Positions 1-64,000 are shown, counted from the stretch's first letter. The stretch is DNA of 64,000 nucleotides from Dehalococcoidia bacterium (GCA_042408205.1 JBHOQK010000025.1:1597-65596), one strand, 5' to 3'. Numbers and translations: made by a program. Notes: generated by a model not told the origin, from the letters alone.

Positions 1-47
1 TTGGCAAGGGGGCTTGGGGGGGTTAGTAGCTAAGGTAGCAGGCTATG

Positions 48-1175
48 TCACCACTGAACAAACATGGGCATGACGACATGGACATAGTTGTCGATACCCA
101 CGGGGCGGATGACGCCGGGGCTGGAGGGGGTAGTGATTTCCAGAGCTACTTGAGGTTGATGGATGACTCCGAGGACATCGGTGAGATATTTGGCATTAAA
201 AGCAATTTTAGCCGGTTCACCGTCTATTATGGCATCAATTTCGCTAACATTATCTCCAATTTCTTCAGCTCGGGCTGAAATTGTCATTTTGCCTGGGGTA
301 AGCTCAGTTCCAGGGGTAATGACTAAACGGATAATACCACTGCCATCGCGGGCAAAGATAGCGGACATTTTAACGGCTCGAGAGAACTGGGCGACCTCAA
401 CCACAGCTCGGGTAGCATAGCTTTGGGGGATAAGCTGGGCATAGTTAGGGAAAGTGCCCTGGATAAGCTGAGAGACCATTTCGGTGTTTTTGAGGCGGAA
501 GAAAACTTGGCTTTTTGGTTGGTTGACAACGATGGTCACTGGTTCCTCCTGGTCGGCAAGGAGGCGATTGAGTTCAATTAAGGTGCGCGCTGGAATAATG
601 ACGGCAGCTTTGCTGGTAACTGGGGAGAGGAGGTTTGTTTTGTGGACAGCCAGTCTAAAGCCATCGGCGGCAGCTAAAGTAAGTTTATTGCCATCAAATT
701 CGGTATGGACGCCGGTTAATACGGGGCGAGATTCTTCTGTAGCGGCAGCAAAGACAACTTGGCTAATAGCATTTCTTAGGGCATTAACTTCAATGGTGGT
801 GCTGATACCATCGGTAATCTGAGGGATGGGGGGAAAATCTTCGGCATCAATGCCGGTTATGCGAGCTTCAAAACGACCACTTTTGAGTTCCAGGACGCGA
901 TGGCTTAGGCTTAAGTCAATTCGGTCAGGAAGGAGGGAGTTGATAAATTCAGTGAGGAGGCGAGCTGGAACAGTGATGGCACCTTCTTTTTCCACATTAG
1001 CGCCAAGCCAGTGGGTGATAGCTATTTCTAAGTTAGTGGCGGTTAATTTGAGCCGGGACTGGTCAGTAGCAATGAGGACATTCTGGGTAATAGGTAAAGT
1101 AGTTCGGGTAGCAACAGCTCGGCTAACTATGCTAAGACCTTTAGCTAGATTTTCTTGAAGACAGGAAAGTTTCAT
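48..1175 (-). CDS. dnaN: DNA polymerase III subunit beta (sliding clamp)
   Basis: 375-aa ORF of typical three-domain clamp length. The N-terminus MKLSCLQENLAKGLSIVSRAVATR is typical of the family. SD ggaggtg lies just upstream on the minus strand. Confidence 0.9.
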   Translation of the reverse strand: MKLSCLQENLAKGLSIVSRAVATRTTLPITQNVLIATDQSRLKLTATNLEIAITHWLGANVEKEGAITVPARLLTEFINSLLPDRIDLSLSHRVLELKSGRFEARITGIDAEDFPPIPQITDGISTTIEVNALRNAISQVVFAAATEESRPVLTGVHTEFDGNKLTLAAADGFRLAVHKTNLLSPVTSKAAVIIPARTLIELNRLLADQEEPVTIVVNQPKSQVFFRLKNTEMVSQLIQGTFPNYAQLIPQSYATRAVVEVAQFSRAVKMSAIFARDGSGIIRLVITPGTELTPGKMTISARAEEIGDNVSEIDAIIDGEPAKIAFNAKYLTDVLGVIHQPQVALEITTPSSPGVIRPVGIDNYVHVVMPMFVQW

Positions 1176-1258
1176 AAGTCACCTCCCGCACAAGGACAAA
1201 AGCCATCGTCCTGATATATTAATGGTGAAAAGTAGAATAGCACGATGACGAGGGTAAG

Positions 1259-1720
1259 TCAATGAGAGAGTAAGTTAGTTTTTTTCTTTCCTGATTTACC
1301 GCCGCTTTTTTGGAGCAAGCGGATTTCTTCCAGGTGTAAGGATTGGTCAACGGTTTTGCACATATCGTAGATAGTGAGGGCAGTGATAGCCACGGCGGTG
1401 AGGGCTTCCATTTCAAAGCCCGTTTTGCCCCTACCTTTAACTGTGGCGGTAATGTCTACTGAGGAAGTTTGTTCGTTGAGGAAGAAATCAATAGAAATGT
1501 GTTCTATAAGGAGGGGATGGCACAGGGGGATGAGGTGATGAGTATTTTTGGCGCCGGCAATACCAGCAATTCGGGCAGTAGATAAGACATCTCCTTTAGG
1601 TAGCTTTCTCTCCTTTATGAGATTAAGGGTTGAGGCTTGCATAACGACTTTTCCCATGGCAATGGCTTCCCGGTAAGTTATCGGTTTTTGGCTGATGTCT
1701 ACCATATGGATATTGGACAT
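1259..1720 (-). CDS. moaC: cyclic pyranopterin monophosphate synthase MoaC
   Basis: 153-aa ORF with MoaC-like blocks (TARIAGIAGAKNTHHLIPLCHPL, GFEMEALTAV). It sits directly downstream of moaA. Confidence 0.9.
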   Translation of the reverse strand: MSNIHMVDISQKPITYREAIAMGKVVMQASTLNLIKERKLPKGDVLSTARIAGIAGAKNTHHLIPLCHPLLIEHISIDFFLNEQTSSVDITATVKGRGKTGFEMEALTAVAITALTIYDMCKTVDQSLHLEEIRLLQKSGGKSGKKKTNLLSH

Positions 1721-1722
1721 TT

Positions 1723-2718
1723 CTATCCTCCCAGTTGGGACATGAGGCTTTTAACTGGGGTTTGCTTTTCGGGGAGGGAGTGGTGGGAAGGTTTGGTGGA
1801 AATAGCTTGGTGGATAAGCTTTTTTATTTGGAGAGGTGAAGCTCCTTGGCGTAACGCCTGATGTAAGTCAATCTCGGTATCTTGGAGGAGGCAGGGGCGG
1901 AGTTTGCCCTGGGCAGTAAGACGAAGGCGGTTACAAGAAATACAGAAGTGCTCGGTTATAGGGGTAATAAAACCGATGGTTCCTTTAGCTTTTGGGAAGC
2001 GGAAATAACGAGCTGGACCATTGCCAGGAGGAGGTAATGAGGGTTCCAGGGAGCCGAGGGTAAGAAGTTGCTCTTTTATTTCAGCAGCGGGGACAAAGTT
2101 AACTGGGTGAATGGTGGTGGAGAAGGTGGGCATAAGTTCAATGAAGCGGACATGCCAACCCTCGGTAATGCTTCGGCGGGCAAAGTCAATTATTTCATCG
2201 TCATTTATACCCCGAAGGACAACCATGTTAATTTTGACGGGGTTGAGACCGAGGGCACGAGCGGTTTCAATACTTTTGAGGACATCTTTTAGCTTATCCT
2301 GGCCAGTAATGTAATGAAATTTGTCTGGTTTTAAGGAATCGAGGCTGATATTGACCCGGGTTAGCCCGGCTTGTTTTAAATCTTTAGCCTGAGAATGGAG
2401 GAGGACGCCATTAGTGGTTAGGGAAAGTTCTTCTATCTGGTCTATTTTGGCTAACATTTCAATGAGTTTTGGTAAATTCTTTCTGAGGAGGGGTTCACCT
2501 CCAGTAAGTCTTATTTTGGTGATGCCGAGTTCGGCGGCAATTTTGGTAATGGTAACCAGTTCTTCAAAGGAAAGGAGAGCCTGAGGAGGAAGAAGGGGGA
2601 TATTATTTTGTGGAAGGCAATAGCGGCAACGCAAATTGCACCGGTCGGTAACCGAGATGCGGAGGTAATTTATAGGGCGGCTAAAGGAATCAGAAAGTCC
2701 GGTCATAAAGCTCCTCAA
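1723..2718 (-). CDS. moaA: GTP 3',8-cyclase MoaA (radical SAM)
   Basis: CNLRCRYC radical-SAM CxxxCxxC motif near the N-terminus, and a C-terminal CISCNRLRLTAQGKLRPCL second-cluster motif. The start could be the internal Met at 2706. Confidence 0.9.
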   Translation of the reverse strand: MRSFMTGLSDSFSRPINYLRISVTDRCNLRCRYCLPQNNIPLLPPQALLSFEELVTITKIAAELGITKIRLTGGEPLLRKNLPKLIEMLAKIDQIEELSLTTNGVLLHSQAKDLKQAGLTRVNISLDSLKPDKFHYITGQDKLKDVLKSIETARALGLNPVKINMVVLRGINDDEIIDFARRSITEGWHVRFIELMPTFSTTIHPVNFVPAAEIKEQLLTLGSLEPSLPPPGNGPARYFRFPKAKGTIGFITPITEHFCISCNRLRLTAQGKLRPCLLQDTEIDLHQALRQGASPLQIKKLIHQAISTKPSHHSLPEKQTPVKSLMSQLGG

Positions 2719-3322
2719 GGAACTTTAGGGCTTTTTGGGCAGCTTTACCCCGGTGGCTAATTTGATTTTTAATTTCTAAGGGCAGTTCAGCCAGGGTTTT
2801 GCCTAATTGGGGGAGATAGAAAATTGGGTCGTAGCCAAAACCATTAGTCCCTCGGGGTTCGAAGGTGATAAAACCGAAGCAATCGCCATAAAATAGCTCA
2901 ACTTTACCATCGGGGAAAGCAATGGCAATAATGCAAACAAAACGAGCCGTTCTCTTTTCCCAGGGGATATTCTTGAGTAAGGATAAAAGATAGGCGATAT
3001 TAGCGGCATCGTTAGCTTTAGGACCGGCGAAGCGAGCGGAAAGGCTACCCGGTCTGCCACCAAGGGCATCAACTTCCAGTCCGGAGTCATCGGCTAAAGT
3101 AATGAGCTGACTGAGGTTAGCCCCAGTAATGGCTTTAAACCGGGCATTTTCTTCATAGGTTTCTCCTGGCTCGGTTATATTTACCTTAAGTCCTGTCTTA
3201 AGGGGTGTAATAACTTCAAAATTTTGGAGCAAGGACTCAAATTCTCTTATTTTTCCTGGGTTAGAAGTAGCCAGGAAAATTTTTAGCTTAGTTTGATTAT
3301 AGGTCTTCAAATCTTCCTTCAA
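2690..3322 (-). CDS. rdgB: non-canonical purine NTP pyrophosphatase (RdgB/HAM1 family)
   Basis: ATSNPGKIREF N-terminal motif and a FGYDPIF C-terminal motif, both typical of HAM1/RdgB. Confidence 0.85.
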   Translation of the reverse strand: MKEDLKTYNQTKLKIFLATSNPGKIREFESLLQNFEVITPLKTGLKVNITEPGETYEENARFKAITGANLSQLITLADDSGLEVDALGGRPGSLSARFAGPKANDAANIAYLLSLLKNIPWEKRTARFVCIIAIAFPDGKVELFYGDCFGFITFEPRGTNGFGYDPIFYLPQLGKTLAELPLEIKNQISHRGKAAQKALKFLEELYDRTF

Positions 3323-4391
3323 GTTTCTTCATTACTTGCGGCATGGTGGTATATTCCATTTCTTCTAAGGGGAGGCGGTGAGGTTCAAAGGGACCAAGAC
3401 GGCGCAAATAATCTGCCATAGCATTAGCTTGGCGTCGGGCTTCATCAAAAGCTGGGTCGTCAAAGAGGTCTCGGGGTCCAACGAGTTTGCCTGAAGAAAG
3501 CTGAAAACCGAGAGCCACTACCCGGGGTGGACCGTCAAAACGGGTGGGATTGCTATCTTTAAGGGCAACAGGCATTAAAGGACCATGGTGGGAGCCGCGC
3601 ATCCAGCCTTCTACAATATGAGGTGAGGTAAAAGGTTCCAAGATTTCTCCCACCGCCGGAAATTGTCCTTGGGAGCGGACAATACAAACAGGGTCGTCTT
3701 TGCCGACATATCGTCCGGCAATGAGAGCCAAGCGCTGGGTGGAAGAAACGGCAGCAATTTCTTTAGTTTCTCGGTGGTAGACGGCTTTAATGGCATAGCG
3801 ACTTGGTGAGCCAAGGAAGACAAGCATATCATAAATTTCTTCCGGAGCATTAAAAATAATTTTTTTGCTTAGCTTTACATCGTGGACTTCAAAGGCAAAG
3901 CCGGCATGCATATTGGGGGCGATGACTAGTCCAATGGTGTTAAAGGGATCAGCGAAGATTTTGTATAAAGGTAAGTTCCAAGCGCCGGCAGCAGTTTTAT
4001 CCGCCATAAAAATGACGATAGTCTCGGCTTCTCTTTCTTCAAACTGCATCTCCGCTACCCCCGGCCCCATTCCTTTGACAGTGCCGGTAAAGGCTTCAGC
4101 TAACAGGTCTTGACCGGCAGCATGAAGTTTTAGTTTTTTAGCGATCTGGGTGCATTCAGCGAAGGTATCCCAAGCAAGTTTATGAATAAGGTTGCTTTCT
4201 TCTCCCTGCTGATGGCTCATTATCAGCTGGAGGTCATCCCCACAATGGGTTACATGGTAGTCAATAAGGATTCCTTTCTTTAAGGCATTACTTAGGCTTT
4301 CTTTAGCCTTTTGAATTACCTCGGGGTGGGAACTGGAATGGCCAACCCAACCACCAATGTCAGCTTTGATGACGCTTAAAGTTATAATCAT
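3297..4391 (-). CDS. fbp: bifunctional fructose-1,6-bisphosphate aldolase/phosphatase (class V FBPase)
   Basis: 364 aa. The N-terminus TLSVIKADIGGWVGHSSSHPE is the hallmark of the archaeal-type FBP aldolase/phosphatase. Confidence 0.9.
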   Translation of the reverse strand: MIITLSVIKADIGGWVGHSSSHPEVIQKAKESLSNALKKGILIDYHVTHCGDDLQLIMSHQQGEESNLIHKLAWDTFAECTQIAKKLKLHAAGQDLLAEAFTGTVKGMGPGVAEMQFEEREAETIVIFMADKTAAGAWNLPLYKIFADPFNTIGLVIAPNMHAGFAFEVHDVKLSKKIIFNAPEEIYDMLVFLGSPSRYAIKAVYHRETKEIAAVSSTQRLALIAGRYVGKDDPVCIVRSQGQFPAVGEILEPFTSPHIVEGWMRGSHHGPLMPVALKDSNPTRFDGPPRVVALGFQLSSGKLVGPRDLFDDPAFDEARRQANAMADYLRRLGPFEPHRLPLEEMEYTTMPQVMKKLEGRFEDL

Positions 4392-4412
4392 GTTACCCCC
4401 TTCCTTTTAACT

Positions 4413-6068
4413 TTAGACTAAAGCTGGCAAACGATATTCACCAAAGACCCGGCGTAAAACACCACAGATTTCACCAAGAGTAGCATAAGCTTTCACTGCT
4501 TCCAAGATAAAGGGCATGAGGTTATCTGTTCTCTGAGCGGCTTGACGCAAAGCTTCCAGCTTTACTGAAACTAATTCATTGTCTCTTTCTCGGCGTATCC
4601 GGTTAAGGCGCTCTAAGTGTCTTCTTTCCCCCTCTTTGTCTATTTTTAGGAGGGGGATAGTGATAGGTTCGTTTGTTATATATTCATTAACGCCGACTAT
4701 AATTCGCTTCTTAGTATCTATTTCTCTCTGGTAGCGATAAGCTGATTCGGCAATTTCTCTGTGGAAGAAGCCTGACTCTATCCCGGCGATAACACCGCCG
4801 ATAGACTCAATTTTAGCGAAATAGTCATAGACAGCTTTTTCCATCTGATTGGTAAGGGCTTCTACGAAATAACTACCACCGAGGGGGTCAATAGTATTAA
4901 CTACACCACTTTCGTGGGCGATGATTTGCTGGGTGCGTAAGGCAATTCTCACGGCAAATTCTGAGGGTAAAGCTAAGGCTTCATCCATAGAATTAGTATG
5001 GAGGGATTGGGTGCCACCGAGAACGGCAGCTAAAGCCTGGATAGTAGTTCTAATGATATTGTTTTCCGGTTGCTGGGCGGTGAGGGAACAGCCGGCGGTT
5101 TGGGTATGGAAGCGGAGCCATTGGGAGCGCTCATTGGCGCCGAAGCGGTGTTTCATTTCCCTTGCCCAGATACGCCGAGCGGCTCGAAATTTGGCAATCT
5201 CTTCAAAGAAATCATTATGGCAATTGAAAAAGAAGCTGAGTCTGGGGGCAAAGTCATCTACTTTAAGCCCTCGGTCAATACCGGCTTGAACATAGGTTAA
5301 GCCATTAGCTAAAGTAAAAGCCAGTTCCTGTACAGCAGTTGCCCCTGCTTCCCGGATGTGGTAGCCACTAATACTGATAGTATTCCAGCGGGGGACATAT
5401 TTCATGCCGAACTCAAAAGTATCCACAATGAGGCGCAAAGACGGTTTTGGGGGGAAAATATAAGCATTTTGTGCCATATATTCCTTAAGGATATCATTCT
5501 GGATAGTCCCCCCCAGTTTATCCAGGGGTATGCCTCGTTTTTCGGCATTAGCCAAATACATAGCCCAGATAACGGCGGCGGGTCCATTGATAGTCATGGA
5601 GGTAGTTATTTGATCTAAGGGAATGCCATCAAAGAGGATTTCCATATCTGCCAAAGAAGACACTGCCACACCACATTTGCCAAATTCCCCCCGAGCCTCG
5701 GGGGCATCGGTGTCATAGCCATTAAGGGTAGGAAAATCAAAGGCGACGCTAAGACCAGTTTCCCCATGTTCCAGAAGGTATTTATATCGGGCATTACTTT
5801 CTTCGGCGCTGCCAAAGCCGGCAAACATGCGCATGGTCCAGAGTCGTCCGCGATAACCTGTATAATGGATGCCCCGAGTAAAGGGGTATTCCCCAGGGAA
5901 GCCTAAATCCCGGAAATAATCCATATCAGCAATATCGGCGGGTGTGTAGAGGCGTTCAATAGGAGTGCCCGAAGTGGTCACAAAAGTCTCTTGTCTTTCG
6001 GGGAAGCATTGGGACCGGGCATACCATTCTGCCACTTTTCTCTCTATTTCATCCTTTACCTCAAACAT
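4413..6068 (-). CDS. methylmalonyl-CoA mutase, catalytic (TIM-barrel) subunit; no B12-binding domain in this ORF
   Basis: 551 aa with [19 protein letters not shown] and [10 protein letters not shown] blocks typical of the MCM large-subunit N-terminal domain. The ORF ends before a cobalamin-binding domain would begin. Confidence 0.9.
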
Positions 6069-6083
6069 GGTACCTCCTCCAGT

Positions 6084-6644
6084 TTAGCAGTCAATGCCTT
6101 TTCGGGATAGAATACCTTTATCATAGGGGTGTTTCACTTTAACCATCTCTGTGACTAAATCTGCCAGTTCCACAAGTTTCGGGTGAGCATAGCGACCGGT
6201 CAAGATAAGTTCTACCTTTTCTGGCTTGTCTTTAATCAGCTTTATTACTTCCTCCAGGTCAATCAGTTTCCAGGCGGTAGCCACATTGACTTCGTCTAAT
6301 ATTACTATATCATAATTACCGCTAAGCATTGCCTGACGAGCTGCTTCCAGGGCTCTTCTGGCTTCTGCCTTTTCTTCTTCCTTAACATTATTTGGGTCAA
6401 CGAAATGTTCATGACCGAAAGTAGCCAGGGTTACATTAGGAATCTGGGCTAAAAATTTTTGTTCCCCATAAGGGAAGTTCCCTTTCATGAAAAAGGCAAT
6501 ATAAACTCTTAACCCATGGCCTAAAGCTCGGACTACTGTGCCTAAAGCGGCGGAAGTCTTTCCCTTGCCATCGCCGGTGAAGACTTCCACCAAACCTTTA
6601 GTCAAAGGCTTATGGGGAGGGATTTCCTTTGTTTTTTTGGGCAC
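6084..6644 (-). CDS. cobO: cob(I)yrinic acid a,c-diamide / cob(I)alamin adenosyltransferase
   Basis: 186 aa with a GLVEVFTGDGKGKTSAALG P-loop typical of the CobO/BtuR family. GTG start. Confidence 0.85.
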   Translation of the reverse strand: MPKKTKEIPPHKPLTKGLVEVFTGDGKGKTSAALGTVVRALGHGLRVYIAFFMKGNFPYGEQKFLAQIPNVTLATFGHEHFVDPNNVKEEEKAEARRALEAARQAMLSGNYDIVILDEVNVATAWKLIDLEEVIKLIKDKPEKVELILTGRYAHPKLVELADLVTEMVKVKHPYDKGILSRKGIDC

Positions 6645-6653
6645 AGCAAAAAG

Positions 6654-6683
6654 AGTTTAACAGAAATCAAATATAGCGGTCAA
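6654..6683 (-). promoter_or_regulatory. sigma70-like promoter for cobO (TTGACC-18-TAAACT)
   Basis: Read on the minus strand. The -10 box ends 9 nt upstream of the GTG start, and no SD is visible. Confidence 0.45.
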
Positions 6684-6712
6684 GGATAAGCCGTTTTTAG
6701 GTCTTAAAGGCT

Positions 6713-7723
6713 TTAATAGCGTCTTCGGAGAGCTAAAGCCAGCAGGGAAAGCAAAATGAAACCATTAATTACAGCTATACCTATAATAAGCCATGAAGGT
6801 TTTGGTGGCGGGGCTGGGGCAACCACGGTAAATTTGTCTTTAAGGTCACCAATTTCTACCTGGTACTCACCAATAATAGTTTTGGTGATAGGGAAGTCTA
6901 CTTTTTGGCTACTTCCGGGGGTGAGGGTCAATTCTTTTGTCGCTTCGACTCTGTGGTTTATCTTTAACTCCAAGTTATAACTACCTGTGGAACCACCAAT
7001 ATTGCTGACTATTACTGAGATAATAATGGTGGTGCCCACTGGGGCTTGTTTTGGTTTAATATTAAGACTGCTTATCGTGAAAGTGGCTGGAGTTGGTGGT
7101 GCCAGCTTAGCTAAGAGGGCAAACATAGCCGTATGGGTTATCTTTGCCGTGACTGTTCCTAACTCAGGGGTGCCAGCGGTTTCTGATTCTAACTCTATCC
7201 AGCCCTTGTTGGGATGATAATAAGCTATAACTAAAGAGGTAGTTTCTTTGGGCAGTTTAGGTGGTTCAAAGGTAAGGGTAAGTTTAGCTGGTGGGACGAA
7301 ACTTATTCCGTGGGGAGTGAAATCCCAAATATTACCAACTATCTTGGTATTGGGTGGTGGGGGTGGTGAGTCTTTTCTGTCTATAAATATCTGGGTAGCT
7401 GGTGTTCCGTCTGGATTATTAACCAGGGTGAACCTTTCTATTTCAAATCTTATCTGGTCTCTGGATATCAGAACCAGATTAGTCAGCCTTAAGTCGGTTA
7501 AGTGAGGAGAGGTGAGGATAGGGGAACCCTCAAAGTAGATATTTAGCTTTGGCGGTTCTGGAGCATAACCTCCTCCCCCTCCTCCACCTGGTAAGGGGAT
7601 TCCGGGCGTGGCAGTAATAGTAATGTCAGCCGTATTGCTACCACTACCTTGACCGATAGCAAAATAAACAGGTAAGCTGATAAAAGTGGCGGCGAGGATA
7701 AAAGCGCAGATTACTTTTCGCAT
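6713..7723 (-). CDS. secreted, C-terminally membrane-anchored protein with CARDB-like beta-sandwich domain
   Basis: N-terminal signal peptide and a GGGGGG tract. A CARDB-like segment follows (VGTTIIISVIVSNIGGSTGSYNLELKIN...GEYQVEIGD). The C-terminus is a PSW + hydrophobic helix + RRRY anchor. Confidence 0.55.
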   Translation of the reverse strand: MRKVICAFILAATFISLPVYFAIGQGSGSNTADITITATPGIPLPGGGGGGGYAPEPPKLNIYFEGSPILTSPHLTDLRLTNLVLISRDQIRFEIERFTLVNNPDGTPATQIFIDRKDSPPPPPNTKIVGNIWDFTPHGISFVPPAKLTLTFEPPKLPKETTSLVIAYYHPNKGWIELESETAGTPELGTVTAKITHTAMFALLAKLAPPTPATFTISSLNIKPKQAPVGTTIIISVIVSNIGGSTGSYNLELKINHRVEATKELTLTPGSSQKVDFPITKTIIGEYQVEIGDLKDKFTVVAPAPPPKPSWLIIGIAVINGFILLSLLALALRRRY

Positions 7724-7727
7724 TACC

Positions 7728-8201
7728 CTACTTCATGGTGACCAACCACCGGGAGCAAAGTTCGACCTGTATCATAGCTCCCGTCTCTTCTATTACTGAA
7801 ATCCAGAACTCCCACTTCTTGGACATTACTTTAGCCTGTTTAGGCATATCTAAGGCAACAAGTATATTTCTTGTTTCCCTTGGGGCTAAAACTGGGTTTG
7901 GGTCAGCTATTATTACCCAGTTTTGGCTTTCGGGCGGTGGCTTATCGTAGCCTTCAGCTACATAATCGGGGTAACGATACTTAATGGTAAATTGGCTGGG
8001 TGTCTCTTTTGCATTATAAATGGTAATATTCCATTCCGCCCTTGCCCCAGGGTAGAAGTTAGATATGTATACTTTTCCCGGACTGAGCCAGGTCTTATCT
8101 GGTGGAGGTAACCCCGCCGGAGATTCTATTGCTGGCTGGGTTTGGGCACAGCCAGTAAATAACACCACCAATAAGCTAACTATTAGCTTTGCTATCTTCA
8201 T
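7728..8201 (-). CDS. probable lipoprotein, unknown function
   Basis: Signal peptide ending in the lipobox-like LFTGC. It lies 4 nt upstream of the next ORF in the cluster. Confidence 0.5.
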   Translation of the reverse strand: MKIAKLIVSLLVVLFTGCAQTQPAIESPAGLPPPDKTWLSPGKVYISNFYPGARAEWNITIYNAKETPSQFTIKYRYPDYVAEGYDKPPPESQNWVIIADPNPVLAPRETRNILVALDMPKQAKVMSKKWEFWISVIEETGAMIQVELCSRWLVTMK

Positions 8202-8219
8202 TAATTCTCCAGCATTAAT

Positions 8220-8717
8220 TTAAGCTTGTGTTGCGGTCAACCGAACCGTATTTTGCTTTTGCTGCCCATCTTCAAATTGAGTAGGTGTTAACAGTTGTAA
8301 ACCAAACTGGAAGGATTGGCCTGCCTGGTGGTTCTCAACAATCTTATTAGGGTTGTTATACTTGACAACGATCCAATCATTATTACCATACTTTTTCGCC
8401 TTTAAAGCAACTGCATTTGTTCCCGGTTGGCCCGTGTCGCTATGATTCCAATTGCCTCCCCAGCTATTACTTGTGACACTTATAGTTACATTTATATTCA
8501 CACTACTACTATTGGTTACTGTAAACTGGGTGGTGGGTGTCTCATAACTGGCGTTTGGTTGCACTACACCAAAATTATAATTGTTTGGGCTAACTGAAAT
8601 ATTTATATATGCTGGGGTAGCCGTTACGGTAACATCAGCTGTGCTTGAAGCTAATACAGGAATACTTGGCATGAAAGTGAGCAAACTTATCAACAAAATG
8701 GTGATAAACTTTTTCAC
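8220..8717 (-). CDS. secreted beta-sandwich protein, paralog of 8831..9316
   Basis: GTG start with SD aaggaggg and a signal peptide MKKFITILLISLLTFMPSIPVLASS. It shares sequence blocks with the upstream ORF (FGVV.PN..Y, FTVTN...VNINVTI, GQPGTNAV.LKA). Confidence 0.55.
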   Translation of the reverse strand: MKKFITILLISLLTFMPSIPVLASSTADVTVTATPAYINISVSPNNYNFGVVQPNASYETPTTQFTVTNSSSVNINVTISVTSNSWGGNWNHSDTGQPGTNAVALKAKKYGNNDWIVVKYNNPNKIVENHQAGQSFQFGLQLLTPTQFEDGQQKQNTVRLTATQA

Positions 8718-8830
8718 TTTTTCCCTCCTTTCTTAATTTATTTTTAATAATGTTGCTAAGTTTTAAGGCTTTGAGTTCCGGCTTTGACCTGAATTTCACC
8801 CCCTTATTTATTTATTATATTTATAAATGG

Positions 8831-9316
8831 TTACCCTCCGGATGCGCTGGCTATCAATGTTATCCTGCCATGTTTTTTAACTCCGTCGGTAAAAGTTCCT
8901 GTCTCCATCTTAATCTCCCATTTCTTTGAACTTCCAGGTGACAATGAATAGATAAAGGGCTGGGAGGAGGTGGTTAGGGTAACCATGGCATCTTCGTTCT
9001 GATCCCCTGACCTACCAGCTTTGATACGCACTTGATTTTGTCCTGGCTGCCCAGTGACCAGTCCCCAACCAACACCACCACTGAAATTTGAGCCTTGGAT
9101 ATTGATGTTTACGGGCACATCACCAGTATTTTTTACTGTAAAGTAACATTCGTTGTCATCAAGGGGAAATTCGGGGGGAGTGCCATTAGACCAGTAGGCT
9201 GAGTTGGGGTTAACTATACCAAAGTCTATGTGTGGGGGGTTATTTTTAATGTGTGTGGGGGGGGGAGTAGTCCACTTTAACCCAGACTTGAGTACATTTT
9301 GCTTTATTTGAGGCAC
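8831..9316 (-). CDS. beta-sandwich domain ORF without its own signal peptide; probably the C-terminal part of a frameshifted or phase-variable gene with 9246..9863
   Basis: Paralogous to 8220..8717. There is no SD or signal peptide. It overlaps the upstream ORF by 71 nt, and a C9 run sits in the overlap. Confidence 0.45.
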   Translation of the reverse strand: MPQIKQNVLKSGLKWTTPPPTHIKNNPPHIDFGIVNPNSAYWSNGTPPEFPLDDNECYFTVKNTGDVPVNINIQGSNFSGGVGWGLVTGQPGQNQVRIKAGRSGDQNEDAMVTLTTSSQPFIYSLSPGSSKKWEIKMETGTFTDGVKKHGRITLIASASGG

Positions 9317-9863
9317 TCAGGCCGACTCCGGCTTGAAGCGTATTAATCTCCTCCCATGTCCATTGACTCCCTGTGCGGGGATTATTTAGATAAACTGTGA
9401 AGTAATCTCTATATTCCTTAATAAGGTTTTGTGACGTTCCTCTAAAAATAGTATCATAGGTCTTTATCACCGTCCGGGCATCACCACTTCCCCTGTCTTT
9501 TCTGCACCTAATGTAGACTGTCACGGAGTTAATTTTTCCAGCCGAAGAAACTTGAGTTAAGTTATATAAATCTTCCTGCCACTGCTGTTGAGAAGAAGTA
9601 AAAACACAAGTCTCATCTTCTTCTGAACTTTCGTCATCGACGCAGTCATAGTTAAGAAGGTTGTCGTCGGGATGAGGCGAAAGTTGAATATCCCCATTAC
9701 TTACTGGTCTTAGAATCACTGTGTCTGGAGCCGCGGCAACTGTTGTCACACTAATAGAGACAATTCCTGAAGGCTTAATATCGACCTTCCGGGGCAACAA
9801 CGCCACTCCACAGGCGATCATTAAAGCTATTATAATAAGGGTAAGCCAGTGCTTTTTCGTCAT
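9246..9863 (-). CDS. membrane-anchored/secreted protein, first gene of the surface cluster (N-terminal part of a putative fusion)
   Basis: N-terminal hydrophobic anchor MTKKHWLTLIIIALMIACGVALL. The ORF terminates 11 nt after the C9 run (minus strand; G-run 9257..9265 on the plus strand). Confidence 0.5.
   Translation of the reverse strand: MTKKHWLTLIIIALMIACGVALLPRKVDIKPSGIVSISVTTVAAAPDTVILRPVSNGDIQLSPHPDDNLLNYDCVDDESSEEDETCVFTSSQQQWQEDLYNLTQVSSAGKINSVTVYIRCRKDRGSGDARTVIKTYDTIFRGTSQNLIKEYRDYFTVYLNNPRTGSQWTWEEINTLQAGVGLSASNKAKCTQVWVKVDYSPPHTH
9257..9265 (-). repeat. C9 homopolymer (G9 on the plus strand) at the junction of two overlapping ORFs
   Basis: Counted directly from gtgtgtggggggggggagtag. 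Loss of one C would join frame 9246..9863 to frame 8831..9316. Confidence 0.9.
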
Positions 9864-9948
9864 CTGCTGTATAAGTTAAGTTATATTTATACTAAAATTT
9901 TGTAAAAATACCTACTGCCAAGGCTTTGTCTCAAATAATCAAAAGGAT

Positions 9949-10170
9949 CTAATACTCAATGATGGCGATAGTCTCCCCGGCTTTAACCACCTGTCCTGGG
10001 GTGACTTTGACTTCTTTAACTATCCCGGAAACAGGGGTAAGGATGGAATTTTCCATCTTCATGGACTCAATAACGCAAATTTCCTCCCCTTCTTTTACTT
10101 TATCTCCGGGATTAATGTTCACTCTAAGAACTTTTCCGACTAATGGAACTTCTACAATTTCTTGAGCCAT
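9949..10170 (-). CDS. biotin carboxyl carrier / biotinyl-domain protein
   Basis: 73 aa with the biotinylation motif IESMKMEN (E-x-M-K-M). Confidence 0.85.
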   Translation of the reverse strand: MAQEIVEVPLVGKVLRVNINPGDKVKEGEEICVIESMKMENSILTPVSGIVKEVKVTPGQVVKAGETIAIIEY

Positions 10171-10180
10171 GATTGTCTCC

Positions 10181-11785
10181 TTATAGGTTAATATTGGAAT
10201 ATTTCCTCCACACCTTCCAGGGGCAAGTTCCCGGGGTAACGAATTTGTTTTCCAGAAGGTCTAAAGCCAAATTGATGTATTTTCGGGTATCATGGGGCAT
10301 GATGATATCATCAATATAGCCGCGTTCGGCTCCCACATAGGGGTTCTCATAAATCTCGCTGTACTCTCGAATTCTTTTCCTTCTGGTTTCCTCTGGGTTT
10401 TCGGCTTCTCTTATTTCTCGGGCAAAAATAACGCTGGCAGCAGTGTCGGCACCAACAATAGTAACGCGAGCGGTGGGCCAGGCAAAGACAAAATCAGCGC
10501 CAATACTTTTATCTAGCATTCCATAATGGGCTCCGGCATAGGATTTTCGGACGATGATAGAAATTAGGGGGACGGTGGCATCAGACCAGGCATAAAGCAT
10601 TTTAGCTCCATGGCGCAAAATCCCGGCCCAATCGGCTTGGGAGCCAATGATGAAACCAGGGCAATCCACAAAGGTGACTAAAGGTATGTTAAAAAGGTCG
10701 CAAAATCGGATAAACCTGGCTCCCTTATCTGAAGCATTTATATCCAGCATGCCTGCAGCATACATGGGCTGGTTAGCCACTATACCTACCGGACGACCAT
10801 TAAAGCGAGCAAAGCCGGTGATTAAATTTCTGGCAAAGAGCCCCATGGTTTCAAAGAAATAGCCATCGTCGACTACTCTTTTTATCACCTCCTTCATGTC
10901 AAAGCCTTTGTAAGGCTCATCCGGAACTATATAATCCAGATCTTTGACAATCCGGTCTGGGGGATCTTCCGTTTTACGGCGAGGTGGTTTTTCTCGGTTG
11001 TTGGAGGGGAAGAAGGAGAGGAGTTCTTTAGCTTTGTCTATAGCATCTTTATCATCTTCGGCGACAATATGGGTCTGTCCTGATTTAACTGCGTGAGCCT
11101 TCCACCCGCAAAGCTCCTCCAGGCTGATTTCTTCCCCAATTTGAGTTTTGACAAAGGCAGGTCCGGCAATACCCATAAAGCCAGTATTTCGGGCTTGAAT
11201 GAGGAAATCTTGCATTATCGGATGGTAAGCTTGACCGCCAAGACATGGACCTAATAGGAGAGCAATCTGGGGTATAACTCCTGAAGCTAAGTCTTGCATT
11301 CGGAAAAGCCAACCATAAGCTTCTAAGGTGTCCATGCCTTCTTGGAGTCGGGCGCCTCCGGAATCATTCATACCGATAATGGGCCAACCTTTTTCCATAG
11401 CGAATTGGATAGCGTAGGTTTCTTTTTTACCGTGGTATTCACCAAAGGTTCCAGCCATAGCAGAATAGTCTTCAGAGAAGCTGACTACCCACCGACCATT
11501 AACCTTACCGAAAGCGGTGATAACTCCTTCTGCTGGTACCCAGGCTTTGTCCATACCAAAATGAACGGTTCTGTGTTTAATATGCATTCCTATTTCAGTG
11601 TATTCTCCGCCATCAAAGAGATATTCCAGTCTTTCTCTGGCATTTAGTTGTCCGGCTTGGCGGCGCTTTTCCAAAACCTTTGGGTCTCCCATTTGTTTTA
11701 TTTTTTGGCGTCTTTCTTCCAGTTCCCGATATAAGTCTTCCTTGGTTTTGTAAACTCCTCCGGGATACTCGTGCCATTCACTCAT
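10181..11785 (-). CDS. acyl-CoA carboxylase carboxyltransferase subunit (propionyl-CoA carboxylase beta / methylmalonyl-CoA carboxyltransferase family)
   Basis: 534 aa with the two-domain carboxyltransferase pattern (GMNDSGGARLQEG, GIVANQP, AGAHYGM). Confidence 0.9.
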   Translation of the reverse strand: MSEWHEYPGGVYKTKEDLYRELEERRQKIKQMGDPKVLEKRRQAGQLNARERLEYLFDGGEYTEIGMHIKHRTVHFGMDKAWVPAEGVITAFGKVNGRWVVSFSEDYSAMAGTFGEYHGKKETYAIQFAMEKGWPIIGMNDSGGARLQEGMDTLEAYGWLFRMQDLASGVIPQIALLLGPCLGGQAYHPIMQDFLIQARNTGFMGIAGPAFVKTQIGEEISLEELCGWKAHAVKSGQTHIVAEDDKDAIDKAKELLSFFPSNNREKPPRRKTEDPPDRIVKDLDYIVPDEPYKGFDMKEVIKRVVDDGYFFETMGLFARNLITGFARFNGRPVGIVANQPMYAAGMLDINASDKGARFIRFCDLFNIPLVTFVDCPGFIIGSQADWAGILRHGAKMLYAWSDATVPLISIIVRKSYAGAHYGMLDKSIGADFVFAWPTARVTIVGADTAASVIFAREIREAENPEETRRKRIREYSEIYENPYVGAERGYIDDIIMPHDTRKYINLALDLLENKFVTPGTCPWKVWRKYSNINL

Positions 11786-11835
11786 GTGACCCCTCCTTTT
11801 ATTAGTTTGGATTGAGTTTTTTCAGCTAAGGCTTT

Positions 11836-12978
11836 TTAGCGGATGCCAATTTCTCGGGAAATAATCAGTTGCTGGATTTCTGAAGTTCCTTCGGTGATAG
11901 TTGCCAGGCGAGCGTCCCGGAAATAGCGTTGGACTGGGGATTCTTCAGTGAGACCATAACCACCGTGGATTTGTAAGGCTTCGGTAGTTACCCTTACTGC
12001 CACTTCACTGGCGAAAAGTTTAGCCATAGCTGCTTCTTTTACATGGGGTAAGTTTTTGTCATAAAGCCAAGCTGCATAATACATAAGCCAGCGGGCTGCT
12101 TCTATATCTAAAGCCATTCGGGCTAATTTAAAGGCGTTAGTTTGGAATTTAGCAATAGGTTGCCCGAATTGGACTCTTTCTTGGGCATATTTAAGGGCAG
12201 CGTCATAAGCAGCCCGAGCCAAACCTAAACTTCTGGCTGCGTGGGAGATTCTTCCCCCATACAATACTTCTAAGATATAGGGAAAACCTTTGCCCTCTTC
12301 GCCAATAAGGTTTTCTTCAGGCACGGCACAATTGTCAAAGTGGAGCTCACCGGTTTCCCCAGGGCGAGAACAGAACTTATGGAGTTTCGAGCGGGTAAAG
12401 CCGGGAGTATCCTTTTCCACAATAAACAAGCTGACTCCCCGACCAGCGCCTTTACTTTTGTCAGTGTAGGCAGCCACCACTACGAAGTCACAAATATTAC
12501 CATTAGTAATGAAAATTTTGGTGCCGTTAATAATATATTTTCCGTTTTTCTTAACCGCGGTTGTTTCTATGGCGGCAGCATCGGAGCCGGCATTAGGCTC
12601 GGTAAGGCCAAAGGCGGCTATTTTTCTTCCTTTAATGGCTGGCACTAAATATTTTTGTTTTTGCTCTTCATTACCTCGAGTATAAATGGCTGAGGTGCCA
12701 ATTCCCCCCTGAACCATAATCCCAGCAGCTATACCCACATTGACATAAGCTATTTCTTCTATAGCGATGCAATCACCTATTTTACCCATTCCAGCCCCCC
12801 CGTATTCTGGGGGATACCTAACACATAGGTACCCCAGGTCACCCATTTTAGGAAATAGTTGGATAGGGAAGGTGGCGGTCTTTTCAGCTTCGTCAACTAA
12901 AGGGGCAATTTCTTTTTGGGCAAAATCTCGTATGGCTTGCTTAAACATCTTTTGTTCTTCAGTAAATTCAAAATCCAT
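11836..12978 (-). CDS. acyl-CoA dehydrogenase
   Basis: MDFEFTEEQKMF start with SD aaggagac 5 nt upstream, which I prefer over the 13047 start in the ORF track. Typical ACAD blocks (GLTEPNAGSD, YRDARLATITEGTSEIQ). Confidence 0.9.
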   Translation of the reverse strand: MDFEFTEEQKMFKQAIRDFAQKEIAPLVDEAEKTATFPIQLFPKMGDLGYLCVRYPPEYGGAGMGKIGDCIAIEEIAYVNVGIAAGIMVQGGIGTSAIYTRGNEEQKQKYLVPAIKGRKIAAFGLTEPNAGSDAAAIETTAVKKNGKYIINGTKIFITNGNICDFVVVAAYTDKSKGAGRGVSLFIVEKDTPGFTRSKLHKFCSRPGETGELHFDNCAVPEENLIGEEGKGFPYILEVLYGGRISHAARSLGLARAAYDAALKYAQERVQFGQPIAKFQTNAFKLARMALDIEAARWLMYYAAWLYDKNLPHVKEAAMAKLFASEVAVRVTTEALQIHGGYGLTEESPVQRYFRDARLATITEGTSEIQQLIISREIGIR

Positions 12979-13058
12979 TTTTGTCTCCTTTGTGTTAAGA
13001 TAATATTTGAACCTTGTGTATTTTATAAAAAACAATAAAAATTTCAAGTAGGAAGCAA

Positions 13059-13775
13059 ATGGAAATAATTCCAGCTATTGACCTTAAAGGGGGGAAGTGT
13101 GTTCGTTTGTATCAAGGGGACTTAAAACAAGAAATGGTGTTTTCTGAGGAACCGGTGGCGGTAGCTTTGGACTGGGAAGCTCAGGGGGCGTCACGCCTTC
13201 ATATTGTTGACCTGGATGGAGCTGTTACTGGAGAAATAGTTAATAAAGAGACGATAAAAGCAATTTTAGATAAAGTTAGTATACCGGTTCAGGTGGGGGG
13301 TGGGATTCGTCGGCTACAGGTAGTGACGGAGTTGCTCACCCTGGGTGCCAAGCGGGTAATATTAGGTACTATGGCTGTAGAAAATATAAGATTAGTGGAA
13401 GAACTGTGTCAGCGATTTGGGGAAGCCATTATTGTAAGTCTTGATGCCCGGGATGGTTATATAGCTACTCATGGCTGGCAAAGAACCAATCCGGTTACGG
13501 CTTTAGAGTTAGGGTTAAAATTAGTAAAAGCTGGGGTAAAGCGACTTATTTATACGGACATAAAGCGGGATGGCACTTTAACGGAACCTAATTTTGACGC
13601 TATAGCTGAGTTAGTGACAAAGTTAGCTGTGCCCATTATTGCCTCTGGGGGGGTTTCATCCTTATTTCATCTGAAACGGCTCAAAGATTTGGGGGTTGAA
13701 GGAGTTATTATCGGCAGGGCTCTTTATAGTGGTAATATAAAACTGACAGAAGCTATAACCCAAGCGAGGGTATAG
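13059..13775 (+). CDS. hisA: 1-(5-phosphoribosyl)-5-[(5-phosphoribosylamino)methylideneamino]imidazole-4-carboxamide isomerase
   Basis: IIPAIDLKGGKCVRLYQGD N-terminus, 238 aa, immediately upstream of hisF. Confidence 0.9.
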   Translation: MEIIPAIDLKGGKCVRLYQGDLKQEMVFSEEPVAVALDWEAQGASRLHIVDLDGAVTGEIVNKETIKAILDKVSIPVQVGGGIRRLQVVTELLTLGAKRVILGTMAVENIRLVEELCQRFGEAIIVSLDARDGYIATHGWQRTNPVTALELGLKLVKAGVKRLIYTDIKRDGTLTEPNFDAIAELVTKLAVPIIASGGVSSLFHLKRLKDLGVEGVIIGRALYSGNIKLTEAITQARV

Positions 13776-13796
13776 TAGACTTTAAGGAGGTTTGAG

Positions 13797-14594
13797 TTGT
13801 TAACTAAGCGGATAATTCCATGTCTTGATGTTACTGGGGGGAGGGTAGTTAAGGGGGTTAGTTTTGTTAAGCTTAGGGATGCGGGTGATCCGGTGGAGTT
13901 AGGCAGTTTTTACAGTAATGAAGGGGCTGACGAGTTGGTGTTTTTGGACATTACTGCTTCTTCTGAGGCTCGGGATATTATGGTAGAGGTGGTGGAACGG
14001 GTTTCTCGGGTAGTTTTTATACCTTTTACTGTTGGGGGTGGTATTCGGAGTCTCGATGATATGAGGCGGATTTTGGAAGCTGGAGCGGATAAAGTAGCTA
14101 TAAATACGGCGGCGGTGCATAATCCCCAGCTTATCACTGAGGGGGCAGCCAAATTCGGTAGCCAGTGCATTGTAGTGGCTATTGATGCTAAAAGACTGGA
14201 GGGGGAGAAACGGACGAGTGGAGCCTTAGGTTTAGATTCAGGTTCAAAATGGGAAGTATATATTTATGGGGGTAGACAGCCGACGGGTATTGATGCGGTG
14301 AAGTGGGCAAAAGAAGCCGTAAGGTTAGGTGCCGGGGAGCTTTTGGTGACCAGTATGGACTGTGATGGGCATCAGATGGGCTATGACTTGGAGTTGACCC
14401 GAACTATATCTGAGGGAGTAGAAGTACCAGTTATAGCCAGTGGTGGTGCTGGAAATCTGGAACATCTTTATGAGGCTATTGTAATCGGTAAGGCTGATGC
14501 AGTTTTAGCCGCCAGTATTTTTCATTATGGTAAATATTCTATTCGTCAAGCCAAAGAATATTTAGCCCAAAGGGGAATACCCGTTAGATTATAA
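13797..14594 (+). CDS. hisF: imidazole glycerol phosphate synthase cyclase subunit
   Basis: KRIIPCLDV...GRVVKG N-terminus and FTVGGGIRS block. TTG start with SD aaggagg. Confidence 0.95.
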
Positions 14595-14603
14595 AGGAGG
14601 TCA

Positions 14604-14951
14604 ATGCTTAAGTTTGATGATAAAGGTTTGATTCCAGCTATTATTCAGGATGTCAACACTGGTGAGGTGCTGATGGTGGGGTATATGAATCAAGAAGCTC
14701 TGCGACGAACTTTAGATAAAGGCGAAGTCTGGTTTTATAGTCGGAGCCGACAGGAATTGTGGCATAAAGGAGCTACTTCCGGCAGTATTCTTAAAGTTAG
14801 CTGGGTGGCTAAAGACTGCGATGGAGATGCCCTTTTGTTTAAGGTGGAGCCGGCTGGTCCAGTATGTCATACCGGTAACTGGAGTTGCTTTTTCCAATCT
14901 CTTACTCAAGAGGATTTGTCATTCCTGCCGGGAAAAAGACCAGATAGCTAA
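14604..14951 (+). CDS. hisI: phosphoribosyl-AMP cyclohydrolase
   Basis: GLIPAIIQD...[12 protein letters not shown]...[13 protein letters not shown] and the [10 protein letters not shown] block. 115 aa, so monofunctional HisI. Confidence 0.9.
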
Positions 14952-15698
14952 GCTGGTAACAATAATTGCTAAGGCTCCAATTACCAAGGTATCTTCAATA
15001 AGAGTTACCGGACGCCCAAACCAGATTATTGGAGGAACTACTGGACCTAATATTAGATAACGGATAGCATTTATTCCATAGGTGATGGGGTTTATTTTGA
15101 CAATAATATCCAACCAGTGGGGAAGATTAGTCAGGGGGAAGAAAATTCCAGAGAGAAAAATAAGAGGCATAAGCACTAAGCTGATAACTACTTGAAAGGT
15201 TTCCATGGTATAGGTTCGGGAAGCAATAAGTATCCCTAAGGAACTGAGGGTAAAGGCGGTGAGGAGCAAAAAGGGGAGTAAATAGGGAAGAGAAGTCAGG
15301 GAGAGATTTATCCCCAGGCAAGGAGCTAAGACTAAAAGAATTAAGCCTTGGACTATAGCCAAAGTAGCACCCCCTAAAGCTTTGCCCAGAACCATAGCTC
15401 GGCGACTTAAGGGGGAGACTAATACTTCTTTAAGAAACCCCATTTCCCTTTCCCAAACTACAGACATTCCTGACATCAGAGCTGTCATGAGCACAGTCAT
15501 TCCCAGAAGACCGGGAAAAAGGAATTGGGTAAAGTTTAAGCCTGGAGCCAGGGGTCCCATGGAGCGACTAAGTCCGAAGCCAAAAACTATCAGGTAAAGG
15601 AAAGGAGCTCCCAGGGAGGCTATAGCTCTGGGGCGCTCTCGCCTGAGTTTTAATATCTCTCGGTACCACAAAATATAAATTCCTTTAAGTTCAGCCAT
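14919..15698 (-). CDS. ABC-2 type transporter permease
   Basis: 259 aa with about six hydrophobic segments. It is adjacent to the ABC ATPase gene, with 1 nt between stop and start. Confidence 0.8.
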
Positions 15699-15699
15699 G

Positions 15700-16680
15700 T
15701 CAGTGGCGACGTCGGTGGTAGCGTATCCATTCCCGAAGGGCTTCAGCTCCGTTTAGTTCAGCTTCCCTTAGTTCCTTGCCAGTAAGCTTTAGGAAAACAT
15801 CTTCCAAAGTAGGACGACGCAGGCTGAGGCTGCGAATGGGAATAGAAAGACTGGAAACTAACCGGGGAATAAAATTACTTCCTTGGGGCACTTCAAACTT
15901 TAAACCATTGCCATCTTTCACGGCCGAAATGCCAAATTTGGTGGCTAATTCTTCAATAGCTACTTCATCTTTTTCTGTTTCCAGATAAATGAGGTCACCT
16001 TTTACCTTTTGCTTCAGGGCTTCAGGGGTATCTAAGGCAACAATAACTCCCTTATCCATGATAGCAATATAGTCAGCATTCTCCGCCTCGTCCATGTAAT
16101 GGGTAGTCAAGAAAATAGTTATCCCTTTCTCTCGCCTAAGTTGGTGAATATATTCCCACATTCGCGCTCTGGTCTGGGGGTCAAGCCCTAAGGTTGGTTC
16201 ATCCAAGAATAATACTTTGGGATGGTGGAGCAATCCCCGAGCCAACTCAAGTCTTCTTTTCATGCCTCCGGAAAAGGTGCGAACTAAACTGTCCCGCCGC
16301 TCCCAAAGTTCCACCATCCTCAACACTTCTTCAATGCGTTCCCGAGCTAATTTTTGGGGTAAGTTGTAAACGAAGGCGTGGAATCTAAGATTATCTAAAG
16401 CTGTCATTCGTTCATCCAGGGATGGCTCCTGGAAGACCAGGGCAATGCATTGACGAACCTTGTTTGGTTCTTTAACGACATCATAACCACAAACTGAAGC
16501 TCTTCCTGAGGTAGGCTTGATAAGAGTGCACAGGATATTGATAGTGGTAGTTTTGCCGGCTCCATTAGGCCCAAGAAAGCCAAAAATACTCCCGGCTTCT
16601 ACCTTAAAGCTAACGTTTTTTACTGCGGTAATAGGACCGAATTTTTTGACTAAGTGTTCTGCTTCAATTATGAAAGACAA
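15700..16680 (-). CDS. ABC transporter ATP-binding protein (DrrA-like)
   Basis: Walker A GPNGAGKTT, signature FSGGMKRRL, Walker B LFLDEPT. Confidence 0.9.
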   Translation of the reverse strand: MSFIIEAEHLVKKFGPITAVKNVSFKVEAGSIFGFLGPNGAGKTTTINILCTLIKPTSGRASVCGYDVVKEPNKVRQCIALVFQEPSLDERMTALDNLRFHAFVYNLPQKLARERIEEVLRMVELWERRDSLVRTFSGGMKRRLELARGLLHHPKVLFLDEPTLGLDPQTRARMWEYIHQLRREKGITIFLTTHYMDEAENADYIAIMDKGVIVALDTPEALKQKVKGDLIYLETEKDEVAIEELATKFGISAVKDGNGLKFEVPQGSNFIPRLVSSLSIPIRSLSLRRPTLEDVFLKLTGKELREAELNGAEALREWIRYHRRRH

Positions 16681-16693
16681 TTTGGTGAGGTTT

Positions 16694-16900
16694 TTATTCT
16701 GTCAATTTATAGCGTTTCTTAAATCTTTCTACTCTACCGGCGGTATCGGCGATGCGCTGTTCTCCAGTGAAGAAGGGGTGGCATTTACTACAGACTTCTA
16801 TTTTGAGGACTGGTTTAGTTGAACCAGTAATGAAAGTATTACCGCAGGCGCAAATTACTTTGGCTTCAGGATAATATTTGGGATGGATTTTTTCTTTCAT
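16694..16900 (-). CDS. rpmE: 50S ribosomal protein L31 (Zn-ribbon type)
   Basis: [10 protein letters not shown] start, with CACG and [10 protein letters not shown] motifs. Confidence 0.9.
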
Positions 16901-16901
16901 T

Positions 16902-17159
16902 TTAACTATTGGCGTAAACGCTGACCTTCTTTTTGTTTTTGGTTATAGGCTCAAATTTGACAATCCCATCAATAAGAGCAAATAAAGTGTGGTCCTTGCC
17001 CATACCGACGTTATTACCTGGGTAAATACGGGTTCCCCGTTGCCGAACCAAAATTTCGCCGGCACGAACTTGTTGGTTGTCATATCTTTTGACCCCTAAT
17101 CTTTTGGAGTGGCTATCTCTGCCACAGCGAGTGCTGCCACCGCTTTTTTTATGCGCCAT
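16902..17159 (-). CDS. rpmA: 50S ribosomal protein L27
   Basis: [25 protein letters not shown]-terminus. Confidence 0.95.
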
Positions 17160-17205
17160 TTAAACTTCACCCCCTATTTAATTTTCCTTAGAATTCTCTT
17201 TAGGC

Positions 17206-17529
17206 TCAAACCACTTCAGGTTTAAGGATTTCATTGATTTTTAGGTTGGTATAAAGTTGGCGATGCCCTTTTTTGCGACGGTAGCGAACTTTTGATTTAT
17301 ACTTAAAAACTATGATTTTGTCTCCTTTTTCCTCATTAAGGCAGGTTGCCCTTACTTTAGCCCCGTCAATAGTCGGTTTGCCCACAATTATATCATTACC
17401 ATCAGCAATAAGGAGCACTTTATCTAATTCAACAATATTACCCTCGGGTACATTTAAACGGTCAACCTTGATTATTTGTCCCGGGGTTACTTTATATTGT
17501 TTACCACCGGTTTCAATAATGGCGTAAAT
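17206..17529 (-). CDS. rplU: 50S ribosomal protein L21, apparently initiated at ATT
   Basis: The conserved L21 N-terminus YAIIETGGKQYKVTPGQ is encoded upstream of the first ATG in the ORF track. The frame opens TAA-ATT-TAC-GCC, and SD GGAGGTG lies 5 nt upstream of the ATT. Confidence 0.8.
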   Translation of the reverse strand: MYAIIETGGKQYKVTPGQIIKVDRLNVPEGNIVELDKVLLIADGNDIIVGKPTIDGAKVRATCLNEEKGDKIIVFKYKSKVRYRRKKGHRQLYTNLKINEILKPEVV

Positions 17530-17558
17530 TTATTCACCTCCTGAACTAAAACGTCTTA

Positions 17559-17587
17559 ATTTTAGCAATACCAATAAATGGTGTCAA
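17559..17587 (-). promoter_or_regulatory. promoter for rplU-rpmA-rpmE (TTGACA-17-TAAAAT)
   Basis: Consensus -35, 17-nt spacer and near-consensus -10, read on the minus strand upstream of the rplU SD. Confidence 0.6.
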
Positions 17588-17603
17588 AATTTAAAACAAA
17601 AGG

Positions 17604-18206
17604 TTAGGGACTATGGATTATCTTTTCCCATAGTTGCGTTACCTTAGTTTCTAACTGAGACAAGCTACAGTTAGTGTCAATTACCACCTGAGCTCGTTTA
17701 ATTTTTTCTTCCTGGGGTAGCTGGGAGTTGAGGCGGGCTAAGATTTGAGTTTCATCCCACCCCTTTTCCTTTTTGAGGCGTTCTATAATAACTTCCTTAG
17801 GGGCAGTGGCTAACCAAATTTGGTCAACGAGATTTGTCCAGCCAGCTTCAATAAGTAACGGAGCTTCTAGGACAATGACTTTAGCTCCCTTTTTTTGTTC
17901 CGTCTCAATTCTCTCTTTAGTTCTGTGATACATTTCAGGATGCATTATCTGGTTAAGGATAGCTAAGGCTTGGGGGTTATTAAAAACTATTTCTCCTAAT
18001 TTACGGCGGTCTATCTCATTATTAGCTTTGAGGATATCTTTGCCGAAGGTAGAAACTATTTTGTGCCAAGTTTGAGTTTTGGGTTGGAGGAGTTCATGTC
18101 CAATTTGATCGGCGTTAATTATAGTAGCTCCCAACTTGGCTAAGATGTTAGAAATAGTGGTTTTTCCGGTGCCGATGTTTCCCGTTAAGCCGATGACTAT
18201 TTTCAA
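17604..18206 (-). CDS. coaE: dephospho-CoA kinase
   Basis: IGLTGNIGTGKTT P-loop at the N-terminus, 200 aa. Confidence 0.9.
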   Translation of the reverse strand: MKIVIGLTGNIGTGKTTISNILAKLGATIINADQIGHELLQPKTQTWHKIVSTFGKDILKANNEIDRRKLGEIVFNNPQALAILNQIMHPEMYHRTKERIETEQKKGAKVIVLEAPLLIEAGWTNLVDQIWLATAPKEVIIERLKKEKGWDETQILARLNSQLPQEEKIKRAQVVIDTNCSLSQLETKVTQLWEKIIHSP

Positions 18207-18215
18207 CTTGGCTTT

Positions 18216-19382
18216 TTAGACGAAGGCGGGCAGGCCTAATATTTCGCGGCCAACGATGAGTTTTTGGATTTCGGTGGTGCCGTCGGCAAAGGTGAGCATT
18301 CGGGCATCCCGGAAATAACGCTCTAAAGGATATTCTTCAGAGACGCCATAAGCACCATGAATTTGAATGGCTTGGGAAGTTACCCTTATTGCCATTTCCG
18401 TGGCGAAGGCTTTTGCCATAGAGGCTTCTTTAAAGCAATTTTCCCCTTTCCCGAGGCGGTAATAAGCTTGATAGCAGAGGAAGCGAGCGGCTTCGGTGGT
18501 AATAGCCATATCGGCAATCATCTCTTGAATGAGCTGGAAAGTGCCAATGAGTCGTCCGAACTGCTTTCGCTCTTGGGCATATTTAATGGAGGCATCTAGG
18601 GCAGCTTGGGCAAGTCCAGTAGCCATCATTCCCATGCCAATGCGAATCTCAAGGAAATCCAAGAGAGCTAAGCGATAACCTCCCCCGAGACCGCCAAGGA
18701 TATTTTCTTTAGGAACCCGGCAGTTTTCAAAAATAAGTTCCGAGGTAGGGCAAGAGCGAAGCCCCAGGTGAGGCAGGTTTCGGCTGGTAAAAGGAGATTC
18801 AGCTCGGTCAACAATAAAGCAAGTAATGCCTTGAGCTCCCTTACTTCGGTCAGTGACGGCGAAAACAACAGCTATATCAGCAATATCCCCATTACTTATC
18901 CAAGTCTTAGTGCCATTTAGAATATAATAGTCGCCCTCAGGGACAGCCGTAGTTTTAATATCTCTGGCTCCGGAGCCGACATCAGGTTCAGTGGAAGCCA
19001 GACAGCAGATTTTCTCTAAGGCTAACACTTTGGGAATAAACTTTTGCTTTTGTTCAGGGGTACCATCTTTAAGTAAGCTAGGTAGTAAGGCTTCATTTTG
19101 GAGAATGACTATAAGACATAAGCTGGCATAAGCTCGGGAAAGCTCTTCAATGAGGATACCGTAAGAAACAAAGTCTAAGCCATGCCCCCCATATTCTTGA
19201 GGCAATAGGGCACCAATATAACCGAGGGGAGTTATTTTTTTCATAAGGTTTATAGCTATATCTCTGGGTAAAGGTTGATATTTTCGGTCATATTCATCAG
19301 CAATAGGAATTATTTCCTTCTCCATAAATTCCCGGGCACTTTTTTTAAGCATTTTCTGTTCTTCGCTAAACTCCAGTATCAT
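18216..19382 (-). CDS. acyl-CoA dehydrogenase
   Basis: 388 aa with ACAD blocks (STEPDVGSG, YFRDARMLTFADGTTEIQ). Confidence 0.9.
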   Translation of the reverse strand: MILEFSEEQKMLKKSAREFMEKEIIPIADEYDRKYQPLPRDIAINLMKKITPLGYIGALLPQEYGGHGLDFVSYGILIEELSRAYASLCLIVILQNEALLPSLLKDGTPEQKQKFIPKVLALEKICCLASTEPDVGSGARDIKTTAVPEGDYYILNGTKTWISNGDIADIAVVFAVTDRSKGAQGITCFIVDRAESPFTSRNLPHLGLRSCPTSELIFENCRVPKENILGGLGGGYRLALLDFLEIRIGMGMMATGLAQAALDASIKYAQERKQFGRLIGTFQLIQEMIADMAITTEAARFLCYQAYYRLGKGENCFKEASMAKAFATEMAIRVTSQAIQIHGAYGVSEEYPLERYFRDARMLTFADGTTEIQKLIVGREILGLPAFV

Positions 19383-19534
19383 GGCAACCTTCCTTTTAGT
19401 TTATGATTGGTTTTTTTCCGAAAGGGCTTTTAGGCTGGTTATCTCGCCTTAGCGATTATTATACTGCTTTGTATTTAAGAAGGGAATAGGTTTGTTCTTC
19501 AGGGAATGATATAATAAATTTGGAAGGGCTGAGG

Positions 19535-20578
19535 ATGATAAAGGCTTTACTTTACGAAAAACTTAATGGCAACCGAGTTCGGTGTAATGTATGCCAGTGG
19601 CGTTGTGTTATCCTTCCGGACAAAGTTGGCGTTTGCCGGGTGCGCCGCAATTATGATGGTGAACTCTACCTTCTCAATTATGCGGAAGTATCTTCTATAG
19701 GTGTTGACCCGATTGAAAAGAAACCTCTCTTTCATTTTTTCCCGGGGAGTTTTGTTTTTTCTTTAGGGGGCTGGGGGTGTAATTTTCATTGTCAGCATTG
19801 TCAGAACTGGGAAATTTCTTGTGTTGAAGAGCCGGGAAAGGGTGGCAGAATTTCTCGGAAAATTTCTCCTGAAGAAGCCATAGAGTTAACCATCCACTAT
19901 CGTTGTGGAGGTATTTGTTGGACTTATAATGAGCCGGCAATTTGGTTTGAGTATACTTTGGAAGGAGCCAAGTTAGCCCGACAGAAAGGTTTATATACAG
20001 CTTATGTCACTAATGGTTACCTTACCCCTGAGGCTTTAGATGTTATTGGACCTTATCTGGAAGCCTGGCGGGTTGATGTGAAAGGTTTTTCTGACAATTT
20101 TTATCAGAAACTGAGTAAAATTTATCGGTGGCGTGGTATTTTAGAGGTGGCGAAGCGGGCTCGGGAGAAGTGGGGAATGCATGTAGAAGTGGTGACCAAT
20201 ATTATACCGACTATGAACGATGATGAAGAACAATTACAAGGTATTGCCCGGTGGATTTGTGATGAATTAGGGGAATTAACCCCCTGGCATGTAACCCGGT
20301 TTTATCCTCACTATCATTTGACCCATCTGCCGCCAACTCCTATATCAACCCTGGAAAAAGCTTATTATATCGGTAAAAAAGCTGGATTAAAATTTGTTTA
20401 TCTTGGGAATGTGCCGGGACACGATAAGGAGAATACTGTTTGTTATTCTTGTGGTAAATTAAACATAAGTCGTTTTGGTTATAATACCCGGGTAGTTGGT
20501 GTTGATGGTTCAAAATGTAAGTTTTGCGGAGCCGAACTTAATATTAGGCAAACTATGAGAGGACGAGAGAGATGGTAA
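19535..20578 (+). CDS. AmmeMemoRadiSam system radical SAM enzyme
   Basis: CNFHCQHCQNW radical-SAM motif. Its N-terminal Cys cluster and length resemble PFL-activase-like enzymes. It is followed by MEMO-like and AMMECR1-like genes. I prefer the ATG at 19535 to the TTG at 19520. Confidence 0.8.
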   Translation: MIKALLYEKLNGNRVRCNVCQWRCVILPDKVGVCRVRRNYDGELYLLNYAEVSSIGVDPIEKKPLFHFFPGSFVFSLGGWGCNFHCQHCQNWEISCVEEPGKGGRISRKISPEEAIELTIHYRCGGICWTYNEPAIWFEYTLEGAKLARQKGLYTAYVTNGYLTPEALDVIGPYLEAWRVDVKGFSDNFYQKLSKIYRWRGILEVAKRAREKWGMHVEVVTNIIPTMNDDEEQLQGIARWICDELGELTPWHVTRFYPHYHLTHLPPTPISTLEKAYYIGKKAGLKFVYLGNVPGHDKENTVCYSCGKLNISRFGYNTRVVGVDGSKCKFCGAELNIRQTMRGRERW

Positions 20579-21387
20579 AAGTTAGGAATCCAGCAGTATC
20601 AGGGCAATTTTATCCGGCATCCCCTTCTTTACTTCGGGCTCAGATTGAAGGTTTTATTGACCCAAAAGCAGTTAAGGAAGAGGTAATAGGCCTAGTCTCA
20701 CCTCATGCTGGATATATTTATTCTGGAGGGGTGGCTGGTGCCGTTATCTCCAAGGTTAGATTCAAAGATACCTTTATTATTTTAGGACCAAATCATACTG
20801 GGTATGGAAGTCCTTTTAGTATTATGGCTGAAGGGGTCTGGAAAACTCCCCTCGGGGAGGTTGAGATTGACTCAAGATTGAGTAAAAAAATATTAGAAAT
20901 CTCCAAATATTTAAAGGAGGATCATCTGGCTCATTTGAGGGAGCATTCTATTGAGGTTCAATTACCCTTTCTCCAGTATTTCAAAGAAGATGTTAAGATA
21001 GTCCCCATTGTTCTTGCCCCTGCCCCGGGTAGCACTTATAAAGAGATTGGACGGGAAATAGCTAAGGCAATCAAGAATTTAAATAAAGAAGTAATCATCA
21101 TTGCCAGTACTGATATGACCCATTATGAACCTCATCAGGTAGCGCAAAGGAAAGATAAACAGGCTATAGAGGCAATACTGAATTTAAATGAAGATGAGCT
21201 TCTTAAGCGAGTAGATGAGTTAGACATATCCATGTGTGGCTATGGACCGACGGTTAGTCTTATCTCCGCCAGTAAAGAATTAGGCGCCAAGGTAGCTGAA
21301 CTGATTAAATATCAAACAAGTGGAGATACCTCTGGTAATTACGCCAGTGTTGTTGGCTATGCTGGAATAATAATTAAGAAGGGGTAA
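20572..21387 (+). CDS. AmmeMemoRadiSam system protein B (MEMO1 family)
   Basis: [10 protein letters not shown]...[10 protein letters not shown]...GPNHTG blocks typical of the MEMO family. The start overlaps the upstream stop. Confidence 0.85.
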
Positions 21388-21392
21388 CTAAA

Positions 21393-21896
21393 ATGCATCC
21401 CTTGGTTAAATTAGCTAAGGAAACCGTTGAAAACTATATCCGCAAGGGCAAGGTGGTAAAACCGGAAGAGCTCACTCCGGAGATGAAGGAAAGAGCTGGT
21501 GTTTTTGTCTGTATTAAAAAACATGGTGAATTACGGGGATGTATTGGGACTTTCGAACCTACCCAAGCTAATGTAGCCGAGGAAATTATAGCTAATGCTA
21601 TCAGTTCTGCTACTCGGGATCCTCGGTTCTCACCAATAACTGAGGCAGAGCTACCAGATTTAGAATACATTGTAGATATTCTTACCCGTCCTGAACCGGT
21701 GACGGATATAAGACAGCTTGATCCGAAGAAATATGGGATAATTGTTGAGAGTGGCTTCAGGCGTGGACTCCTTCTTCCTGACCTGGAAGGAGTTAATACG
21801 GTTGAGGAGCAAATAGCTATCTGTCGGGCTAAAGCCGGCATACTTCCTGAAGAACCAATAAAACTTTATCGTTTTCAGGTGAGGCGATATAAGTGA
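21393..21896 (+). CDS. AmmeMemoRadiSam system protein A (AMMECR1 domain)
   Basis: [18 protein letters not shown] and RDPRFSP motifs typical of AMMECR1. Confidence 0.85.
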
Positions 21897-22957
21897 AGTT
21901 ATTGGTTATTGGTTTAGGCAAGGGTGGCTCTCGAATTGCTGATGAATTTGCTCAGTTAAATAAAAAAGCTAAAGCAGAGCGGAATGTGACTATATTAACG
22001 GCAGCATATGCCGCTTGCTCTGATGGGGAGACCTTAGAGAAGCTAATTTCTAAAGAGACAGATCTTCTGGTTCGGTTATTAGTGCCGGAACCTTCATCGA
22101 CAAAACCTAATGAGACAGTCCAAGCCATTAGTGAACGAATTTTATCAGCTATACGGCGGAGTGAATATTTTGATACTGAAGCTTTCCTGGTTATTGCTGG
22201 TGCTGGTGGCAATTTTGGTTCTAAGATGGCGCCTCTAATCGGACAAAAATTAAAGGAGCGCTTTGTTGGTAAGCCTATTTATAGCCTTCTGGTTCTTCCC
22301 TTCGAATCAGAAGAATTAACTGAGACCGAAGCAATTTATCGGGCAGCGGTTTGTCTTAAATCTCTTTACCGGGTGACTGAGGCTGTTTTTTTGGTGGACA
22401 ATGAAAAGTTGCGGCGAGGCAAGGTATCGTGGGGGCAGCCACAAATTAATCAGGAGATAGTAACCTTCTTTTATGACCTTTTATGTGCCAGTGAGGTTTC
22501 TGGGTCTAAATACGCTGGGGTAAGAAACTTAAGTGTTGGCGATATAATCCAGACCCTTTATGGTTTTACTGCTATAGGCACTGGGAAAGTTGAACTTACT
22601 TCACGGTTTTCCTTCTGGAGGTTACCTACGTTTCGAGAGAAGGGAGAGGAGCAATTGAAGGCTCTGGAGGCAATTAATTTAGCCTTAAACAATTTGTCGA
22701 TTGATTGTGGACTAAAAGATTCGGGCAAAGCTTTATATCTTGTTTCAGCCCCGGCTAAAGAAATGAGCGTCGATATGGCTAAGGCTTTAGCTGGTCGTTT
22801 ACGAGAACTGACCGAGGTTGCTGAAATTAGGGGTGGTGATTTTGCTGGTAGCACCAATTCAGTTCAAGTTACCGTGGTTTTGTCCCAACTTGCCTTTGTA
22901 GAAAAAGTAAAAAATTATTATGACAAAGCTGTTGCCTTTTTGAAATTGAAGAGATAA
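21893..22957 (+). CDS. tubulin/FtsZ-superfamily paralog with degenerate nucleotide-binding loops
   Basis: GTG start inside GTGA, overlapping the AMMECR1 stop, with SD ggtgagg. The N-terminus [19 protein letters not shown] is clearly paralogous to 26195..27373. The T4 signature reads GAGGNFGS, the NTD motif reads CSDGE, and the Gly-rich T3 region is absent. Confidence 0.6.
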
Positions 22958-22962
22958 TAAAT

Positions 22963-24273
22963 ATGACTTTTTTAGATAAAGATGTGCCTTTAGCATTTAG
23001 GCTGCGCCCGCGGAATTTTGACGAATTTGTGGGACAAGAACATTTAATTGGGGAAGGGAGGGTGCTTCGGAAATGTATTGAGATGGATCAGTTACCGTCT
23101 TTAATCCTGTGGGGTCCTCCTGGGAGTGGCAAAACAAGTTTAGCTTATGTTATTGCTAACATGACCAAGTCTCATTTTAGTCCTGTAAGTGCCGTTAATG
23201 CTGGTGTGGCTGATTTGCGCCAGATTATCAAGGAAGCTAAACAGCGCCGGAACTGGGGGCAAAGAACTATCCTTTTTATTGATGAAATTCACCGCTTCAA
23301 TAAAGCCCAGCAGGATGCCATTTTACCCTTCGTAGAAAAGGGAACGATAACCCTTATCGGAGCTACTACTGAAAATCCATCTTTTGAAGTAATTTCTCCT
23401 CTTTTATCTCGGTGTCGAGTATTTACTTTAAAACCTTTATCGGATAAAGAGATTGAACTTATTATCAAGAGGGCTTTAGAGGATGAAGAACGGGGGTTGG
23501 CTAAATTAAAGGTGAAGTTAAAGGATGAAGCCTTAGAATATCTTATTCTTATGTCCAATGGGGATGCTCGAATAGCTCTCAATGCTTTAGAAATGGCAGC
23601 TTGGGCAACACCTCCTGATGAGACTGGGCAGCGGTGTCTGACTTTGCCAATTATTGAAGAAGCTCTTCAAAGTCGGACTTTTCTTTACGATAAGGCTGGT
23701 GACCAGCATTATGACCTTATTTCAGCTTTACATAAATCCTTAAGGGGTTCGGCTCCTGATGCCGCTTTATATTGGTTAGGGCGGATGCTGGAGGCTGGGG
23801 AAGACCCTTTGTATATAGCTCGGCGCTTAATTCGCTTTGCCTGTGAAGATATCGGAATGGCTGACCCCCAAGCCTTAGTCATCGCTGTCGCTGCTCAGCA
23901 AGCTGTCCATTTTGTGGGCATGCCTGAAGGTAATCTGGCTTTAGCTGAAGCCGTGGTCTACTTAGCTACAGCTCCGAAAAGTAACTCTATATATGAGGCT
24001 TATAGTCAAGTGCAGCAAGATATAGAAAAAGGTCGAAACGATCCCGTACCCCTTCATTTGCGCAATCCAGTTACTCCACTAATGCGTGGCTTTGGATATG
24101 GAAAAGACTATAAATACCCCCATGACTACCCAGGACATTTTGTTGCTCAAGAGTATTTGCCCAAGAGTTTAGCCGGAAAGCGCTATTACCTGCCTAGTGA
24201 CCAAGGTTATGAAAAAGAAATTCAAGTTCGACTCCAAAATTGGTGGGGAAATAAGAAAACTAAACCAGACTAA
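22963..24273 (+). CDS. rarA: replication-associated recombination protein A (AAA+ ATPase)
   Basis: GPPGSGKTS Walker A, LFIDEIHRFNK Walker B/sensor, and C-terminal MgsA-type blocks (HYDLISALHKSLRGS, YPHDYP). Confidence 0.9.
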   Translation: MTFLDKDVPLAFRLRPRNFDEFVGQEHLIGEGRVLRKCIEMDQLPSLILWGPPGSGKTSLAYVIANMTKSHFSPVSAVNAGVADLRQIIKEAKQRRNWGQRTILFIDEIHRFNKAQQDAILPFVEKGTITLIGATTENPSFEVISPLLSRCRVFTLKPLSDKEIELIIKRALEDEERGLAKLKVKLKDEALEYLILMSNGDARIALNALEMAAWATPPDETGQRCLTLPIIEEALQSRTFLYDKAGDQHYDLISALHKSLRGSAPDAALYWLGRMLEAGEDPLYIARRLIRFACEDIGMADPQALVIAVAAQQAVHFVGMPEGNLALAEAVVYLATAPKSNSIYEAYSQVQQDIEKGRNDPVPLHLRNPVTPLMRGFGYGKDYKYPHDYPGHFVAQEYLPKSLAGKRYYLPSDQGYEKEIQVRLQNWWGNKKTKPD

Positions 24274-24354
24274 ACCCCCTCACCCCTAAATTCCTCTCTG
24301 TTAGAAACTTTTATCGCCCAGCCTAAACAAAATACCACCACGGACATTTTTAAA

Positions 24355-24383
24355 TAGACTTATTAGAACATTAGTGCTAATAT
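24355..24383 (+). promoter_or_regulatory. promoter of the terminase module (TAGACT-17-TAATAT) containing the conserved element TTAGAACATTAGTGCTAA (24363..24380)
   Basis: The spacer and -10 are almost identical to the promoter at 42449..42477. The ATG at 24390 lies 6 nt after the -10 box, with no SD. Confidence 0.5.
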
Positions 24384-24389
24384 ATAGCC

Positions 24390-24578
24390 ATGAAGCTTTT
24401 AAAGTTAGCCTTAGAAACCCAGCGCTATGACCTGGCAGCCCATGCCTTAGTCTTTGGCTTAATCAAAGCCAAGATTGACAATGGCAGACAGGGAAATGGT
24501 AAAGACCAGAGAAAGTCAAGACAAGCCAAAAAGACCATCATTCTACGAACAAGCCTTAAAGGAAGCCGAAAAGCTTGA
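24390..24578 (+). CDS. possible leaderless small ORF (62 aa), uncertain
   Basis: The ATG lies 6 nt downstream of the predicted -10. The first ~30 aa look helical and the remainder is a basic tail. It overlaps the next ORF in the +1 frame. Confidence 0.25.
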   Translation: MKLLKLALETQRYDLAAHALVFGLIKAKIDNGRQGNGKDQRKSRQAKKTIILRTSLKGSRKA

Positions 24579-24831
24579 ACTCCAAGAAGCTTTAGGCATT
24601 GATGGGATTGACCAGGAAATAGCGCTACTAAGGATAAAACTCAGGGAGCTTATTGTGTCTCAGCCCGATAGAATAGATTTACACCTTGAAGCTGCTTCTA
24701 CTATCGCCCGGTTAGTTAGAACCAGATACTTGATCACCAAGGAGCAAAAGAAGTCCCTAAAGGAAGCTATCACTAAAGTCATCACCGAAATTGCTGTTCC
24801 TTTAGGCGTTAAAGTGTTAATGAGGGAGTAA
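24481..24831 (+). CDS. hypothetical protein immediately upstream of the large terminase (small-terminase candidate)
   Basis: The position is the only evidence. Its stop is 1 nt from the terminase ATG, the protein is helical and charged, and I recognise no motif. Confidence 0.4.
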   Translation: MADREMVKTRESQDKPKRPSFYEQALKEAEKLELQEALGIDGIDQEIALLRIKLRELIVSQPDRIDLHLEAASTIARLVRTRYLITKEQKKSLKEAITKVITEIAVPLGVKVLMRE

Positions 24832-24832
24832 C

Positions 24833-26212
24833 ATGAAGTTAAGACCATATCAATTAGAAGTGGCTAAAGCCGTAGTCGAAAGTGTCATCGAAAAGAAAGG
24901 CTTAACCTTCTCCGTAGAAATAGCCCGGCAGGGAGGGAAAAATGAACTCTCTGCCCATTTGGAGGTACTTCTTTTGACTCTGTTTATGGCTAAAGGTGGT
25001 AATGCCGTTAAATGTTCTCCTACCTTTAAGCCCCAGACTATTATCTCAATGATGCGACTTAAGGAAAGACTTGATGAGTTCGGCTTTACTGGTATTTATC
25101 GTCCTGAAATGGGCTATATCCTTCGCTTGGGGAATGCTTGCCAAATCTTTTTATCTGCCGATGAGCAAGCCTCCGTAGTCGGTCATACTGCCGATATCCT
25201 CTTAGAAATTGATGAAAGTCAAGATGTCAGTAAAGACAAATATACTAAGGATTTCCGACCCATGGCTTCAGCCTACAACACTACTACCGTCCATTACGGC
25301 ACGACCTGGGATGATACCACTCTCTTGGAAGAGATAAAGCAAATGAACTTAGAGCTGGAAAAGAAAGACGGCATCAAAAGACATTTTCGCTATGACTGGC
25401 AGGAAGTAGGTAAATATAACCCCGATTATTTAGCCTTTGTAGAAAGTGAACGGGAAAGGTTAGGCGAAAATCATCCCCTGTTTTTAACCCAATATGCTCT
25501 TAAACCCATAAGAGGCGGTGGTGGCTTTCTAACCAATCTTCAGATTGCCCAGATGTTAGGCAATCATCCCAGACAAAAATACCGAGAAGAAGGTAAAACT
25601 TATATTGCCGGCATTGACTTAGCTGGGCAGGAAGAACAATTAGATGAGTTAATTCTCACCAGACCCTCCCGGGATGCCACTGTTATCACCATTGCTGAAT
25701 TAGACCTTCGCCACCAATCCGAAGCTAACTTAGTTCAGCCAAGTCTAAAAATAGTCGAACACTATGCCTGGATTGGCAAAAAACACACCGAAGCCATAAA
25801 CACCATTATTGACTTAATGAGAAATACTTGGAATATCAGTAAAGTAGTAGTCGATGCCACGGGAATTGGTGAGCCCATCGCAGCCATCCTAAAACAAGCC
25901 CTGGGAAGTAAGGTCGTTCCCTTCGTCTTTACCCAGAAATCTAAATCAGAACTGGGCTTTGAACTTTTAGCCTTTATCAACTCAGGCAGGCTAAAAATCT
26001 ACCGGCAAGATGGCTCAGAAGATTATAAAGAACTAATGTATCAGCTTGAGAAAGCTAAGTCCGTTTACCGCCCTAACCAGACCCTAAACTTCTTTGTCGA
26101 CCCGCAAGACGGGCACGACGATTATCTAATGAGCTTAGCCCTCTTAGTTTTTGGGGCTAAAGAATGGCAACCCCGAGTAGCTCGGGGTTTGACTTCAAAT
26201 AAGGGTTGGTAA
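24833..26212 (+). CDS. phage terminase large subunit-like protein
   Basis: 459 aa. Walker A-like ARQGGKNE and Walker B-like ILLEIDESQ in the N-terminal half. RNase-H-like nuclease pattern in the C-terminal half (IAGIDLAG ... VVVDATGIG ... GHDDYLMSLAL). SD gagggag. Confidence 0.7.
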   Translation: MKLRPYQLEVAKAVVESVIEKKGLTFSVEIARQGGKNELSAHLEVLLLTLFMAKGGNAVKCSPTFKPQTIISMMRLKERLDEFGFTGIYRPEMGYILRLGNACQIFLSADEQASVVGHTADILLEIDESQDVSKDKYTKDFRPMASAYNTTTVHYGTTWDDTTLLEEIKQMNLELEKKDGIKRHFRYDWQEVGKYNPDYLAFVESERERLGENHPLFLTQYALKPIRGGGGFLTNLQIAQMLGNHPRQKYREEGKTYIAGIDLAGQEEQLDELILTRPSRDATVITIAELDLRHQSEANLVQPSLKIVEHYAWIGKKHTEAINTIIDLMRNTWNISKVVVDATGIGEPIAAILKQALGSKVVPFVFTQKSKSELGFELLAFINSGRLKIYRQDGSEDYKELMYQLEKAKSVYRPNQTLNFFVDPQDGHDDYLMSLALLVFGAKEWQPRVARGLTSNKGW

Positions 26213-27373
26213 TTCTTTAGCTGCTTCTTCCATATCCCGGAGGCGGCTGGTAGTTTCTTTTATCCTTTCTTTCTGACTGCGGGCAAAGGCAGAAGCCCGG
26301 TCGTAATAATCTCTTATTTTTTGGACAAAAGCCAGCTGGGAAAACATTACGGTAACATCAATAGCTCCTTTTTCCCAAGGGAAGTCACCGCTTCTAATAA
26401 CAGCATTTTCAGCTAATTCTCTAAGATAATCCCCCAAGCCTTTAGCCATATCCATATTCATGTGTCGAGCTGGAGCGGCTAACAGAAAGAGAGCTCGCCC
26501 CGCATCCGCTGGATTACAGGCTAAAGAAAGCTCACTTAAGGCAGCATCCATAGCTTGCATAGCCCGAAGAGTCTCTCGACTCTTTTCTCGGAAAGTGGCG
26601 GTGGGTCTTTCCCAAGGGAAGCGCCAGCGGGGGATTTCCGTTCTGCCCACGCCAATCACAGTCCAGCCATCAATAGACTGGATAATATCGCCGGCATCGA
26701 GGGTCTTTGCCCCCACATATTTGTATTTAGTTACTTCACCAGCACACATTATGTCATAAAAGGGTTCAACAATTTGCCTATTTATTCGCTGTAAGTTTGT
26801 GGCTAAAGAGGCATCTTTTCTTACATAGCGTTGATTATCAACTAAGAAAACACCATCGGCAACAGTGTGGATAGACTTAAGACAGGTAGCTGTATTATAG
26901 ACACTTCTTAATTCAGCCATTTCCTCGTGTTCAAAGGGGAGGACTATCAGGGCATAAACAGGCTTGCCAATATAACGCTCTTTAATCATTTGGGTAATAA
27001 CGGAGATGGCTCCAGAGCCAGTACCACCAGCCGCGCCGGCAATGAGGAGAAAAGCATGAGTTTCATAAAAGCGGGGAGCTGTCCGGATGGCATCAATAAC
27101 TTTGTCCCCATCTTCTTTAGCCAGCTCGGCTCCCATTTCATTTACTTTACCGACGCCGTGCCCCCAAGTCTTACGCCCGCCAATAAGAATGCGGTGGAGA
27201 TAATCAGAGCCAATATAAGTTAATCCTGTTAGGTCAGCTTGGTCAGTGTTTACGGCAAAAGCTCCGGTAACGATAGTTGTCTTTCGCTCACTCTGGGCTC
27301 TGGCATTAAGCCGGACAAATTCATCAGCAATCCGTGAACCACATTGTCCTAAACCAATAACCATTAATTTCAT
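26195..27373 (-). CDS. tubulin/FtsZ-superfamily GTPase (intact motifs)
   Basis: [19 protein letters not shown] (T1, GQCG as in tubulin/CetZ), AVNTDQADL (as FtsZ NTDAQAL), GHGVGKVNEMG (T3-like), IAGAAGGTGSG (T4 tubulin signature), TLDAGD (T7-like NxDxxD). SD agagagg. Confidence 0.7.
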   Translation of the reverse strand: MKLMVIGLGQCGSRIADEFVRLNARAQSERKTTIVTGAFAVNTDQADLTGLTYIGSDYLHRILIGGRKTWGHGVGKVNEMGAELAKEDGDKVIDAIRTAPRFYETHAFLLIAGAAGGTGSGAISVITQMIKERYIGKPVYALIVLPFEHEEMAELRSVYNTATCLKSIHTVADGVFLVDNQRYVRKDASLATNLQRINRQIVEPFYDIMCAGEVTKYKYVGAKTLDAGDIIQSIDGWTVIGVGRTEIPRWRFPWERPTATFREKSRETLRAMQAMDAALSELSLACNPADAGRALFLLAAPARHMNMDMAKGLGDYLRELAENAVIRSGDFPWEKGAIDVTVMFSQLAFVQKIRDYYDRASAFARSQKERIKETTSRLRDMEEAAKELPTLI

Positions 27374-27409
27374 CTTCTTACCTCTCTTTCTTTTAGTAAG
27401 ATTTTCCTT

Positions 27410-27437
27410 ATTATAACCATAGTTTTCAGTTTGTCAA
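27410..27437 (-). promoter_or_regulatory. near-consensus promoter for the tubulin-like gene (TTGACA-16-TATAAT)
   Basis: Read on the minus strand. It starts immediately after the stop codon of the upstream IPT-repeat gene. Confidence 0.6.
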
Positions 27438-29207
27438 CTATTCCTCCAATTTCATTTGTTTTAATACTTGGCGCAGGCGGAAAATTATAGCCCCTATTAG
27501 CAAAATAAATCCTATAACCGAGACGATAAATAGCCAGGTCTGTATCAAACCAACTCGGAAGGATTGGGGAGTTGTCCACGGGCTTTCATTTTGAGCCCCA
27601 TCTACAGCTTTTACTCTCCAATAATAAATACCGTAGCTTAAAGCTTCTTTACTGGTTAATTTATAAGTAGTTTCATTTAGGTTAACTTTGCGCAAACTAA
27701 GATTGGTAAAGTCTTCGGTCTTAGCTATTTCCAGATTATAACTGACGCCACTGGGGTCAGTAACGGGAGACCAGCTAAATTGGGGGGTAGCTTTACCTAA
27801 GAGATTGACCCGGGCTCCCGGGGATGGCAATAGGAGATTTGGGGTTGGTGGTGGGGTTGTTTCCATAGTTACTGAAGAAATAACAGAATTACCAGCAGCA
27901 TCTTTAACTTCTATTTTATGTCCTCCACCTTTGCTTTTGGGAGCTTTGAAGGTAATAGTGAAACTACCAGTAGTATCTGTTATTGCTGTAGCTACTTCCA
28001 GAGTGTCATAAATAATGGTTATAGGTGAATTCTTAGCAAAGCCACTGCCGACAATAGTAATCGTTGTGCCTACAGCTATGTTAGTTGGGTTAACTTTTAT
28101 GGCGGAAGTTACAGTAAAGATTAGGTCGGGGATTTCGGTATCTGGGGTAATAGTCCCGGAGGCATCAATAATATGACTACCTTTGGCTCCGGGTGGCACT
28201 TCCAAAGTAGTTATCCACGAACCCGTAGCATCGGCGGTAATATCGCTTTTAACCACATTTCCATCATAAAGGAGGCGGATATTCTTTTCATTTCCAGCAA
28301 AGCCGCTACCAGTAATGGTTATGGTACTCCATACTGGTGCTGAAGTTGGCTCAACCTTTATCCTGGGGGCAATAGTAAAAATAACATCAGGAACTTCGGT
28401 AGCTAAGGTAGTGCCCATAGCATCAATGATATGATCGCCTCGGATAGCCGTCGGCACTGAAAAGGTAGCTGTCCAGCTTCCTTTGTCATCGGCGGCAATA
28501 CCTGTTTTAACGGCAGTGCCAGCAAAGGTAACCCGGATATTCGTTTCATTGGCGTTAAAGCCGGTGCCAGTAACGGTGACTAAAGTACCGACCCCGCCTG
28601 AGGTAGGGGATAGGCTGATTTTTGGGGTGACGGTGAAGGTTCCAGCTGGCACCTCGGTTTCTAAAGTGATCGCGCTAAAGCCAACAACCTGATGGGCTCC
28701 CTTAGCACTTATCGGCACGGTAAAAGTCGTTGTCCAGGAGCCACTGCTATCGGCGGTGATGCCTGTTTTTTGCTCTATACCATCATAAGTTATTTTGATA
28801 TTAGGTTCGGTAGCTGTAAAGCCCCTGCCAGTGACTGTGACAGTAGTCCCCACTGGTCCACTGCTTGGGGTTAGGCTAATACTTGGGGTGACTCGGAAAG
28901 TTTTACTGTCAGTGTTTGGAGGGGAGGCATCATCAGTAACAGTAATAGTATGGTTACCCTTAACGCTGGGGGGGATAGTGAAAGCGGCAGTAATTGTTCC
29001 CCCTTGAACTAATCCCCGAGCCATTTCCACCCCATCATAAGTGACTCTGAAGTTAATACCGCTAAAACCACTCCCAGTGACGGCGACAGCAGTACCTACT
29101 GGACCTGAATCGGGAGTGAGGCTGATGCTGGCAGCAGCATTAACACCTCTCGGTATTAAAGTTATCCCGAGGAAAACTATCAAAAAAGCCCAAATTTTTA
29201 TTTTCAT
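27438..29207 (-). CDS. secreted IPT/TIG-like repeat protein with C-terminal Fn3-like YYWRV module and TM anchor
   Basis: Signal peptide. At least six ~85-aa repeats of the form ISLTP.SGPVGT.VTVTG.GF...I.VTYDG. The C-terminal module is FSWSPVTDPSGVSYNLEIA...YYWRVKAVDGAQNESPW followed by a hydrophobic helix. Confidence 0.7.
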   Translation of the reverse strand: MKIKIWAFLIVFLGITLIPRGVNAAASISLTPDSGPVGTAVAVTGSGFSGINFRVTYDGVEMARGLVQGGTITAAFTIPPSVKGNHTITVTDDASPPNTDSKTFRVTPSISLTPSSGPVGTTVTVTGRGFTATEPNIKITYDGIEQKTGITADSSGSWTTTFTVPISAKGAHQVVGFSAITLETEVPAGTFTVTPKISLSPTSGGVGTLVTVTGTGFNANETNIRVTFAGTAVKTGIAADDKGSWTATFSVPTAIRGDHIIDAMGTTLATEVPDVIFTIAPRIKVEPTSAPVWSTITITGSGFAGNEKNIRLLYDGNVVKSDITADATGSWITTLEVPPGAKGSHIIDASGTITPDTEIPDLIFTVTSAIKVNPTNIAVGTTITIVGSGFAKNSPITIIYDTLEVATAITDTTGSFTITFKAPKSKGGGHKIEVKDAAGNSVISSVTMETTPPPTPNLLLPSPGARVNLLGKATPQFSWSPVTDPSGVSYNLEIAKTEDFTNLSLRKVNLNETTYKLTSKEALSYGIYYWRVKAVDGAQNESPWTTPQSFRVGLIQTWLFIVSVIGFILLIGAIIFRLRQVLKQMKLEE

Positions 29208-29410
29208 ACTACTTTAAGCCGATAATACTTAGCCCTGCCTATTTGTCGTGAAACTTCAATGATATTCCTTTCCTCAAGTCTGGCTAAACTGGCCACAACC
29301 TTCTCCCGACTCTTAATCCCCAAACCCCTCATTATCTCCGGAATCGCATAATCCCGCCTCAAGTCAGCTTTCATTAGATTGATGATTTCTTTTTCTATTT
29401 CTTTTTCCAT
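29204..29410 (-). CDS. small winged-helix DNA-binding protein
   Basis: 68 aa from the internal ATG at 29410; the longer track start lies upstream of the predicted -10. wHTH-like LARLEERNIIEV. The stop overlaps the next start (ATGA). Confidence 0.5.
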   Translation of the reverse strand: MEKEIEKEIINLMKADLRRDYAIPEIMRGLGIKSREKVVASLARLEERNIIEVSRQIGRAKYYRLKVV

Positions 29411-29427
29411 TTCAAATCTTTTGTGAA

Positions 29428-29456
29428 ATAGTAGCACAAATAAAAAGAAATGTCAA
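29428..29456 (-). promoter_or_regulatory. promoter for the wHTH / IPT-repeat operon (TTGACA-17-TACTAT)
   Basis: Read on the minus strand, just downstream of the rho stop. Confidence 0.55.
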
Positions 29457-29490
29457 GGGTGGAATTTGAGATTTTTGGGATTTTAGGGGT

Positions 29491-30753
29491 TTAGATATCT
29501 TTACTTAGGGTAGCTAAAAATTCGGCGTTAGTTTGGGTTTTAGCCAGTCTTTCCAGGACTCTTTCGGTGACTTCGGTGGGATTAGGCAAGTCTTCGGCTA
29601 CCATAGCTACCATTCGCCGGAAAAGTCGCACCCTTTCCAAGGTAGTTTCATCTAAGAGGAGTTCTTCCCGGCGGGTGCCACTGGGGATTATGTTTATTGC
29701 CGGAAAGACTCTTTTTTCGGCTAACCTTCGGTCAAGGTGAACTTCCATATTTCCGGTACCTTTAAATTCTTCATAAATAAGGTCATCCATCCGGCTGCCT
29801 GTATCCACAAGGCAGGTAGCGATGATAGTCAAACTCCCGCCACCTTCTGTGTTTCGAGCTGTGCCAAAGAATCGTTTTGGTGGATAAAGGGCTACTGAGT
29901 CAATTCCTCCCGAGAGGGTACGACCACTGGGGGGCATAGCTAAGTTATAAGAACGGGTGAGGCGGGTAATGCCGTCCAGGAGGATGACCACATCCTTACC
30001 TATCTCAACTAGTCTTTTTGCCCTCTCTAAAGCTAATTCAGCGACCCGAGTATGAGTTTCAGCTGGCTCATCAAAGGTAGCGGCGATAACTTCAGCTTTA
30101 ACGGAGCGCTTCATATCGGTAACTTCTTCCGGTCTTTCCCCAATAAGACAGACCATGAGGTGGATATCGTTGTAATTAGTAGTGATAGCGTTGGCAATAT
30201 GCTTTAAAAGCATGGTTTTGCCCGCTTTTGGTGGTGACACAATAAGTCCTCTTTGACCGCGTCCGATAGGGGCGACCAGATTAAGCAGGCGAGTAGACAG
30301 GTTATTAGAGGTTGTCTCCAGATTGATAAGTTTATTAGGGAAAGTGGGGGTAAGGTTAGAGAAGTGGGGGCGGTTTTTAGCTGTTTCTGGGTCTAAGCCG
30401 TTAACCGCTTCCACTCGAAGCAAGCTGTGATATTTTTCTCCTTCTTTTGGTGGTCTTCCTTGACCGGAAACTAGGTCACCGTTTCTTAAACCGAGGCGGC
30501 GAATTTGGGAAGCGGAAATATAGACGTCATTGGGGCTGGGGAGGAGGTTGTCCTGGCGCAAAAAACCATAGCCTTCGTCCATAATTTCTAAAATGCCGGA
30601 AAGGAATAGATAGCCTTGCTGTTCCGCTTGTGCCTGGAGAAGACGAAGGATAATCTCCGACTTTTTCAGCCCGGTAATGCCAGTAATTCCGTATTCCCGA
30701 GCTAATTCCAGAAGTTCCTCCTTGGTTTTAGCCTCCAGTTCCGTAATATTCAT
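29491..30753 (-). CDS. rho: transcription termination factor Rho
   Basis: 420 aa with the Rho N-terminal domain ([14 protein letters not shown]), RNA-binding region, P-loop PPKAGKT and C-terminal ATPase blocks. Confidence 0.95.
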
Positions 30754-30778
30754 TCTGTCACCCCTTTATTTATCAAGA

Positions 30779-31426
30779 CTATCCCATAACCCTTTTCCAA
30801 TCCTCGAGGAAACGAATAATACCCCCATCGGTCAAGGGGTGGCGAATCATTTGTAGTAGCACTTCATAAGGAACGGTAGCAATATGGGCGCCAACTTTGG
30901 CTGCTTCCACACAGTGGCGGGTATGCCTAATACTGGCAGCAATGACTTGAGTAGGAAAATTATAATGCTTAAACACCTCCACAATTTCCTTGACTAATCC
31001 TATTCCATCCTGACCAATATCGTCCAATCTACCAATGAAGGGGCTGACATAAGTTGCCCCGGCAAGGGCTCCCAGGAGAGCCTGATTTAAGGAAAAGCAA
31101 AGAGTGAAATTTACCTTTATCTTTTCTTGAGACAGGATGGAAGTAGCTTCAATACCGGCGATGGTGGCGGGAATTTTTATCACCACATTCTCCGCCCACC
31201 GGGAAATCTCTCGAGCTTCGGCTACCATTCCTGTGACTTCCTGGCTCAAGACTTCAGTGGACACTGGACCGGGAACGAGGGCACAAATTTCTTGGATAAG
31301 CTCTTTGTAGTTAACTTTACCTTCTTTAGCTACCAAAGTTGGGTTAGTAGTTACCCCAGTAATAACTCCTAATTTAACTCCGTGTCGAATATGGTCAATA
31401 TTAGCTGTATCTAAAAATAATCTCAT
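30779..31426 (-). CDS. tal: transaldolase / fructose-6-phosphate aldolase (short, TalC/FSA type)
   Basis: [13 protein letters not shown]...GVTTNPTL, 215 aa. Confidence 0.9.
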
Positions 31427-31450
31427 TAGAGTGGCTCTATCCTTTTTAGT

Positions 31451-33079
31451 TTAACCCAAAGGCAAGGTCACCTGAGCCCCTTCCACCAAAGTTTGTTTAG
31501 CTTGGGCAATGAAATCCAAGAACAAAGGATGGGGGCGGTTGGGGCGAGATTTAAATTCAGGATGAAACTGACAGGCGACCATCCATGGGTGGTCTCTAAT
31601 TTCACAAATTTCCACTAACTTACCATCGGGAGATAGACCACTAACTATAAGACCAGCTTTGTTCAATGGTTCTCGGAATCGGTTGTTGAATTCAAAACGA
31701 TGGCGATGGCGCTCATAAATGATACTTTGCTGATATGCCTGGTAGGCTTTTGTTCCCGGAATCACATGGCAAGGGTAGCTACCTAATCGCATTGTCCCGC
31801 CTAAGGTGGTGATTTCCTTTTGTTCCGGCATGAGGTCAATTACGGGATAGGGGGTATTCGGGTCAAATTCGGTAGAATTAACTTCAGGAGTGCCAAAAGC
31901 ATAGCGCCCAAACTCAATGACCATTACTTGCATTCCCAGACATAAGCCCAGATACGGGATTTCTTTCTCTCGGGCATAAGTAGCAGCTTTTATCATCCCT
32001 TCAATACCTCGATGCCCAAAGCCACCGGGAACGATAATCCCTTGAGCTTGTTTCAGCAAATGGTCACCATTTTTAGCCAGGTCTTCGGAATGCACCCACA
32101 AAATATTTACCTGCCGGTTATGGTAAAGCCCGGCATGGCATAAAGCTTCCCTAACAGAATAATAAGAATCTTTAAGCTCCACATATTTCCCCACCAAAGC
32201 TATAGTCACCGATTCCTTAGGACTTTTCAATTTAGCCACCAACTCTCGCCATTCTTCCAGTTCCGAAGGCTGTGCCTCCAGCTCCAGACGACGGACGATT
32301 AAATCTCCCAGTCCCGCCTCTTCCAAAATCAGGGGCACTTCGTAAATAGTCTCCGCTGTTATCAGGGGAATAACGGCTTCTTTATCTACATCGCAGAAAA
32401 GAGAAATCTTTTCTTTTATCGCTTCTGGAATGGGGTGGTCAGAGCGGCAGAGGATAATATCAGGTTGGATACCGATACGCCTTAGTTCGTTGACACTATG
32501 TTGGGTTGGCTTAGTTTTGAGCTCACCGGTAGTGGTAATAAAGGGTAGAAAAGTAACATGAATATAGAGGACATTATCTCTACCTTCCTCTTTTCTCATC
32601 TGGCGGATAGCTTCCAAAAAAGGTTGCCCTTCAATATCCCCTACCGTGCCCCCTACTTCCACAATAACCACCTGAGCCTGGGAAATCTCCGCTACTTCCC
32701 GTATCCGTCTCTTTATCTCATTAGTCACATGGGGCACTACTTGGATAGTGCCGCCTAGGAAATCCCCTCGTCTTTCCCGGGCAATAACTGCGGAATAAAT
32801 TTGCCCTGAAGTAACATTGGAAGCCTGAGTTAAATTGACATCAATAAACCGTTCATAATGCCCCAGGTCTAAGTCTGTTTCGGCACCGTCCTCTGTAACG
32901 AAGACCTCGCCATGCTGATAGGGAGACATAGTCCCTGGATCCACATTAAGGTATGGGTCAAGCTTCTGAACCGACACTGAAACCCGGCGGCTCTTCAGGA
33001 TTCGGCCAATAGCAGCTACAGAAATCCCCTTCCCTACCGAACTAACTACTCCCCCAGTCACAAATATATACTTAGTCAT
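31451..33079 (-). CDS. pyrG: CTP synthase
   Basis: [20 protein letters not shown]-terminus and a C-terminal GATase ([15 protein letters not shown]). Confidence 0.95.
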
Positions 33080-33172
33080 AAATTAACTACTCGTCTTAGT
33101 CTGGTCAACTAATTCTTTTATGAGCCTTCTGGGTTCTTTAACTCTATTGAGGTAAGAGCGAGGTTTTTATTT

Positions 33173-33201
33173 ATTGTAAAAGGGCAAAGCAAATCTGTCA
33201 A
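33173..33201 (-). promoter_or_regulatory. pyrG promoter (TTGACA-17-TACAAT), part of a duplicated ~45-nt cassette
   Basis: Read on the minus strand. The cassette 33158..33201 is closely similar to 35909..35954. Confidence 0.6.
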
Positions 33202-33259
33202 GCTTATCCAGCTCAAAGGGTTCCCTTTGGGCAAGGGATTTAGCTTCATATAAGAACTT

Positions 33260-35833
33260 TCATTTTATTTTCCGGCTGAGGAGTGACAGAGCCACTATAG
33301 TCAAACCTATGGTGGCAGCAGTTCCAGGGCGGCCACAGCCTTTTTTAGGTGGTGGGGGTTGGGGTGGTGGCGGTGGCTGCTGTACTGAGGGAGGAGGTGG
33401 CGGTGTCTTTGGGGTTTGGGGGTCAAAGTAATGATATAAAACATTAGTGGCAATAGTTTTCCCTTCTTTAACGATAATCGTTGCGTCTATTGCCCAGAGG
33501 TAAACGCCGTCGCTGGCTTTGAGAGCTTTAGGGAGACGGCAGAATTGGGGTGGCAGGGGTGGTAAGTAAGGTTCTGGTGGTGGTGGTTTATATTTTGGAA
33601 TACCTGAAGTGAGACTATCTAAGGTGGGGGTTGGGCTGGCGGGAGCCAGCAGGCGAAGGGCACCGCTGCTGGGGGGGAGAAATTCCGGATAGGGTGGTGA
33701 AGGTGGCGGCTGGAACCAATAAAATGAGGCATAAACAACTCCCCAGTGTTGAACTAAACCGCTGAGGCGCTGATAGCTTTCAACTCGCTTGATCTGAGTC
33801 CACTCTTTGCTGGTGTCTATAACAAAGCGGTAAATACCTTCTCCAGGAGTATCGGAGGCAGCATAAATAGTCTTGTTAGTGCCAAAATCTATATCAGCAA
33901 CTACTTGTATATTACCTCTGCCGCCGCCAAGGGGGAGAGTAAGAAAGAAAGTAGCTCCGCCATCAGGGGAATAGCTCACCTGACCATTTTCGGCGCCACC
34001 AACCAAGACATAATTACCCGGGGCAGTAGTAATCATATTAGCCTTCCCAATACGACTATCTACTGGTCGGCTCCAGGTCTTGCCGCCATCGGGGCTCTTG
34101 ACCACTTGCCCGGCGCTATTGACTATATAAAGAATGTTTGGGCTGGCAATTGCCATATCTATAGTTGGTAGGGGGGCTATTATTTTTTCAAAGGTTTGTC
34201 CCATATCTTTTGAGGTATAGATAGTCGTGGTGCCACTAACGGCAGTATTAGTCTCCGCCAGATAAAAAGTTTTACCCTCAGGGTCATCGGGGATAATTCT
34301 AAGGAGGGCGGTATTAGTTTGGGTAGCGAAACATAATATTCTTTCCCAGCTTTTTCCTTGATTAACCGTTCGCCACAGGCTATCAAAGCCGGGGGAGGTA
34401 GTTACCAGATAAACTGTTTTAGAATTTAAGGTGGGGGCGACATCTTGGAAGGAGGAGGTGCTGGTATTAATTTCAGTATCAATAAGGCTTATTTGGTTAA
34501 AAGAGACACCTCCATCCAGACTCAGGGATAGGGCTGATTCATCCTTTGCGGTCATGATGGGGCTGGAAGTAGCGGTATAAACCGCTTTTCCATCGGGAGA
34601 GACTCGGACTAAAGCATTGCCCGGACCGGTAGGGGGTTTTAGGGACAGTTGCCAAGTGGGGGGTGAGGCTTGGGGATTAGTCGTCCGTCTGATTTGGACT
34701 GAAGCTGTTTCCGGGCTGCCTTTGACTTCCCCCGCCCAGAGGTTACCGGAAGCAACGGTGCCGAAATAAGTTAGACTGGCTATAGGAATATCAGCGCCGG
34801 CATTAGCATTAAGTCGGGTGACGGTAGTATTGTCTAAGCGGTAGACATCGGGATTACCGGTAGCCCCGCCGGCTATTTGGGGCTGGCTGTTCCAGGCGAT
34901 ATAAAGGCGTCGTTTAGCTATTTCTGCCCCGGAGTAGTCTTGGGGCAAAACCATAGTAGAGCTCAGGATTCTACCGCTTTGTCCGGCTTTTGGTCCCGGG
35001 TGGGCGGTGCCTTCGGCTGGTGAATCAGTGCCGGGAGTTTCTATCCTTACTGGATAGCCAGCAAAGAGCTTAGGGTCATTCCAGGTGAGGGGCAAAATTC
35101 GGGTATTTAATATATTAAGGAAAGTATCGCCGTCATTATTTCCTGGCTGGTCAGTAGTTGATGCCACGGCTAAGATAGTGAAGTCAAGGGGGTAGTTAGG
35201 CGAAATAGCTACTGCGGTGACATCACCGCCGGAGAAGCCTTTTACTTGGTAAGGGTCGGTGAGGTCTTCCCATTTTCCCGGGGTGGGGAAAGTGAAGCGA
35301 GCTACAATCCCATAGCTATAGCCATCATTGAGAGAAGCGCTGCCGACAATAATGTCTCTAACGGCGCCAATAGCTGGCGAAATAGCTATGTCCTTAATTA
35401 AAGTCGGGGGCAAGTTGGGGATAGCTCCAGTTTTGATGAAAGTCCTCCCCCCATCAGTAGAAATATGGACTTTAGTGCCATCTTCAACTATAGCCAAAAA
35501 GAAAGGGTCATCAGGGGCTAAGGCTAAACCAGTAAGATTGCCCAAGATACCCTGATGCCTTAGCTCGGAAGTTAGTTCTATCCAGGTAATGCCAGCATTT
35601 GTGGATTTAAATAATCGAAAATTAACGCTGTCTAAGGCAAAGAAAGTAATGCCATCCTTACCGATGGCTAAATGGGTTATTTCGGAAGGGCTCAGGATAA
35701 CCAAACCGTCACTACTGGGAGTGGGGAAAATAGACCAGCTCCCTGAGGTAGCAACCGCCGGACTTATGGTTATGGGCAAGACCAAGAGAATAAGACTAAG
35801 CCTCAAAATTAAATTTCTCCTTTGTTTTTTCAC
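33260..35833 (-). CDS. large secreted Asp-box (BNR) beta-propeller protein with Pro-rich stalk and C-terminal anchor
   Basis: 857 aa, GTG start with SD aggagg, signal peptide. Repeated Asp-boxes (STDGGRTF, STNAGITW, SLDGGVSF, SPDGGKTW, SPDGGATF). PPPPP runs, then GCGRPGTAATIGLTIVALSLLSRKIK. Paralog of 38764..41991. Confidence 0.65.
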   Translation of the reverse strand: MKKQRRNLILRLSLILLVLPITISPAVATSGSWSIFPTPSSDGLVILSPSEITHLAIGKDGITFFALDSVNFRLFKSTNAGITWIELTSELRHQGILGNLTGLALAPDDPFFLAIVEDGTKVHISTDGGRTFIKTGAIPNLPPTLIKDIAISPAIGAVRDIIVGSASLNDGYSYGIVARFTFPTPGKWEDLTDPYQVKGFSGGDVTAVAISPNYPLDFTILAVASTTDQPGNNDGDTFLNILNTRILPLTWNDPKLFAGYPVRIETPGTDSPAEGTAHPGPKAGQSGRILSSTMVLPQDYSGAEIAKRRLYIAWNSQPQIAGGATGNPDVYRLDNTTVTRLNANAGADIPIASLTYFGTVASGNLWAGEVKGSPETASVQIRRTTNPQASPPTWQLSLKPPTGPGNALVRVSPDGKAVYTATSSPIMTAKDESALSLSLDGGVSFNQISLIDTEINTSTSSFQDVAPTLNSKTVYLVTTSPGFDSLWRTVNQGKSWERILCFATQTNTALLRIIPDDPEGKTFYLAETNTAVSGTTTIYTSKDMGQTFEKIIAPLPTIDMAIASPNILYIVNSAGQVVKSPDGGKTWSRPVDSRIGKANMITTAPGNYVLVGGAENGQVSYSPDGGATFFLTLPLGGGRGNIQVVADIDFGTNKTIYAASDTPGEGIYRFVIDTSKEWTQIKRVESYQRLSGLVQHWGVVYASFYWFQPPPSPPYPEFLPPSSGALRLLAPASPTPTLDSLTSGIPKYKPPPPEPYLPPLPPQFCRLPKALKASDGVYLWAIDATIIVKEGKTIATNVLYHYFDPQTPKTPPPPPSVQQPPPPPQPPPPKKGCGRPGTAATIGLTIVALSLLSRKIK

Positions 35834-35924
35834 ATTACCTCCTGAGATTATATTTCCTTGCTACCGTGGGCAATTTTTGCTTTAACTAAGGAGATTTTTC
35901 GGGGCGATAGCGAGGTTTTTCTTA

Positions 35925-35954
35925 ATTGTAAAAGGGGTAAGGCAAGGCTGTCAA
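35925..35954 (-). promoter_or_regulatory. promoter of the 857-aa surface protein gene (TTGACA-18-TACAAT), second copy of the cassette
   Basis: Read on the minus strand. It shares -35, most of the spacer, -10 and the downstream aaaaacctcgc with the pyrG promoter. Confidence 0.55.
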
Positions 35955-35979
35955 GTTTAAAGGAGACTAATACCCTCTT

Positions 35980-36267
35980 TTACTGCCTCTTTAACCAAGC
36001 CAATTCTCTTTTTCTTAATTTCAAATTCTTTTTCTGTATAGCATAAATGTCTAAAGGTAGCCCCACTTCCCGGTATTTATAAAGCCGAGAGGCTCGTTCC
36101 GGAAAGGGGATATCGCCAAAGTCATCTGAGACCAAAATTAAGTCAAAATCACTCTCTTTAAGGTAATCACCCCTAGCTCGGGAGCCAAATAAAATAGCCC
36201 TTTTTAAATGATAATCTTGAGCTATTTTACTGACGAAGCGCCTTACTTTATTAATTGTTTCGTCCAT
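35980..36267 (-). CDS. nucleotidyltransferase-domain protein (MNT-type)
   Basis: ILFGSRARGDY...DFDLILV (GS-x-RG ... D-x-D). I prefer the internal ATG at 36267. Confidence 0.7.
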   Translation of the reverse strand: MDETINKVRRFVSKIAQDYHLKRAILFGSRARGDYLKESDFDLILVSDDFGDIPFPERASRLYKYREVGLPLDIYAIQKKNLKLRKRELAWLKRQ

Positions 36268-36382
36268 GTAAGGATCCCCTGGGCATATTCCAGGTGCAAT
36301 ACCGTTCATGCTCCAAAAGAAGCTCAGCCGTCTTTAAGTCCTCTTCAGCCTGGAGGAGTAAGTCTCGGACTTCCTGTCTCAT
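36251..36382 (-). pseudogene. HEPN N-terminal remnant (43 codons)
   Basis: MRQEVRDLLLQAEEDLKTAELLLEHERY resembles the N-termini of the two intact HEPN ORFs in this window (WLEQAYEDLKWAKDL...). The similarity then stops, and the ORF runs into the NTase start. Confidence 0.4.
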
Positions 36383-36384
36383 AG

Positions 36385-36795
36385 TTAGTTAGGGGCAATT
36401 TTTTCCTTAACTAAGGCACAGATTTCCTCAGCTATGGCAATTGCCTCTGTAGCTACTTTCTGGTTATACACCCGTGCCGGAATACTATCGGGTAAGGCAT
36501 TGGGATAGCGGGTGGGGACATAATAGCCATCCAGAATTGCCCATTCTTTGGCTTTTTGCCCAAAAACCTGGTCATAGACACTAGCCAGGGAGCACAACCT
36601 TTCCACGGAATGTCCCAAGACAATTTCTTCACCGCAGGCATAAAGAAAAGCTTTTAACGCCTTCTCCCCTATTTGTTGAGCTAAAAAGCAAACAATATGA
36701 TAACCGCCTCTTGAGGCTAAGTCTTTTGCCCATTTTAAGTCCTCATAGGCTTGTTCCAACCACCTTTTGCCGTCTTCAATAGGACTTTTTCTCAT
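36385..36795 (-). CDS. HEPN domain protein
   Basis: 136 aa. N-terminal WLEQAYEDLKWA helix, AQQIGEKALKAFLY, and the RYP motif region. It overlaps the upstream NTase gene by 20 nt. Confidence 0.75.
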   Translation of the reverse strand: MRKSPIEDGKRWLEQAYEDLKWAKDLASRGGYHIVCFLAQQIGEKALKAFLYACGEEIVLGHSVERLCSLASVYDQVFGQKAKEWAILDGYYVPTRYPNALPDSIPARVYNQKVATEAIAIAEEICALVKEKIAPN

Positions 36796-37135
36796 AAAGA
36801 ACCACTTCCTGAGCTAAAACTTGCTTTAAAAAGCCCCTCTGTTTCATTTGGTCAAACTCTTCAACGGTATAACATATAATATCAGCAGCCACGGGCAAGC
36901 TGAGAGAAGCATAAATTTCCCTGAGCCTATCGATAAAACTTTTATCACTATCCATTACAATCAGGATATCTAAGTCAGTAAATAGGTCAGCCCTCCCTTG
37001 AGCATAAGAGCCGAAGAGGCTGACTCTTTTGATATCACTTCTGTGGCAGAGCTCCCTTTTAACTTTCTCTACGGAAGCTTTAAGAAGCTCCACATATTCC
37101 TTTCGCTTTTGGGCTATTTTTTGGTTGATATCCAT
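36776..37135 (-). CDS. nucleotidyltransferase-domain protein (MNT-type)
   Basis: VSLFGSYAQGRADLFTDLDILIV motif. The start overlaps the upstream stop (TAATG). Confidence 0.75.
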   Translation of the reverse strand: MDINQKIAQKRKEYVELLKASVEKVKRELCHRSDIKRVSLFGSYAQGRADLFTDLDILIVMDSDKSFIDRLREIYASLSLPVAADIICYTVEEFDQMKQRGFLKQVLAQEVVLYEKKSY

Positions 37136-38457
37136 TAGTAATAAAACATGCTTTTCAGCCAGCGGAAAAAGCCAACTATGAGGCGGATGATAAGCCAGAG
37201 GCTGATAATGGCGGCTATAACGCCAGCAAGAACAAGGCTCCAGAGGGGGAAGAAGCCGACTTGGAAGGGGTGGGGGGCAATGACCCAGGGGCTTTCATTG
37301 CCAGCTCCATCCACGGCTTTTACTCTCCAATAATATCTTCCCGGAGGCATTTTCTCCTTCGTTTTATATTCAGGCTCCGTCAGTCCTGACCGCCTTAGAT
37401 AAGGGGGGAAGAAATTTAAGTCTTTGGCTACCTCCAAAGTATAACTAACGCCACTGGGGTCAGTGACTTTTGTCCAAGTGAAGGTAACCTGACTTCCTCC
37501 ATACCAATTAATACGGCTAGTGGGGGAAATGGGCATTGGGGCTGGTGGCGGTGTTCTTTCCAAGAATAAGGTCATATCTAAAGTAGCGGTATTGCCGGCA
37601 GTATCGGTAGCCGTAATAGTTGGTTTTAAAGTGGTGCCCATTCCTAAGGTAAAGGTAGCGGTAAAGGTGCCTAAGGAGTTAGTCTTTAGGGGGGAGGGGT
37701 CGGTAGTTATGGTAGTACCGTTATATTTTACGGTTACAGTGCGCTCCGCGCCAAAGCCTTTACCGGTGATAGTAATTGGTTTGCCTATTTCTGCCGGGGA
37801 GGGAGTGATGATAATCACTGGCTTGACTTCCAGTTTAAGAGGTGGCACCTCTTCCTCTGGGGTAGAAATACTGGAAGCGCGCAAGATATGATCCCCGGCA
37901 GTAGCTTCGGGTATGGTAACCTGGGTAGTAAAGCTGCCTAAGCTATTAACCAAAATATTGTCTTTAATAACCTGGCCATCCAGAGTTACTTTAGCTGTAT
38001 CATTAGCCACAAAACCCTTGCCCGTTACGGTAACTGTTCCCCCGGGTATAACGGTTTTTGGCTCTAAGAAAAGGCTTGGGGTAATGTAAAAAGCTGGAGC
38101 CACAATAGCGTCCCGAGCTCCGAGAGGGACGATGTATAGGGGATGGCGACCGTAATGGTCTTCAGGGATAGTGAAAGTGACGGAGAACTTTAAGGGATGG
38201 TCTAAAGGAGCTCCAGTTTTCCCCTCCACTAATTTTGGTCCGATCGTAGAGTTCCAGTGGACGCTAAAGGGGCTATCAGGGATATCAATACTCCCCTTAA
38301 GGTTAACCTGAGTTCCCACCGGACCTTGGGCTGGGGTTAAGGTGATGTTCTGGGCTAATGATGGTGCTGCAAAGAGTAAGAAGCTAACTATCAAAGCTAA
38401 GAAAATTACTCCTCTCAGGCTCACCATTTTAGATCTTACTAACCCCAGATTCATCAT
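37135..38457 (-). CDS. secreted IPT/TIG-like repeat protein with Fn3-like YYWRV module and TM anchor (paralog of 27438..29207)
   Basis: Signal peptide and repeats (LTPAQGPVGTQV..., EPKTVIPGGTVTVTGKGF...). The C-terminus is FTWTKVTDPSGVSYTLEVA...YYWRVKAVDGAGNESPW plus a hydrophobic helix. Confidence 0.65.
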   Translation of the reverse strand: MMNLGLVRSKMVSLRGVIFLALIVSFLLFAAPSLAQNITLTPAQGPVGTQVNLKGSIDIPDSPFSVHWNSTIGPKLVEGKTGAPLDHPLKFSVTFTIPEDHYGRHPLYIVPLGARDAIVAPAFYITPSLFLEPKTVIPGGTVTVTGKGFVANDTAKVTLDGQVIKDNILVNSLGSFTTQVTIPEATAGDHILRASSISTPEEEVPPLKLEVKPVIIITPSPAEIGKPITITGKGFGAERTVTVKYNGTTITTDPSPLKTNSLGTFTATFTLGMGTTLKPTITATDTAGNTATLDMTLFLERTPPPAPMPISPTSRINWYGGSQVTFTWTKVTDPSGVSYTLEVAKDLNFFPPYLRRSGLTEPEYKTKEKMPPGRYYWRVKAVDGAGNESPWVIAPHPFQVGFFPLWSLVLAGVIAAIISLWLIIRLIVGFFRWLKSMFYY

Positions 38458-38551
38458 CGCTTAGTTGCCCTCCAGACATCGGCTAAAATAACACCAAAGC
38501 AGGTGATGCTTACTATGTTGGCTTAAGTCTAATTCATTTTCTTTTCTTCTG

Positions 38552-38695
38552 TCAACTTTTGCACATTAGACCGACTGCTTTAATTCCCAATTCTTCAGCC
38601 AAACTTTGGGGTAAAACGGTTAAAGTAGCTCCGGTATCGGCTAGGGCAGTCACCTCTTTGATTCGGCTCTTGTCCAGATTCCCAACTTTTGTCAA
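38552..38695 (-). pseudogene. truncated retropepsin-like aspartyl protease fragment
   Basis: VTALADTGATLTVLPQSLAEELGI carries the D-T-G-A active-site motif. The frame stops about 20 codons later, and only a TTG start is available. Confidence 0.35.
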
Positions 38696-38706
38696 AGATT
38701 TGGGCA

Positions 38707-38740
38707 GAAAAAAAGAAGGGGTGGTCTTTGCCACCCCTTC
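38707..38740 (-). terminator. intrinsic terminator after the 1075-aa gene
   Basis: Perfect 10-bp stem gaaggggtgg/ccaccccttc with a 6-nt loop, followed on the minus strand by a T-run (ttttttttc). It begins 23 nt after the stop. Confidence 0.75.
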
Positions 38741-38763
38741 TTGCTTTTCCCAAGCAGGATGTA

Positions 38764-41700
38764 TTATGCCCGGCGACCAGTCCTGACGATGAGGATCAAG
38801 GTGACGATCACCAGGATAGCCCCGATGGCAATCACTGTCCACACCCAGGCCGGGGTTGGTGGTGGTGGTGCTGGTGGTTCCGGCGGTGGTGGTGGTGGTA
38901 GTTTCACCACCGTGAAGTTAGCCACTGGGCTGGGGTTGCCCACCGGGTCAATAGCCTGAACCTGCCAGAAGTAAGTGCCAGGGGCAAGGTCAGTGCCTAC
39001 CTGATAAGCCGGTGTGGTCACCTCTTTAGGCGTGCCATCAACAGTCTTGGTCAGGGCTGGGTCAGTGGCAATGACAATCTTATACTTCTTAGCCACAGTC
39101 CCGGGCTCCGGTGACCAGGAGAAGGCTGGCATAGCTTTCTCATCGTGCTTATAGGTCAAGGTAGCCCCATTTGCTGGAGATAGGATCAGAGGACCAAGGT
39201 GAGGCGCTCCTACCGGGACACCAGCCTCCACCATGAAGCTCCTCACCGCTGACCACGGGCTCAGGATAAGGTCACCAGTAACTTCGTCCCACACTCTGAC
39301 TCTCCAGTAATAGGTCTTGCCAGCCTCAAGGTTAAGTGTGATAGCACCGGTAGGACCGACAACCGCAGCCGGTTTCGCGACATCAGGCGGAGAGTAGTCA
39401 GTTTTATCCAGGAGGACCTGGGTAAATTCGGGATCCTTTGCTATCTGTATATGGTAACGTGTAGCCAGGTCAATGAAAGCCCAAGTTAAGGTAACATTGG
39501 CAGCTCTGCCTGAGACTGGGTCAATGCCAATCGTAGCTTTGTCTGCAGGTGTAGTCAAGTCAGGTCCAGCCTTGGATAAGGCATCCAGGTAGGCAACAAG
39601 TGTATCATCGCCGTTCAATGTCCAAACCAGGACACCATCAGATACCTTTATTGACTGGGGTTGGAGACTGAACATGCCACTAACGGTAGCTATATCCATC
39701 TGCGTCCACTCTGGTCCCGGTGGAATAGGAGTTGTTGGGTTAAGGGAACGATCAGCCCAACGGTTTGTTGAGTCACCAGCATAGAGGGTACCACAGTGAG
39801 TAGCCAAACCGGTTATGGTCCGATTATCGCCAGAGATGAGCGTTGACCAGACAGTGCTAACGCCGATAATCCAGCGCCCAATACCCTGACCAGCAGTAGC
39901 AGAACCAGCATAGATAATCTTGTTGGTATCGAAGTCCTTATCAGCAATTACCTCCACATTACCTGTACCCCAGGCAAGGGGGATGAGGGTGAAGCTGGCA
40001 CCACCATCAGTGGAATAGCTAACACGACCACTAGTGCCACCAACAAAGACGTTGCCCTTCTTATACACACTTATCATATTGGCAGCGCCAACCATGCTGT
40101 CCACAGGAATTGACCAAGTCCAACCAGCGTCGGTTGACTTAGCCACAAAGCCAGAAGTGCCATCGACACCATAAATAGTCAGTTTGTCTTCAACGGCTAA
40201 GTCCCTCAGGCTAGCGATATTGCTGGCTCGGGATCCCCAGGTTTCACCTTTATTGGTGGTAACACGAATCTTGTTTGAGTCGGTAGCCTCTATGTAATAA
40301 ACAACAGAGCCATCTGGGGTGTCAGGAGATGGTCTGATTTTGGCTAACCCATTGCCTGCCCAGGCTCGTGTCTCAACTCTTTCCCACCTTGTCCCGTGAG
40401 GGATAGTAGTGCTGCGGAATATACTGTCATAGGAAGCGGTACTCTGATTAGCAATAAAGACTACTGAGCCATCAGCGGATACACCGACATCAGTCAACTT
40501 TGAGTCGCCTGTGGCAATGTCGGTATCTATAAGCCCTCTTTGGTTAAAGGAAACACCATCATTAGTTGAAGCTGAGAAGGCTGTCTCGTCATTGGGCTCA
40601 GCCGCAACCAGGAAATTAGCTGTGTGTTTCTCAGGAACGCCAGTACTGGTAACGGCAAAAGCTATCTTGCCATCAGGGCTCCACCGGACAAAGGCATTAC
40701 CCGTTGGAGTTGTGCCTATAGTTTTGCCTCCGGTGGGTGGCTTAGCTGAGTCTAGCCAAGTGGGGAAACGAGCCTGTGGATCCATGGTACGTTTCACTTG
40801 GGTAAAGGGTGCTGCCCAACCCACTTGTCCAGCTAAAAGCTTACCTGTATCGCGCGTACCATGATAAGCCAGGCTGGTTATAGATAAATCAGCTCCAGCA
40901 TTAATGTCAAGCCGGAAAACAGTAACATTGTCAACGCGGTAAACATCGTCAGTAGCTGCTGCGTCTCCACCGCTATCAATGGTGAGCCACACCCGGCGCA
41001 TAGCTGCCTCAGCGAAGTTGGCGTCTGAAGGTATAGCCATGTCCGAAGTTCGCCACTGACCCTCCTTAGCTCCAACCGTGCCAGGTGGGTACTGCAGATT
41101 TACTGGCCACAGAGTATAAATAGCAGCCCCATTCCAGGCGGGCACAGCCCCTAAGTTGGCCGCCTGTAACCAGGCACTGGCAGCATCGTGAGTGATAGCC
41201 AATAGGGTTCTATCAAGTGGGAACGCGGGGGAGAACCGGACTGAGCTTACATCTGAATGTGTCCAACCGGCGATAGTAGGAGGAGGACCAGGGGTATAGC
41301 CCGGTATTTTCCACGAAGTGGCAACAGCCCCGACCTCAAGAATAGCCGCAAAACCATGCCCATTATCGTCACTAGTAAACCACTTGCCGTCAGTACCTTT
41401 ATCAATATCGTCAGGATCATATACACCCACGGCTACAGTGCGTATAGTGCCCAGACCACCAGGTATAGACTTGGCTATGTCAAGAGCCCTTGGGGCAATG
41501 CGAGCGTTAGCAGTAAGACCACCCCAAAGGTTTGGCAATGGACCGGTGTAGCCCCAGTTATGCCCGCCATCGTTGGAAATGACCACATACTGGTTAGCTA
41601 TTCCAGTGGCACTCTCCCCGGCAATAGCCACAAAATTGGGGTCATCAGGAGCTACGGCTATTGCCCAGAACTGAGTAAATGTTGCTGGTAAACCGGTAGC

Positions 41701-41991
41701 TGCCTGTACCCGAGCTGTTAAGTCAAGCCAAGTATAGCCACCATCGGAAGACTTCCAAAAGCGCGGGGCAGCTGCGCGACCGATGGCATAAATGATTTTG
41801 TCTGTAGCTACGCCGATCTGATAAATCTCTGTACCTGGAGCAATAACATTGTGAGTGGTACTCGGCGTTGTTATCACCCGCCACCTCATTGGCGTTGGTA
41901 CCTCAGCTTGAGCTGTTGGCGCCAACGGCACTAAGCTGACTACCAGTGTCAGGATGGCTAAACCAGCCAAGATTTTGGGAATTTTACTCAA
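38764..41991 (-). CDS. giant secreted Asp-box beta-propeller protein with two Fn3-like YYWRV modules, Pro-rich stalk and TM anchor
   Basis: 1075 aa, TTG start with SD aaaggagg, signal peptide. Asp-boxes (SSDGGYTW, SNDGGHNW, TTNKGETW, STDAGWTW, STDGGASF). Modules ending YYWRVRVWD and YFWQVQAID. The C-terminus is PPPPPPEPPAPPPPTPAWVW plus a helix plus RTGRRA. Confidence 0.65.
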   Translation of the reverse strand: MSKIPKILAGLAILTLVVSLVPLAPTAQAEVPTPMRWRVITTPSTTHNVIAPGTEIYQIGVATDKIIYAIGRAAAPRFWKSSDGGYTWLDLTARVQAATGLPATFTQFWAIAVAPDDPNFVAIAGESATGIANQYVVISNDGGHNWGYTGPLPNLWGGLTANARIAPRALDIAKSIPGGLGTIRTVAVGVYDPDDIDKGTDGKWFTSDDNGHGFAAILEVGAVATSWKIPGYTPGPPPTIAGWTHSDVSSVRFSPAFPLDRTLLAITHDAASAWLQAANLGAVPAWNGAAIYTLWPVNLQYPPGTVGAKEGQWRTSDMAIPSDANFAEAAMRRVWLTIDSGGDAAATDDVYRVDNVTVFRLDINAGADLSITSLAYHGTRDTGKLLAGQVGWAAPFTQVKRTMDPQARFPTWLDSAKPPTGGKTIGTTPTGNAFVRWSPDGKIAFAVTSTGVPEKHTANFLVAAEPNDETAFSASTNDGVSFNQRGLIDTDIATGDSKLTDVGVSADGSVVFIANQSTASYDSIFRSTTIPHGTRWERVETRAWAGNGLAKIRPSPDTPDGSVVYYIEATDSNKIRVTTNKGETWGSRASNIASLRDLAVEDKLTIYGVDGTSGFVAKSTDAGWTWSIPVDSMVGAANMISVYKKGNVFVGGTSGRVSYSTDGGASFTLIPLAWGTGNVEVIADKDFDTNKIIYAGSATAGQGIGRWIIGVSTVWSTLISGDNRTITGLATHCGTLYAGDSTNRWADRSLNPTTPIPPGPEWTQMDIATVSGMFSLQPQSIKVSDGVLVWTLNGDDTLVAYLDALSKAGPDLTTPADKATIGIDPVSGRAANVTLTWAFIDLATRYHIQIAKDPEFTQVLLDKTDYSPPDVAKPAAVVGPTGAITLNLEAGKTYYWRVRVWDEVTGDLILSPWSAVRSFMVEAGVPVGAPHLGPLILSPANGATLTYKHDEKAMPAFSWSPEPGTVAKKYKIVIATDPALTKTVDGTPKEVTTPAYQVGTDLAPGTYFWQVQAIDPVGNPSPVANFTVVKLPPPPPPEPPAPPPPTPAWVWTVIAIGAILVIVTLILIVRTGRRA

Positions 41992-42062
41992 TTTTTCCTC
42001 CTTTTTAGTTTAACTAACTTCAGTTAGTTCCTTCCTTTCGGTTCAGAACTAAGCTAAAGACC

Positions 42063-42098
42063 CTTGCCGAAATCGACCTTTTTATTTCTTTCGGCAAG
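42063..42098 (-). promoter_or_regulatory. 10-bp perfect hairpin in the leader of the 1075-aa gene
   Basis: cttgccgaaa / tttcggcaag arms with a 16-nt loop. Function unknown. Confidence 0.4.
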
Positions 42099-42324
42099 AG
42101 TTTTGGGAAAAAAACCCTTTTGGGCTTATTTTCCTGTTTTGATGAGTATTTATTAAGCCCGCCCATCCGGGCTACCCCAAGGATAATAACCTATGCCCCG
42201 GGTCAGGGCAAAACTTCCTTGCCTTGGCTTCCGCCGCGGCCTTTTGCCATAGCCTCACCTCCTTTCTAATACAAGTTTTGCCATTACCGTCAACCTTTCT
42301 TCTACCCTCTATATTTTATCATAA

Positions 42325-42337
42325 CTTGTCAAGACCC
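42325..42337. repeat. 13-nt direct repeat copy 1 (CTTGTCAAGACCC, contains the palindrome CTTGWCAAG)
   Basis: Exact copy of 42380..42392, with starts 55 nt apart, in the divergent intergenic region. Confidence 0.85.
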
Positions 42338-42379
42338 AATTTGTTAAAGAGCTACTTCTTCCACCACCATTTTACCACG

Positions 42380-42392
42380 CTTGTCAAGACCC
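42380..42392. repeat. 13-nt direct repeat copy 2 (CTTGTCAAGACCC)
   Basis: Exact copy of 42325..42337. Confidence 0.85.
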
Positions 42393-42448
42393 CCTTTTAT
42401 AACGAGGTACTAAGATCCCACAACCAATAAGCCCCGGTCATTTTTCCC

Positions 42449-42477
42449 TTGCTTAATTAGAACATAAGTGCTAAATT
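42449..42477 (+). promoter_or_regulatory. promoter of the portal/capsid module (TTGCTT-17-TAAATT) containing the conserved element TTAGAACATAAGTGCTAA (42457..42474)
   Basis: 17 of 18 positions of the element are identical to 24363..24380. The ATG at 42486 lies 8 nt after the -10 box. Confidence 0.5.
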
Positions 42478-42485
42478 ATTTGGTG

Positions 42486-42740
42486 ATGATAGAGTTAGAG
42501 GAATGGGAATATCGGGATGAGGGGTGTGAGGTATTTCATAGTTGTCTTAACTGTCCGTTACCGAGGTGTGTGGAGGAGGAGCCGCGGGGGCGGCAGAAGT
42601 TACGGCAGAGGTTGAGGGATGAGGTAATGAGGGATTTAAGGCGGCAGGGGAAGACGACGGCGGAAATTGCGGCTATTTTTGGGGTTAGTCCCAGGACAGT
42701 AAGACGGGCATTACATCGGAGCCGACATGACCAACTTTGA
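42486..42740 (+). CDS. small Cys-cluster + helix-turn-helix protein (regulator or small-terminase-like)
   Basis: C-x5-C-x2-C-x4-C cluster (CEVFHSCLNCPLPRC), then a basic region and the HTH TTAEIAAIFGVSPRTVRRAL. I prefer the ATG at 42486 to the GTG at 42468. Confidence 0.5.
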   Translation: MIELEEWEYRDEGCEVFHSCLNCPLPRCVEEEPRGRQKLRQRLRDEVMRDLRRQGKTTAEIAAIFGVSPRTVRRALHRSRHDQL

Positions 42741-44109
42741 CCCTCAGATATTAATCAATTTAGACCAAGACCGGCTTAGGCGGTATCGGGAGAACTTGGA
42801 TTTTTATAATGGCAACCAGTGGCAAGGCTCGTCTCGAGAGCGGCGTTTGGTGTTTAACTATGCTAAAGTGGCTATTGACAAAGTCACCAGCTACCTCTGC
42901 CAAGGCTTTAATTTTGCCGTTGACCCGGTCACTGCTGAAGCTACTGAAACTGCTCGCACCGCCGAACAAATCCTAAGACAAGTTTATGATGAAAATAATT
43001 TGGCTCAATTAGACTATGAAACCGAGATCGATACGGCGATTTTAGGGGATGGGTGTTACAAGGTTATCTGGGATATTAAGGAGAAGCGAGTTAAAGTTAC
43101 TGCTCCGGACGTCTCGGGCATTTTTGCCTGGTGGTGGGGGGATGATATTAGTCGAGTGTGGCGAGTGGCGTCTAAATATACTTTGTCCCAGGAGGAAGTC
43201 CAGTTAGCCTATGGGGTTAAGGCGCCGAAGAAGCAAACCACCATTATTGAAGTCTGGACAGATACGGATTTTGAGCTTTATATTGATAACCAGCTTCACC
43301 AAAAAAAGCCTAACCCTTATGGCTTTATCCCCTTCATCATCTTCCCTAACTTAAGACAGCCAAAACAGTTTTGGGGGATATCCGATATCCCGCCCTTAAT
43401 GGAAGCGCAGCGGGAGCTAAACCGAGCCATGTCTCAACTTTCCCGAATTTTAGAACTTTCCGGCAACCCTATTGCCGTCTTAGAAAATGTCGATACTGCC
43501 GAAGGCATTAAAGTCCAGCCTGGGGCTGTGTGGACACTTCCCGAAGATGCCCGAGCTTATCTTTTAGACCTGCTCCAAGGGGGTGGCGTCAGACTCCATA
43601 TCGACTATATCGAGCTACTTTACCGCTGCCTTCACGACCTCTCTGAAACCCCCAGAGCCGTTTTCGGCGGTATTGAACGAGAACTCTCCGGCGTTGCCCT
43701 GGAAATCGAAACCCAGTCCCTCCTCCAAAAAGTTAACCGAAAACGAACTATTAGAACCGCTGTCTATAAAAAGCGTAACTCGATGATATTATCTCTAATA
43801 CAAATGTTTAGCCAACACTCGTTCCCGGGTATTCGGCATCGGATAGTTTGGGGAGCAATAATACCTCAAGACAGGGCGCGACAAGTCCAGAATGAGCAGT
43901 TACTGGTTCAAGCTGGGGTTCATTCCCGGCGGCGGGCAATGGACGAATTAGGCATTGAGGATCCGGATCTGGAATTTGAGCGCTGGCTTGAGGAGCGGCG
44001 GCGGATTTTAGAGATGAACTTAGAATATCGAGCCCGGTCACGCCGTGGTGAGCGAGGGAGAGCTTTTGCCGCCGACATGACTGAGGCTTTACCAGAAATC
44101 CCAGATTAA
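42727..44109 (+). CDS. phage portal protein-like
   Basis: 460 aa. The N-terminal LRRYRENLDFYNGNQW block is typical of SPP1-gp6-type portals. It sits between the HTH gene and the scaffold/capsid genes. Confidence 0.7.
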   Translation: MTNFDPQILINLDQDRLRRYRENLDFYNGNQWQGSSRERRLVFNYAKVAIDKVTSYLCQGFNFAVDPVTAEATETARTAEQILRQVYDENNLAQLDYETEIDTAILGDGCYKVIWDIKEKRVKVTAPDVSGIFAWWWGDDISRVWRVASKYTLSQEEVQLAYGVKAPKKQTTIIEVWTDTDFELYIDNQLHQKKPNPYGFIPFIIFPNLRQPKQFWGISDIPPLMEAQRELNRAMSQLSRILELSGNPIAVLENVDTAEGIKVQPGAVWTLPEDARAYLLDLLQGGGVRLHIDYIELLYRCLHDLSETPRAVFGGIERELSGVALEIETQSLLQKVNRKRTIRTAVYKKRNSMILSLIQMFSQHSFPGIRHRIVWGAIIPQDRARQVQNEQLLVQAGVHSRRRAMDELGIEDPDLEFERWLEERRRILEMNLEYRARSRRGERGRAFAADMTEALPEIPD

Positions 44110-44121
44110 AGGAGGTTTATC

Positions 44122-44559
44122 GTGGTCGAAGAAACTACCACCACTAATGACAGTCTTACCTTAGACGAACGGGAAGCTATCACAGCCCAACTGGAAGCCG
44201 AAATTAAGGCAAAAAGGGAAAAAGACCAGACTATTATTAATCTCCAAGCCGAAATTAACCGCCTTACCCAGGAAAAAGACCTCTTAACCCAAGCCTTATC
44301 CCAGTCGGTGATGAAATATCGGGAGCTTATTATCTCTCAGCACCCTTATTTAGCCGATTTTATCCAAGGAAACTCAATAGAGGAAATTGATGCCTCTTTA
44401 GCCAAGGCTAAAGCTTTAATGGAGAAGGTAAGAACGGCTTTGGAGACAGAAATTAAGCAGGCTCAAGTTCCCGCCGGGGCTCCAGTAAGGCTTAACCTTA
44501 TCCCTGAAGGCTTAAGCCCCAGGGAGAAAATCGTCTATGGCATAAGCCAGAAAAGATAA
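44122..44559 (+). CDS. scaffolding-like coiled-coil protein
   Basis: 145 aa, highly charged and helical, immediately upstream of the capsid gene. Call is by position only. Confidence 0.4.
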   Translation: MVEETTTTNDSLTLDEREAITAQLEAEIKAKREKDQTIINLQAEINRLTQEKDLLTQALSQSVMKYRELIISQHPYLADFIQGNSIEEIDASLAKAKALMEKVRTALETEIKQAQVPAGAPVRLNLIPEGLSPREKIVYGISQKR

Positions 44560-44579
44560 AAAGGAAGGAGGTGATTTAA

Positions 44580-45521
44580 ATGGCAACAACGCTTGCTGAA
44601 TATGCCAAGCTGTCTCATGATGTTCTGCTTCAAGGCGTCATTGAGACTATCATTAAAGAAAGCCCTATTTTACAAAAACTTCCCTTTATTGAAATTGTTG
44701 GCAATGGTCTCACTTATAACCGAGAAAGAAGCCTCCCCCAAGCCAAATTTTACGCCGTGGATGCCACCTGGGATGCTCCACCTGCCTTAGAGTTTGACCA
44801 ACTCACGGCGGTGCTCAAAATTCTGGGGCAAGATGCTGATGTGGATAATTATGTCAAAGCTACCCGGTCTAATGTCCAGGATATTGAAGCGGCTATTATT
44901 GAGCTTACGGCTAAATCCGTCAGGCATCGGTTTGAGGAAACCTTTATCTACGGCACTACCACCAATTTTTTAGACATGACTGGGGATCCCAATGCCTTTG
45001 ATGGTCTTATCAAGCTCATTAACACCAGTCAAGCCTCAAGTCAGGTCATAACTATGGGTGGCACCGGCGCCAGTCTTACCCTGTCTAAGCTTGACGAGCT
45101 GATTGATGCCGTAAAAGGCGGTAAGCCTGACTTACTCTTAATGAGCCGGCGGAGTCGGCGGAAAATCAATGCCTTAGTCCGAGCCTCCGGAGCTTATCTG
45201 GAAACTGTCAAGGGGGAATTTGGGGAATTCATTCAGCTTTACAACGGCATCCCCATCGGTGTCTCTGACTTTATCCGAGATACCCATGTCTTAACCGGTG
45301 GCTATGAAACTGCCGTTACTGGTGGCACTTGTTCCACTATCTATGCTCTTTGTTTTGGGGAAGGTGCTATCTGTGGCATCACTGGTCCTGGGGGGCTTAT
45401 GGTAGAGAGAATTGGCTCCTTGGAGTCGAAAGATGCCACCAGAACCCGGATAAAGTGGTATTGTGCTATTGCTGACTTTTCTCAGGTTAAGCGGGCAGCT
45501 TTAATCGGTGTCCAAGACTAA
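44580..45521 (+). CDS. major capsid protein-like (HK97-fold family)
   Basis: 313 aa in the position after the scaffold gene. The block pattern (ESPILQKLPF, FDGLIKLI, LSKLDELIDAV, LLLMSRRSRRKINAL, RIKWY) recalls HK97-type capsid families. SD aaggaggtg. Confidence 0.6.
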   Translation: MATTLAEYAKLSHDVLLQGVIETIIKESPILQKLPFIEIVGNGLTYNRERSLPQAKFYAVDATWDAPPALEFDQLTAVLKILGQDADVDNYVKATRSNVQDIEAAIIELTAKSVRHRFEETFIYGTTTNFLDMTGDPNAFDGLIKLINTSQASSQVITMGGTGASLTLSKLDELIDAVKGGKPDLLLMSRRSRRKINALVRASGAYLETVKGEFGEFIQLYNGIPIGVSDFIRDTHVLTGGYETAVTGGTCSTIYALCFGEGAICGITGPGGLMVERIGSLESKDATRTRIKWYCAIADFSQVKRAALIGVQD

Positions 45522-45593
45522 ACTAAGCGGGGGTAAAGCTGGGGATGAGCATAAGCTTAGCTTTACCCCCATTAAAAACTTATAAGGAGATAA

Positions 45594-46205
45594 ATGAATC
45601 TAAACTTGATGCGGGAATTAGTCCGGCGCGATTTAAAAGATGAAGACCCCAGTCAATATCGCTTCACTGATGCTGAAATTGACCGAGCCATCCAGAAAGC
45701 GTTAAGGGAGTTTAGCCGCTATTGCCCCAGGGAAATGAAGTCAACCTTGGCGACTACCCCAGGTAGTAGAAATGTCGATATTTCAAGCTTGACTGATAGA
45801 GTTTCCATTGACCTGGTCGAGTATCCGGTAGACAAATATCCGAAGCAATTCCGCAACTTCTCCATTTATCAGGATACTTTAACCTTAGGCAAGCCTTACG
45901 ACCCAGATAAGGCGGATACTGTCCCTGACGGCTCTAATTGCTATATCTATTGGGGTAAGCTCCATACTTTAGATGCCCAAACTTCTACCATCCCATCCCA
46001 GTATGAAGATTTAGTTGCCTTAGGTGCCGCTGCCTATGCCATTATCGCCCATTCCCAGTATTCTACCGAAAGAATAAACCCAGGAGGCAGAGATACGGAT
46101 AGAGACTATTCCTTCTGGGGTAGGGATAGACTAAGGCAGTTTCAGCAAGAGTTAAAGCGGATAGCCAAAAGCCGAAAATTAAAGGTGAGCCGGTTCTATG
46201 AGTGA
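45594..46205 (+). CDS. hypothetical, possible head-tail adaptor
   Basis: Its position after the capsid gene, and an N-terminus (LVRRDLKDED...FTDAEIDRAIQKAL) resembling gp6-like connector proteins. Weak. Confidence 0.3.
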   Translation: MNLNLMRELVRRDLKDEDPSQYRFTDAEIDRAIQKALREFSRYCPREMKSTLATTPGSRNVDISSLTDRVSIDLVEYPVDKYPKQFRNFSIYQDTLTLGKPYDPDKADTVPDGSNCYIYWGKLHTLDAQTSTIPSQYEDLVALGAAAYAIIAHSQYSTERINPGGRDTDRDYSFWGRDRLRQFQQELKRIAKSRKLKVSRFYE

Positions 46206-46434
46206 CATCACCAGGTATACCAGCCACAGGAAGGCTCTGTTGAAAGCCTTTGACAGCACCAGTTACTTAGCCTCTGTCCAGTTAGTTGGTTCCCAAAAAG
46301 CCCTCTTAGTGGGTATCCCAGTAGCTCGAAATATCGCTGCTGCTGAAATGGTCGTGGGTAGATTTGTTGAGGTGACTATGTTTGACCAGAATAACCCTAA
46401 AGATGCTGTAGTCACTGGAGTTTATACCTTTTAA
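46198..46434 (+). CDS. hypothetical small protein (phage-like module)
   Basis: 78-aa ORF overlapping the previous stop by 8 nt. No motif recognised. Confidence 0.35.
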   Translation: MSDITRYTSHRKALLKAFDSTSYLASVQLVGSQKALLVGIPVARNIAAAEMVVGRFVEVTMFDQNNPKDAVVTGVYTF

Positions 46435-46446
46435 TGGAGGTAAAGA

Positions 46447-46794
46447 ATGACTAAAACAAGCCGAGACAAAATTAAAGACGGCTTACCCAAGACTAAAGAC
46501 GGGCTCCCTTACCAGGCTTATGCTATTGTGGGTGATAAAGATGACCCGGAGACGTGGAAACTACCCCATCATACTAAAGCCATTTGGCGAGCCTTAAAAG
46601 GTAAAATCGGGCATTACCGAACTACCGACTGGGATAGGCTTCCCTTAGCCGTCGCCGCTTTATCCCCTGGGGGATACCGGGGTCGACGGGTAGAAGCTAC
46701 CCCAGAGCAAATTCTGGAAGCTGCCCGACATTTAGCCCGTCATTATACTGAAAATGATAAGTCTCTCCCTGATACTTTGTTAGCCTTAATATGA
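46447..46794 (+). CDS. hypothetical protein (phage-like module)
   Basis: 115-aa ORF with SD ggaggt, tightly packed with its neighbours. Confidence 0.4.
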   Translation: MTKTSRDKIKDGLPKTKDGLPYQAYAIVGDKDDPETWKLPHHTKAIWRALKGKIGHYRTTDWDRLPLAVAALSPGGYRGRRVEATPEQILEAARHLARHYTENDKSLPDTLLALI

Positions 46795-47075
46795 TATTAG
46801 AAGAGTTAGTTGCCCAATTAGCCTTAAGGCTCACTGCTTTAGAGCGAGCCTTAAAGGAAAAAGGCTTTATTGATGAAGCTGAAGTTCGTTGTCCCAGTGA
46901 TGTCTCTCTTCCTGAAGACCTGGGGGAAAAAATTAGAGCCTTAAATTGTCCCCAAACCCTGGCACTAATGAGCCAGAAAAGAGAGGATAAACCTTGGGGG
47001 AAGATTGCCGAAATAGAAGCCAGACTAACCACCTTAGAAGCTGAATTAATTAAGAAAGGAGGTGACATAAAATGA
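46791..47075 (+). CDS. hypothetical coiled-coil protein (phage-like module)
   Basis: 94 aa, with 4-nt overlaps to both neighbours. Confidence 0.4.
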   Translation: MILEELVAQLALRLTALERALKEKGFIDEAEVRCPSDVSLPEDLGEKIRALNCPQTLALMSQKREDKPWGKIAEIEARLTTLEAELIKKGGDIK

Positions 47076-47737
47076 TAAACCCCAAAACATCAGAAAAGCC
47101 CTTCTATAAGTCCAAAAAGTTTTGGTATGCAGTAGTCATTGCCGTAGCTGGGATTGCCCGGGAAGCCGGTCTGAATATTCCTATGGAAGCTATTTATGCC
47201 GGTCTTGCCTTAATCTTGGGTCAAGGTCTTGCCGACTTAGGCAAAAACAAGGTGGAAAAAAATGCCTCGCCTGCCCCAGCTTCAGCTGAAGCTTCTCTTT
47301 CCCCTCCGCCATCTCCAGAGGATATACCTCAGCCTGAAACTACTCCTGAAATAAAGCCTGAGGCTCAAATTTTAGAAGAAACAAAAAAGCCTAAGGCTTA
47401 TGAGGAAATGACTCCTTGGGAAGTAGAGCAAGCCCATCTGGCTTATTTTGAGGAGAGGCTTAGGAAAGCCAGAGAATATCTCAGGTTTGTCCAAGACTTA
47501 TATAAAGACATCCCCCAGGGGAGGGAAGAAATTGAGCTTGCCCAAACTATGGTTAAAGACGCCGAACATAGCCTTGAGGTAGAAAAGACGCTTATTGAAG
47601 CTGTCAAAACCGGTAAGGCTTTGCCGGTGTGTGAAGCCCATTACTATATCATCGGCTCTAAACCCCCTTGGAAACAGCCAAAAGGTAAGGAAATCGAATA
47701 TCTGGATTATTACCGTAAGTTAGGTTGGAAAATATAG
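47072..47737 (+). CDS. membrane protein with two N-terminal TM helices, Pro/Ala/Glu linker and C-terminal domain
   Basis: FWYAVVIAVAGIA and AIYAGLALILGQGLA hydrophobic segments, a PAPASAEASLSPPPSPEDIPQPETTPE linker, SD aaggaggtg. Confidence 0.45.
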   Translation: MINPKTSEKPFYKSKKFWYAVVIAVAGIAREAGLNIPMEAIYAGLALILGQGLADLGKNKVEKNASPAPASAEASLSPPPSPEDIPQPETTPEIKPEAQILEETKKPKAYEEMTPWEVEQAHLAYFEERLRKAREYLRFVQDLYKDIPQGREEIELAQTMVKDAEHSLEVEKTLIEAVKTGKALPVCEAHYYIIGSKPPWKQPKGKEIEYLDYYRKLGWKI

Positions 47738-47744
47738 AGGAACT

Positions 47745-48191
47745 ATGGCAGTTTACTCTATAACCTTAAATGCCCAGACCAGAGCTTCTGGTACTACCGA
47801 GCTCACTATTGTTAACCCAGCTAATTCGGGGAGGGCAATAAGAATTCTGGATATCTTCTTTGGCACTGGTGGTACGGCTTCGGCGGCTTCCCGAATAACG
47901 GTGAGAGAGCTTTCTGGCACTGCCGACGGCACTGGTACCCAAGTTACCCCCAGAAATTTAACTATCGGTGGTGCTCCATCCGTAGCTACCGTCAAAAAAG
48001 ACCATACTGCCGAGCCAACTTATGCCAATGTCGAGCCCTTAATAGTATTTGCCTTTAATGATATGGCTTTTGTCCGCTGGGTGGCTATTAGAAATTTGGA
48101 AGAAATTGTCCTTGAGCCCGGGAGAGGTATCGGCTTTAGAAATGAAGCCGGCACTACTGCCTTGTCTATGACCGTTATTTATGAAGAGTAA
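47745..48191 (+). CDS. hypothetical beta-rich protein (phage-like module)
   Basis: 148-aa ORF, tightly packed. No motif recognised. Confidence 0.4.
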   Translation: MAVYSITLNAQTRASGTTELTIVNPANSGRAIRILDIFFGTGGTASAASRITVRELSGTADGTGTQVTPRNLTIGGAPSVATVKKDHTAEPTYANVEPLIVFAFNDMAFVRWVAIRNLEEIVLEPGRGIGFRNEAGTTALSMTVIYEE

Positions 48192-48203
48192 GAAGGGTTA
48201 ACC

Positions 48204-50264
48204 ATGTCTATAAGCCTGTCCGAAAATCTAAACCCAAACCAGCTCACTATCCCCAGAAGGATTAAAGTCCTCTCCGCCCCTCTTCTTAATGAGCAAAGAA
48301 AACACGGCTTAAAAAAGCCCGTCCTTGACGCCCAAATCTATCCTTATTTCGCCGGTGTCCCCAGACTTTGTTGGCAAAAGCTTTATTCCGGTACCGAAGA
48401 AGATGGCTCTATTGCCTTAGCCTTTGATGGACAAGGGAGCTTATACCGGGGAAGGAGCCTCGGCACTAACCCAGCTGTCTACCGCCAGAAAGTAACTAAC
48501 CCAGCCCCGGGTTCTGACTTCTCTAACTGGACACAAGCCTTTTCGGCGAAAGATGGTAAATTCGCCTTATGCGCCCAAGGTGCTGAAATTTGCTTTTTCT
48601 ACTTCAACCCAAGTGATTACAATTATATCTATCAGCATCGCTCCACAAATTACGGGGCTACCTGGACATCATCTAAGATAACTCTCTACCTCACCCCAAA
48701 CTATGCCACTAACTACCTTGCCGCTGACTTTAAGCCAAATGGCGATATCTATCTGTTTAACGCTAACTACCACCCAAACTATACCGGACGGGCAATTGTA
48801 TACGTCCTGAGGCGAATTAATAACCTTTGGGACACCTACCCAACCATAATCCTCGAGTTTGGTCAAGACATTCACACCGGTATCGCCGTTAAATATGACG
48901 GTGACTGGAATTTGCTCATCACCATAAAAAGAGGCAACATCTTCTATCTCTATAAAGTCATTTATGGTGATGGCTATAGGCTACGAGAAGAGCAGACATC
49001 TACCCCAGAAGTAGTCATGTCTATGCCGGCAGGGCAAGGCTATGAGTGGTACCACCCTTTCTTAATCAACCTCCCCCAAGAAAAGCGCCATAGTTTCTTA
49101 ATGTCCTTTTCGGAAAGATATACTGGGCAGGAAGCTATATCACGACCTTTCTTAGCCTATGGGCTTAAAGAAACTGATTTTTACGATACCCTGTGGCGGG
49201 AGCCTCTCCCCTTTAACTGTCATAGCCAATATGGCTTAGCCTTAGCCTGTTTCGGTAATTATGCTTGGGCAGCTACTCCTTCTGGGGTTTGGCGGGCTCC
49301 TATCGTAACTAACCCTATCACTATAACGGAAACGGAAATTCTCAGCTTAGACGAAGATATAACCCAAAACTGGGCTCAGCTTACCCTGGAAATAGACAAT
49401 GCCAAAGGCAGTTACCAGAACCTTAACCGAGGCGATGAAATTAGGCTTAGCGGTGGTTATTATACCAAAGCCGGTAGAGACAAAGTTGAGCTTAATCATT
49501 ATTGGATTGAAAGAATTGAGCACCGAATGACTAACCCCAACCAAAGAACCTTAGTTTTAACTGCCTTAAGCCCGTGGCAACTCCTTGACCAATGGACACC
49601 CCGGCATAGCCTCCGCTGGCAACAAAATACCACCGTTTATCATATCTTAAGGCAAATCCTGGCTAAAGTTGGTATCCCCTTAGATATAGTGTCGGTAAGC
49701 CCAACTTGCCTTGGCTTTATGCCTGATTTTGCCATAAACCCGGGTGATAATGGCTTAAATGCCGTAAAACGGCTCCTATCCTTTGTCCCCGATGTTTTAA
49801 TTTTCTGCCAAGGTAAAGCTTACTTGGTAAACCCAGCTCAAGAAGGTGTCCCAGTCTATGAATATGGTAGTGGTAGCCATCCTATCCTTGAAGTCACTTT
49901 TACCCAAGATACCCCAGAAATAACCCATGTCCAGGTCTTAGGCAGAAGTGACACTACCGATATCATCGTCGAGGACTTTATCTGGGGGGAAATCCAAACT
50001 GGTCTAGACCGCCTTAGCTTTGTCCCAGACCTCAGCCTTACCACTATCCCCCAGGCTAAAGCCAGAGCCCAAGCCATCCTGTCAAAACAGTTAAGTCAAA
50101 GCGTTAAACTCGTTATTCCACCGGATTTCGCCCGAGAACTCTATGACTTAGTCACTATCACTACCCCAGTAATTAAGGCTCAATTCCGCCTTAAAGCCTA
50201 TCAGTTATCTTACCGAGCCCAAACTAATCAGCTCTATGCCATCCTTAGCTTGGCTCAAGGCTAA
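48204..50264 (+). CDS. large tail/baseplate-hub-like protein with N-terminal Asp-box-containing domain
   Basis: 686 aa. An Asp-box (STNYGATW) lies in the N-terminal half. The C-terminal half has a pattern reminiscent of gpD/VgrG-type hubs (LVLTALSPWQLLDQWTPRHSLRWQQNTTVYHILRQILAKVGI). Confidence 0.4.
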   Translation: MSISLSENLNPNQLTIPRRIKVLSAPLLNEQRKHGLKKPVLDAQIYPYFAGVPRLCWQKLYSGTEEDGSIALAFDGQGSLYRGRSLGTNPAVYRQKVTNPAPGSDFSNWTQAFSAKDGKFALCAQGAEICFFYFNPSDYNYIYQHRSTNYGATWTSSKITLYLTPNYATNYLAADFKPNGDIYLFNANYHPNYTGRAIVYVLRRINNLWDTYPTIILEFGQDIHTGIAVKYDGDWNLLITIKRGNIFYLYKVIYGDGYRLREEQTSTPEVVMSMPAGQGYEWYHPFLINLPQEKRHSFLMSFSERYTGQEAISRPFLAYGLKETDFYDTLWREPLPFNCHSQYGLALACFGNYAWAATPSGVWRAPIVTNPITITETEILSLDEDITQNWAQLTLEIDNAKGSYQNLNRGDEIRLSGGYYTKAGRDKVELNHYWIERIEHRMTNPNQRTLVLTALSPWQLLDQWTPRHSLRWQQNTTVYHILRQILAKVGIPLDIVSVSPTCLGFMPDFAINPGDNGLNAVKRLLSFVPDVLIFCQGKAYLVNPAQEGVPVYEYGSGSHPILEVTFTQDTPEITHVQVLGRSDTTDIIVEDFIWGEIQTGLDRLSFVPDLSLTTIPQAKARAQAILSKQLSQSVKLVIPPDFARELYDLVTITTPVIKAQFRLKAYQLSYRAQTNQLYAILSLAQG

Positions 50265-50280
50265 TTTCCTTGGGGATGAG

Positions 50281-50961
50281 TTATTTAGGGGAGATAAGAC
50301 CGTGTTTCATGGCGATAATTACGGCTTGGGTGCGGGCATTGGCATCTAATTTTCTGAGGATAGAAGTGACATGGTTTTTAACTGTCTGTTCACTGATGCC
50401 GAGGGCAAGGGCAATTTGTTTATTTAGGTAACCCTGAGCCATATAATTTAGAACTTCCCTTTCCCGCTGGGTGAGGGGGGAGAGCATGTTTTCTATTCCT
50501 TCCCCCCAAGAGAGGTCTTGAAACTGTTTTATAATCTGCTCGACTACTTTTGGGTAAGCGGAGAGAGTCTCGTTTATCGGATATTCTCCAGCGGCAACTC
50601 TCCTGATAGTGGTTATTAATTCTTCAGGGGGAAGGTCGCGGCTGATATAAGCAGCAGCTCTGGCTTTAATAGCCTGAAATAGCTGGTCGTCTTCAGGCTT
50701 TGGGGTAGTAAGGATAATGCTGATGCTGGGGAGGCGTCGCTTTATCAGGCGGCAGAGGTCTATTCCGGTTAGGGAGGGGAAGTTGATATCGATAATGGCG
50801 ACATCGGGCAAAGTGTTTTCCAGGGAAGCTACGGAGCTTATTTTCACCTCAGCCTCGCCACAGACTTCTATATCTTTGGTCTCTTGGGACAAGGTCTGGC
50901 TTAGTTTTTGGCGGAAGGGAGGTTGCTGGTCTATAAGGAAGACTCTTATTTTTGGTAGCAT
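50281..50961 (-). CDS. LuxR/NarL-family response regulator with atypical receiver
   Basis: Receiver domain plus the C-terminal HTH LTQREREVLNYMAQGYLNKQIALALGISEQTVKNHV. I prefer the start at 50961 (MLPKIRVFLID) because the predicted -10 lies 7 nt upstream of it. Confidence 0.8.
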   Translation of the reverse strand: MLPKIRVFLIDQQPPFRQKLSQTLSQETKDIEVCGEAEVKISSVASLENTLPDVAIIDINFPSLTGIDLCRLIKRRLPSISIILTTPKPEDDQLFQAIKARAAAYISRDLPPEELITTIRRVAAGEYPINETLSAYPKVVEQIIKQFQDLSWGEGIENMLSPLTQREREVLNYMAQGYLNKQIALALGISEQTVKNHVTSILRKLDANARTQAVIIAMKHGLISPK

Positions 50962-50968
50962 CAAATTT

Positions 50969-50997
50969 AGTGTAACAAAGGAAGACAAATAGGTCAA
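50969..50997 (-). promoter_or_regulatory. promoter of the response regulator gene (TTGACC-17-TACACT), leaderless geometry
   Basis: Read on the minus strand. The -10 box ends 7 nt before the ATG at 50961. Confidence 0.5.
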
Positions 50998-51081
50998 ATG
51001 AGGAAGTCCCAGGCTTGGTATCGGGATAGCCAACCCTTTCACCTAAGGCTACAGCGCTGGGGGTTGAGGAAGCTTAGTATC

Positions 51082-51110
51082 TTGACACTAAAGGAGCCAG
51101 TCTATAGAAT
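51082..51110 (+). promoter_or_regulatory. promoter for meaB (TTGACA-17-TAGAAT)
   Basis: Consensus -35 and a good -10, followed by SD aggtgag and the ATG at 51126. Confidence 0.6.
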
Positions 51111-51125
51111 AGGTGAGATTTAGCG

Positions 51126-52097
51126 ATGGTTAGTCCAGGAATAATGAATTTGGTTGAGGAGATGCTTAAGGGGAGTGTTTTGTCTCTGGCTCGGTTGATA
51201 ACGGTGGTGGAGGGGGAGGGGAAGGAAGTCCCGGAGATAATAAGGTCGGTCTATTCCCATTTAGGTAAAGCTTATCGAATTGGAATTACTGGACCACCGG
51301 GGGCGGGGAAGAGCACGGTGGTGGATAAACTGACGGTGTTAATGAGGCAGCAGGGGCATAGGGTAGGCATAATTTGTGCTGACCCTTCCAGTCCCTTTAC
51401 TGGTGGGGCGGTTTTGGGAGACCGGATTCGGATGCAACAGCATTATCTGGATGAAGGGGTTTTTATCCGGAGCATGGCAACTCGGGGGAGTCGTGGGGGT
51501 TTGCCACGGACTGTGGGCAGTGTGATGAAGCTCATGGATGCTTTTGGCATGGACTTGATTTTGGTGGAGACAGTGGGGGTGGGGCAAACGGAGCTGGATA
51601 TTGTGGAAAATGCCGATACCGTAATGGTTATCTTGGTTCCTGAAGCTGGTGATACTATCCAGACCATGAAAGCGGGTCTTATGGAAATTGCTGATATTTT
51701 TGTAGTGAATAAAGCTGACCGACCGGGGGCTGATAATGTGGTGGCGGAACTTAAAGCTATGATAAGGTTGAAACCTGAGCCGGGCTGGTGGTCAATACCA
51801 GTGATAGCCACCGAAGCAGTAAATAATAAGGGTATTGATGAACTTTATAAGCAAATTGAGCAGCATCGGGAAGTAATGGTAGCTACGGGAAAGTTAGCCT
51901 TAAGGCGTCAGGAACAGAGGCGCCGGGAATTTATCCAGATAGTAGAGCAGAAAGTTACTGGAGACCTATTGAAATGGGTGGAGCAGGATGAGCGTTTAGC
52001 CGAGTATATCCGCAAGGTGGAGGCGGGGGAAGTTGACCCCTATTCGGCAGCCGAAGCCATACTTCAGTCTGGTTTCCCTTACCTTGACCTCCCTTAG
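51126..52097 (+). CDS. meaB: methylmalonyl-CoA mutase-associated GTPase (MeaB/ArgK)
   Basis: GPPGAGKST P-loop, VETVGVGQ and NKADR motifs, 323 aa. Confidence 0.9.
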   Translation: MVSPGIMNLVEEMLKGSVLSLARLITVVEGEGKEVPEIIRSVYSHLGKAYRIGITGPPGAGKSTVVDKLTVLMRQQGHRVGIICADPSSPFTGGAVLGDRIRMQQHYLDEGVFIRSMATRGSRGGLPRTVGSVMKLMDAFGMDLILVETVGVGQTELDIVENADTVMVILVPEAGDTIQTMKAGLMEIADIFVVNKADRPGADNVVAELKAMIRLKPEPGWWSIPVIATEAVNNKGIDELYKQIEQHREVMVATGKLALRRQEQRRREFIQIVEQKVTGDLLKWVEQDERLAEYIRKVEAGEVDPYSAAEAILQSGFPYLDLP

Positions 52098-52124
52098 GGA
52101 CGGGAAATCAACGGGAAAAGAAGG

Positions 52125-53543
52125 ATGAGGACTCCCCGAAGTCTGGAGAGGAAGAAATATGATGTAATTATTGTTGGTTGTGGTCCGGCGGGGATATTTG
52201 CTGCTTTGGAGCTGTGTCAGCAAGGGGTTGAGGTTTTGGTGGTGGAGAAGGGAGGGGAGATAGAGCAGCGGGTGTGTCCGGCTCAGGGAAAAAATATTCC
52301 CTGCCCGACGTGTTCTTTATGTCATCAGGTGAGTGGGGTGGGTGGTGCTGGAGCTTTTAGTGATGGCAAATTGACCTTGTCGCCTGAGGTAGGGGGTAGG
52401 CTGGGGGAGTTTATGGCTCAAGATAAGGTTAGGGAGCTGATTGATTATGTCGATAGTCTTTATCTTAAGTTTGGGGCTGAGCCTAAAGTTTATGGGGCTG
52501 GGGAGGAAGTAGCTGAATTACAGAGGCGAGCCACTTTAGCCGAACTAAGATTAATTCCGGTAAAGCTAAGGCATATGGGCACGGAGAGGTCACGGCAGGT
52601 TCTTAAAGCAATGTGGGACTTTGTCTTGCCTAAAGTAGACCTGAAACTAAAGGAAATGGTGGTTAGGATTTTGGTGGAGGGGGGAGTGGTCAAAGGGGTA
52701 GAAACTAATCATGGGGAGATAATGGAATGTAGCTACTTAATTTTAGCTCCGGGTCGGGAAGGGGCTGATTGGTTGGCAAAGGAAGCTAAGCGCCTTGGGC
52801 TTAGTTTACGGTCTAATCCTGTGGATGTGGGGGTGAGGGTAGAGGTGCCGGCGGCTGTCCTTGAGGAGTTGACCTCAGTGATGTATGAGTGTAAGTTAGA
52901 GTTCTTTTCTAAGAGTTTTGATGACCGAATTCGGACTTTCTGCATGTGTCCTCAGGGGGAGGTGATCACGGAGTTAACCGGTGGCGATGACCCGGTAATA
53001 ACGGTTAATGGTAGTAGCTCTATAGAACGGAAGACAGGAAATACTAACTTTGCCATATTAGTTAGCACTACCTTTACCGAGCCTTTTCGGGAGCCGATAG
53101 CCTATGGGAAATATATCGCCCGCTTGGCTAATATTTTAAGTGGTGGTGTCTTGGTGCAGCGTTTAGGCGACTTGATGCAAGGGCACCGGTCAACCTTAAC
53201 TCGAATTCAGTCCAGTATTGTGCAGCCGACGTTAAAGTCGGCGGTGCCCGGAGATTTAAGTTTTGCCTTACCTTTCCGGCATCTGAAAGGTATTGTAGAA
53301 ATGCTTCAAGCAATGGATAAATTAGCTCCTGGGGTGGCTTCCCGGCATACTTTGCTTTATGGGGTGGAGGTTAAGTTTTATTCCAGTCAGCTAAAGCTCA
53401 GTCCGTGTTTGGAGACGGAGATTGGTAATATGTTTGCCTGTGGGGATGGGGCTGGGGTGAGTCGGGGTTTGGTTCAAGCTTCGGCTTCTGGGGTGGTGGT
53501 AGCCCGGGAGATTCTGCGTCGGTTGGGGAAGAAACAAGGTTAA
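52125..53543 (+). CDS. FAD-dependent protein (COG2509-like NAD(FAD)-utilizing dehydrogenase)
   Basis: YDVIIVGCGPAGIFAAL dinucleotide fold, a C-terminal GDGAG motif, 472 aa. Confidence 0.75.
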   Translation: MRTPRSLERKKYDVIIVGCGPAGIFAALELCQQGVEVLVVEKGGEIEQRVCPAQGKNIPCPTCSLCHQVSGVGGAGAFSDGKLTLSPEVGGRLGEFMAQDKVRELIDYVDSLYLKFGAEPKVYGAGEEVAELQRRATLAELRLIPVKLRHMGTERSRQVLKAMWDFVLPKVDLKLKEMVVRILVEGGVVKGVETNHGEIMECSYLILAPGREGADWLAKEAKRLGLSLRSNPVDVGVRVEVPAAVLEELTSVMYECKLEFFSKSFDDRIRTFCMCPQGEVITELTGGDDPVITVNGSSSIERKTGNTNFAILVSTTFTEPFREPIAYGKYIARLANILSGGVLVQRLGDLMQGHRSTLTRIQSSIVQPTLKSAVPGDLSFALPFRHLKGIVEMLQAMDKLAPGVASRHTLLYGVEVKFYSSQLKLSPCLETEIGNMFACGDGAGVSRGLVQASASGVVVAREILRRLGKKQG

Positions 53544-54309
53544 ATATTGGGTGGGGGAGACCAGAAAAAGCTATCAGCTTTGGAATTAAAATATAACCTG
53601 TCTTAGTGTCCCCAAAGACATGATAGCCTTGAGGACCCCAATACCAGGCATGGTAGCCGATATAGGCGCACAGCAGGGCATCTAAGAGGTCTTCATAGGT
53701 CTTAAGGCTGTTTCCTGATAAAGAAAAGGGATTTTTAAAAGAGGATGGGCTCAGGTGGAGGGATGGCTTGGCGGAGTCAAGGCGGACAATATATTCCTGG
53801 AGATGGTTTAATTCTTTTTGGCGCTCTTCTATGCTTCGTCCCTTTCTCCTTTTATACTTGAGGATGCGCGGCAGGTGGAAAAGAATGATAGTCGCCGGGT
53901 GGGGATAGACTTCTATTACCTGGCGGACTTGAGTCTGGCGAGCAACTTTTGGAGTATGAATAAAGTTTTGGCGCCGTAATAAGTGGACGATTTCTTCCCC
54001 TCGGACTTTGCCTCCAAATTTAGCCCGGTTGGCTGGGAAAGTTCCGGCATGGTAGCGACCAAAAATCCGGGTTATTTCCCGGTCGCAAGGGCGACTTCCA
54101 GTTTGGTTAGGCACAATTAGGGGGGCGTCTATGGTGACTAAAGCTGGGTTGGTACCGGCAATTTTGGAAATAAAGTTAAGGATTTCCTCATTCTGCCCCA
54201 GACATTCCTGGGTGGAAATAAGTTCACTGGTATCATCTTTGGCATAAATACAGGCAGCGGCTGAATTATTTCTTTCTGACCAGGCTAAATCAATGCCAAT
54301 GAAATACAT
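53398..54309 (-). CDS. DUF429-like protein (predicted RNase H-fold)
   Basis: MYFIGIDLAWS N-terminus and ALLCAYIGYHAW block. The last ~60 aa are low-complexity and overlap the convergent gene by 146 nt. Confidence 0.6.
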   Translation of the reverse strand: MYFIGIDLAWSERNNSAAACIYAKDDTSELISTQECLGQNEEILNFISKIAGTNPALVTIDAPLIVPNQTGSRPCDREITRIFGRYHAGTFPANRAKFGGKVRGEEIVHLLRRQNFIHTPKVARQTQVRQVIEVYPHPATIILFHLPRILKYKRRKGRSIEERQKELNHLQEYIVRLDSAKPSLHLSPSSFKNPFSLSGNSLKTYEDLLDALLCAYIGYHAWYWGPQGYHVFGDTKTGYILIPKLIAFSGLPHPIFNLVSSPTDAESPGLPPPQKPKLEPNPDSPQPHPHRQTYYQSPSPNTD

Positions 54310-54312
54310 ATT

Positions 54313-55008
54313 TTAGACGTAACTTCGGTCGTAGAGGAGGCGGTTTAAAAGGATGCTTTTGAGATTGGGGGCGTTTTTGAGGTCTTGGGTTAGTCCTGCG
54401 GTAAGGCGGCGGAGGATGATAAGGAGGAATAAGATAGTCAGGGCTAAAGTAAGGGGGAGGGGTTGGCGGGAGAGTCCGGAGGCGATGGGCAGAGTCAGGA
54501 AGCCAGTTGCCATGCCCAGGGGTAAGCTACGGCTGGCTGGACCACCAAACTTAAGGCGTTCATTTAAAGATTGACCTTTAGCCAAGAAGCGGGGGATAGT
54601 TCGGATAGAAATGCCGAGGAGGATGGGGATAAAAGCCAATAATATGGGGTAAGCCCGGTAAACTAAGGCTAAAGTTATTGCCAGGGCAATGCCCACACTA
54701 TTCCCTTTTTCCCCATCGAAGTTACGGAAGACAGGCCACATTTGCCCGGCGACGGCAGCTACTCCAGCGGTAACTACTGCCCAAAGAGGCAGATTAAAGC
54801 CATAACCGATAAGGACGGGTATAATTCCCTTGCTCAGGTCAACTAAGATTCCAGCTAATCCTTCCCGACGCCCTACCTTTCGCCATAAAGCAATGTGCAA
54901 GTCTTCTTCCTGAGACAGGTCAATGCCTTTAGCCTGGCTAAGGGCAATCATAAAGGGTAAAGATCCGAAGAGATAAGCACTAAGGATTAAGGCAATTTCA
55001 GCTATCAC
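54313..55008 (-). CDS. plsY: glycerol-3-phosphate acyltransferase PlsY family
   Basis: AYLFGSLPF N-terminal motif, a multi-TM profile, GTG start. Confidence 0.7.
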   Translation of the reverse strand: MIAEIALILSAYLFGSLPFMIALSQAKGIDLSQEEDLHIALWRKVGRREGLAGILVDLSKGIIPVLIGYGFNLPLWAVVTAGVAAVAGQMWPVFRNFDGEKGNSVGIALAITLALVYRAYPILLAFIPILLGISIRTIPRFLAKGQSLNERLKFGGPASRSLPLGMATGFLTLPIASGLSRQPLPLTLALTILFLLIILRRLTAGLTQDLKNAPNLKSILLNRLLYDRSYV

Positions 55009-55089
55009 TTTGACACTTGCTTTTGAACCTAATTTGGGCTAATTATGTTTTAGAATAGCATTGACTCTTCGTAGCGTCAACGGGTCTTA

Positions 55090-55340
55090 CCTGCCAACGG
55101 GGAAAAAGTAACCACGGCTACACCAATCTTCGAAGGGGGAACAGTTACTGGGGCTGCCAGCCCCAAAGAGTCTATCATAAGGTAGGTGAGCCCTTTACTT
55201 CACTAATCAGCTTCATCACCGGCTGGAAGAAGTTTTTGTATAGCTTCAGCTCATTCCGATAAAGGTCATGGTTAATCATCCATTTCTAAGAAGGGTTTAA
55301 GCCTTTGCCCACTGGAGAGATTCATCGGTGACATTTTAGA
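55090..55340 (-). pseudogene. possible decayed transposase/integrase C-terminal fragment
   Basis: Minus-strand frames read ...INHDLYRNELKLYKNFFQPVMKLISEVKGSPTL* and, shifted, ...PYDRLFG.... This recalls the LY-NFFQP-KL ... TPY-RL tail of rve-type IS transposases. Stops and frameshifts break it up. Confidence 0.3.
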
Positions 55341-55357
55341 CGATTTAAATCGTTTTC

Positions 55358-55386
55358 TTGACAGGAATTTATTTGGGATTTAAAAT
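55358..55386 (+). promoter_or_regulatory. promoter for rpsU (TTGACA-17-TAAAAT)
   Basis: Consensus -35, 17-nt spacer and a near-consensus -10, about 70 nt upstream of the rpsU start. Confidence 0.6.
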
Positions 55387-55458
55387 GACGTTTTAGCCAT
55401 TTTGGGGTGGGGTAATTTTCTATTTTAAATTTAGACTGGGAAAGGAGGGAGATGACCT

Positions 55459-55644
55459 TTGACTGAAGTGAGGCTAATGGAAGGAGAAGATTTTGAGAGT
55501 TTGCTGCGGCGGTTTAACAAGCAAGTGCAGCAGGCTCGCATTTTAAGTGAGATTCGGCGTCGGGAATTTTATGAGAAGCCCAGTGTGAGGCGGAAGAAGA
55601 AGGAAGCCATAAAAAGACGGAAAAGTGCTCGTAGCTCCCAATGA
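55459..55644 (+). CDS. rpsU: 30S ribosomal protein S21
   Basis: TTG start 9 nt after SD ggaggg. [23 protein letters not shown] and a basic C-terminus are typical of S21. Confidence 0.9.
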
Positions 55645-56090
55645 CTTTAGTGGAAAAGATAAAGGAAGACCTTAAAGAGGCAATCAGGAAAGAAGATAGA
55701 ATTCGGCGCTCGGTGCTTCGTTTGGCTTTAGCCAGAATAAAAGATGCCGAGATTGCTCAACAGAGGGTATTAGATGATGCTGGAGTGATGGAGGTTTTGG
55801 TTAAGGAAGTAAAACAGCGTCGGGAAAGTATTGAAGCTTTCCGCCGAGGCAATCGGGAAGACTTAGTTAGTCAGGAAGAAGCGGAACTGGCTATTCTGTT
55901 AGAATATTTGCCCCAACCACTGTCTCGGGAGGAAATTATAGCTCTGGCTCAAAAAACCATAGCTGAAGTGGGAGCCAAAGGACCTGGGGATAAAGGGAAA
56001 GTGATGGGGCGGCTAATGCCTCAGTTAAAAGGAAGAGCTGATGGGAAAGAAGTAAGCACCATTGTTTCCGAACTTTTGGCTTCTTCATGA
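55641..56090 (+). CDS. GatB/YqeY domain protein
   Basis: 149 aa. [31 protein letters not shown] matches the YqeY pattern, and the common rpsU-yqeY linkage is present. Confidence 0.85.
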
Positions 56091-56195
56091 CGGCTTGAAT
56101 ACTACCCCTTATTTTAAGTTTTTATTGCTTTAAACTTGGGTTTTTATTTTTGATAGCCTTACTTTTAACCGGGATGAAGGGGGAAGGGAACTGAT

Positions 56196-56894
56196 ATGAG
56201 GTTTGGCATAATTGTTTTTCCTGGCACTTGGAGTGACCGGGATTGCTACTATGCGTTGAAGGCAGTTTTAGGGCAAAAGGTGGATTATATTTGGCATAAG
56301 GAGACAGATCTTTCCGCTTATGATTGTGTTGTTCTTCCAGGGGGTTTTTCTTATGGTGATTATCTTCGGGCTGGGGCTATTGCCCGATTTTCTCCGGTTA
56401 TGAAGGCAGTGGCAGATTTGGCTGCCCGGGGTAGATTTGTTATTGGTATTTGTAATGGTTTTCAAATTTTGTGCGAAGCTGGTCTTCTTCCTGGAGCTTT
56501 GTTGCGCAATAGTCACCTTCAATATCGTTGCCAGTGGGTGAATCTAAGGGTGGAGAATAATCAGTTGCCGTTTACTCGGCTGTGTCAAGCTGGACAAATA
56601 TTGAAGATCCCTATCTCCCATTATGAAGGCAATTATTATGCCGATGAAGTTACTTTGCAGGAACTGGAATCAAGGGGTCAAATAGTTTTTCGCTACTGTT
56701 CCGAGACGGGAGAAATAACTGAGGCAGCTAATCCTAATGGGGCTCTTCATAATATTGCTGGAATTGTTAATAAAGAGGGCAATGTTTTGGGGATGATGCC
56801 CCATCCGGAGCGGGCTTGTGAAGCCCTTCTGGGGGGTAGGGATGGTAATTTAATTTGGGAGTCGCTAATTGCCAGTTTCAAAAGAAGTTCTTGA
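56196..56894 (+). CDS. purQ: phosphoribosylformylglycinamidine synthase I (glutaminase subunit)
   Basis: [11 protein letters not shown]..., GICNGFQ nucleophile elbow, MMPHPER motif. Confidence 0.9.
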
Positions 56895-59064
56895 GGAAAT
56901 TGCTTTAAGTGAAGCTGAATATGAGCTTATCGTTAAGCTTTTAGGGAGAGAGCCTAACGAGGTTGAGTTAGGCATGTTTGGGGCTTTGTGGAGTGAACAT
57001 TGTGGCTATAAGCATTCTAAGGTTTTATTAAAAGGGTTGCCCGTTACTGGGAGAGGTGTTTTAGTCAAGCCTGGGGAGGAAAATGCTGGGGTAATAAGTA
57101 TTGGGGATGGGTTGGTGGTGGTGATGAAAATAGAGTCTCATAATCATCCATCGGCTATTGAGCCGTATCAAGGGGCGGCAACGGGAATTGGGGGGATTGT
57201 CCGCGATATTTTTACTATGGGAGCGCGCCCGATAGCTCTACTTAATTCCTTGCGCTTTGGTCTCTTGGAAGAGGCGCGAAATCGGTACCTGTTTAATGGG
57301 GTGGTGGCTGGGATAGCTGGTTATGGTAATTGTCTTGGCATAGCTAATGTAGGTGGGGAGGTCTTTTTTGCCCCTTGTTATTCAGCTAATCCTCTGGTTA
57401 ATGTTTTATGTCTGGGTATTGCGGAGAGGGGGAAATTGGTTCGGGCTAAAGCCAGGGAAGGTAGCCTGTTAATGTTGGTGGGAGCTGATACGGGGCGGGA
57501 TGGGCTTCATGGGGCGTCCGGTTTAGCTTCCAGAACTTTTGACGCTGACCGGGAATTAAGGGCAGCTGTCCAGGTAGGTAATCCTTTTTTGGAGAAGTTA
57601 CTTATGGAGGCTTGTCTTGAATTAGCTGGAACTGATTGGATTGAAGGGATGCAGGACTTAGGTGCTGCTGGTTTAACAAGTGCCTGTGTGGAATCGGCAG
57701 CTCGGGGAGGGGCAGGAGTTGAAATTGATGTCCTTAAAGTTCCACGGCGAGAACAGGGTATGACCCCCTATGAGGTGATGCTGTCTGAGTCTCAGGAGAG
57801 AATGCTGGTTATGGTAAAGCCGGGGTATGAGGGGAAGGTAAAAGAAGTGTTTAATCGGTGGGAATTAACTTCAGAAATCATCGGGAAGGTGACGGGGGAT
57901 GGTATGGCTAAGGTCAGGGAGGGGGATAAGGTAGTAGCTCAAGTTCCCGTTTCTTTATTGGTGTCAGCTCCGATTTACCGTCGTCAGGTTAGAAAACCAG
58001 CCTGGCTCCGAAAATTGCAAAGCTTTGATATATCCACTGTACCCGATTTAAAGCCTCAGGAGTGTGGTTCGGTTTTGCTGAAGCTTTTGTCTTCTCCTAA
58101 CATTGCCAGTAAGGAATGGGTTTACCGACAGTATGACCATCAGGTAGGGAATAATACTGTGGTTCTTCCTGGGAGTGATGCGGCAGTGTTGCGGATTCAG
58201 GGTACCTCAAAAGCTATTTCTGTGACTACTGATGGTAATGGTCGCTATTGTTATCTTAATCCCTATTTAGGGGCGGCGATGGCAGTAGCGGAAGCAGCTC
58301 GGAACATTGTCTGTAGTGGGGCTCGTCCGTTAGCTGTAACTGATTGCCTTAATTTGGGAAATCCGGAACGGGATGATATTTATTATCAGCTAAAAGAGTG
58401 TATTCGCGGGCTAGCTCGGGCTTGTCGGGTTTTGGGGATTCCGGTTATTAGCGGTAATGTGAGCTTATATAATGAAACTAAAGGTGAGGCTGTCTATCCG
58501 ACACCGGTGGTAGGCATGGTTGGGCTAATGGAGGATGTCCACAGGCATTGCACTATGGCTTTTAAGGAAGATGGGGATGTGGTTTTTTTGCTTGGTGGGG
58601 AGGGGGATGGTCTTGGGGGGAGTGAATATCTGGCGGTGGTGCATGGGATAGTGGCGGGAAATTTATATCTTGACCTTGATTTGGAAAAGAGGGTGCAGCA
58701 ATGTTGTCTTGAAGCCATTAGAGCTGGTATAGTCAAGTCAGCTCATGATTGTTCTGAAGGGGGGTTGCTGGTGGCTATTGTTGAAAGCTGTCTGGCTGGG
58801 GGGCGAGGCTTTGTTAATGACGACTGGCAAATAAGGGGAAGGTTAGATAAAGCTCTCTTTGGTGAGTCACCTTCCCGGATTGTGGTTTCGGTAGCTGCTG
58901 CCTCCGTACCAAAGTTGACCGCAATCGCTGGCAAAAGGGGCGTGCCTATAAGGAAACTTGGGATAGTCGGAGGGGAGCGTTTGGTAGTTAAAGGTTTATT
59001 AGATTTACCTTTAACTCTTTTGGAGGAAGCCTGGCGGGGTGGGTTAGAAAAAAGACTGGGGTAG
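56869..59064 (+). CDS. purL: phosphoribosylformylglycinamidine synthase II
   Basis: 731 aa, TTG start overlapping purQ by 26 nt. Blocks [25 protein letters not shown]. Confidence 0.9.
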
Positions 59065-59067
59065 TCT

Positions 59068-60336
59068 GTGGCTGAAATTAATCCTTTTAGAGGTATACGG
59101 TATAACCAACAAATTGTTGGCGACCTTAGTTTGGTAATTTGCCCGCCTTATGATGTTATTACTCCGGAAGAGCAGAAGGCTTACTATGAAAAGAGTGCCT
59201 ATAACATTATTCGTCTGGAATATAGTTTAGACATGCCTGAAGATCTACCCGGTAGCAAGTATGCTCGGGTAGCCGCTACTTTTAGCCAATGGCTCAATGA
59301 AGGTATCCTCCAAAGAGATAATGCTCCAGCTTTTTATATTCATGAGCACCAGTTCCTTTATAAGGGGGTAAGAAGAAAGCGCCTTGGGTTTATGGCTTGC
59401 GTCAAACTAGAGCCGTGGGAAAGCCGAATGATTTGCCCCCATGAAAATACTGTCCCTGAAATTAAGAGTGACCGTCTGGAATTAATACGAGCCTGTGAAG
59501 CTAATATTAGCCCTCTTTTAGCTCTGTATGAAGACCCGGGACAAAAGGTAGTTCAATTATTACAGACTCGTCGCCGCTTAGTTATGGATTTTACTGCCGG
59601 TGACGAGATTCATAAAGTGTGGGTAATTACCGAGCCGGAATTTATTCAGCGGATCAGCCATTTTTTGGCGTCAAAGCCGCTTTATATTGCCGATGGGCAT
59701 CATCGGTATGAAACTGCCTTAACTTTTCAGCAGGAGAAGAAAAAAGTTTCTGCTGCCACTGGGGAGGAAGCGTTTAATTTTGTGATGATGACCCTGGTTA
59801 GTCTGGCTGACCCTGGGCTTATCGTTTTGCCGGTGCATCGCTTGGTGCGGGGTTTGTCGGAGTCAACCTTGGTAAAACTAAAAAGCCAGTTTCAGGAATT
59901 TTTTGAAATTAAATTTAGCTCAGCTAATCCTTCCGAGTTACCTTTACCTGAAGGTAGTATAGGGGTTTTGGGGTTGGAACCAGGTCAAGTAGCAATTTTG
60001 AGGTTACGTCCTGATGTGGCTCTTTCTGAAGTTATACCTGCAGGTCATTCTGAAATTTACTCCAAGCTAAGTGTCAGTCTTTTCCAACATCTTATTTTGG
60101 AGAAGTTAATTGGACCTCTTCCTCCAGGGAGTATTACCTATACTCCCAGTGTGGAAATGGCTCACCGTCAACTGGAAAGTGGTGACTATCAGCTTGCCTT
60201 TTTATTGCCTTCCATTCCTGTAAGCAAAATAAAAGCTATTGTCGATGCTGGTGACCGCGTGCCGGGAAAGTCCACCTATTTCTATCCCAAGTTACCTACA
60301 GGGCTGGTGATTAATTCTCTGATTGGGAAGCTATAG
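59068..60336 (+). CDS. DUF1015 family protein
   Basis: GTG start. INPFRGIRYN...ICPPYDVI N-terminus and a ADGHHRYETAL block. Confidence 0.8.
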   Translation: MAEINPFRGIRYNQQIVGDLSLVICPPYDVITPEEQKAYYEKSAYNIIRLEYSLDMPEDLPGSKYARVAATFSQWLNEGILQRDNAPAFYIHEHQFLYKGVRRKRLGFMACVKLEPWESRMICPHENTVPEIKSDRLELIRACEANISPLLALYEDPGQKVVQLLQTRRRLVMDFTAGDEIHKVWVITEPEFIQRISHFLASKPLYIADGHHRYETALTFQQEKKKVSAATGEEAFNFVMMTLVSLADPGLIVLPVHRLVRGLSESTLVKLKSQFQEFFEIKFSSANPSELPLPEGSIGVLGLEPGQVAILRLRPDVALSEVIPAGHSEIYSKLSVSLFQHLILEKLIGPLPPGSITYTPSVEMAHRQLESGDYQLAFLLPSIPVSKIKAIVDAGDRVPGKSTYFYPKLPTGLVINSLIGKL

Positions 60337-60341
60337 TCTAC

Positions 60342-60400
60342 TCACAGCTTCACCAGTTCGGCGGTGTCGATGTTAGGCAGGGTTAAGGGGTTCATCTAAT
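60342..60400 (-). pseudogene. decayed duplicate of the serA 3' end
   Basis: The minus strand reads ..LDEPL.. (one frame), then LPNIDTAELVKL* (next frame). The real serA C-terminus is LDEPLGEEQRQQILALPDVYTAKLVKL* at 61248. Nucleotide similarity is visible over about 50 nt. Confidence 0.6.
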
Positions 60401-60461
60401 GTGATATTTGCTTTAAAGTTATACTCTATGTTATTTTGATGAGGTAAGGGATTAAAATTAA

Positions 60462-60779
60462 ATGAATAAACAGATAAGCCGACGATTGAGAAAGATAAGC
60501 AAAAGGTTGAAGGAAGAATATAATGCCCAGAGAGTCATTCTGTTCGGTTCTTACGCCCGGGGAGAGGCTTCCGAGGGTAGCGACCTTGACCTTTTTATTA
60601 TCGCCCCCACTAATGAGCGTTTCTTTGACAGGATGGCAACAGTGCTCGAACTGGTTCGTGACCTTTACCCCGGATTGGCTCTATCGCCAATCGTATTAAG
60701 ACCGGAAGAGGTAAAGGAGAGATTAAAGATAGGAGATCATTTTATTCAGGAAATATTAGAAACAGGAATAGAATTATGA
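60462..60779 (+). CDS. nucleotidyltransferase-domain protein (MNT-type)
   Basis: VILFGSYARGEASEGSDLDLFII motif, 105 aa. Confidence 0.8.
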   Translation: MNKQISRRLRKISKRLKEEYNAQRVILFGSYARGEASEGSDLDLFIIAPTNERFFDRMATVLELVRDLYPGLALSPIVLRPEEVKERLKIGDHFIQEILETGIEL

Positions 60780-61174
60780 AAAAACCTGAGAGTTCTATTC
60801 TTGAGGATTGGAAAAAGATAGCTAGAAAGGATTGGGCTCGTCTAAAAAGGAACTTGAAGGATGGGGATGCTGAAGCTGCCGGCTATTTTTTACAGCAGGC
60901 ATTAGAAAAGTATTTGAAAGCTTTTTTACTTGGGCATGGTTGGAGATTGAAGAAAATTCATGCACTTCACGATTTGCTTAGTGATGCTGTTATTTATAAT
61001 CCAGTTCTGGAATCTTTTCGTAAATTATGTGAGCAGACCTCTGGATATTATTTTGCTGATAGATACCCGCCTCTTGTTCCGACAGAGCTTACTTGTGAAG
61101 ACATAGAAGAAAATATGAAAGAGGCGAAAAAGCTTATCCAAACATTGTTCCCGGAGGAAGAATTAGATAACTAA
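60776..61174 (+). CDS. HEPN domain protein
   Basis: 132 aa with a 4-nt overlap to the NTase gene. FLQQALEKYLKAFLL and DRYP motif region. Confidence 0.8.
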   Translation: MKKPESSILEDWKKIARKDWARLKRNLKDGDAEAAGYFLQQALEKYLKAFLLGHGWRLKKIHALHDLLSDAVIYNPVLESFRKLCEQTSGYYFADRYPPLVPTELTCEDIEENMKEAKKLIQTLFPEEELDN

Positions 61175-61247
61175 AAACCCATTAGCCAGAACTGATAATA
61201 AGGCAAAAAGTAAGCTGGGGAAGTTTCAAATCCTTGTGGATAGTGTT

Positions 61248-62822
61248 TTAAAGTTTTACCAATTTGGCGGTGTAGACATCAGGGAGGGCTAAGATTTGTT
61301 GTCTTTGTTCTTCTCCTAAGGGTTCATCCAGGGCTAAAATCATTAGTGCTGGTCCCCGAGGCTTTAATCTGCCTAAATACATAGCACTGATGTTTATATC
61401 GGCTTTACCAGTAATAGTCCCCACAGCGCCGATAAGTCCGGGACGGTCTTTGTGGTCGCTGAATAGAAAATAGCCACCGGTGGGGACAATATCTACCCAG
61501 AAGTCATTAACTCGAACAATGTGAGTTTCTTTCCGCATTACTGTTCCAGCAACGGTAATGGTTCCAGTACTGGTAGTTACTTTGAGGGTAATAAGGCTAT
61601 CATAGTTTTCACAAGTAGCTTCTTTTTGCTCAATAACTTTTAGACCACGTTGGGCTGCTATTAGATGGGCATTAACGAGGGTAATTCTTTCCTCGCTAAT
61701 CCTTTCCAGAAATCCGCCGAGGAGGGCGGCTTTTAAGGCGGTGGTATCATAGTTAGAAATTTCTCCACTATAAGTAATCTGGAGGCTATTTATCTGTCCT
61801 TCCATTAGCTGGCTGGCTAAACTGCCAATGGTAGTGGCGGCAGAGAGGAAAGGTGTCAAAATAGGGGCAATTTCAGGAGGAATGTAAGGGGCGTTCACTG
61901 CATATTTGGCTGGTTTACCATTAAAGATGGCTAAAATTTGTTCGGCAATGTCTCTGGCAATAGTGACTTGGGCTTCTGCGGTGGAGGCACCTAAGTGGGG
62001 AGTCACAATAATCCTGTCATCTTTGAAAAGAATGTTATCGGTAGTAGGTTCTACACTAAAAACATCAACAGCGGCTCCAGCTATCCTTCCATCTTGGACG
62101 GCTTTGAAAAGGGCTTCTTCATTAATAAGCTCACCTCGGGCGCAATTAATAATTCGAGCCCCTGGTTTGACTTTGGATAGTTCTTGAGCGTTAATAAATT
62201 CTTTAGTGTTAGGGTTTAGGGGTAAATGGAGAGTAATAAAATCAGATTCAGCCAGTAACTGATCTAAGGAGACTAATTCTACCCCGAGGTTTTGGGCACG
62301 TTCTGGGGAGACAAAAGGGTCATAGGCGATAAGGCGCATTTCAAAAGCTTTAGCCCGCCGAGCTACTTCGGAACCTACATTGCCTAAGCCGATGATGCCT
62401 AAAGTTTTGTTTCGGAGCTCGGTACCGAGGAAAGCACTTCGTTGCCAAACTCCTGATTTGAGTTTATAGTTGGCTTGGGGGATATGACGAGCTAAGGCCA
62501 GCATTAAAGCCATAGTATGCTCAGCGGCGGAGATGGTATTGCCAGTGGGGGCATTGACTACTATTATGCCTTTTTTAGTGGCGGCAGCCACATCAATATT
62601 GTCCAGTCCAGCGCCAGCCCGGGCAATGACTTGAAGTTTTTCCCCAGCTTCAATAATCTCACTAGTGACTTTAGTTTCACTACGGACGATTAAAGCATCA
62701 TAATTGCCAATTATAGCCTTTAACTCTTCAGGCTTCAGCCCTAACTTGATATCAACTTCAACCTGTTCTCGGAGAATCTTTATACCTTCTTCCGCAAAAG
62801 GGTCGGTAATCAGGACTTTCAT
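61248..62822 (-). CDS. serA: D-3-phosphoglycerate dehydrogenase (long form with ASB and ACT domains)
   Basis: 524 aa. GIIGLGNVGSEVA NAD fold, a catalytic HLGAST block, and a C-terminal ACT-like region. Confidence 0.9.
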   Translation of the reverse strand: MKVLITDPFAEEGIKILREQVEVDIKLGLKPEELKAIIGNYDALIVRSETKVTSEIIEAGEKLQVIARAGAGLDNIDVAAATKKGIIVVNAPTGNTISAAEHTMALMLALARHIPQANYKLKSGVWQRSAFLGTELRNKTLGIIGLGNVGSEVARRAKAFEMRLIAYDPFVSPERAQNLGVELVSLDQLLAESDFITLHLPLNPNTKEFINAQELSKVKPGARIINCARGELINEEALFKAVQDGRIAGAAVDVFSVEPTTDNILFKDDRIIVTPHLGASTAEAQVTIARDIAEQILAIFNGKPAKYAVNAPYIPPEIAPILTPFLSAATTIGSLASQLMEGQINSLQITYSGEISNYDTTALKAALLGGFLERISEERITLVNAHLIAAQRGLKVIEQKEATCENYDSLITLKVTTSTGTITVAGTVMRKETHIVRVNDFWVDIVPTGGYFLFSDHKDRPGLIGAVGTITGKADINISAMYLGRLKPRGPALMILALDEPLGEEQRQQILALPDVYTAKLVKL

Positions 62823-62838
62823 TAGATAGTCTCCACTT

Positions 62839-63921
62839 TTATCCTTTAATAGCTTTAGGCAAGGTTTCTTTTATAGCTCCGAGGACTTCTTCCATGTCTT
62901 TTTCCGTTACCCAGCCTAAATGACCGATCCGGAAAATTTTTCCGGCTAAAGCATCTTGTCCACCAGCAAGAACTATGTTGTATTCTTTTTGTAAAATTTG
63001 GAGGAGTTTAGAAACATCCAGTTTTTCTGGAGCTTTAACCGCCGTAACAGTATTAGAGGCATATTTTTCTTCTGGGAAAAGACTTAGACCATTAGACTTT
63101 ATTCCTTCTCGGACTTTATTGGCTACCCGGGCGTGTCGGGCAAAGATGTTAGGTAGTCCTTCAGCTAACATAAGGTCTATAGCTGCGGCTAAACCAAAGC
63201 AGGTGGACACCGCTGGTGTCCAAGGAGTCTGTCCTTTTTCTAAATAGCTCTTGGCTTTGGTAAAGTCCCAGTAATATCGGGGCATTTTGGCTTTGGTATG
63301 GGCTTGCCAGGCTTTTTCGCTCATACTCACCATAGCTAAACCTGGAGGTGCCATCCACCCTTTTTGAGAAGCAGTGACAACTACATCGCACTGCCAGGCA
63401 TCTACTGGTAACTCAATAGAACCGAGACTACTTATGGCATCAACTAAGATTAATTTATCAAACTCTTTGACGATGGCACTAATAGTTTTTAGGTCATTAG
63501 TAACACCGGTAGAAGTCTCATTATGGGTGACTAAAACCGCTTTAATTCCGGGGTTAGCTTTTAAAGCTTGGCGGACAGCTTCAGGGTCTACGGGCTTTCC
63601 CCAGTCAAAGTTAAGGCGTTTCACTTCAGCCCCAAACTCTTCGGCGAGTTCACTGAAGCGGTCACCGAAGAAGCCATTGCTAACGGCTAAGACTTTATCT
63701 CCTGGGGAAAGGGTATTGACAATGGCAGCTTCCATACCCCCAGTGCCCGAACCAGTAAGTAAGAAAACATCCCCCTTAGTCTGGAAAAGTTCCTTTAATT
63801 TTGCCGTTAAATGATGAAGAAGCTCGCCGAACTCTTTACCCCGATGGTTTATCATTTGTCGGCTTATGGCTTTAAGAACTTCGGGGGGGCAAGGGGTAGG
63901 ACCCGGTATACGCAATTGCAT
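62839..63921 (-). CDS. class V aminotransferase (serine-pyruvate / phosphoserine aminotransferase-like)
   Basis: 360 aa. MQLRIPGPTPCPPEVL N-terminus, TGSGTGGMEAA, and SQKGWMAPPG (PLP-Lys region). It is adjacent to serA. Confidence 0.8.
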   Translation of the reverse strand: MQLRIPGPTPCPPEVLKAISRQMINHRGKEFGELLHHLTAKLKELFQTKGDVFLLTGSGTGGMEAAIVNTLSPGDKVLAVSNGFFGDRFSELAEEFGAEVKRLNFDWGKPVDPEAVRQALKANPGIKAVLVTHNETSTGVTNDLKTISAIVKEFDKLILVDAISSLGSIELPVDAWQCDVVVTASQKGWMAPPGLAMVSMSEKAWQAHTKAKMPRYYWDFTKAKSYLEKGQTPWTPAVSTCFGLAAAIDLMLAEGLPNIFARHARVANKVREGIKSNGLSLFPEEKYASNTVTAVKAPEKLDVSKLLQILQKEYNIVLAGGQDALAGKIFRIGHLGWVTEKDMEEVLGAIKETLPKAIKG

Positions 63922-64000
63922 AATCTTTCCTCCTTAGGGTTTCTCTGGTTTAATTTTCTCTTTAAGGATTGACTTAGCTTGTTCTATATCCCTTTTTATT

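Follow-up and report, generated by a model that had tools for sequence, protein, structure and literature searches.

Introduction

Chloroflexota, Actinobacteria and Firmicutes are phyla that use a LexA box of the Gram-positive type, and in work by Fernandez de Henestrosa et al. from 2002 the LexA protein of Dehalococcoides ethenogenes reportedly binds GAAC-N4-GTTC. Published examples of this dyad are the Cheo box GAACn4GTTC and a consensus for Firmicutes, TACGAACATATGTTCGTA (PMC2248561), and the box of B. subtilis reads CGAACN4GTTCG (PMC3091678). Operators of the LexA-box family are well known, as is the direct control of phage and killer-particle genes by LexA. The phage CTXphi is directly repressed by LexA, and the promoters of colicin operons carry LexA boxes. 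In Bacillus thuringiensis, host LexA together with gp7 directly represses the temperate phage GIL01 (PMC4551915). In GIL01, CTXphi and the colicins, host LexA acts on the promoters of phage or killer-particle genes, as we propose here for a different kind of element, and induction by damage proceeds without a CI-type repressor.

A second group of related systems is formed by the gene transfer agents (GTAs). The 'genome' of RcGTA is distributed over multiple loci (PMC5026251), and LexA has been linked to GTA production in Rhodobacter and Dinoroseobacter (PMC6473078). Our full-text literature searches found no gene transfer agent described in Chloroflexota, nor a similar element in Dehalococcoidia. 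Dehalococcoidia are hard to manipulate genetically, and they swap genomic islands.

A third point of comparison is provided by the late-gene activators P2 Ogr, RinA and GafA, which bind just upstream of a weak -35 hexamer. P2 Ogr is a zinc-finger protein. RinA is an activator of phage late genes (PMC3152322), and GafA is an activator of RcGTA (PMC6363796).

Here we analyse a 64-kb stretch of Dehalococcoidia DNA (the window), in which two separate phage-like modules are each preceded by a copy of the same inverted repeat. This repeat is most likely a LexA operator.

Results and discussion

Two copies of an inverted repeat in two predicted promoters

The window contains two copies of an 18-nt inverted repeat, TTAGAACATTAGTGCTAA at 24363-24380 (copy 1) and TTAGAACATAAGTGCTAA at 42457-42474 (copy 2), which are identical at 17 of 18 positions. 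Allowing up to three mismatches, we found no other match in the window, and a scan with the degenerate form TTAGNAC-N4-GTNCTAA, allowing up to one mismatch, returned the same two sites only. By chance, a mean of 0.04 copies of the 18-mer is expected in the window (100 shuffles), and none of the shuffles reached two. The cores of the two boxes, TAGAAC-ATTA-GTGCTA (24364-24379) and TAGAAC-ATAA-GTGCTA (42458-42473), are each one base away from a perfect dyad. Folding of the palindromes as single-stranded DNA is weak (-3.3 and -2.1 kcal/mol, with z-scores of -1.7 and -0.5), in keeping with a site for protein binding and not with a structural hairpin. Given the weak fold and the lack of any Rfam match in the window, a structural hairpin or RNA element was rejected.

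Both copies are embedded in a predicted promoter of the sigma-70 type, and the promoter elements and module genes described here all lie on the + strand. At site 1, the weak -35 hexamer TAGACT (24355-24360; four of six positions match TTGACA) is followed after 17 nt by the -10 hexamer TAATAT (24378-24383) and then, 6 nt further on and without a Shine-Dalgarno (SD) motif, by the ATG at 24390. The -10 hexamer shares 3 nt with the end of the box, and the preceding TGC would provide the TGn of an extended -10. At site 2, the weak -35 hexamer TTGCTT (42449-42454) is followed after 17 nt by TAAATT (42472-42477), which overlaps the box end, and the ATG at 42486 begins 8 nt after the -10, again without an SD. 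In relatives, TTGACA-like hexamers occupy the -35 position of site 1, and the position of the site 2 hexamer is kept as well. A generic sigma-70 scan scored neither promoter of the window, because their -35 boxes are weak. In these predicted promoters and in those of the relatives, the box covers the spacer together with the first 2-3 nt of the -10.

The resemblance of the two sites is not confined to the promoter core. Further 5', pairwise alignment places CGGACATTTTT (24341-24351) opposite CGGTCATTTTT (42435-42445), and these segments contain a GACA followed by a T-tract at site 1 (GGACATTTTT, 24343-24351) and a GTCA followed by a T-tract at site 2 (GGTCATTTTT, 42437-42445). The motif starts 21 nt 5' of the box core at both sites, corresponding to about -47 at site 1. 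An initial annotation of the window had reported the 17/18 identity of the repeats at these positions, the absence of a third copy and the arrangement of a -35, a 17-nt spacer and a -10 with an ATG 6-8 nt on and no SD, all of which our mismatch scan, shuffles and inspection of both sites bear out.

Packaging and head-tail genes behind the two promoters

The site 1 promoter precedes orf62, orf118 and the gene of the large terminase subunit (TerL). The small conserved first gene, orf62 (24390-24578), has homologues in 56 loci. It is followed by orf118 (24475-24831), whose conserved 118-aa product is encoded directly 5' of TerL and has homologues in 75 loci; orf118 belongs to no Pfam or PHROG family, and its likeness to a small terminase is one of position only. 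TerL itself (24833-26212) is recognized by Pfam Terminase_6C (5e-7) and by the PHROG large terminase subunit.

The site 2 promoter precedes a module in the order Cys4-HTH, portal, scaffold, capsid, adaptor and tail. Its first gene (42486-42740) encodes an 84-aa protein with Pfam matches to HTH_23 (4e-9) and Sigma70_r4_2 (3e-8) and with four cysteines that are invariant in 34 homologues. The AlphaFold model of this Cys4-HTH protein (pLDDT 73) contains a C-terminal three-helix HTH and a poorly predicted Cys4 part, and Foldseek returned only generic HTH matches of the LuxR/GerE, transposase and sigma-R4-like kinds, all with E > 0.1. Downstream are a portal protein of the SPP1 type (42727-44109; Pfam SPP1_portal 9e-26, phrog_64 2e-38), a probable scaffold protein judged from its position and coiled-coil character (44122-44559), the major capsid protein (44580-45521; phrog_212 4e-61, Pfam SU10_MCP and Phage_capsid) and a weakly matching SU10-like head-tail adaptor (45594-46205; Pfam SU10_adaptor 1e-5, just under the family cut-off). 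Six more co-oriented genes, encoding proteins of 78, 115, 94, 221, 148 and 686 aa, occupy 46198-50264, and their order is kept in IMG/VR relatives. The 686-aa protein, the last of the six, has a weak tail-protein match (phrog_1887, 2e-4). The gene of a LuxR-type response regulator (50281-50961) abuts the end of this module.

The two modules are 18 kb apart, with rho, a transaldolase-like gene (fsa), pyrG and surface-protein genes between them, and since housekeeping genes separate them, they do not form one single prophage. Together they comprise packaging, head, connector and tail-like genes and the small HTH protein only, without integrase, replication or lysogeny genes. A gene cluster at 33260-38457 was considered as a third module and rejected; it shares only Ig/TIG-domain similarity with surface proteins.

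The repeat as a probable operator at DNA-damage genes

A search with the exact 17-nt sequence TTAGAACATNAGTGCTAA through one genome per species (596 Gb) found 30 loci, 24 of which are metagenome-assembled genomes (MAGs) of Chloroflexota from several classes. Our own uniform-composition estimate predicts about 70 chance matches for this search, which exceeds the total found, so the signal resides in taxonomic concentration and genomic context rather than in the count. Most of the Chloroflexota matches sit between a TTGAC-like -35 and a TAAnAT -10. The genes flanking the matches include dinB (Pfam IMS 1e-44, IMS_C 2e-27), a Nudix-recA operon (its RecA shares 61% identity with that of E. coli), a divergent 231-aa RecA-like gene and a glyoxalase/bleomycin-resistance gene. 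Two of the matches lie in homologues of the window modules, one at orf62/orf118 (L001) and one at the Cys4-HTH gene (L007).

A second search with the perfect palindrome WTAGAACATATGTTCTAW returned at least 120 matches, dominated by Chloroflexota (about 36 among the matches listed), Actinobacteria and Firmicutes. Among the matches listed, the motif adjoins lexA in two Clostridia and three deltaproteobacterial loci, and it adjoins a Y-family polymerase gene in ten Chloroflexota loci, five of which are Pfam-confirmed, including one from Dehalococcoidia (L178). Other neighbours in Chloroflexota are one RecA-like gene (Pfam RecA 1e-27), FtsK-like genes elsewhere and, in a member of the Phototrophicaceae (L114), a gene for a 92-aa LexA_DNA_bind protein. 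The box is thus found at dinB, imuB-like, recA and imuA-like promoters of other Chloroflexota; this evidence for a regulon derives entirely from other genomes and from searches in which the motif sequence was fixed.

On the basis of its dyad class and of the DNA-damage genes that surround it in Chloroflexota, the palindrome is most likely an SOS box, the LexA operator in its Gram-positive (Cheo-box) form. It shares with the Cheo/DinR box (consensus CGAACRNRYGTTYC) the dyad, the 4-nt spacer and the overlap with the promoter core, and both have an A/T-rich centre, ATAT being commonest in the promoters of the element. The element box differs from the Cheo/DinR box in its flanks, which are TA rather than C/G, and in its proximal half, which is mostly GTGC and doubles as an extended -10. 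Conservation of this GTGC may partly reflect the extended -10 (TGn) rather than contacts with LexA, and the affinity for LexA may be lower. The analysis yields a usable LexA motif for Chloroflexota, together with candidate new SOS genes.

The arms of the palindrome (TTAG.AC and GTGCTAA) also resemble those of the CIRCE/HrcA operator. CIRCE, TTAGCACTC-N9-GAGTGCTAA, has 9-nt arms that are 9 nt apart and lies 5' of chaperone genes. The 7-nt arms seen here are only 4 nt apart, and the neighbours are DNA-damage genes, not groES or dnaK, which rules CIRCE/HrcA out.

LexA itself and the LexA-like proteins of Chloroflexota

No lexA or recA gene is present within the 64-kb window. Across the fetched loci, tblastn and phmmer searches with E. 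coli and B. subtilis LexA recovered full-length lexA from Clostridia and deltaproteobacteria only, the Chloroflexota matches being proteins that consist of the DNA-binding domain. A search for homologues of the protein in L114 likewise returned only LexA_DNA_bind proteins of about 92 aa.

These small proteins bring in the possibility that the box is bound by a LexA-like paralogue, for example a protein with the DNA-binding domain only, which would have no classical RecA-cleavage route. The family of about 92-aa LexA_DNA_bind-only proteins comprises 117 clusters in Chloroflexota, one of them encoded right beside an SOS box, and a 77-aa protein of the LexA_DNA_bind type adjoins the exact motif in another locus (L017). 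The small LexA-domain proteins found belong, however, to Anaerolineae-type genomes and not to the Dehalococcoidia loci that carry the element. The window does encode a winged-helix protein of 77 aa (29204-29437), whose LexA_DNA_bind match is below threshold (E = 1e-3), but it shares no similarity with the L017 example, and just one of 80 TerL loci contains a homologue. This winged-helix protein was rejected as a mini-LexA, being unlike that of L017. Canonical LexA accounts for the content of the regulon without extra assumptions, and we consider a paralogue an improbable binder.

Proposed control of both modules by LexA

From the motif, its position and conservation, and the regulon context observed in other genomes, we infer that LexA probably binds the box, at about -26 to -9, in both promoters of the window and represses them, and that DNA damage would relieve both together. 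Since the box ends in the TA of the -10 hexamer, it occupies a classic repressor position. A LexA dimer covering the spacer and the beginning of the -10 would block RNA polymerase. DNA damage would then lead LexA to cleave itself, stimulated by RecA, both promoters would become accessible simultaneously, and the packaging half (orf62-orf118-TerL) and the portal/head/tail half would be induced together although they are physically separate.

Conservation of the promoters in relatives of the modules

At least 204 relatives of TerL were found among species-representative genomes; the best 80 of them are 62-83% identical and all belong to Chloroflexota, mostly to Dehalococcoidia. Within the best 80 of the 204, the closest relative (L031) also has a CetZ-like neighbour that is 91% identical, which places the window in Dehalococcoidia. 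With up to one mismatch allowed over the 12 core positions, 57 of 69 loci have the box in the 1 kb before TerL, as against 21 of 843 1-kb control windows taken from those loci. Upstream of the Cys4-HTH gene, the box and the GACA motif occur together within 200 nt in 16 of 24 loci; in four of the eight box-less loci the HTH gene directly follows TerL, and in the other four it lies elsewhere in the cluster.

In three relatives in which the modules are contiguous (L100, L104 and L108), the promoter is repeated two to three times, before orf62/TerL, before the HTH-portal genes and before the scaffold-capsid genes. The presence of several promoters in contiguous relatives indicates that the multi-promoter design is older than the split seen in the window, and this is why both halves carry the same element. 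A split element is also found in L068/L007, L037 and L062. Many of the 21 box-positive control windows correspond to promoters of the other modules.

Promoter anatomy and a second motif near -47

We aligned 74 element promoters on the box. The distal (left) half-site is GAAC in 69 of them, and the proximal (right) half-site is GTGC in 57, GTTC in nine and GTAC in five, giving the consensus TAGAACATATGT(G/T)CTA. The -10 in relatives reads TAnnAT or TAnnnT and always begins at the last TA of the box, so that GTGC supplies the TGn of an extended -10. The -35 is located 9-10 nt before the box and mostly matches TTGACA at three to four of six positions.

A second shared motif, G(T/C)GACAAA(A/C/T), begins upstream of the box, at a distance of 21 nt in 55 sites and 22 nt in 19, and in the window and L031 it reads GGACATTTTT or GGTCATTTTT. 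GACA at this distance accompanies 74 of about 87 boxes in element loci, as against three of 96 orientation-instances at other SOS boxes of Chloroflexota. Conversely, GACAAAA-N4-8-TTG occurs 43 times in 1.13 Mb, and 26 of these copies have a box attached. The composite GACAAAA-N14/15-TAGAAC-N4-GTGCTA has at least 120 matches in the whole collection, where by our own arithmetic about nine are expected by chance, and nearly all those listed are titled Dehalococcoidia or Chloroflexota. Among the matches listed, the gene downstream is Cys4-HTH in 62 of 118 sampled cases and orf62 or orf118 in 33. The promoters of the window share two cis elements, a predicted global SOS box and a largely promoter-specific -47 motif.

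In some genomes, the composite promoter also precedes noncoding repeat loci. The factor acting at -47 need therefore not be encoded by the element.

The -47 motif may be the site of a positive factor that offsets the weak -35. Its position is possibly analogous to that of the sites of P2 Ogr, RinA and GafA, and the element encodes a small Cys4-containing HTH protein, a likeness to Ogr-type activators that is one of analogy, as we found no sequence or structural relationship between the Cys4-HTH protein and P2 Ogr, RinA or GafA. We regard it as possible, if rather doubtful, that such a factor acts at the GACA and A/T tract beside the weak -35; the Cys4-HTH protein is the obvious candidate and would give positive feedback from the promoter of the portal module.

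Other readings of the palindrome

The Cys4-HTH protein could instead be the binder of the palindrome, as an autoregulatory repressor or activator. Its gene is the first behind box copy 2, it follows the composite promoters in the sample given above, and it co-occurs with box-bearing promoters while being absent between TerL and portal in the mostly box-less prophage-like relatives. This co-occurrence is equally well explained if the HTH protein binds GACA at -47, the AlphaFold model yields generic HTH matches only, and the palindrome is also present at dinB, imuB-like, recA and lexA genes in loci and phyla that lack the element genes. We judge this reading quite unlikely.

A special promoter class is a further alternative, in which a dedicated sigma factor would recognize the spacer and extended -10, with a dyad symmetry that is incidental. 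The right arm of the box does supply TGn and the start of the -10, the orientation of the box is nearly fixed in element promoters (distal GAAC and proximal GTGC, as counted above), and the Cys4-HTH protein has matches to sigma region-4-like Pfam families. TAGAAC is almost invariant, though, and spacer bases are normally unconserved for sigma recognition; perfectly symmetric copies at SOS genes occur in both orientations and at varying offsets from -35 and -10 (for example L178 and L127), and some element promoters carry the flipped form GCAC...GTTC. These features make a special promoter class very improbable.

Binding of the palindrome by the LuxR-type response regulator (50281-50961) is barely conceivable: its gene lies directly behind the portal module, in one Anaerolineae MAG the exact motif is followed by the gene of a LuxR-type regulator and GerE-type proteins recur beside SOS boxes, but homologues near the element are confined to few loci with low identity and varying positions, regulators near boxes fit being targets rather than binders, and the content of the regulon favours LexA. 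For the same reasons of few nearby homologues, low identity and shifting position, the response regulator is a weak candidate for a part of the element.

LexA therefore remains the preferred binder. The initial annotation had proposed that the palindrome is a shared operator of a dimeric DNA-binding protein, lying over the promoter core before both modules with the logic of a repressor, and our data support this. Its two candidate regulators, the Cys4-HTH protein and the LuxR-type regulator, did not hold up, as the motif is present at dinB, imuB-like, recA, imuA-like and lexA genes without element genes. An activator or dedicated factor, which it had offered as an alternative, does not suit the palindrome but possibly suits the GACA and A/T tract at -47, which it had missed. 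It had also taken recurrence in unrelated contexts as the mark of a generic repeat; the motif does recur in other genomes, as the operator of a regulon and not as a generic repeat.

Prophage-like and host-flanked forms of the element

In IMG/VR, 53 contigs carry a contiguous cluster of about 10-12 kb that runs from orf62-orf118-TerL through portal, scaffold, capsid and adaptor to the 686-aa protein. In one of these contigs (L260), genes for an integrase, an HNH endonuclease, an HTH protein and a methyltransferase precede the cluster; the box is missing there, and TTGACATAA direct repeats lie before orf62 instead.

The presence of the box follows the gene arrangement. Where TerL is directly followed by portal, a prophage-like arrangement that often includes an integrase, the box is present in four loci and absent from 22. 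Where TerL is flanked by host cetZ-like or surface-protein genes, it is present in 43 and absent from two. Over all evaluable loci, the two arrangements differ with p = 3e-12 (Fisher's exact test). Moreover, a Cys4-HTH gene between TerL and portal is found in box-bearing forms only, and an integrase occurs in only one locus among the host-flanked relatives. The host-flanked order rarA-TerL-cetZ-like-surface protein recurs across more than 40 species, and the identity of TerL tracks that of its flanking genes (Spearman 0.61-0.73). In a neighbour-joining tree of TerL, prophage-type and chromosomal sequences interleave, so a single clean domestication is not established.

The element shares with RcGTA and its relatives a phage-derived set of head, packaging and tail genes of about 10-12 kb, a conserved chromosomal locus in many species, a distribution over more than one locus and, as the LexA box suggests, host control. 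It differs from RcGTA in several respects. Control of the element would be direct, with a LexA box at each promoter, whereas that of RcGTA is indirect, via CckA/CtrA/GafA. The element belongs to another phylum, and Pfam matches liken its parts to the podovirus SU10, not to a siphovirus of the HK97 type. In addition, prophage-like relatives, many with an integrase, still exist.

Compared with GIL01, CTXphi and the colicins, the boxes of the element lie on the structural and packaging operons themselves, in two to three copies per element. The element of the window has no adjoining integrase, replication or lysogeny genes and is split by rho and pyrG. Three features of the boxes are unusual: they lie on structural and packaging operons of an integrase-less, multi-locus and widely conserved element, they are coupled to a second motif that is hardly ever found at ordinary SOS promoters, and they set the element apart from prophage-like relatives that lack the box, many of them with an integrase.

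Boxes on each module, mostly absent in the prophage-like relatives, point to a domesticated particle system under host control through DNA damage. We tentatively suggest, as a conjecture that may well prove wrong, that Dehalococcoidia possess a class-wide, integrase-less and often multi-locus GTA-like particle system derived from a family of temperate phages, in which the packaging and head-tail operons have been rewired from late control to the -47 motif and the LexA box, and in which DNA damage would directly trigger the production of particles. If true, an SOS-inducible DNA-packaging particle would be a concrete vehicle for the exchange of genomic islands in Dehalococcoidia.

Start-codon geometry

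An SD-like motif precedes 35 of the 53 long ORFs of the window, and a -10-like hexamer lies 4-10 nt before the start in three of the 53. The geometry at both module promoters is hence unusual for the window, and leaderless transcripts of both modules are plausible for this lineage. The spacing between box and orf62 start has a bimodal distribution among relatives, with 4-15 nt in about 28 of 53 cases and 23-59 nt in the rest, and several of the longer orf62 leaders carry an SD-like GAGG. Several HTH genes of relatives keep a distance of 10-14 nt between box and start. Leaderless geometry is not a universal feature of the element. Within the window, the response-regulator gene also has a leaderless spacing between -10 and start.

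Genes within and around the two modules

The TerL module is enclosed by two tubulin-family paralogues, one on either side. The first lies at 21893-22957 on the plus strand, and the second, located downstream of TerL at 26195-27373 on the minus strand, matches the Pfam families Tubulin and CetZ_C. The position of this second paralogue directly behind TerL is conserved across some 40 species of Dehalococcoidia; elsewhere, CetZ is a cell-shape protein of archaea. Within the module, orf62 (24390-24578) and orf118 (24475-24831) share approximately 50-100 nt in different reading frames. Relatives keep both genes, and the conservation of orf62 is limited to its first ~48 residues.

Both modules are also adjoined by large secreted, membrane-anchored surface proteins with IPT/TIG and Ig-like domains (27438-29207, 37135-38457 and 38764-41991, all on the minus strand), and this synteny is conserved. 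The 589-aa surface protein comes after TerL/cetZ, while the gene of the 1075-aa protein is divergent from the HTH-portal promoter in the window, likewise in the comparison loci L007 and L062 from other genomes. Near this promoter, the 13-nt direct repeat CTTGTCAAGACCC occurs at 42325-42337 and 42380-42392, two copies in the window versus 0.08 expected by chance. Its minus-strand reading, GGGTCTTGACAAG, places a pair of -35-like boxes ahead of the gene for the 1075-aa surface protein.

Promoters with and without the LexA box

The promoter of the LuxR-type response-regulator gene (50961-51010, minus strand) consists of TTGACC, 17 nt, TACACT, 7 nt and ATG, with neither an SD nor a LexA box. Its leaderless-like geometry is common to both module promoters. 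In four prophage-type relatives (L231, L232, L255 and L260), three direct repeats (ACTTGACATAA, ACTTGACATAA and ACTTTACATAA) stand in place of the LexA-box promoter, about 110 nt upstream of orf62, whose ATG is again leaderless-like. The replacement of the LexA box by direct repeats suggests that the prophage-type relatives are under different, phage-encoded late control.

The composite promoter (GACAAAA, -35 and LexA box) is present in at least ten copies in the MAG CAWCLJ01 (L002, L003, L008, L024, L293, L295, L297, L319, L346, L351 and L352). In place of an ORF of at least 50 aa, what lies downstream of these copies is a GAGAAACGAAG stretch that is conserved, together with tandem repeats 48 nt in length. 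The composite promoter is also present in L286, L288, L370 and L386, and other MAGs contain a second group of conserved noncoding loci. The noncoding loci gave no family match in Rfam and may represent SOS-driven noncoding RNAs or repeat arrays.

Candidate SOS genes and LexA-domain proteins

In Anaerolineales, three kinds of genes without a known SOS role recurrently adjoin perfect SOS boxes and are candidate new SOS genes. They encode a multi-pass membrane protein of 240-250 aa (L141, L149, L195 and L199), a GerE/LuxR-type protein of 134-142 aa (L137 and L150) and an FtsK-like ATPase (L113 and L132). The membrane protein, which matches no Pfam family, could be a division inhibitor.

In addition, a family of ~92-aa proteins (117 clusters, those bearing a name being Chloroflexi) is composed of the LexA DNA-binding domain alone. 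Lacking the peptidase domain, these proteins would be non-cleavable. Members are encoded in L114 (7684-7905, minus strand) and L017 (2794-3027, plus strand), and one such gene directly adjoins an SOS box.
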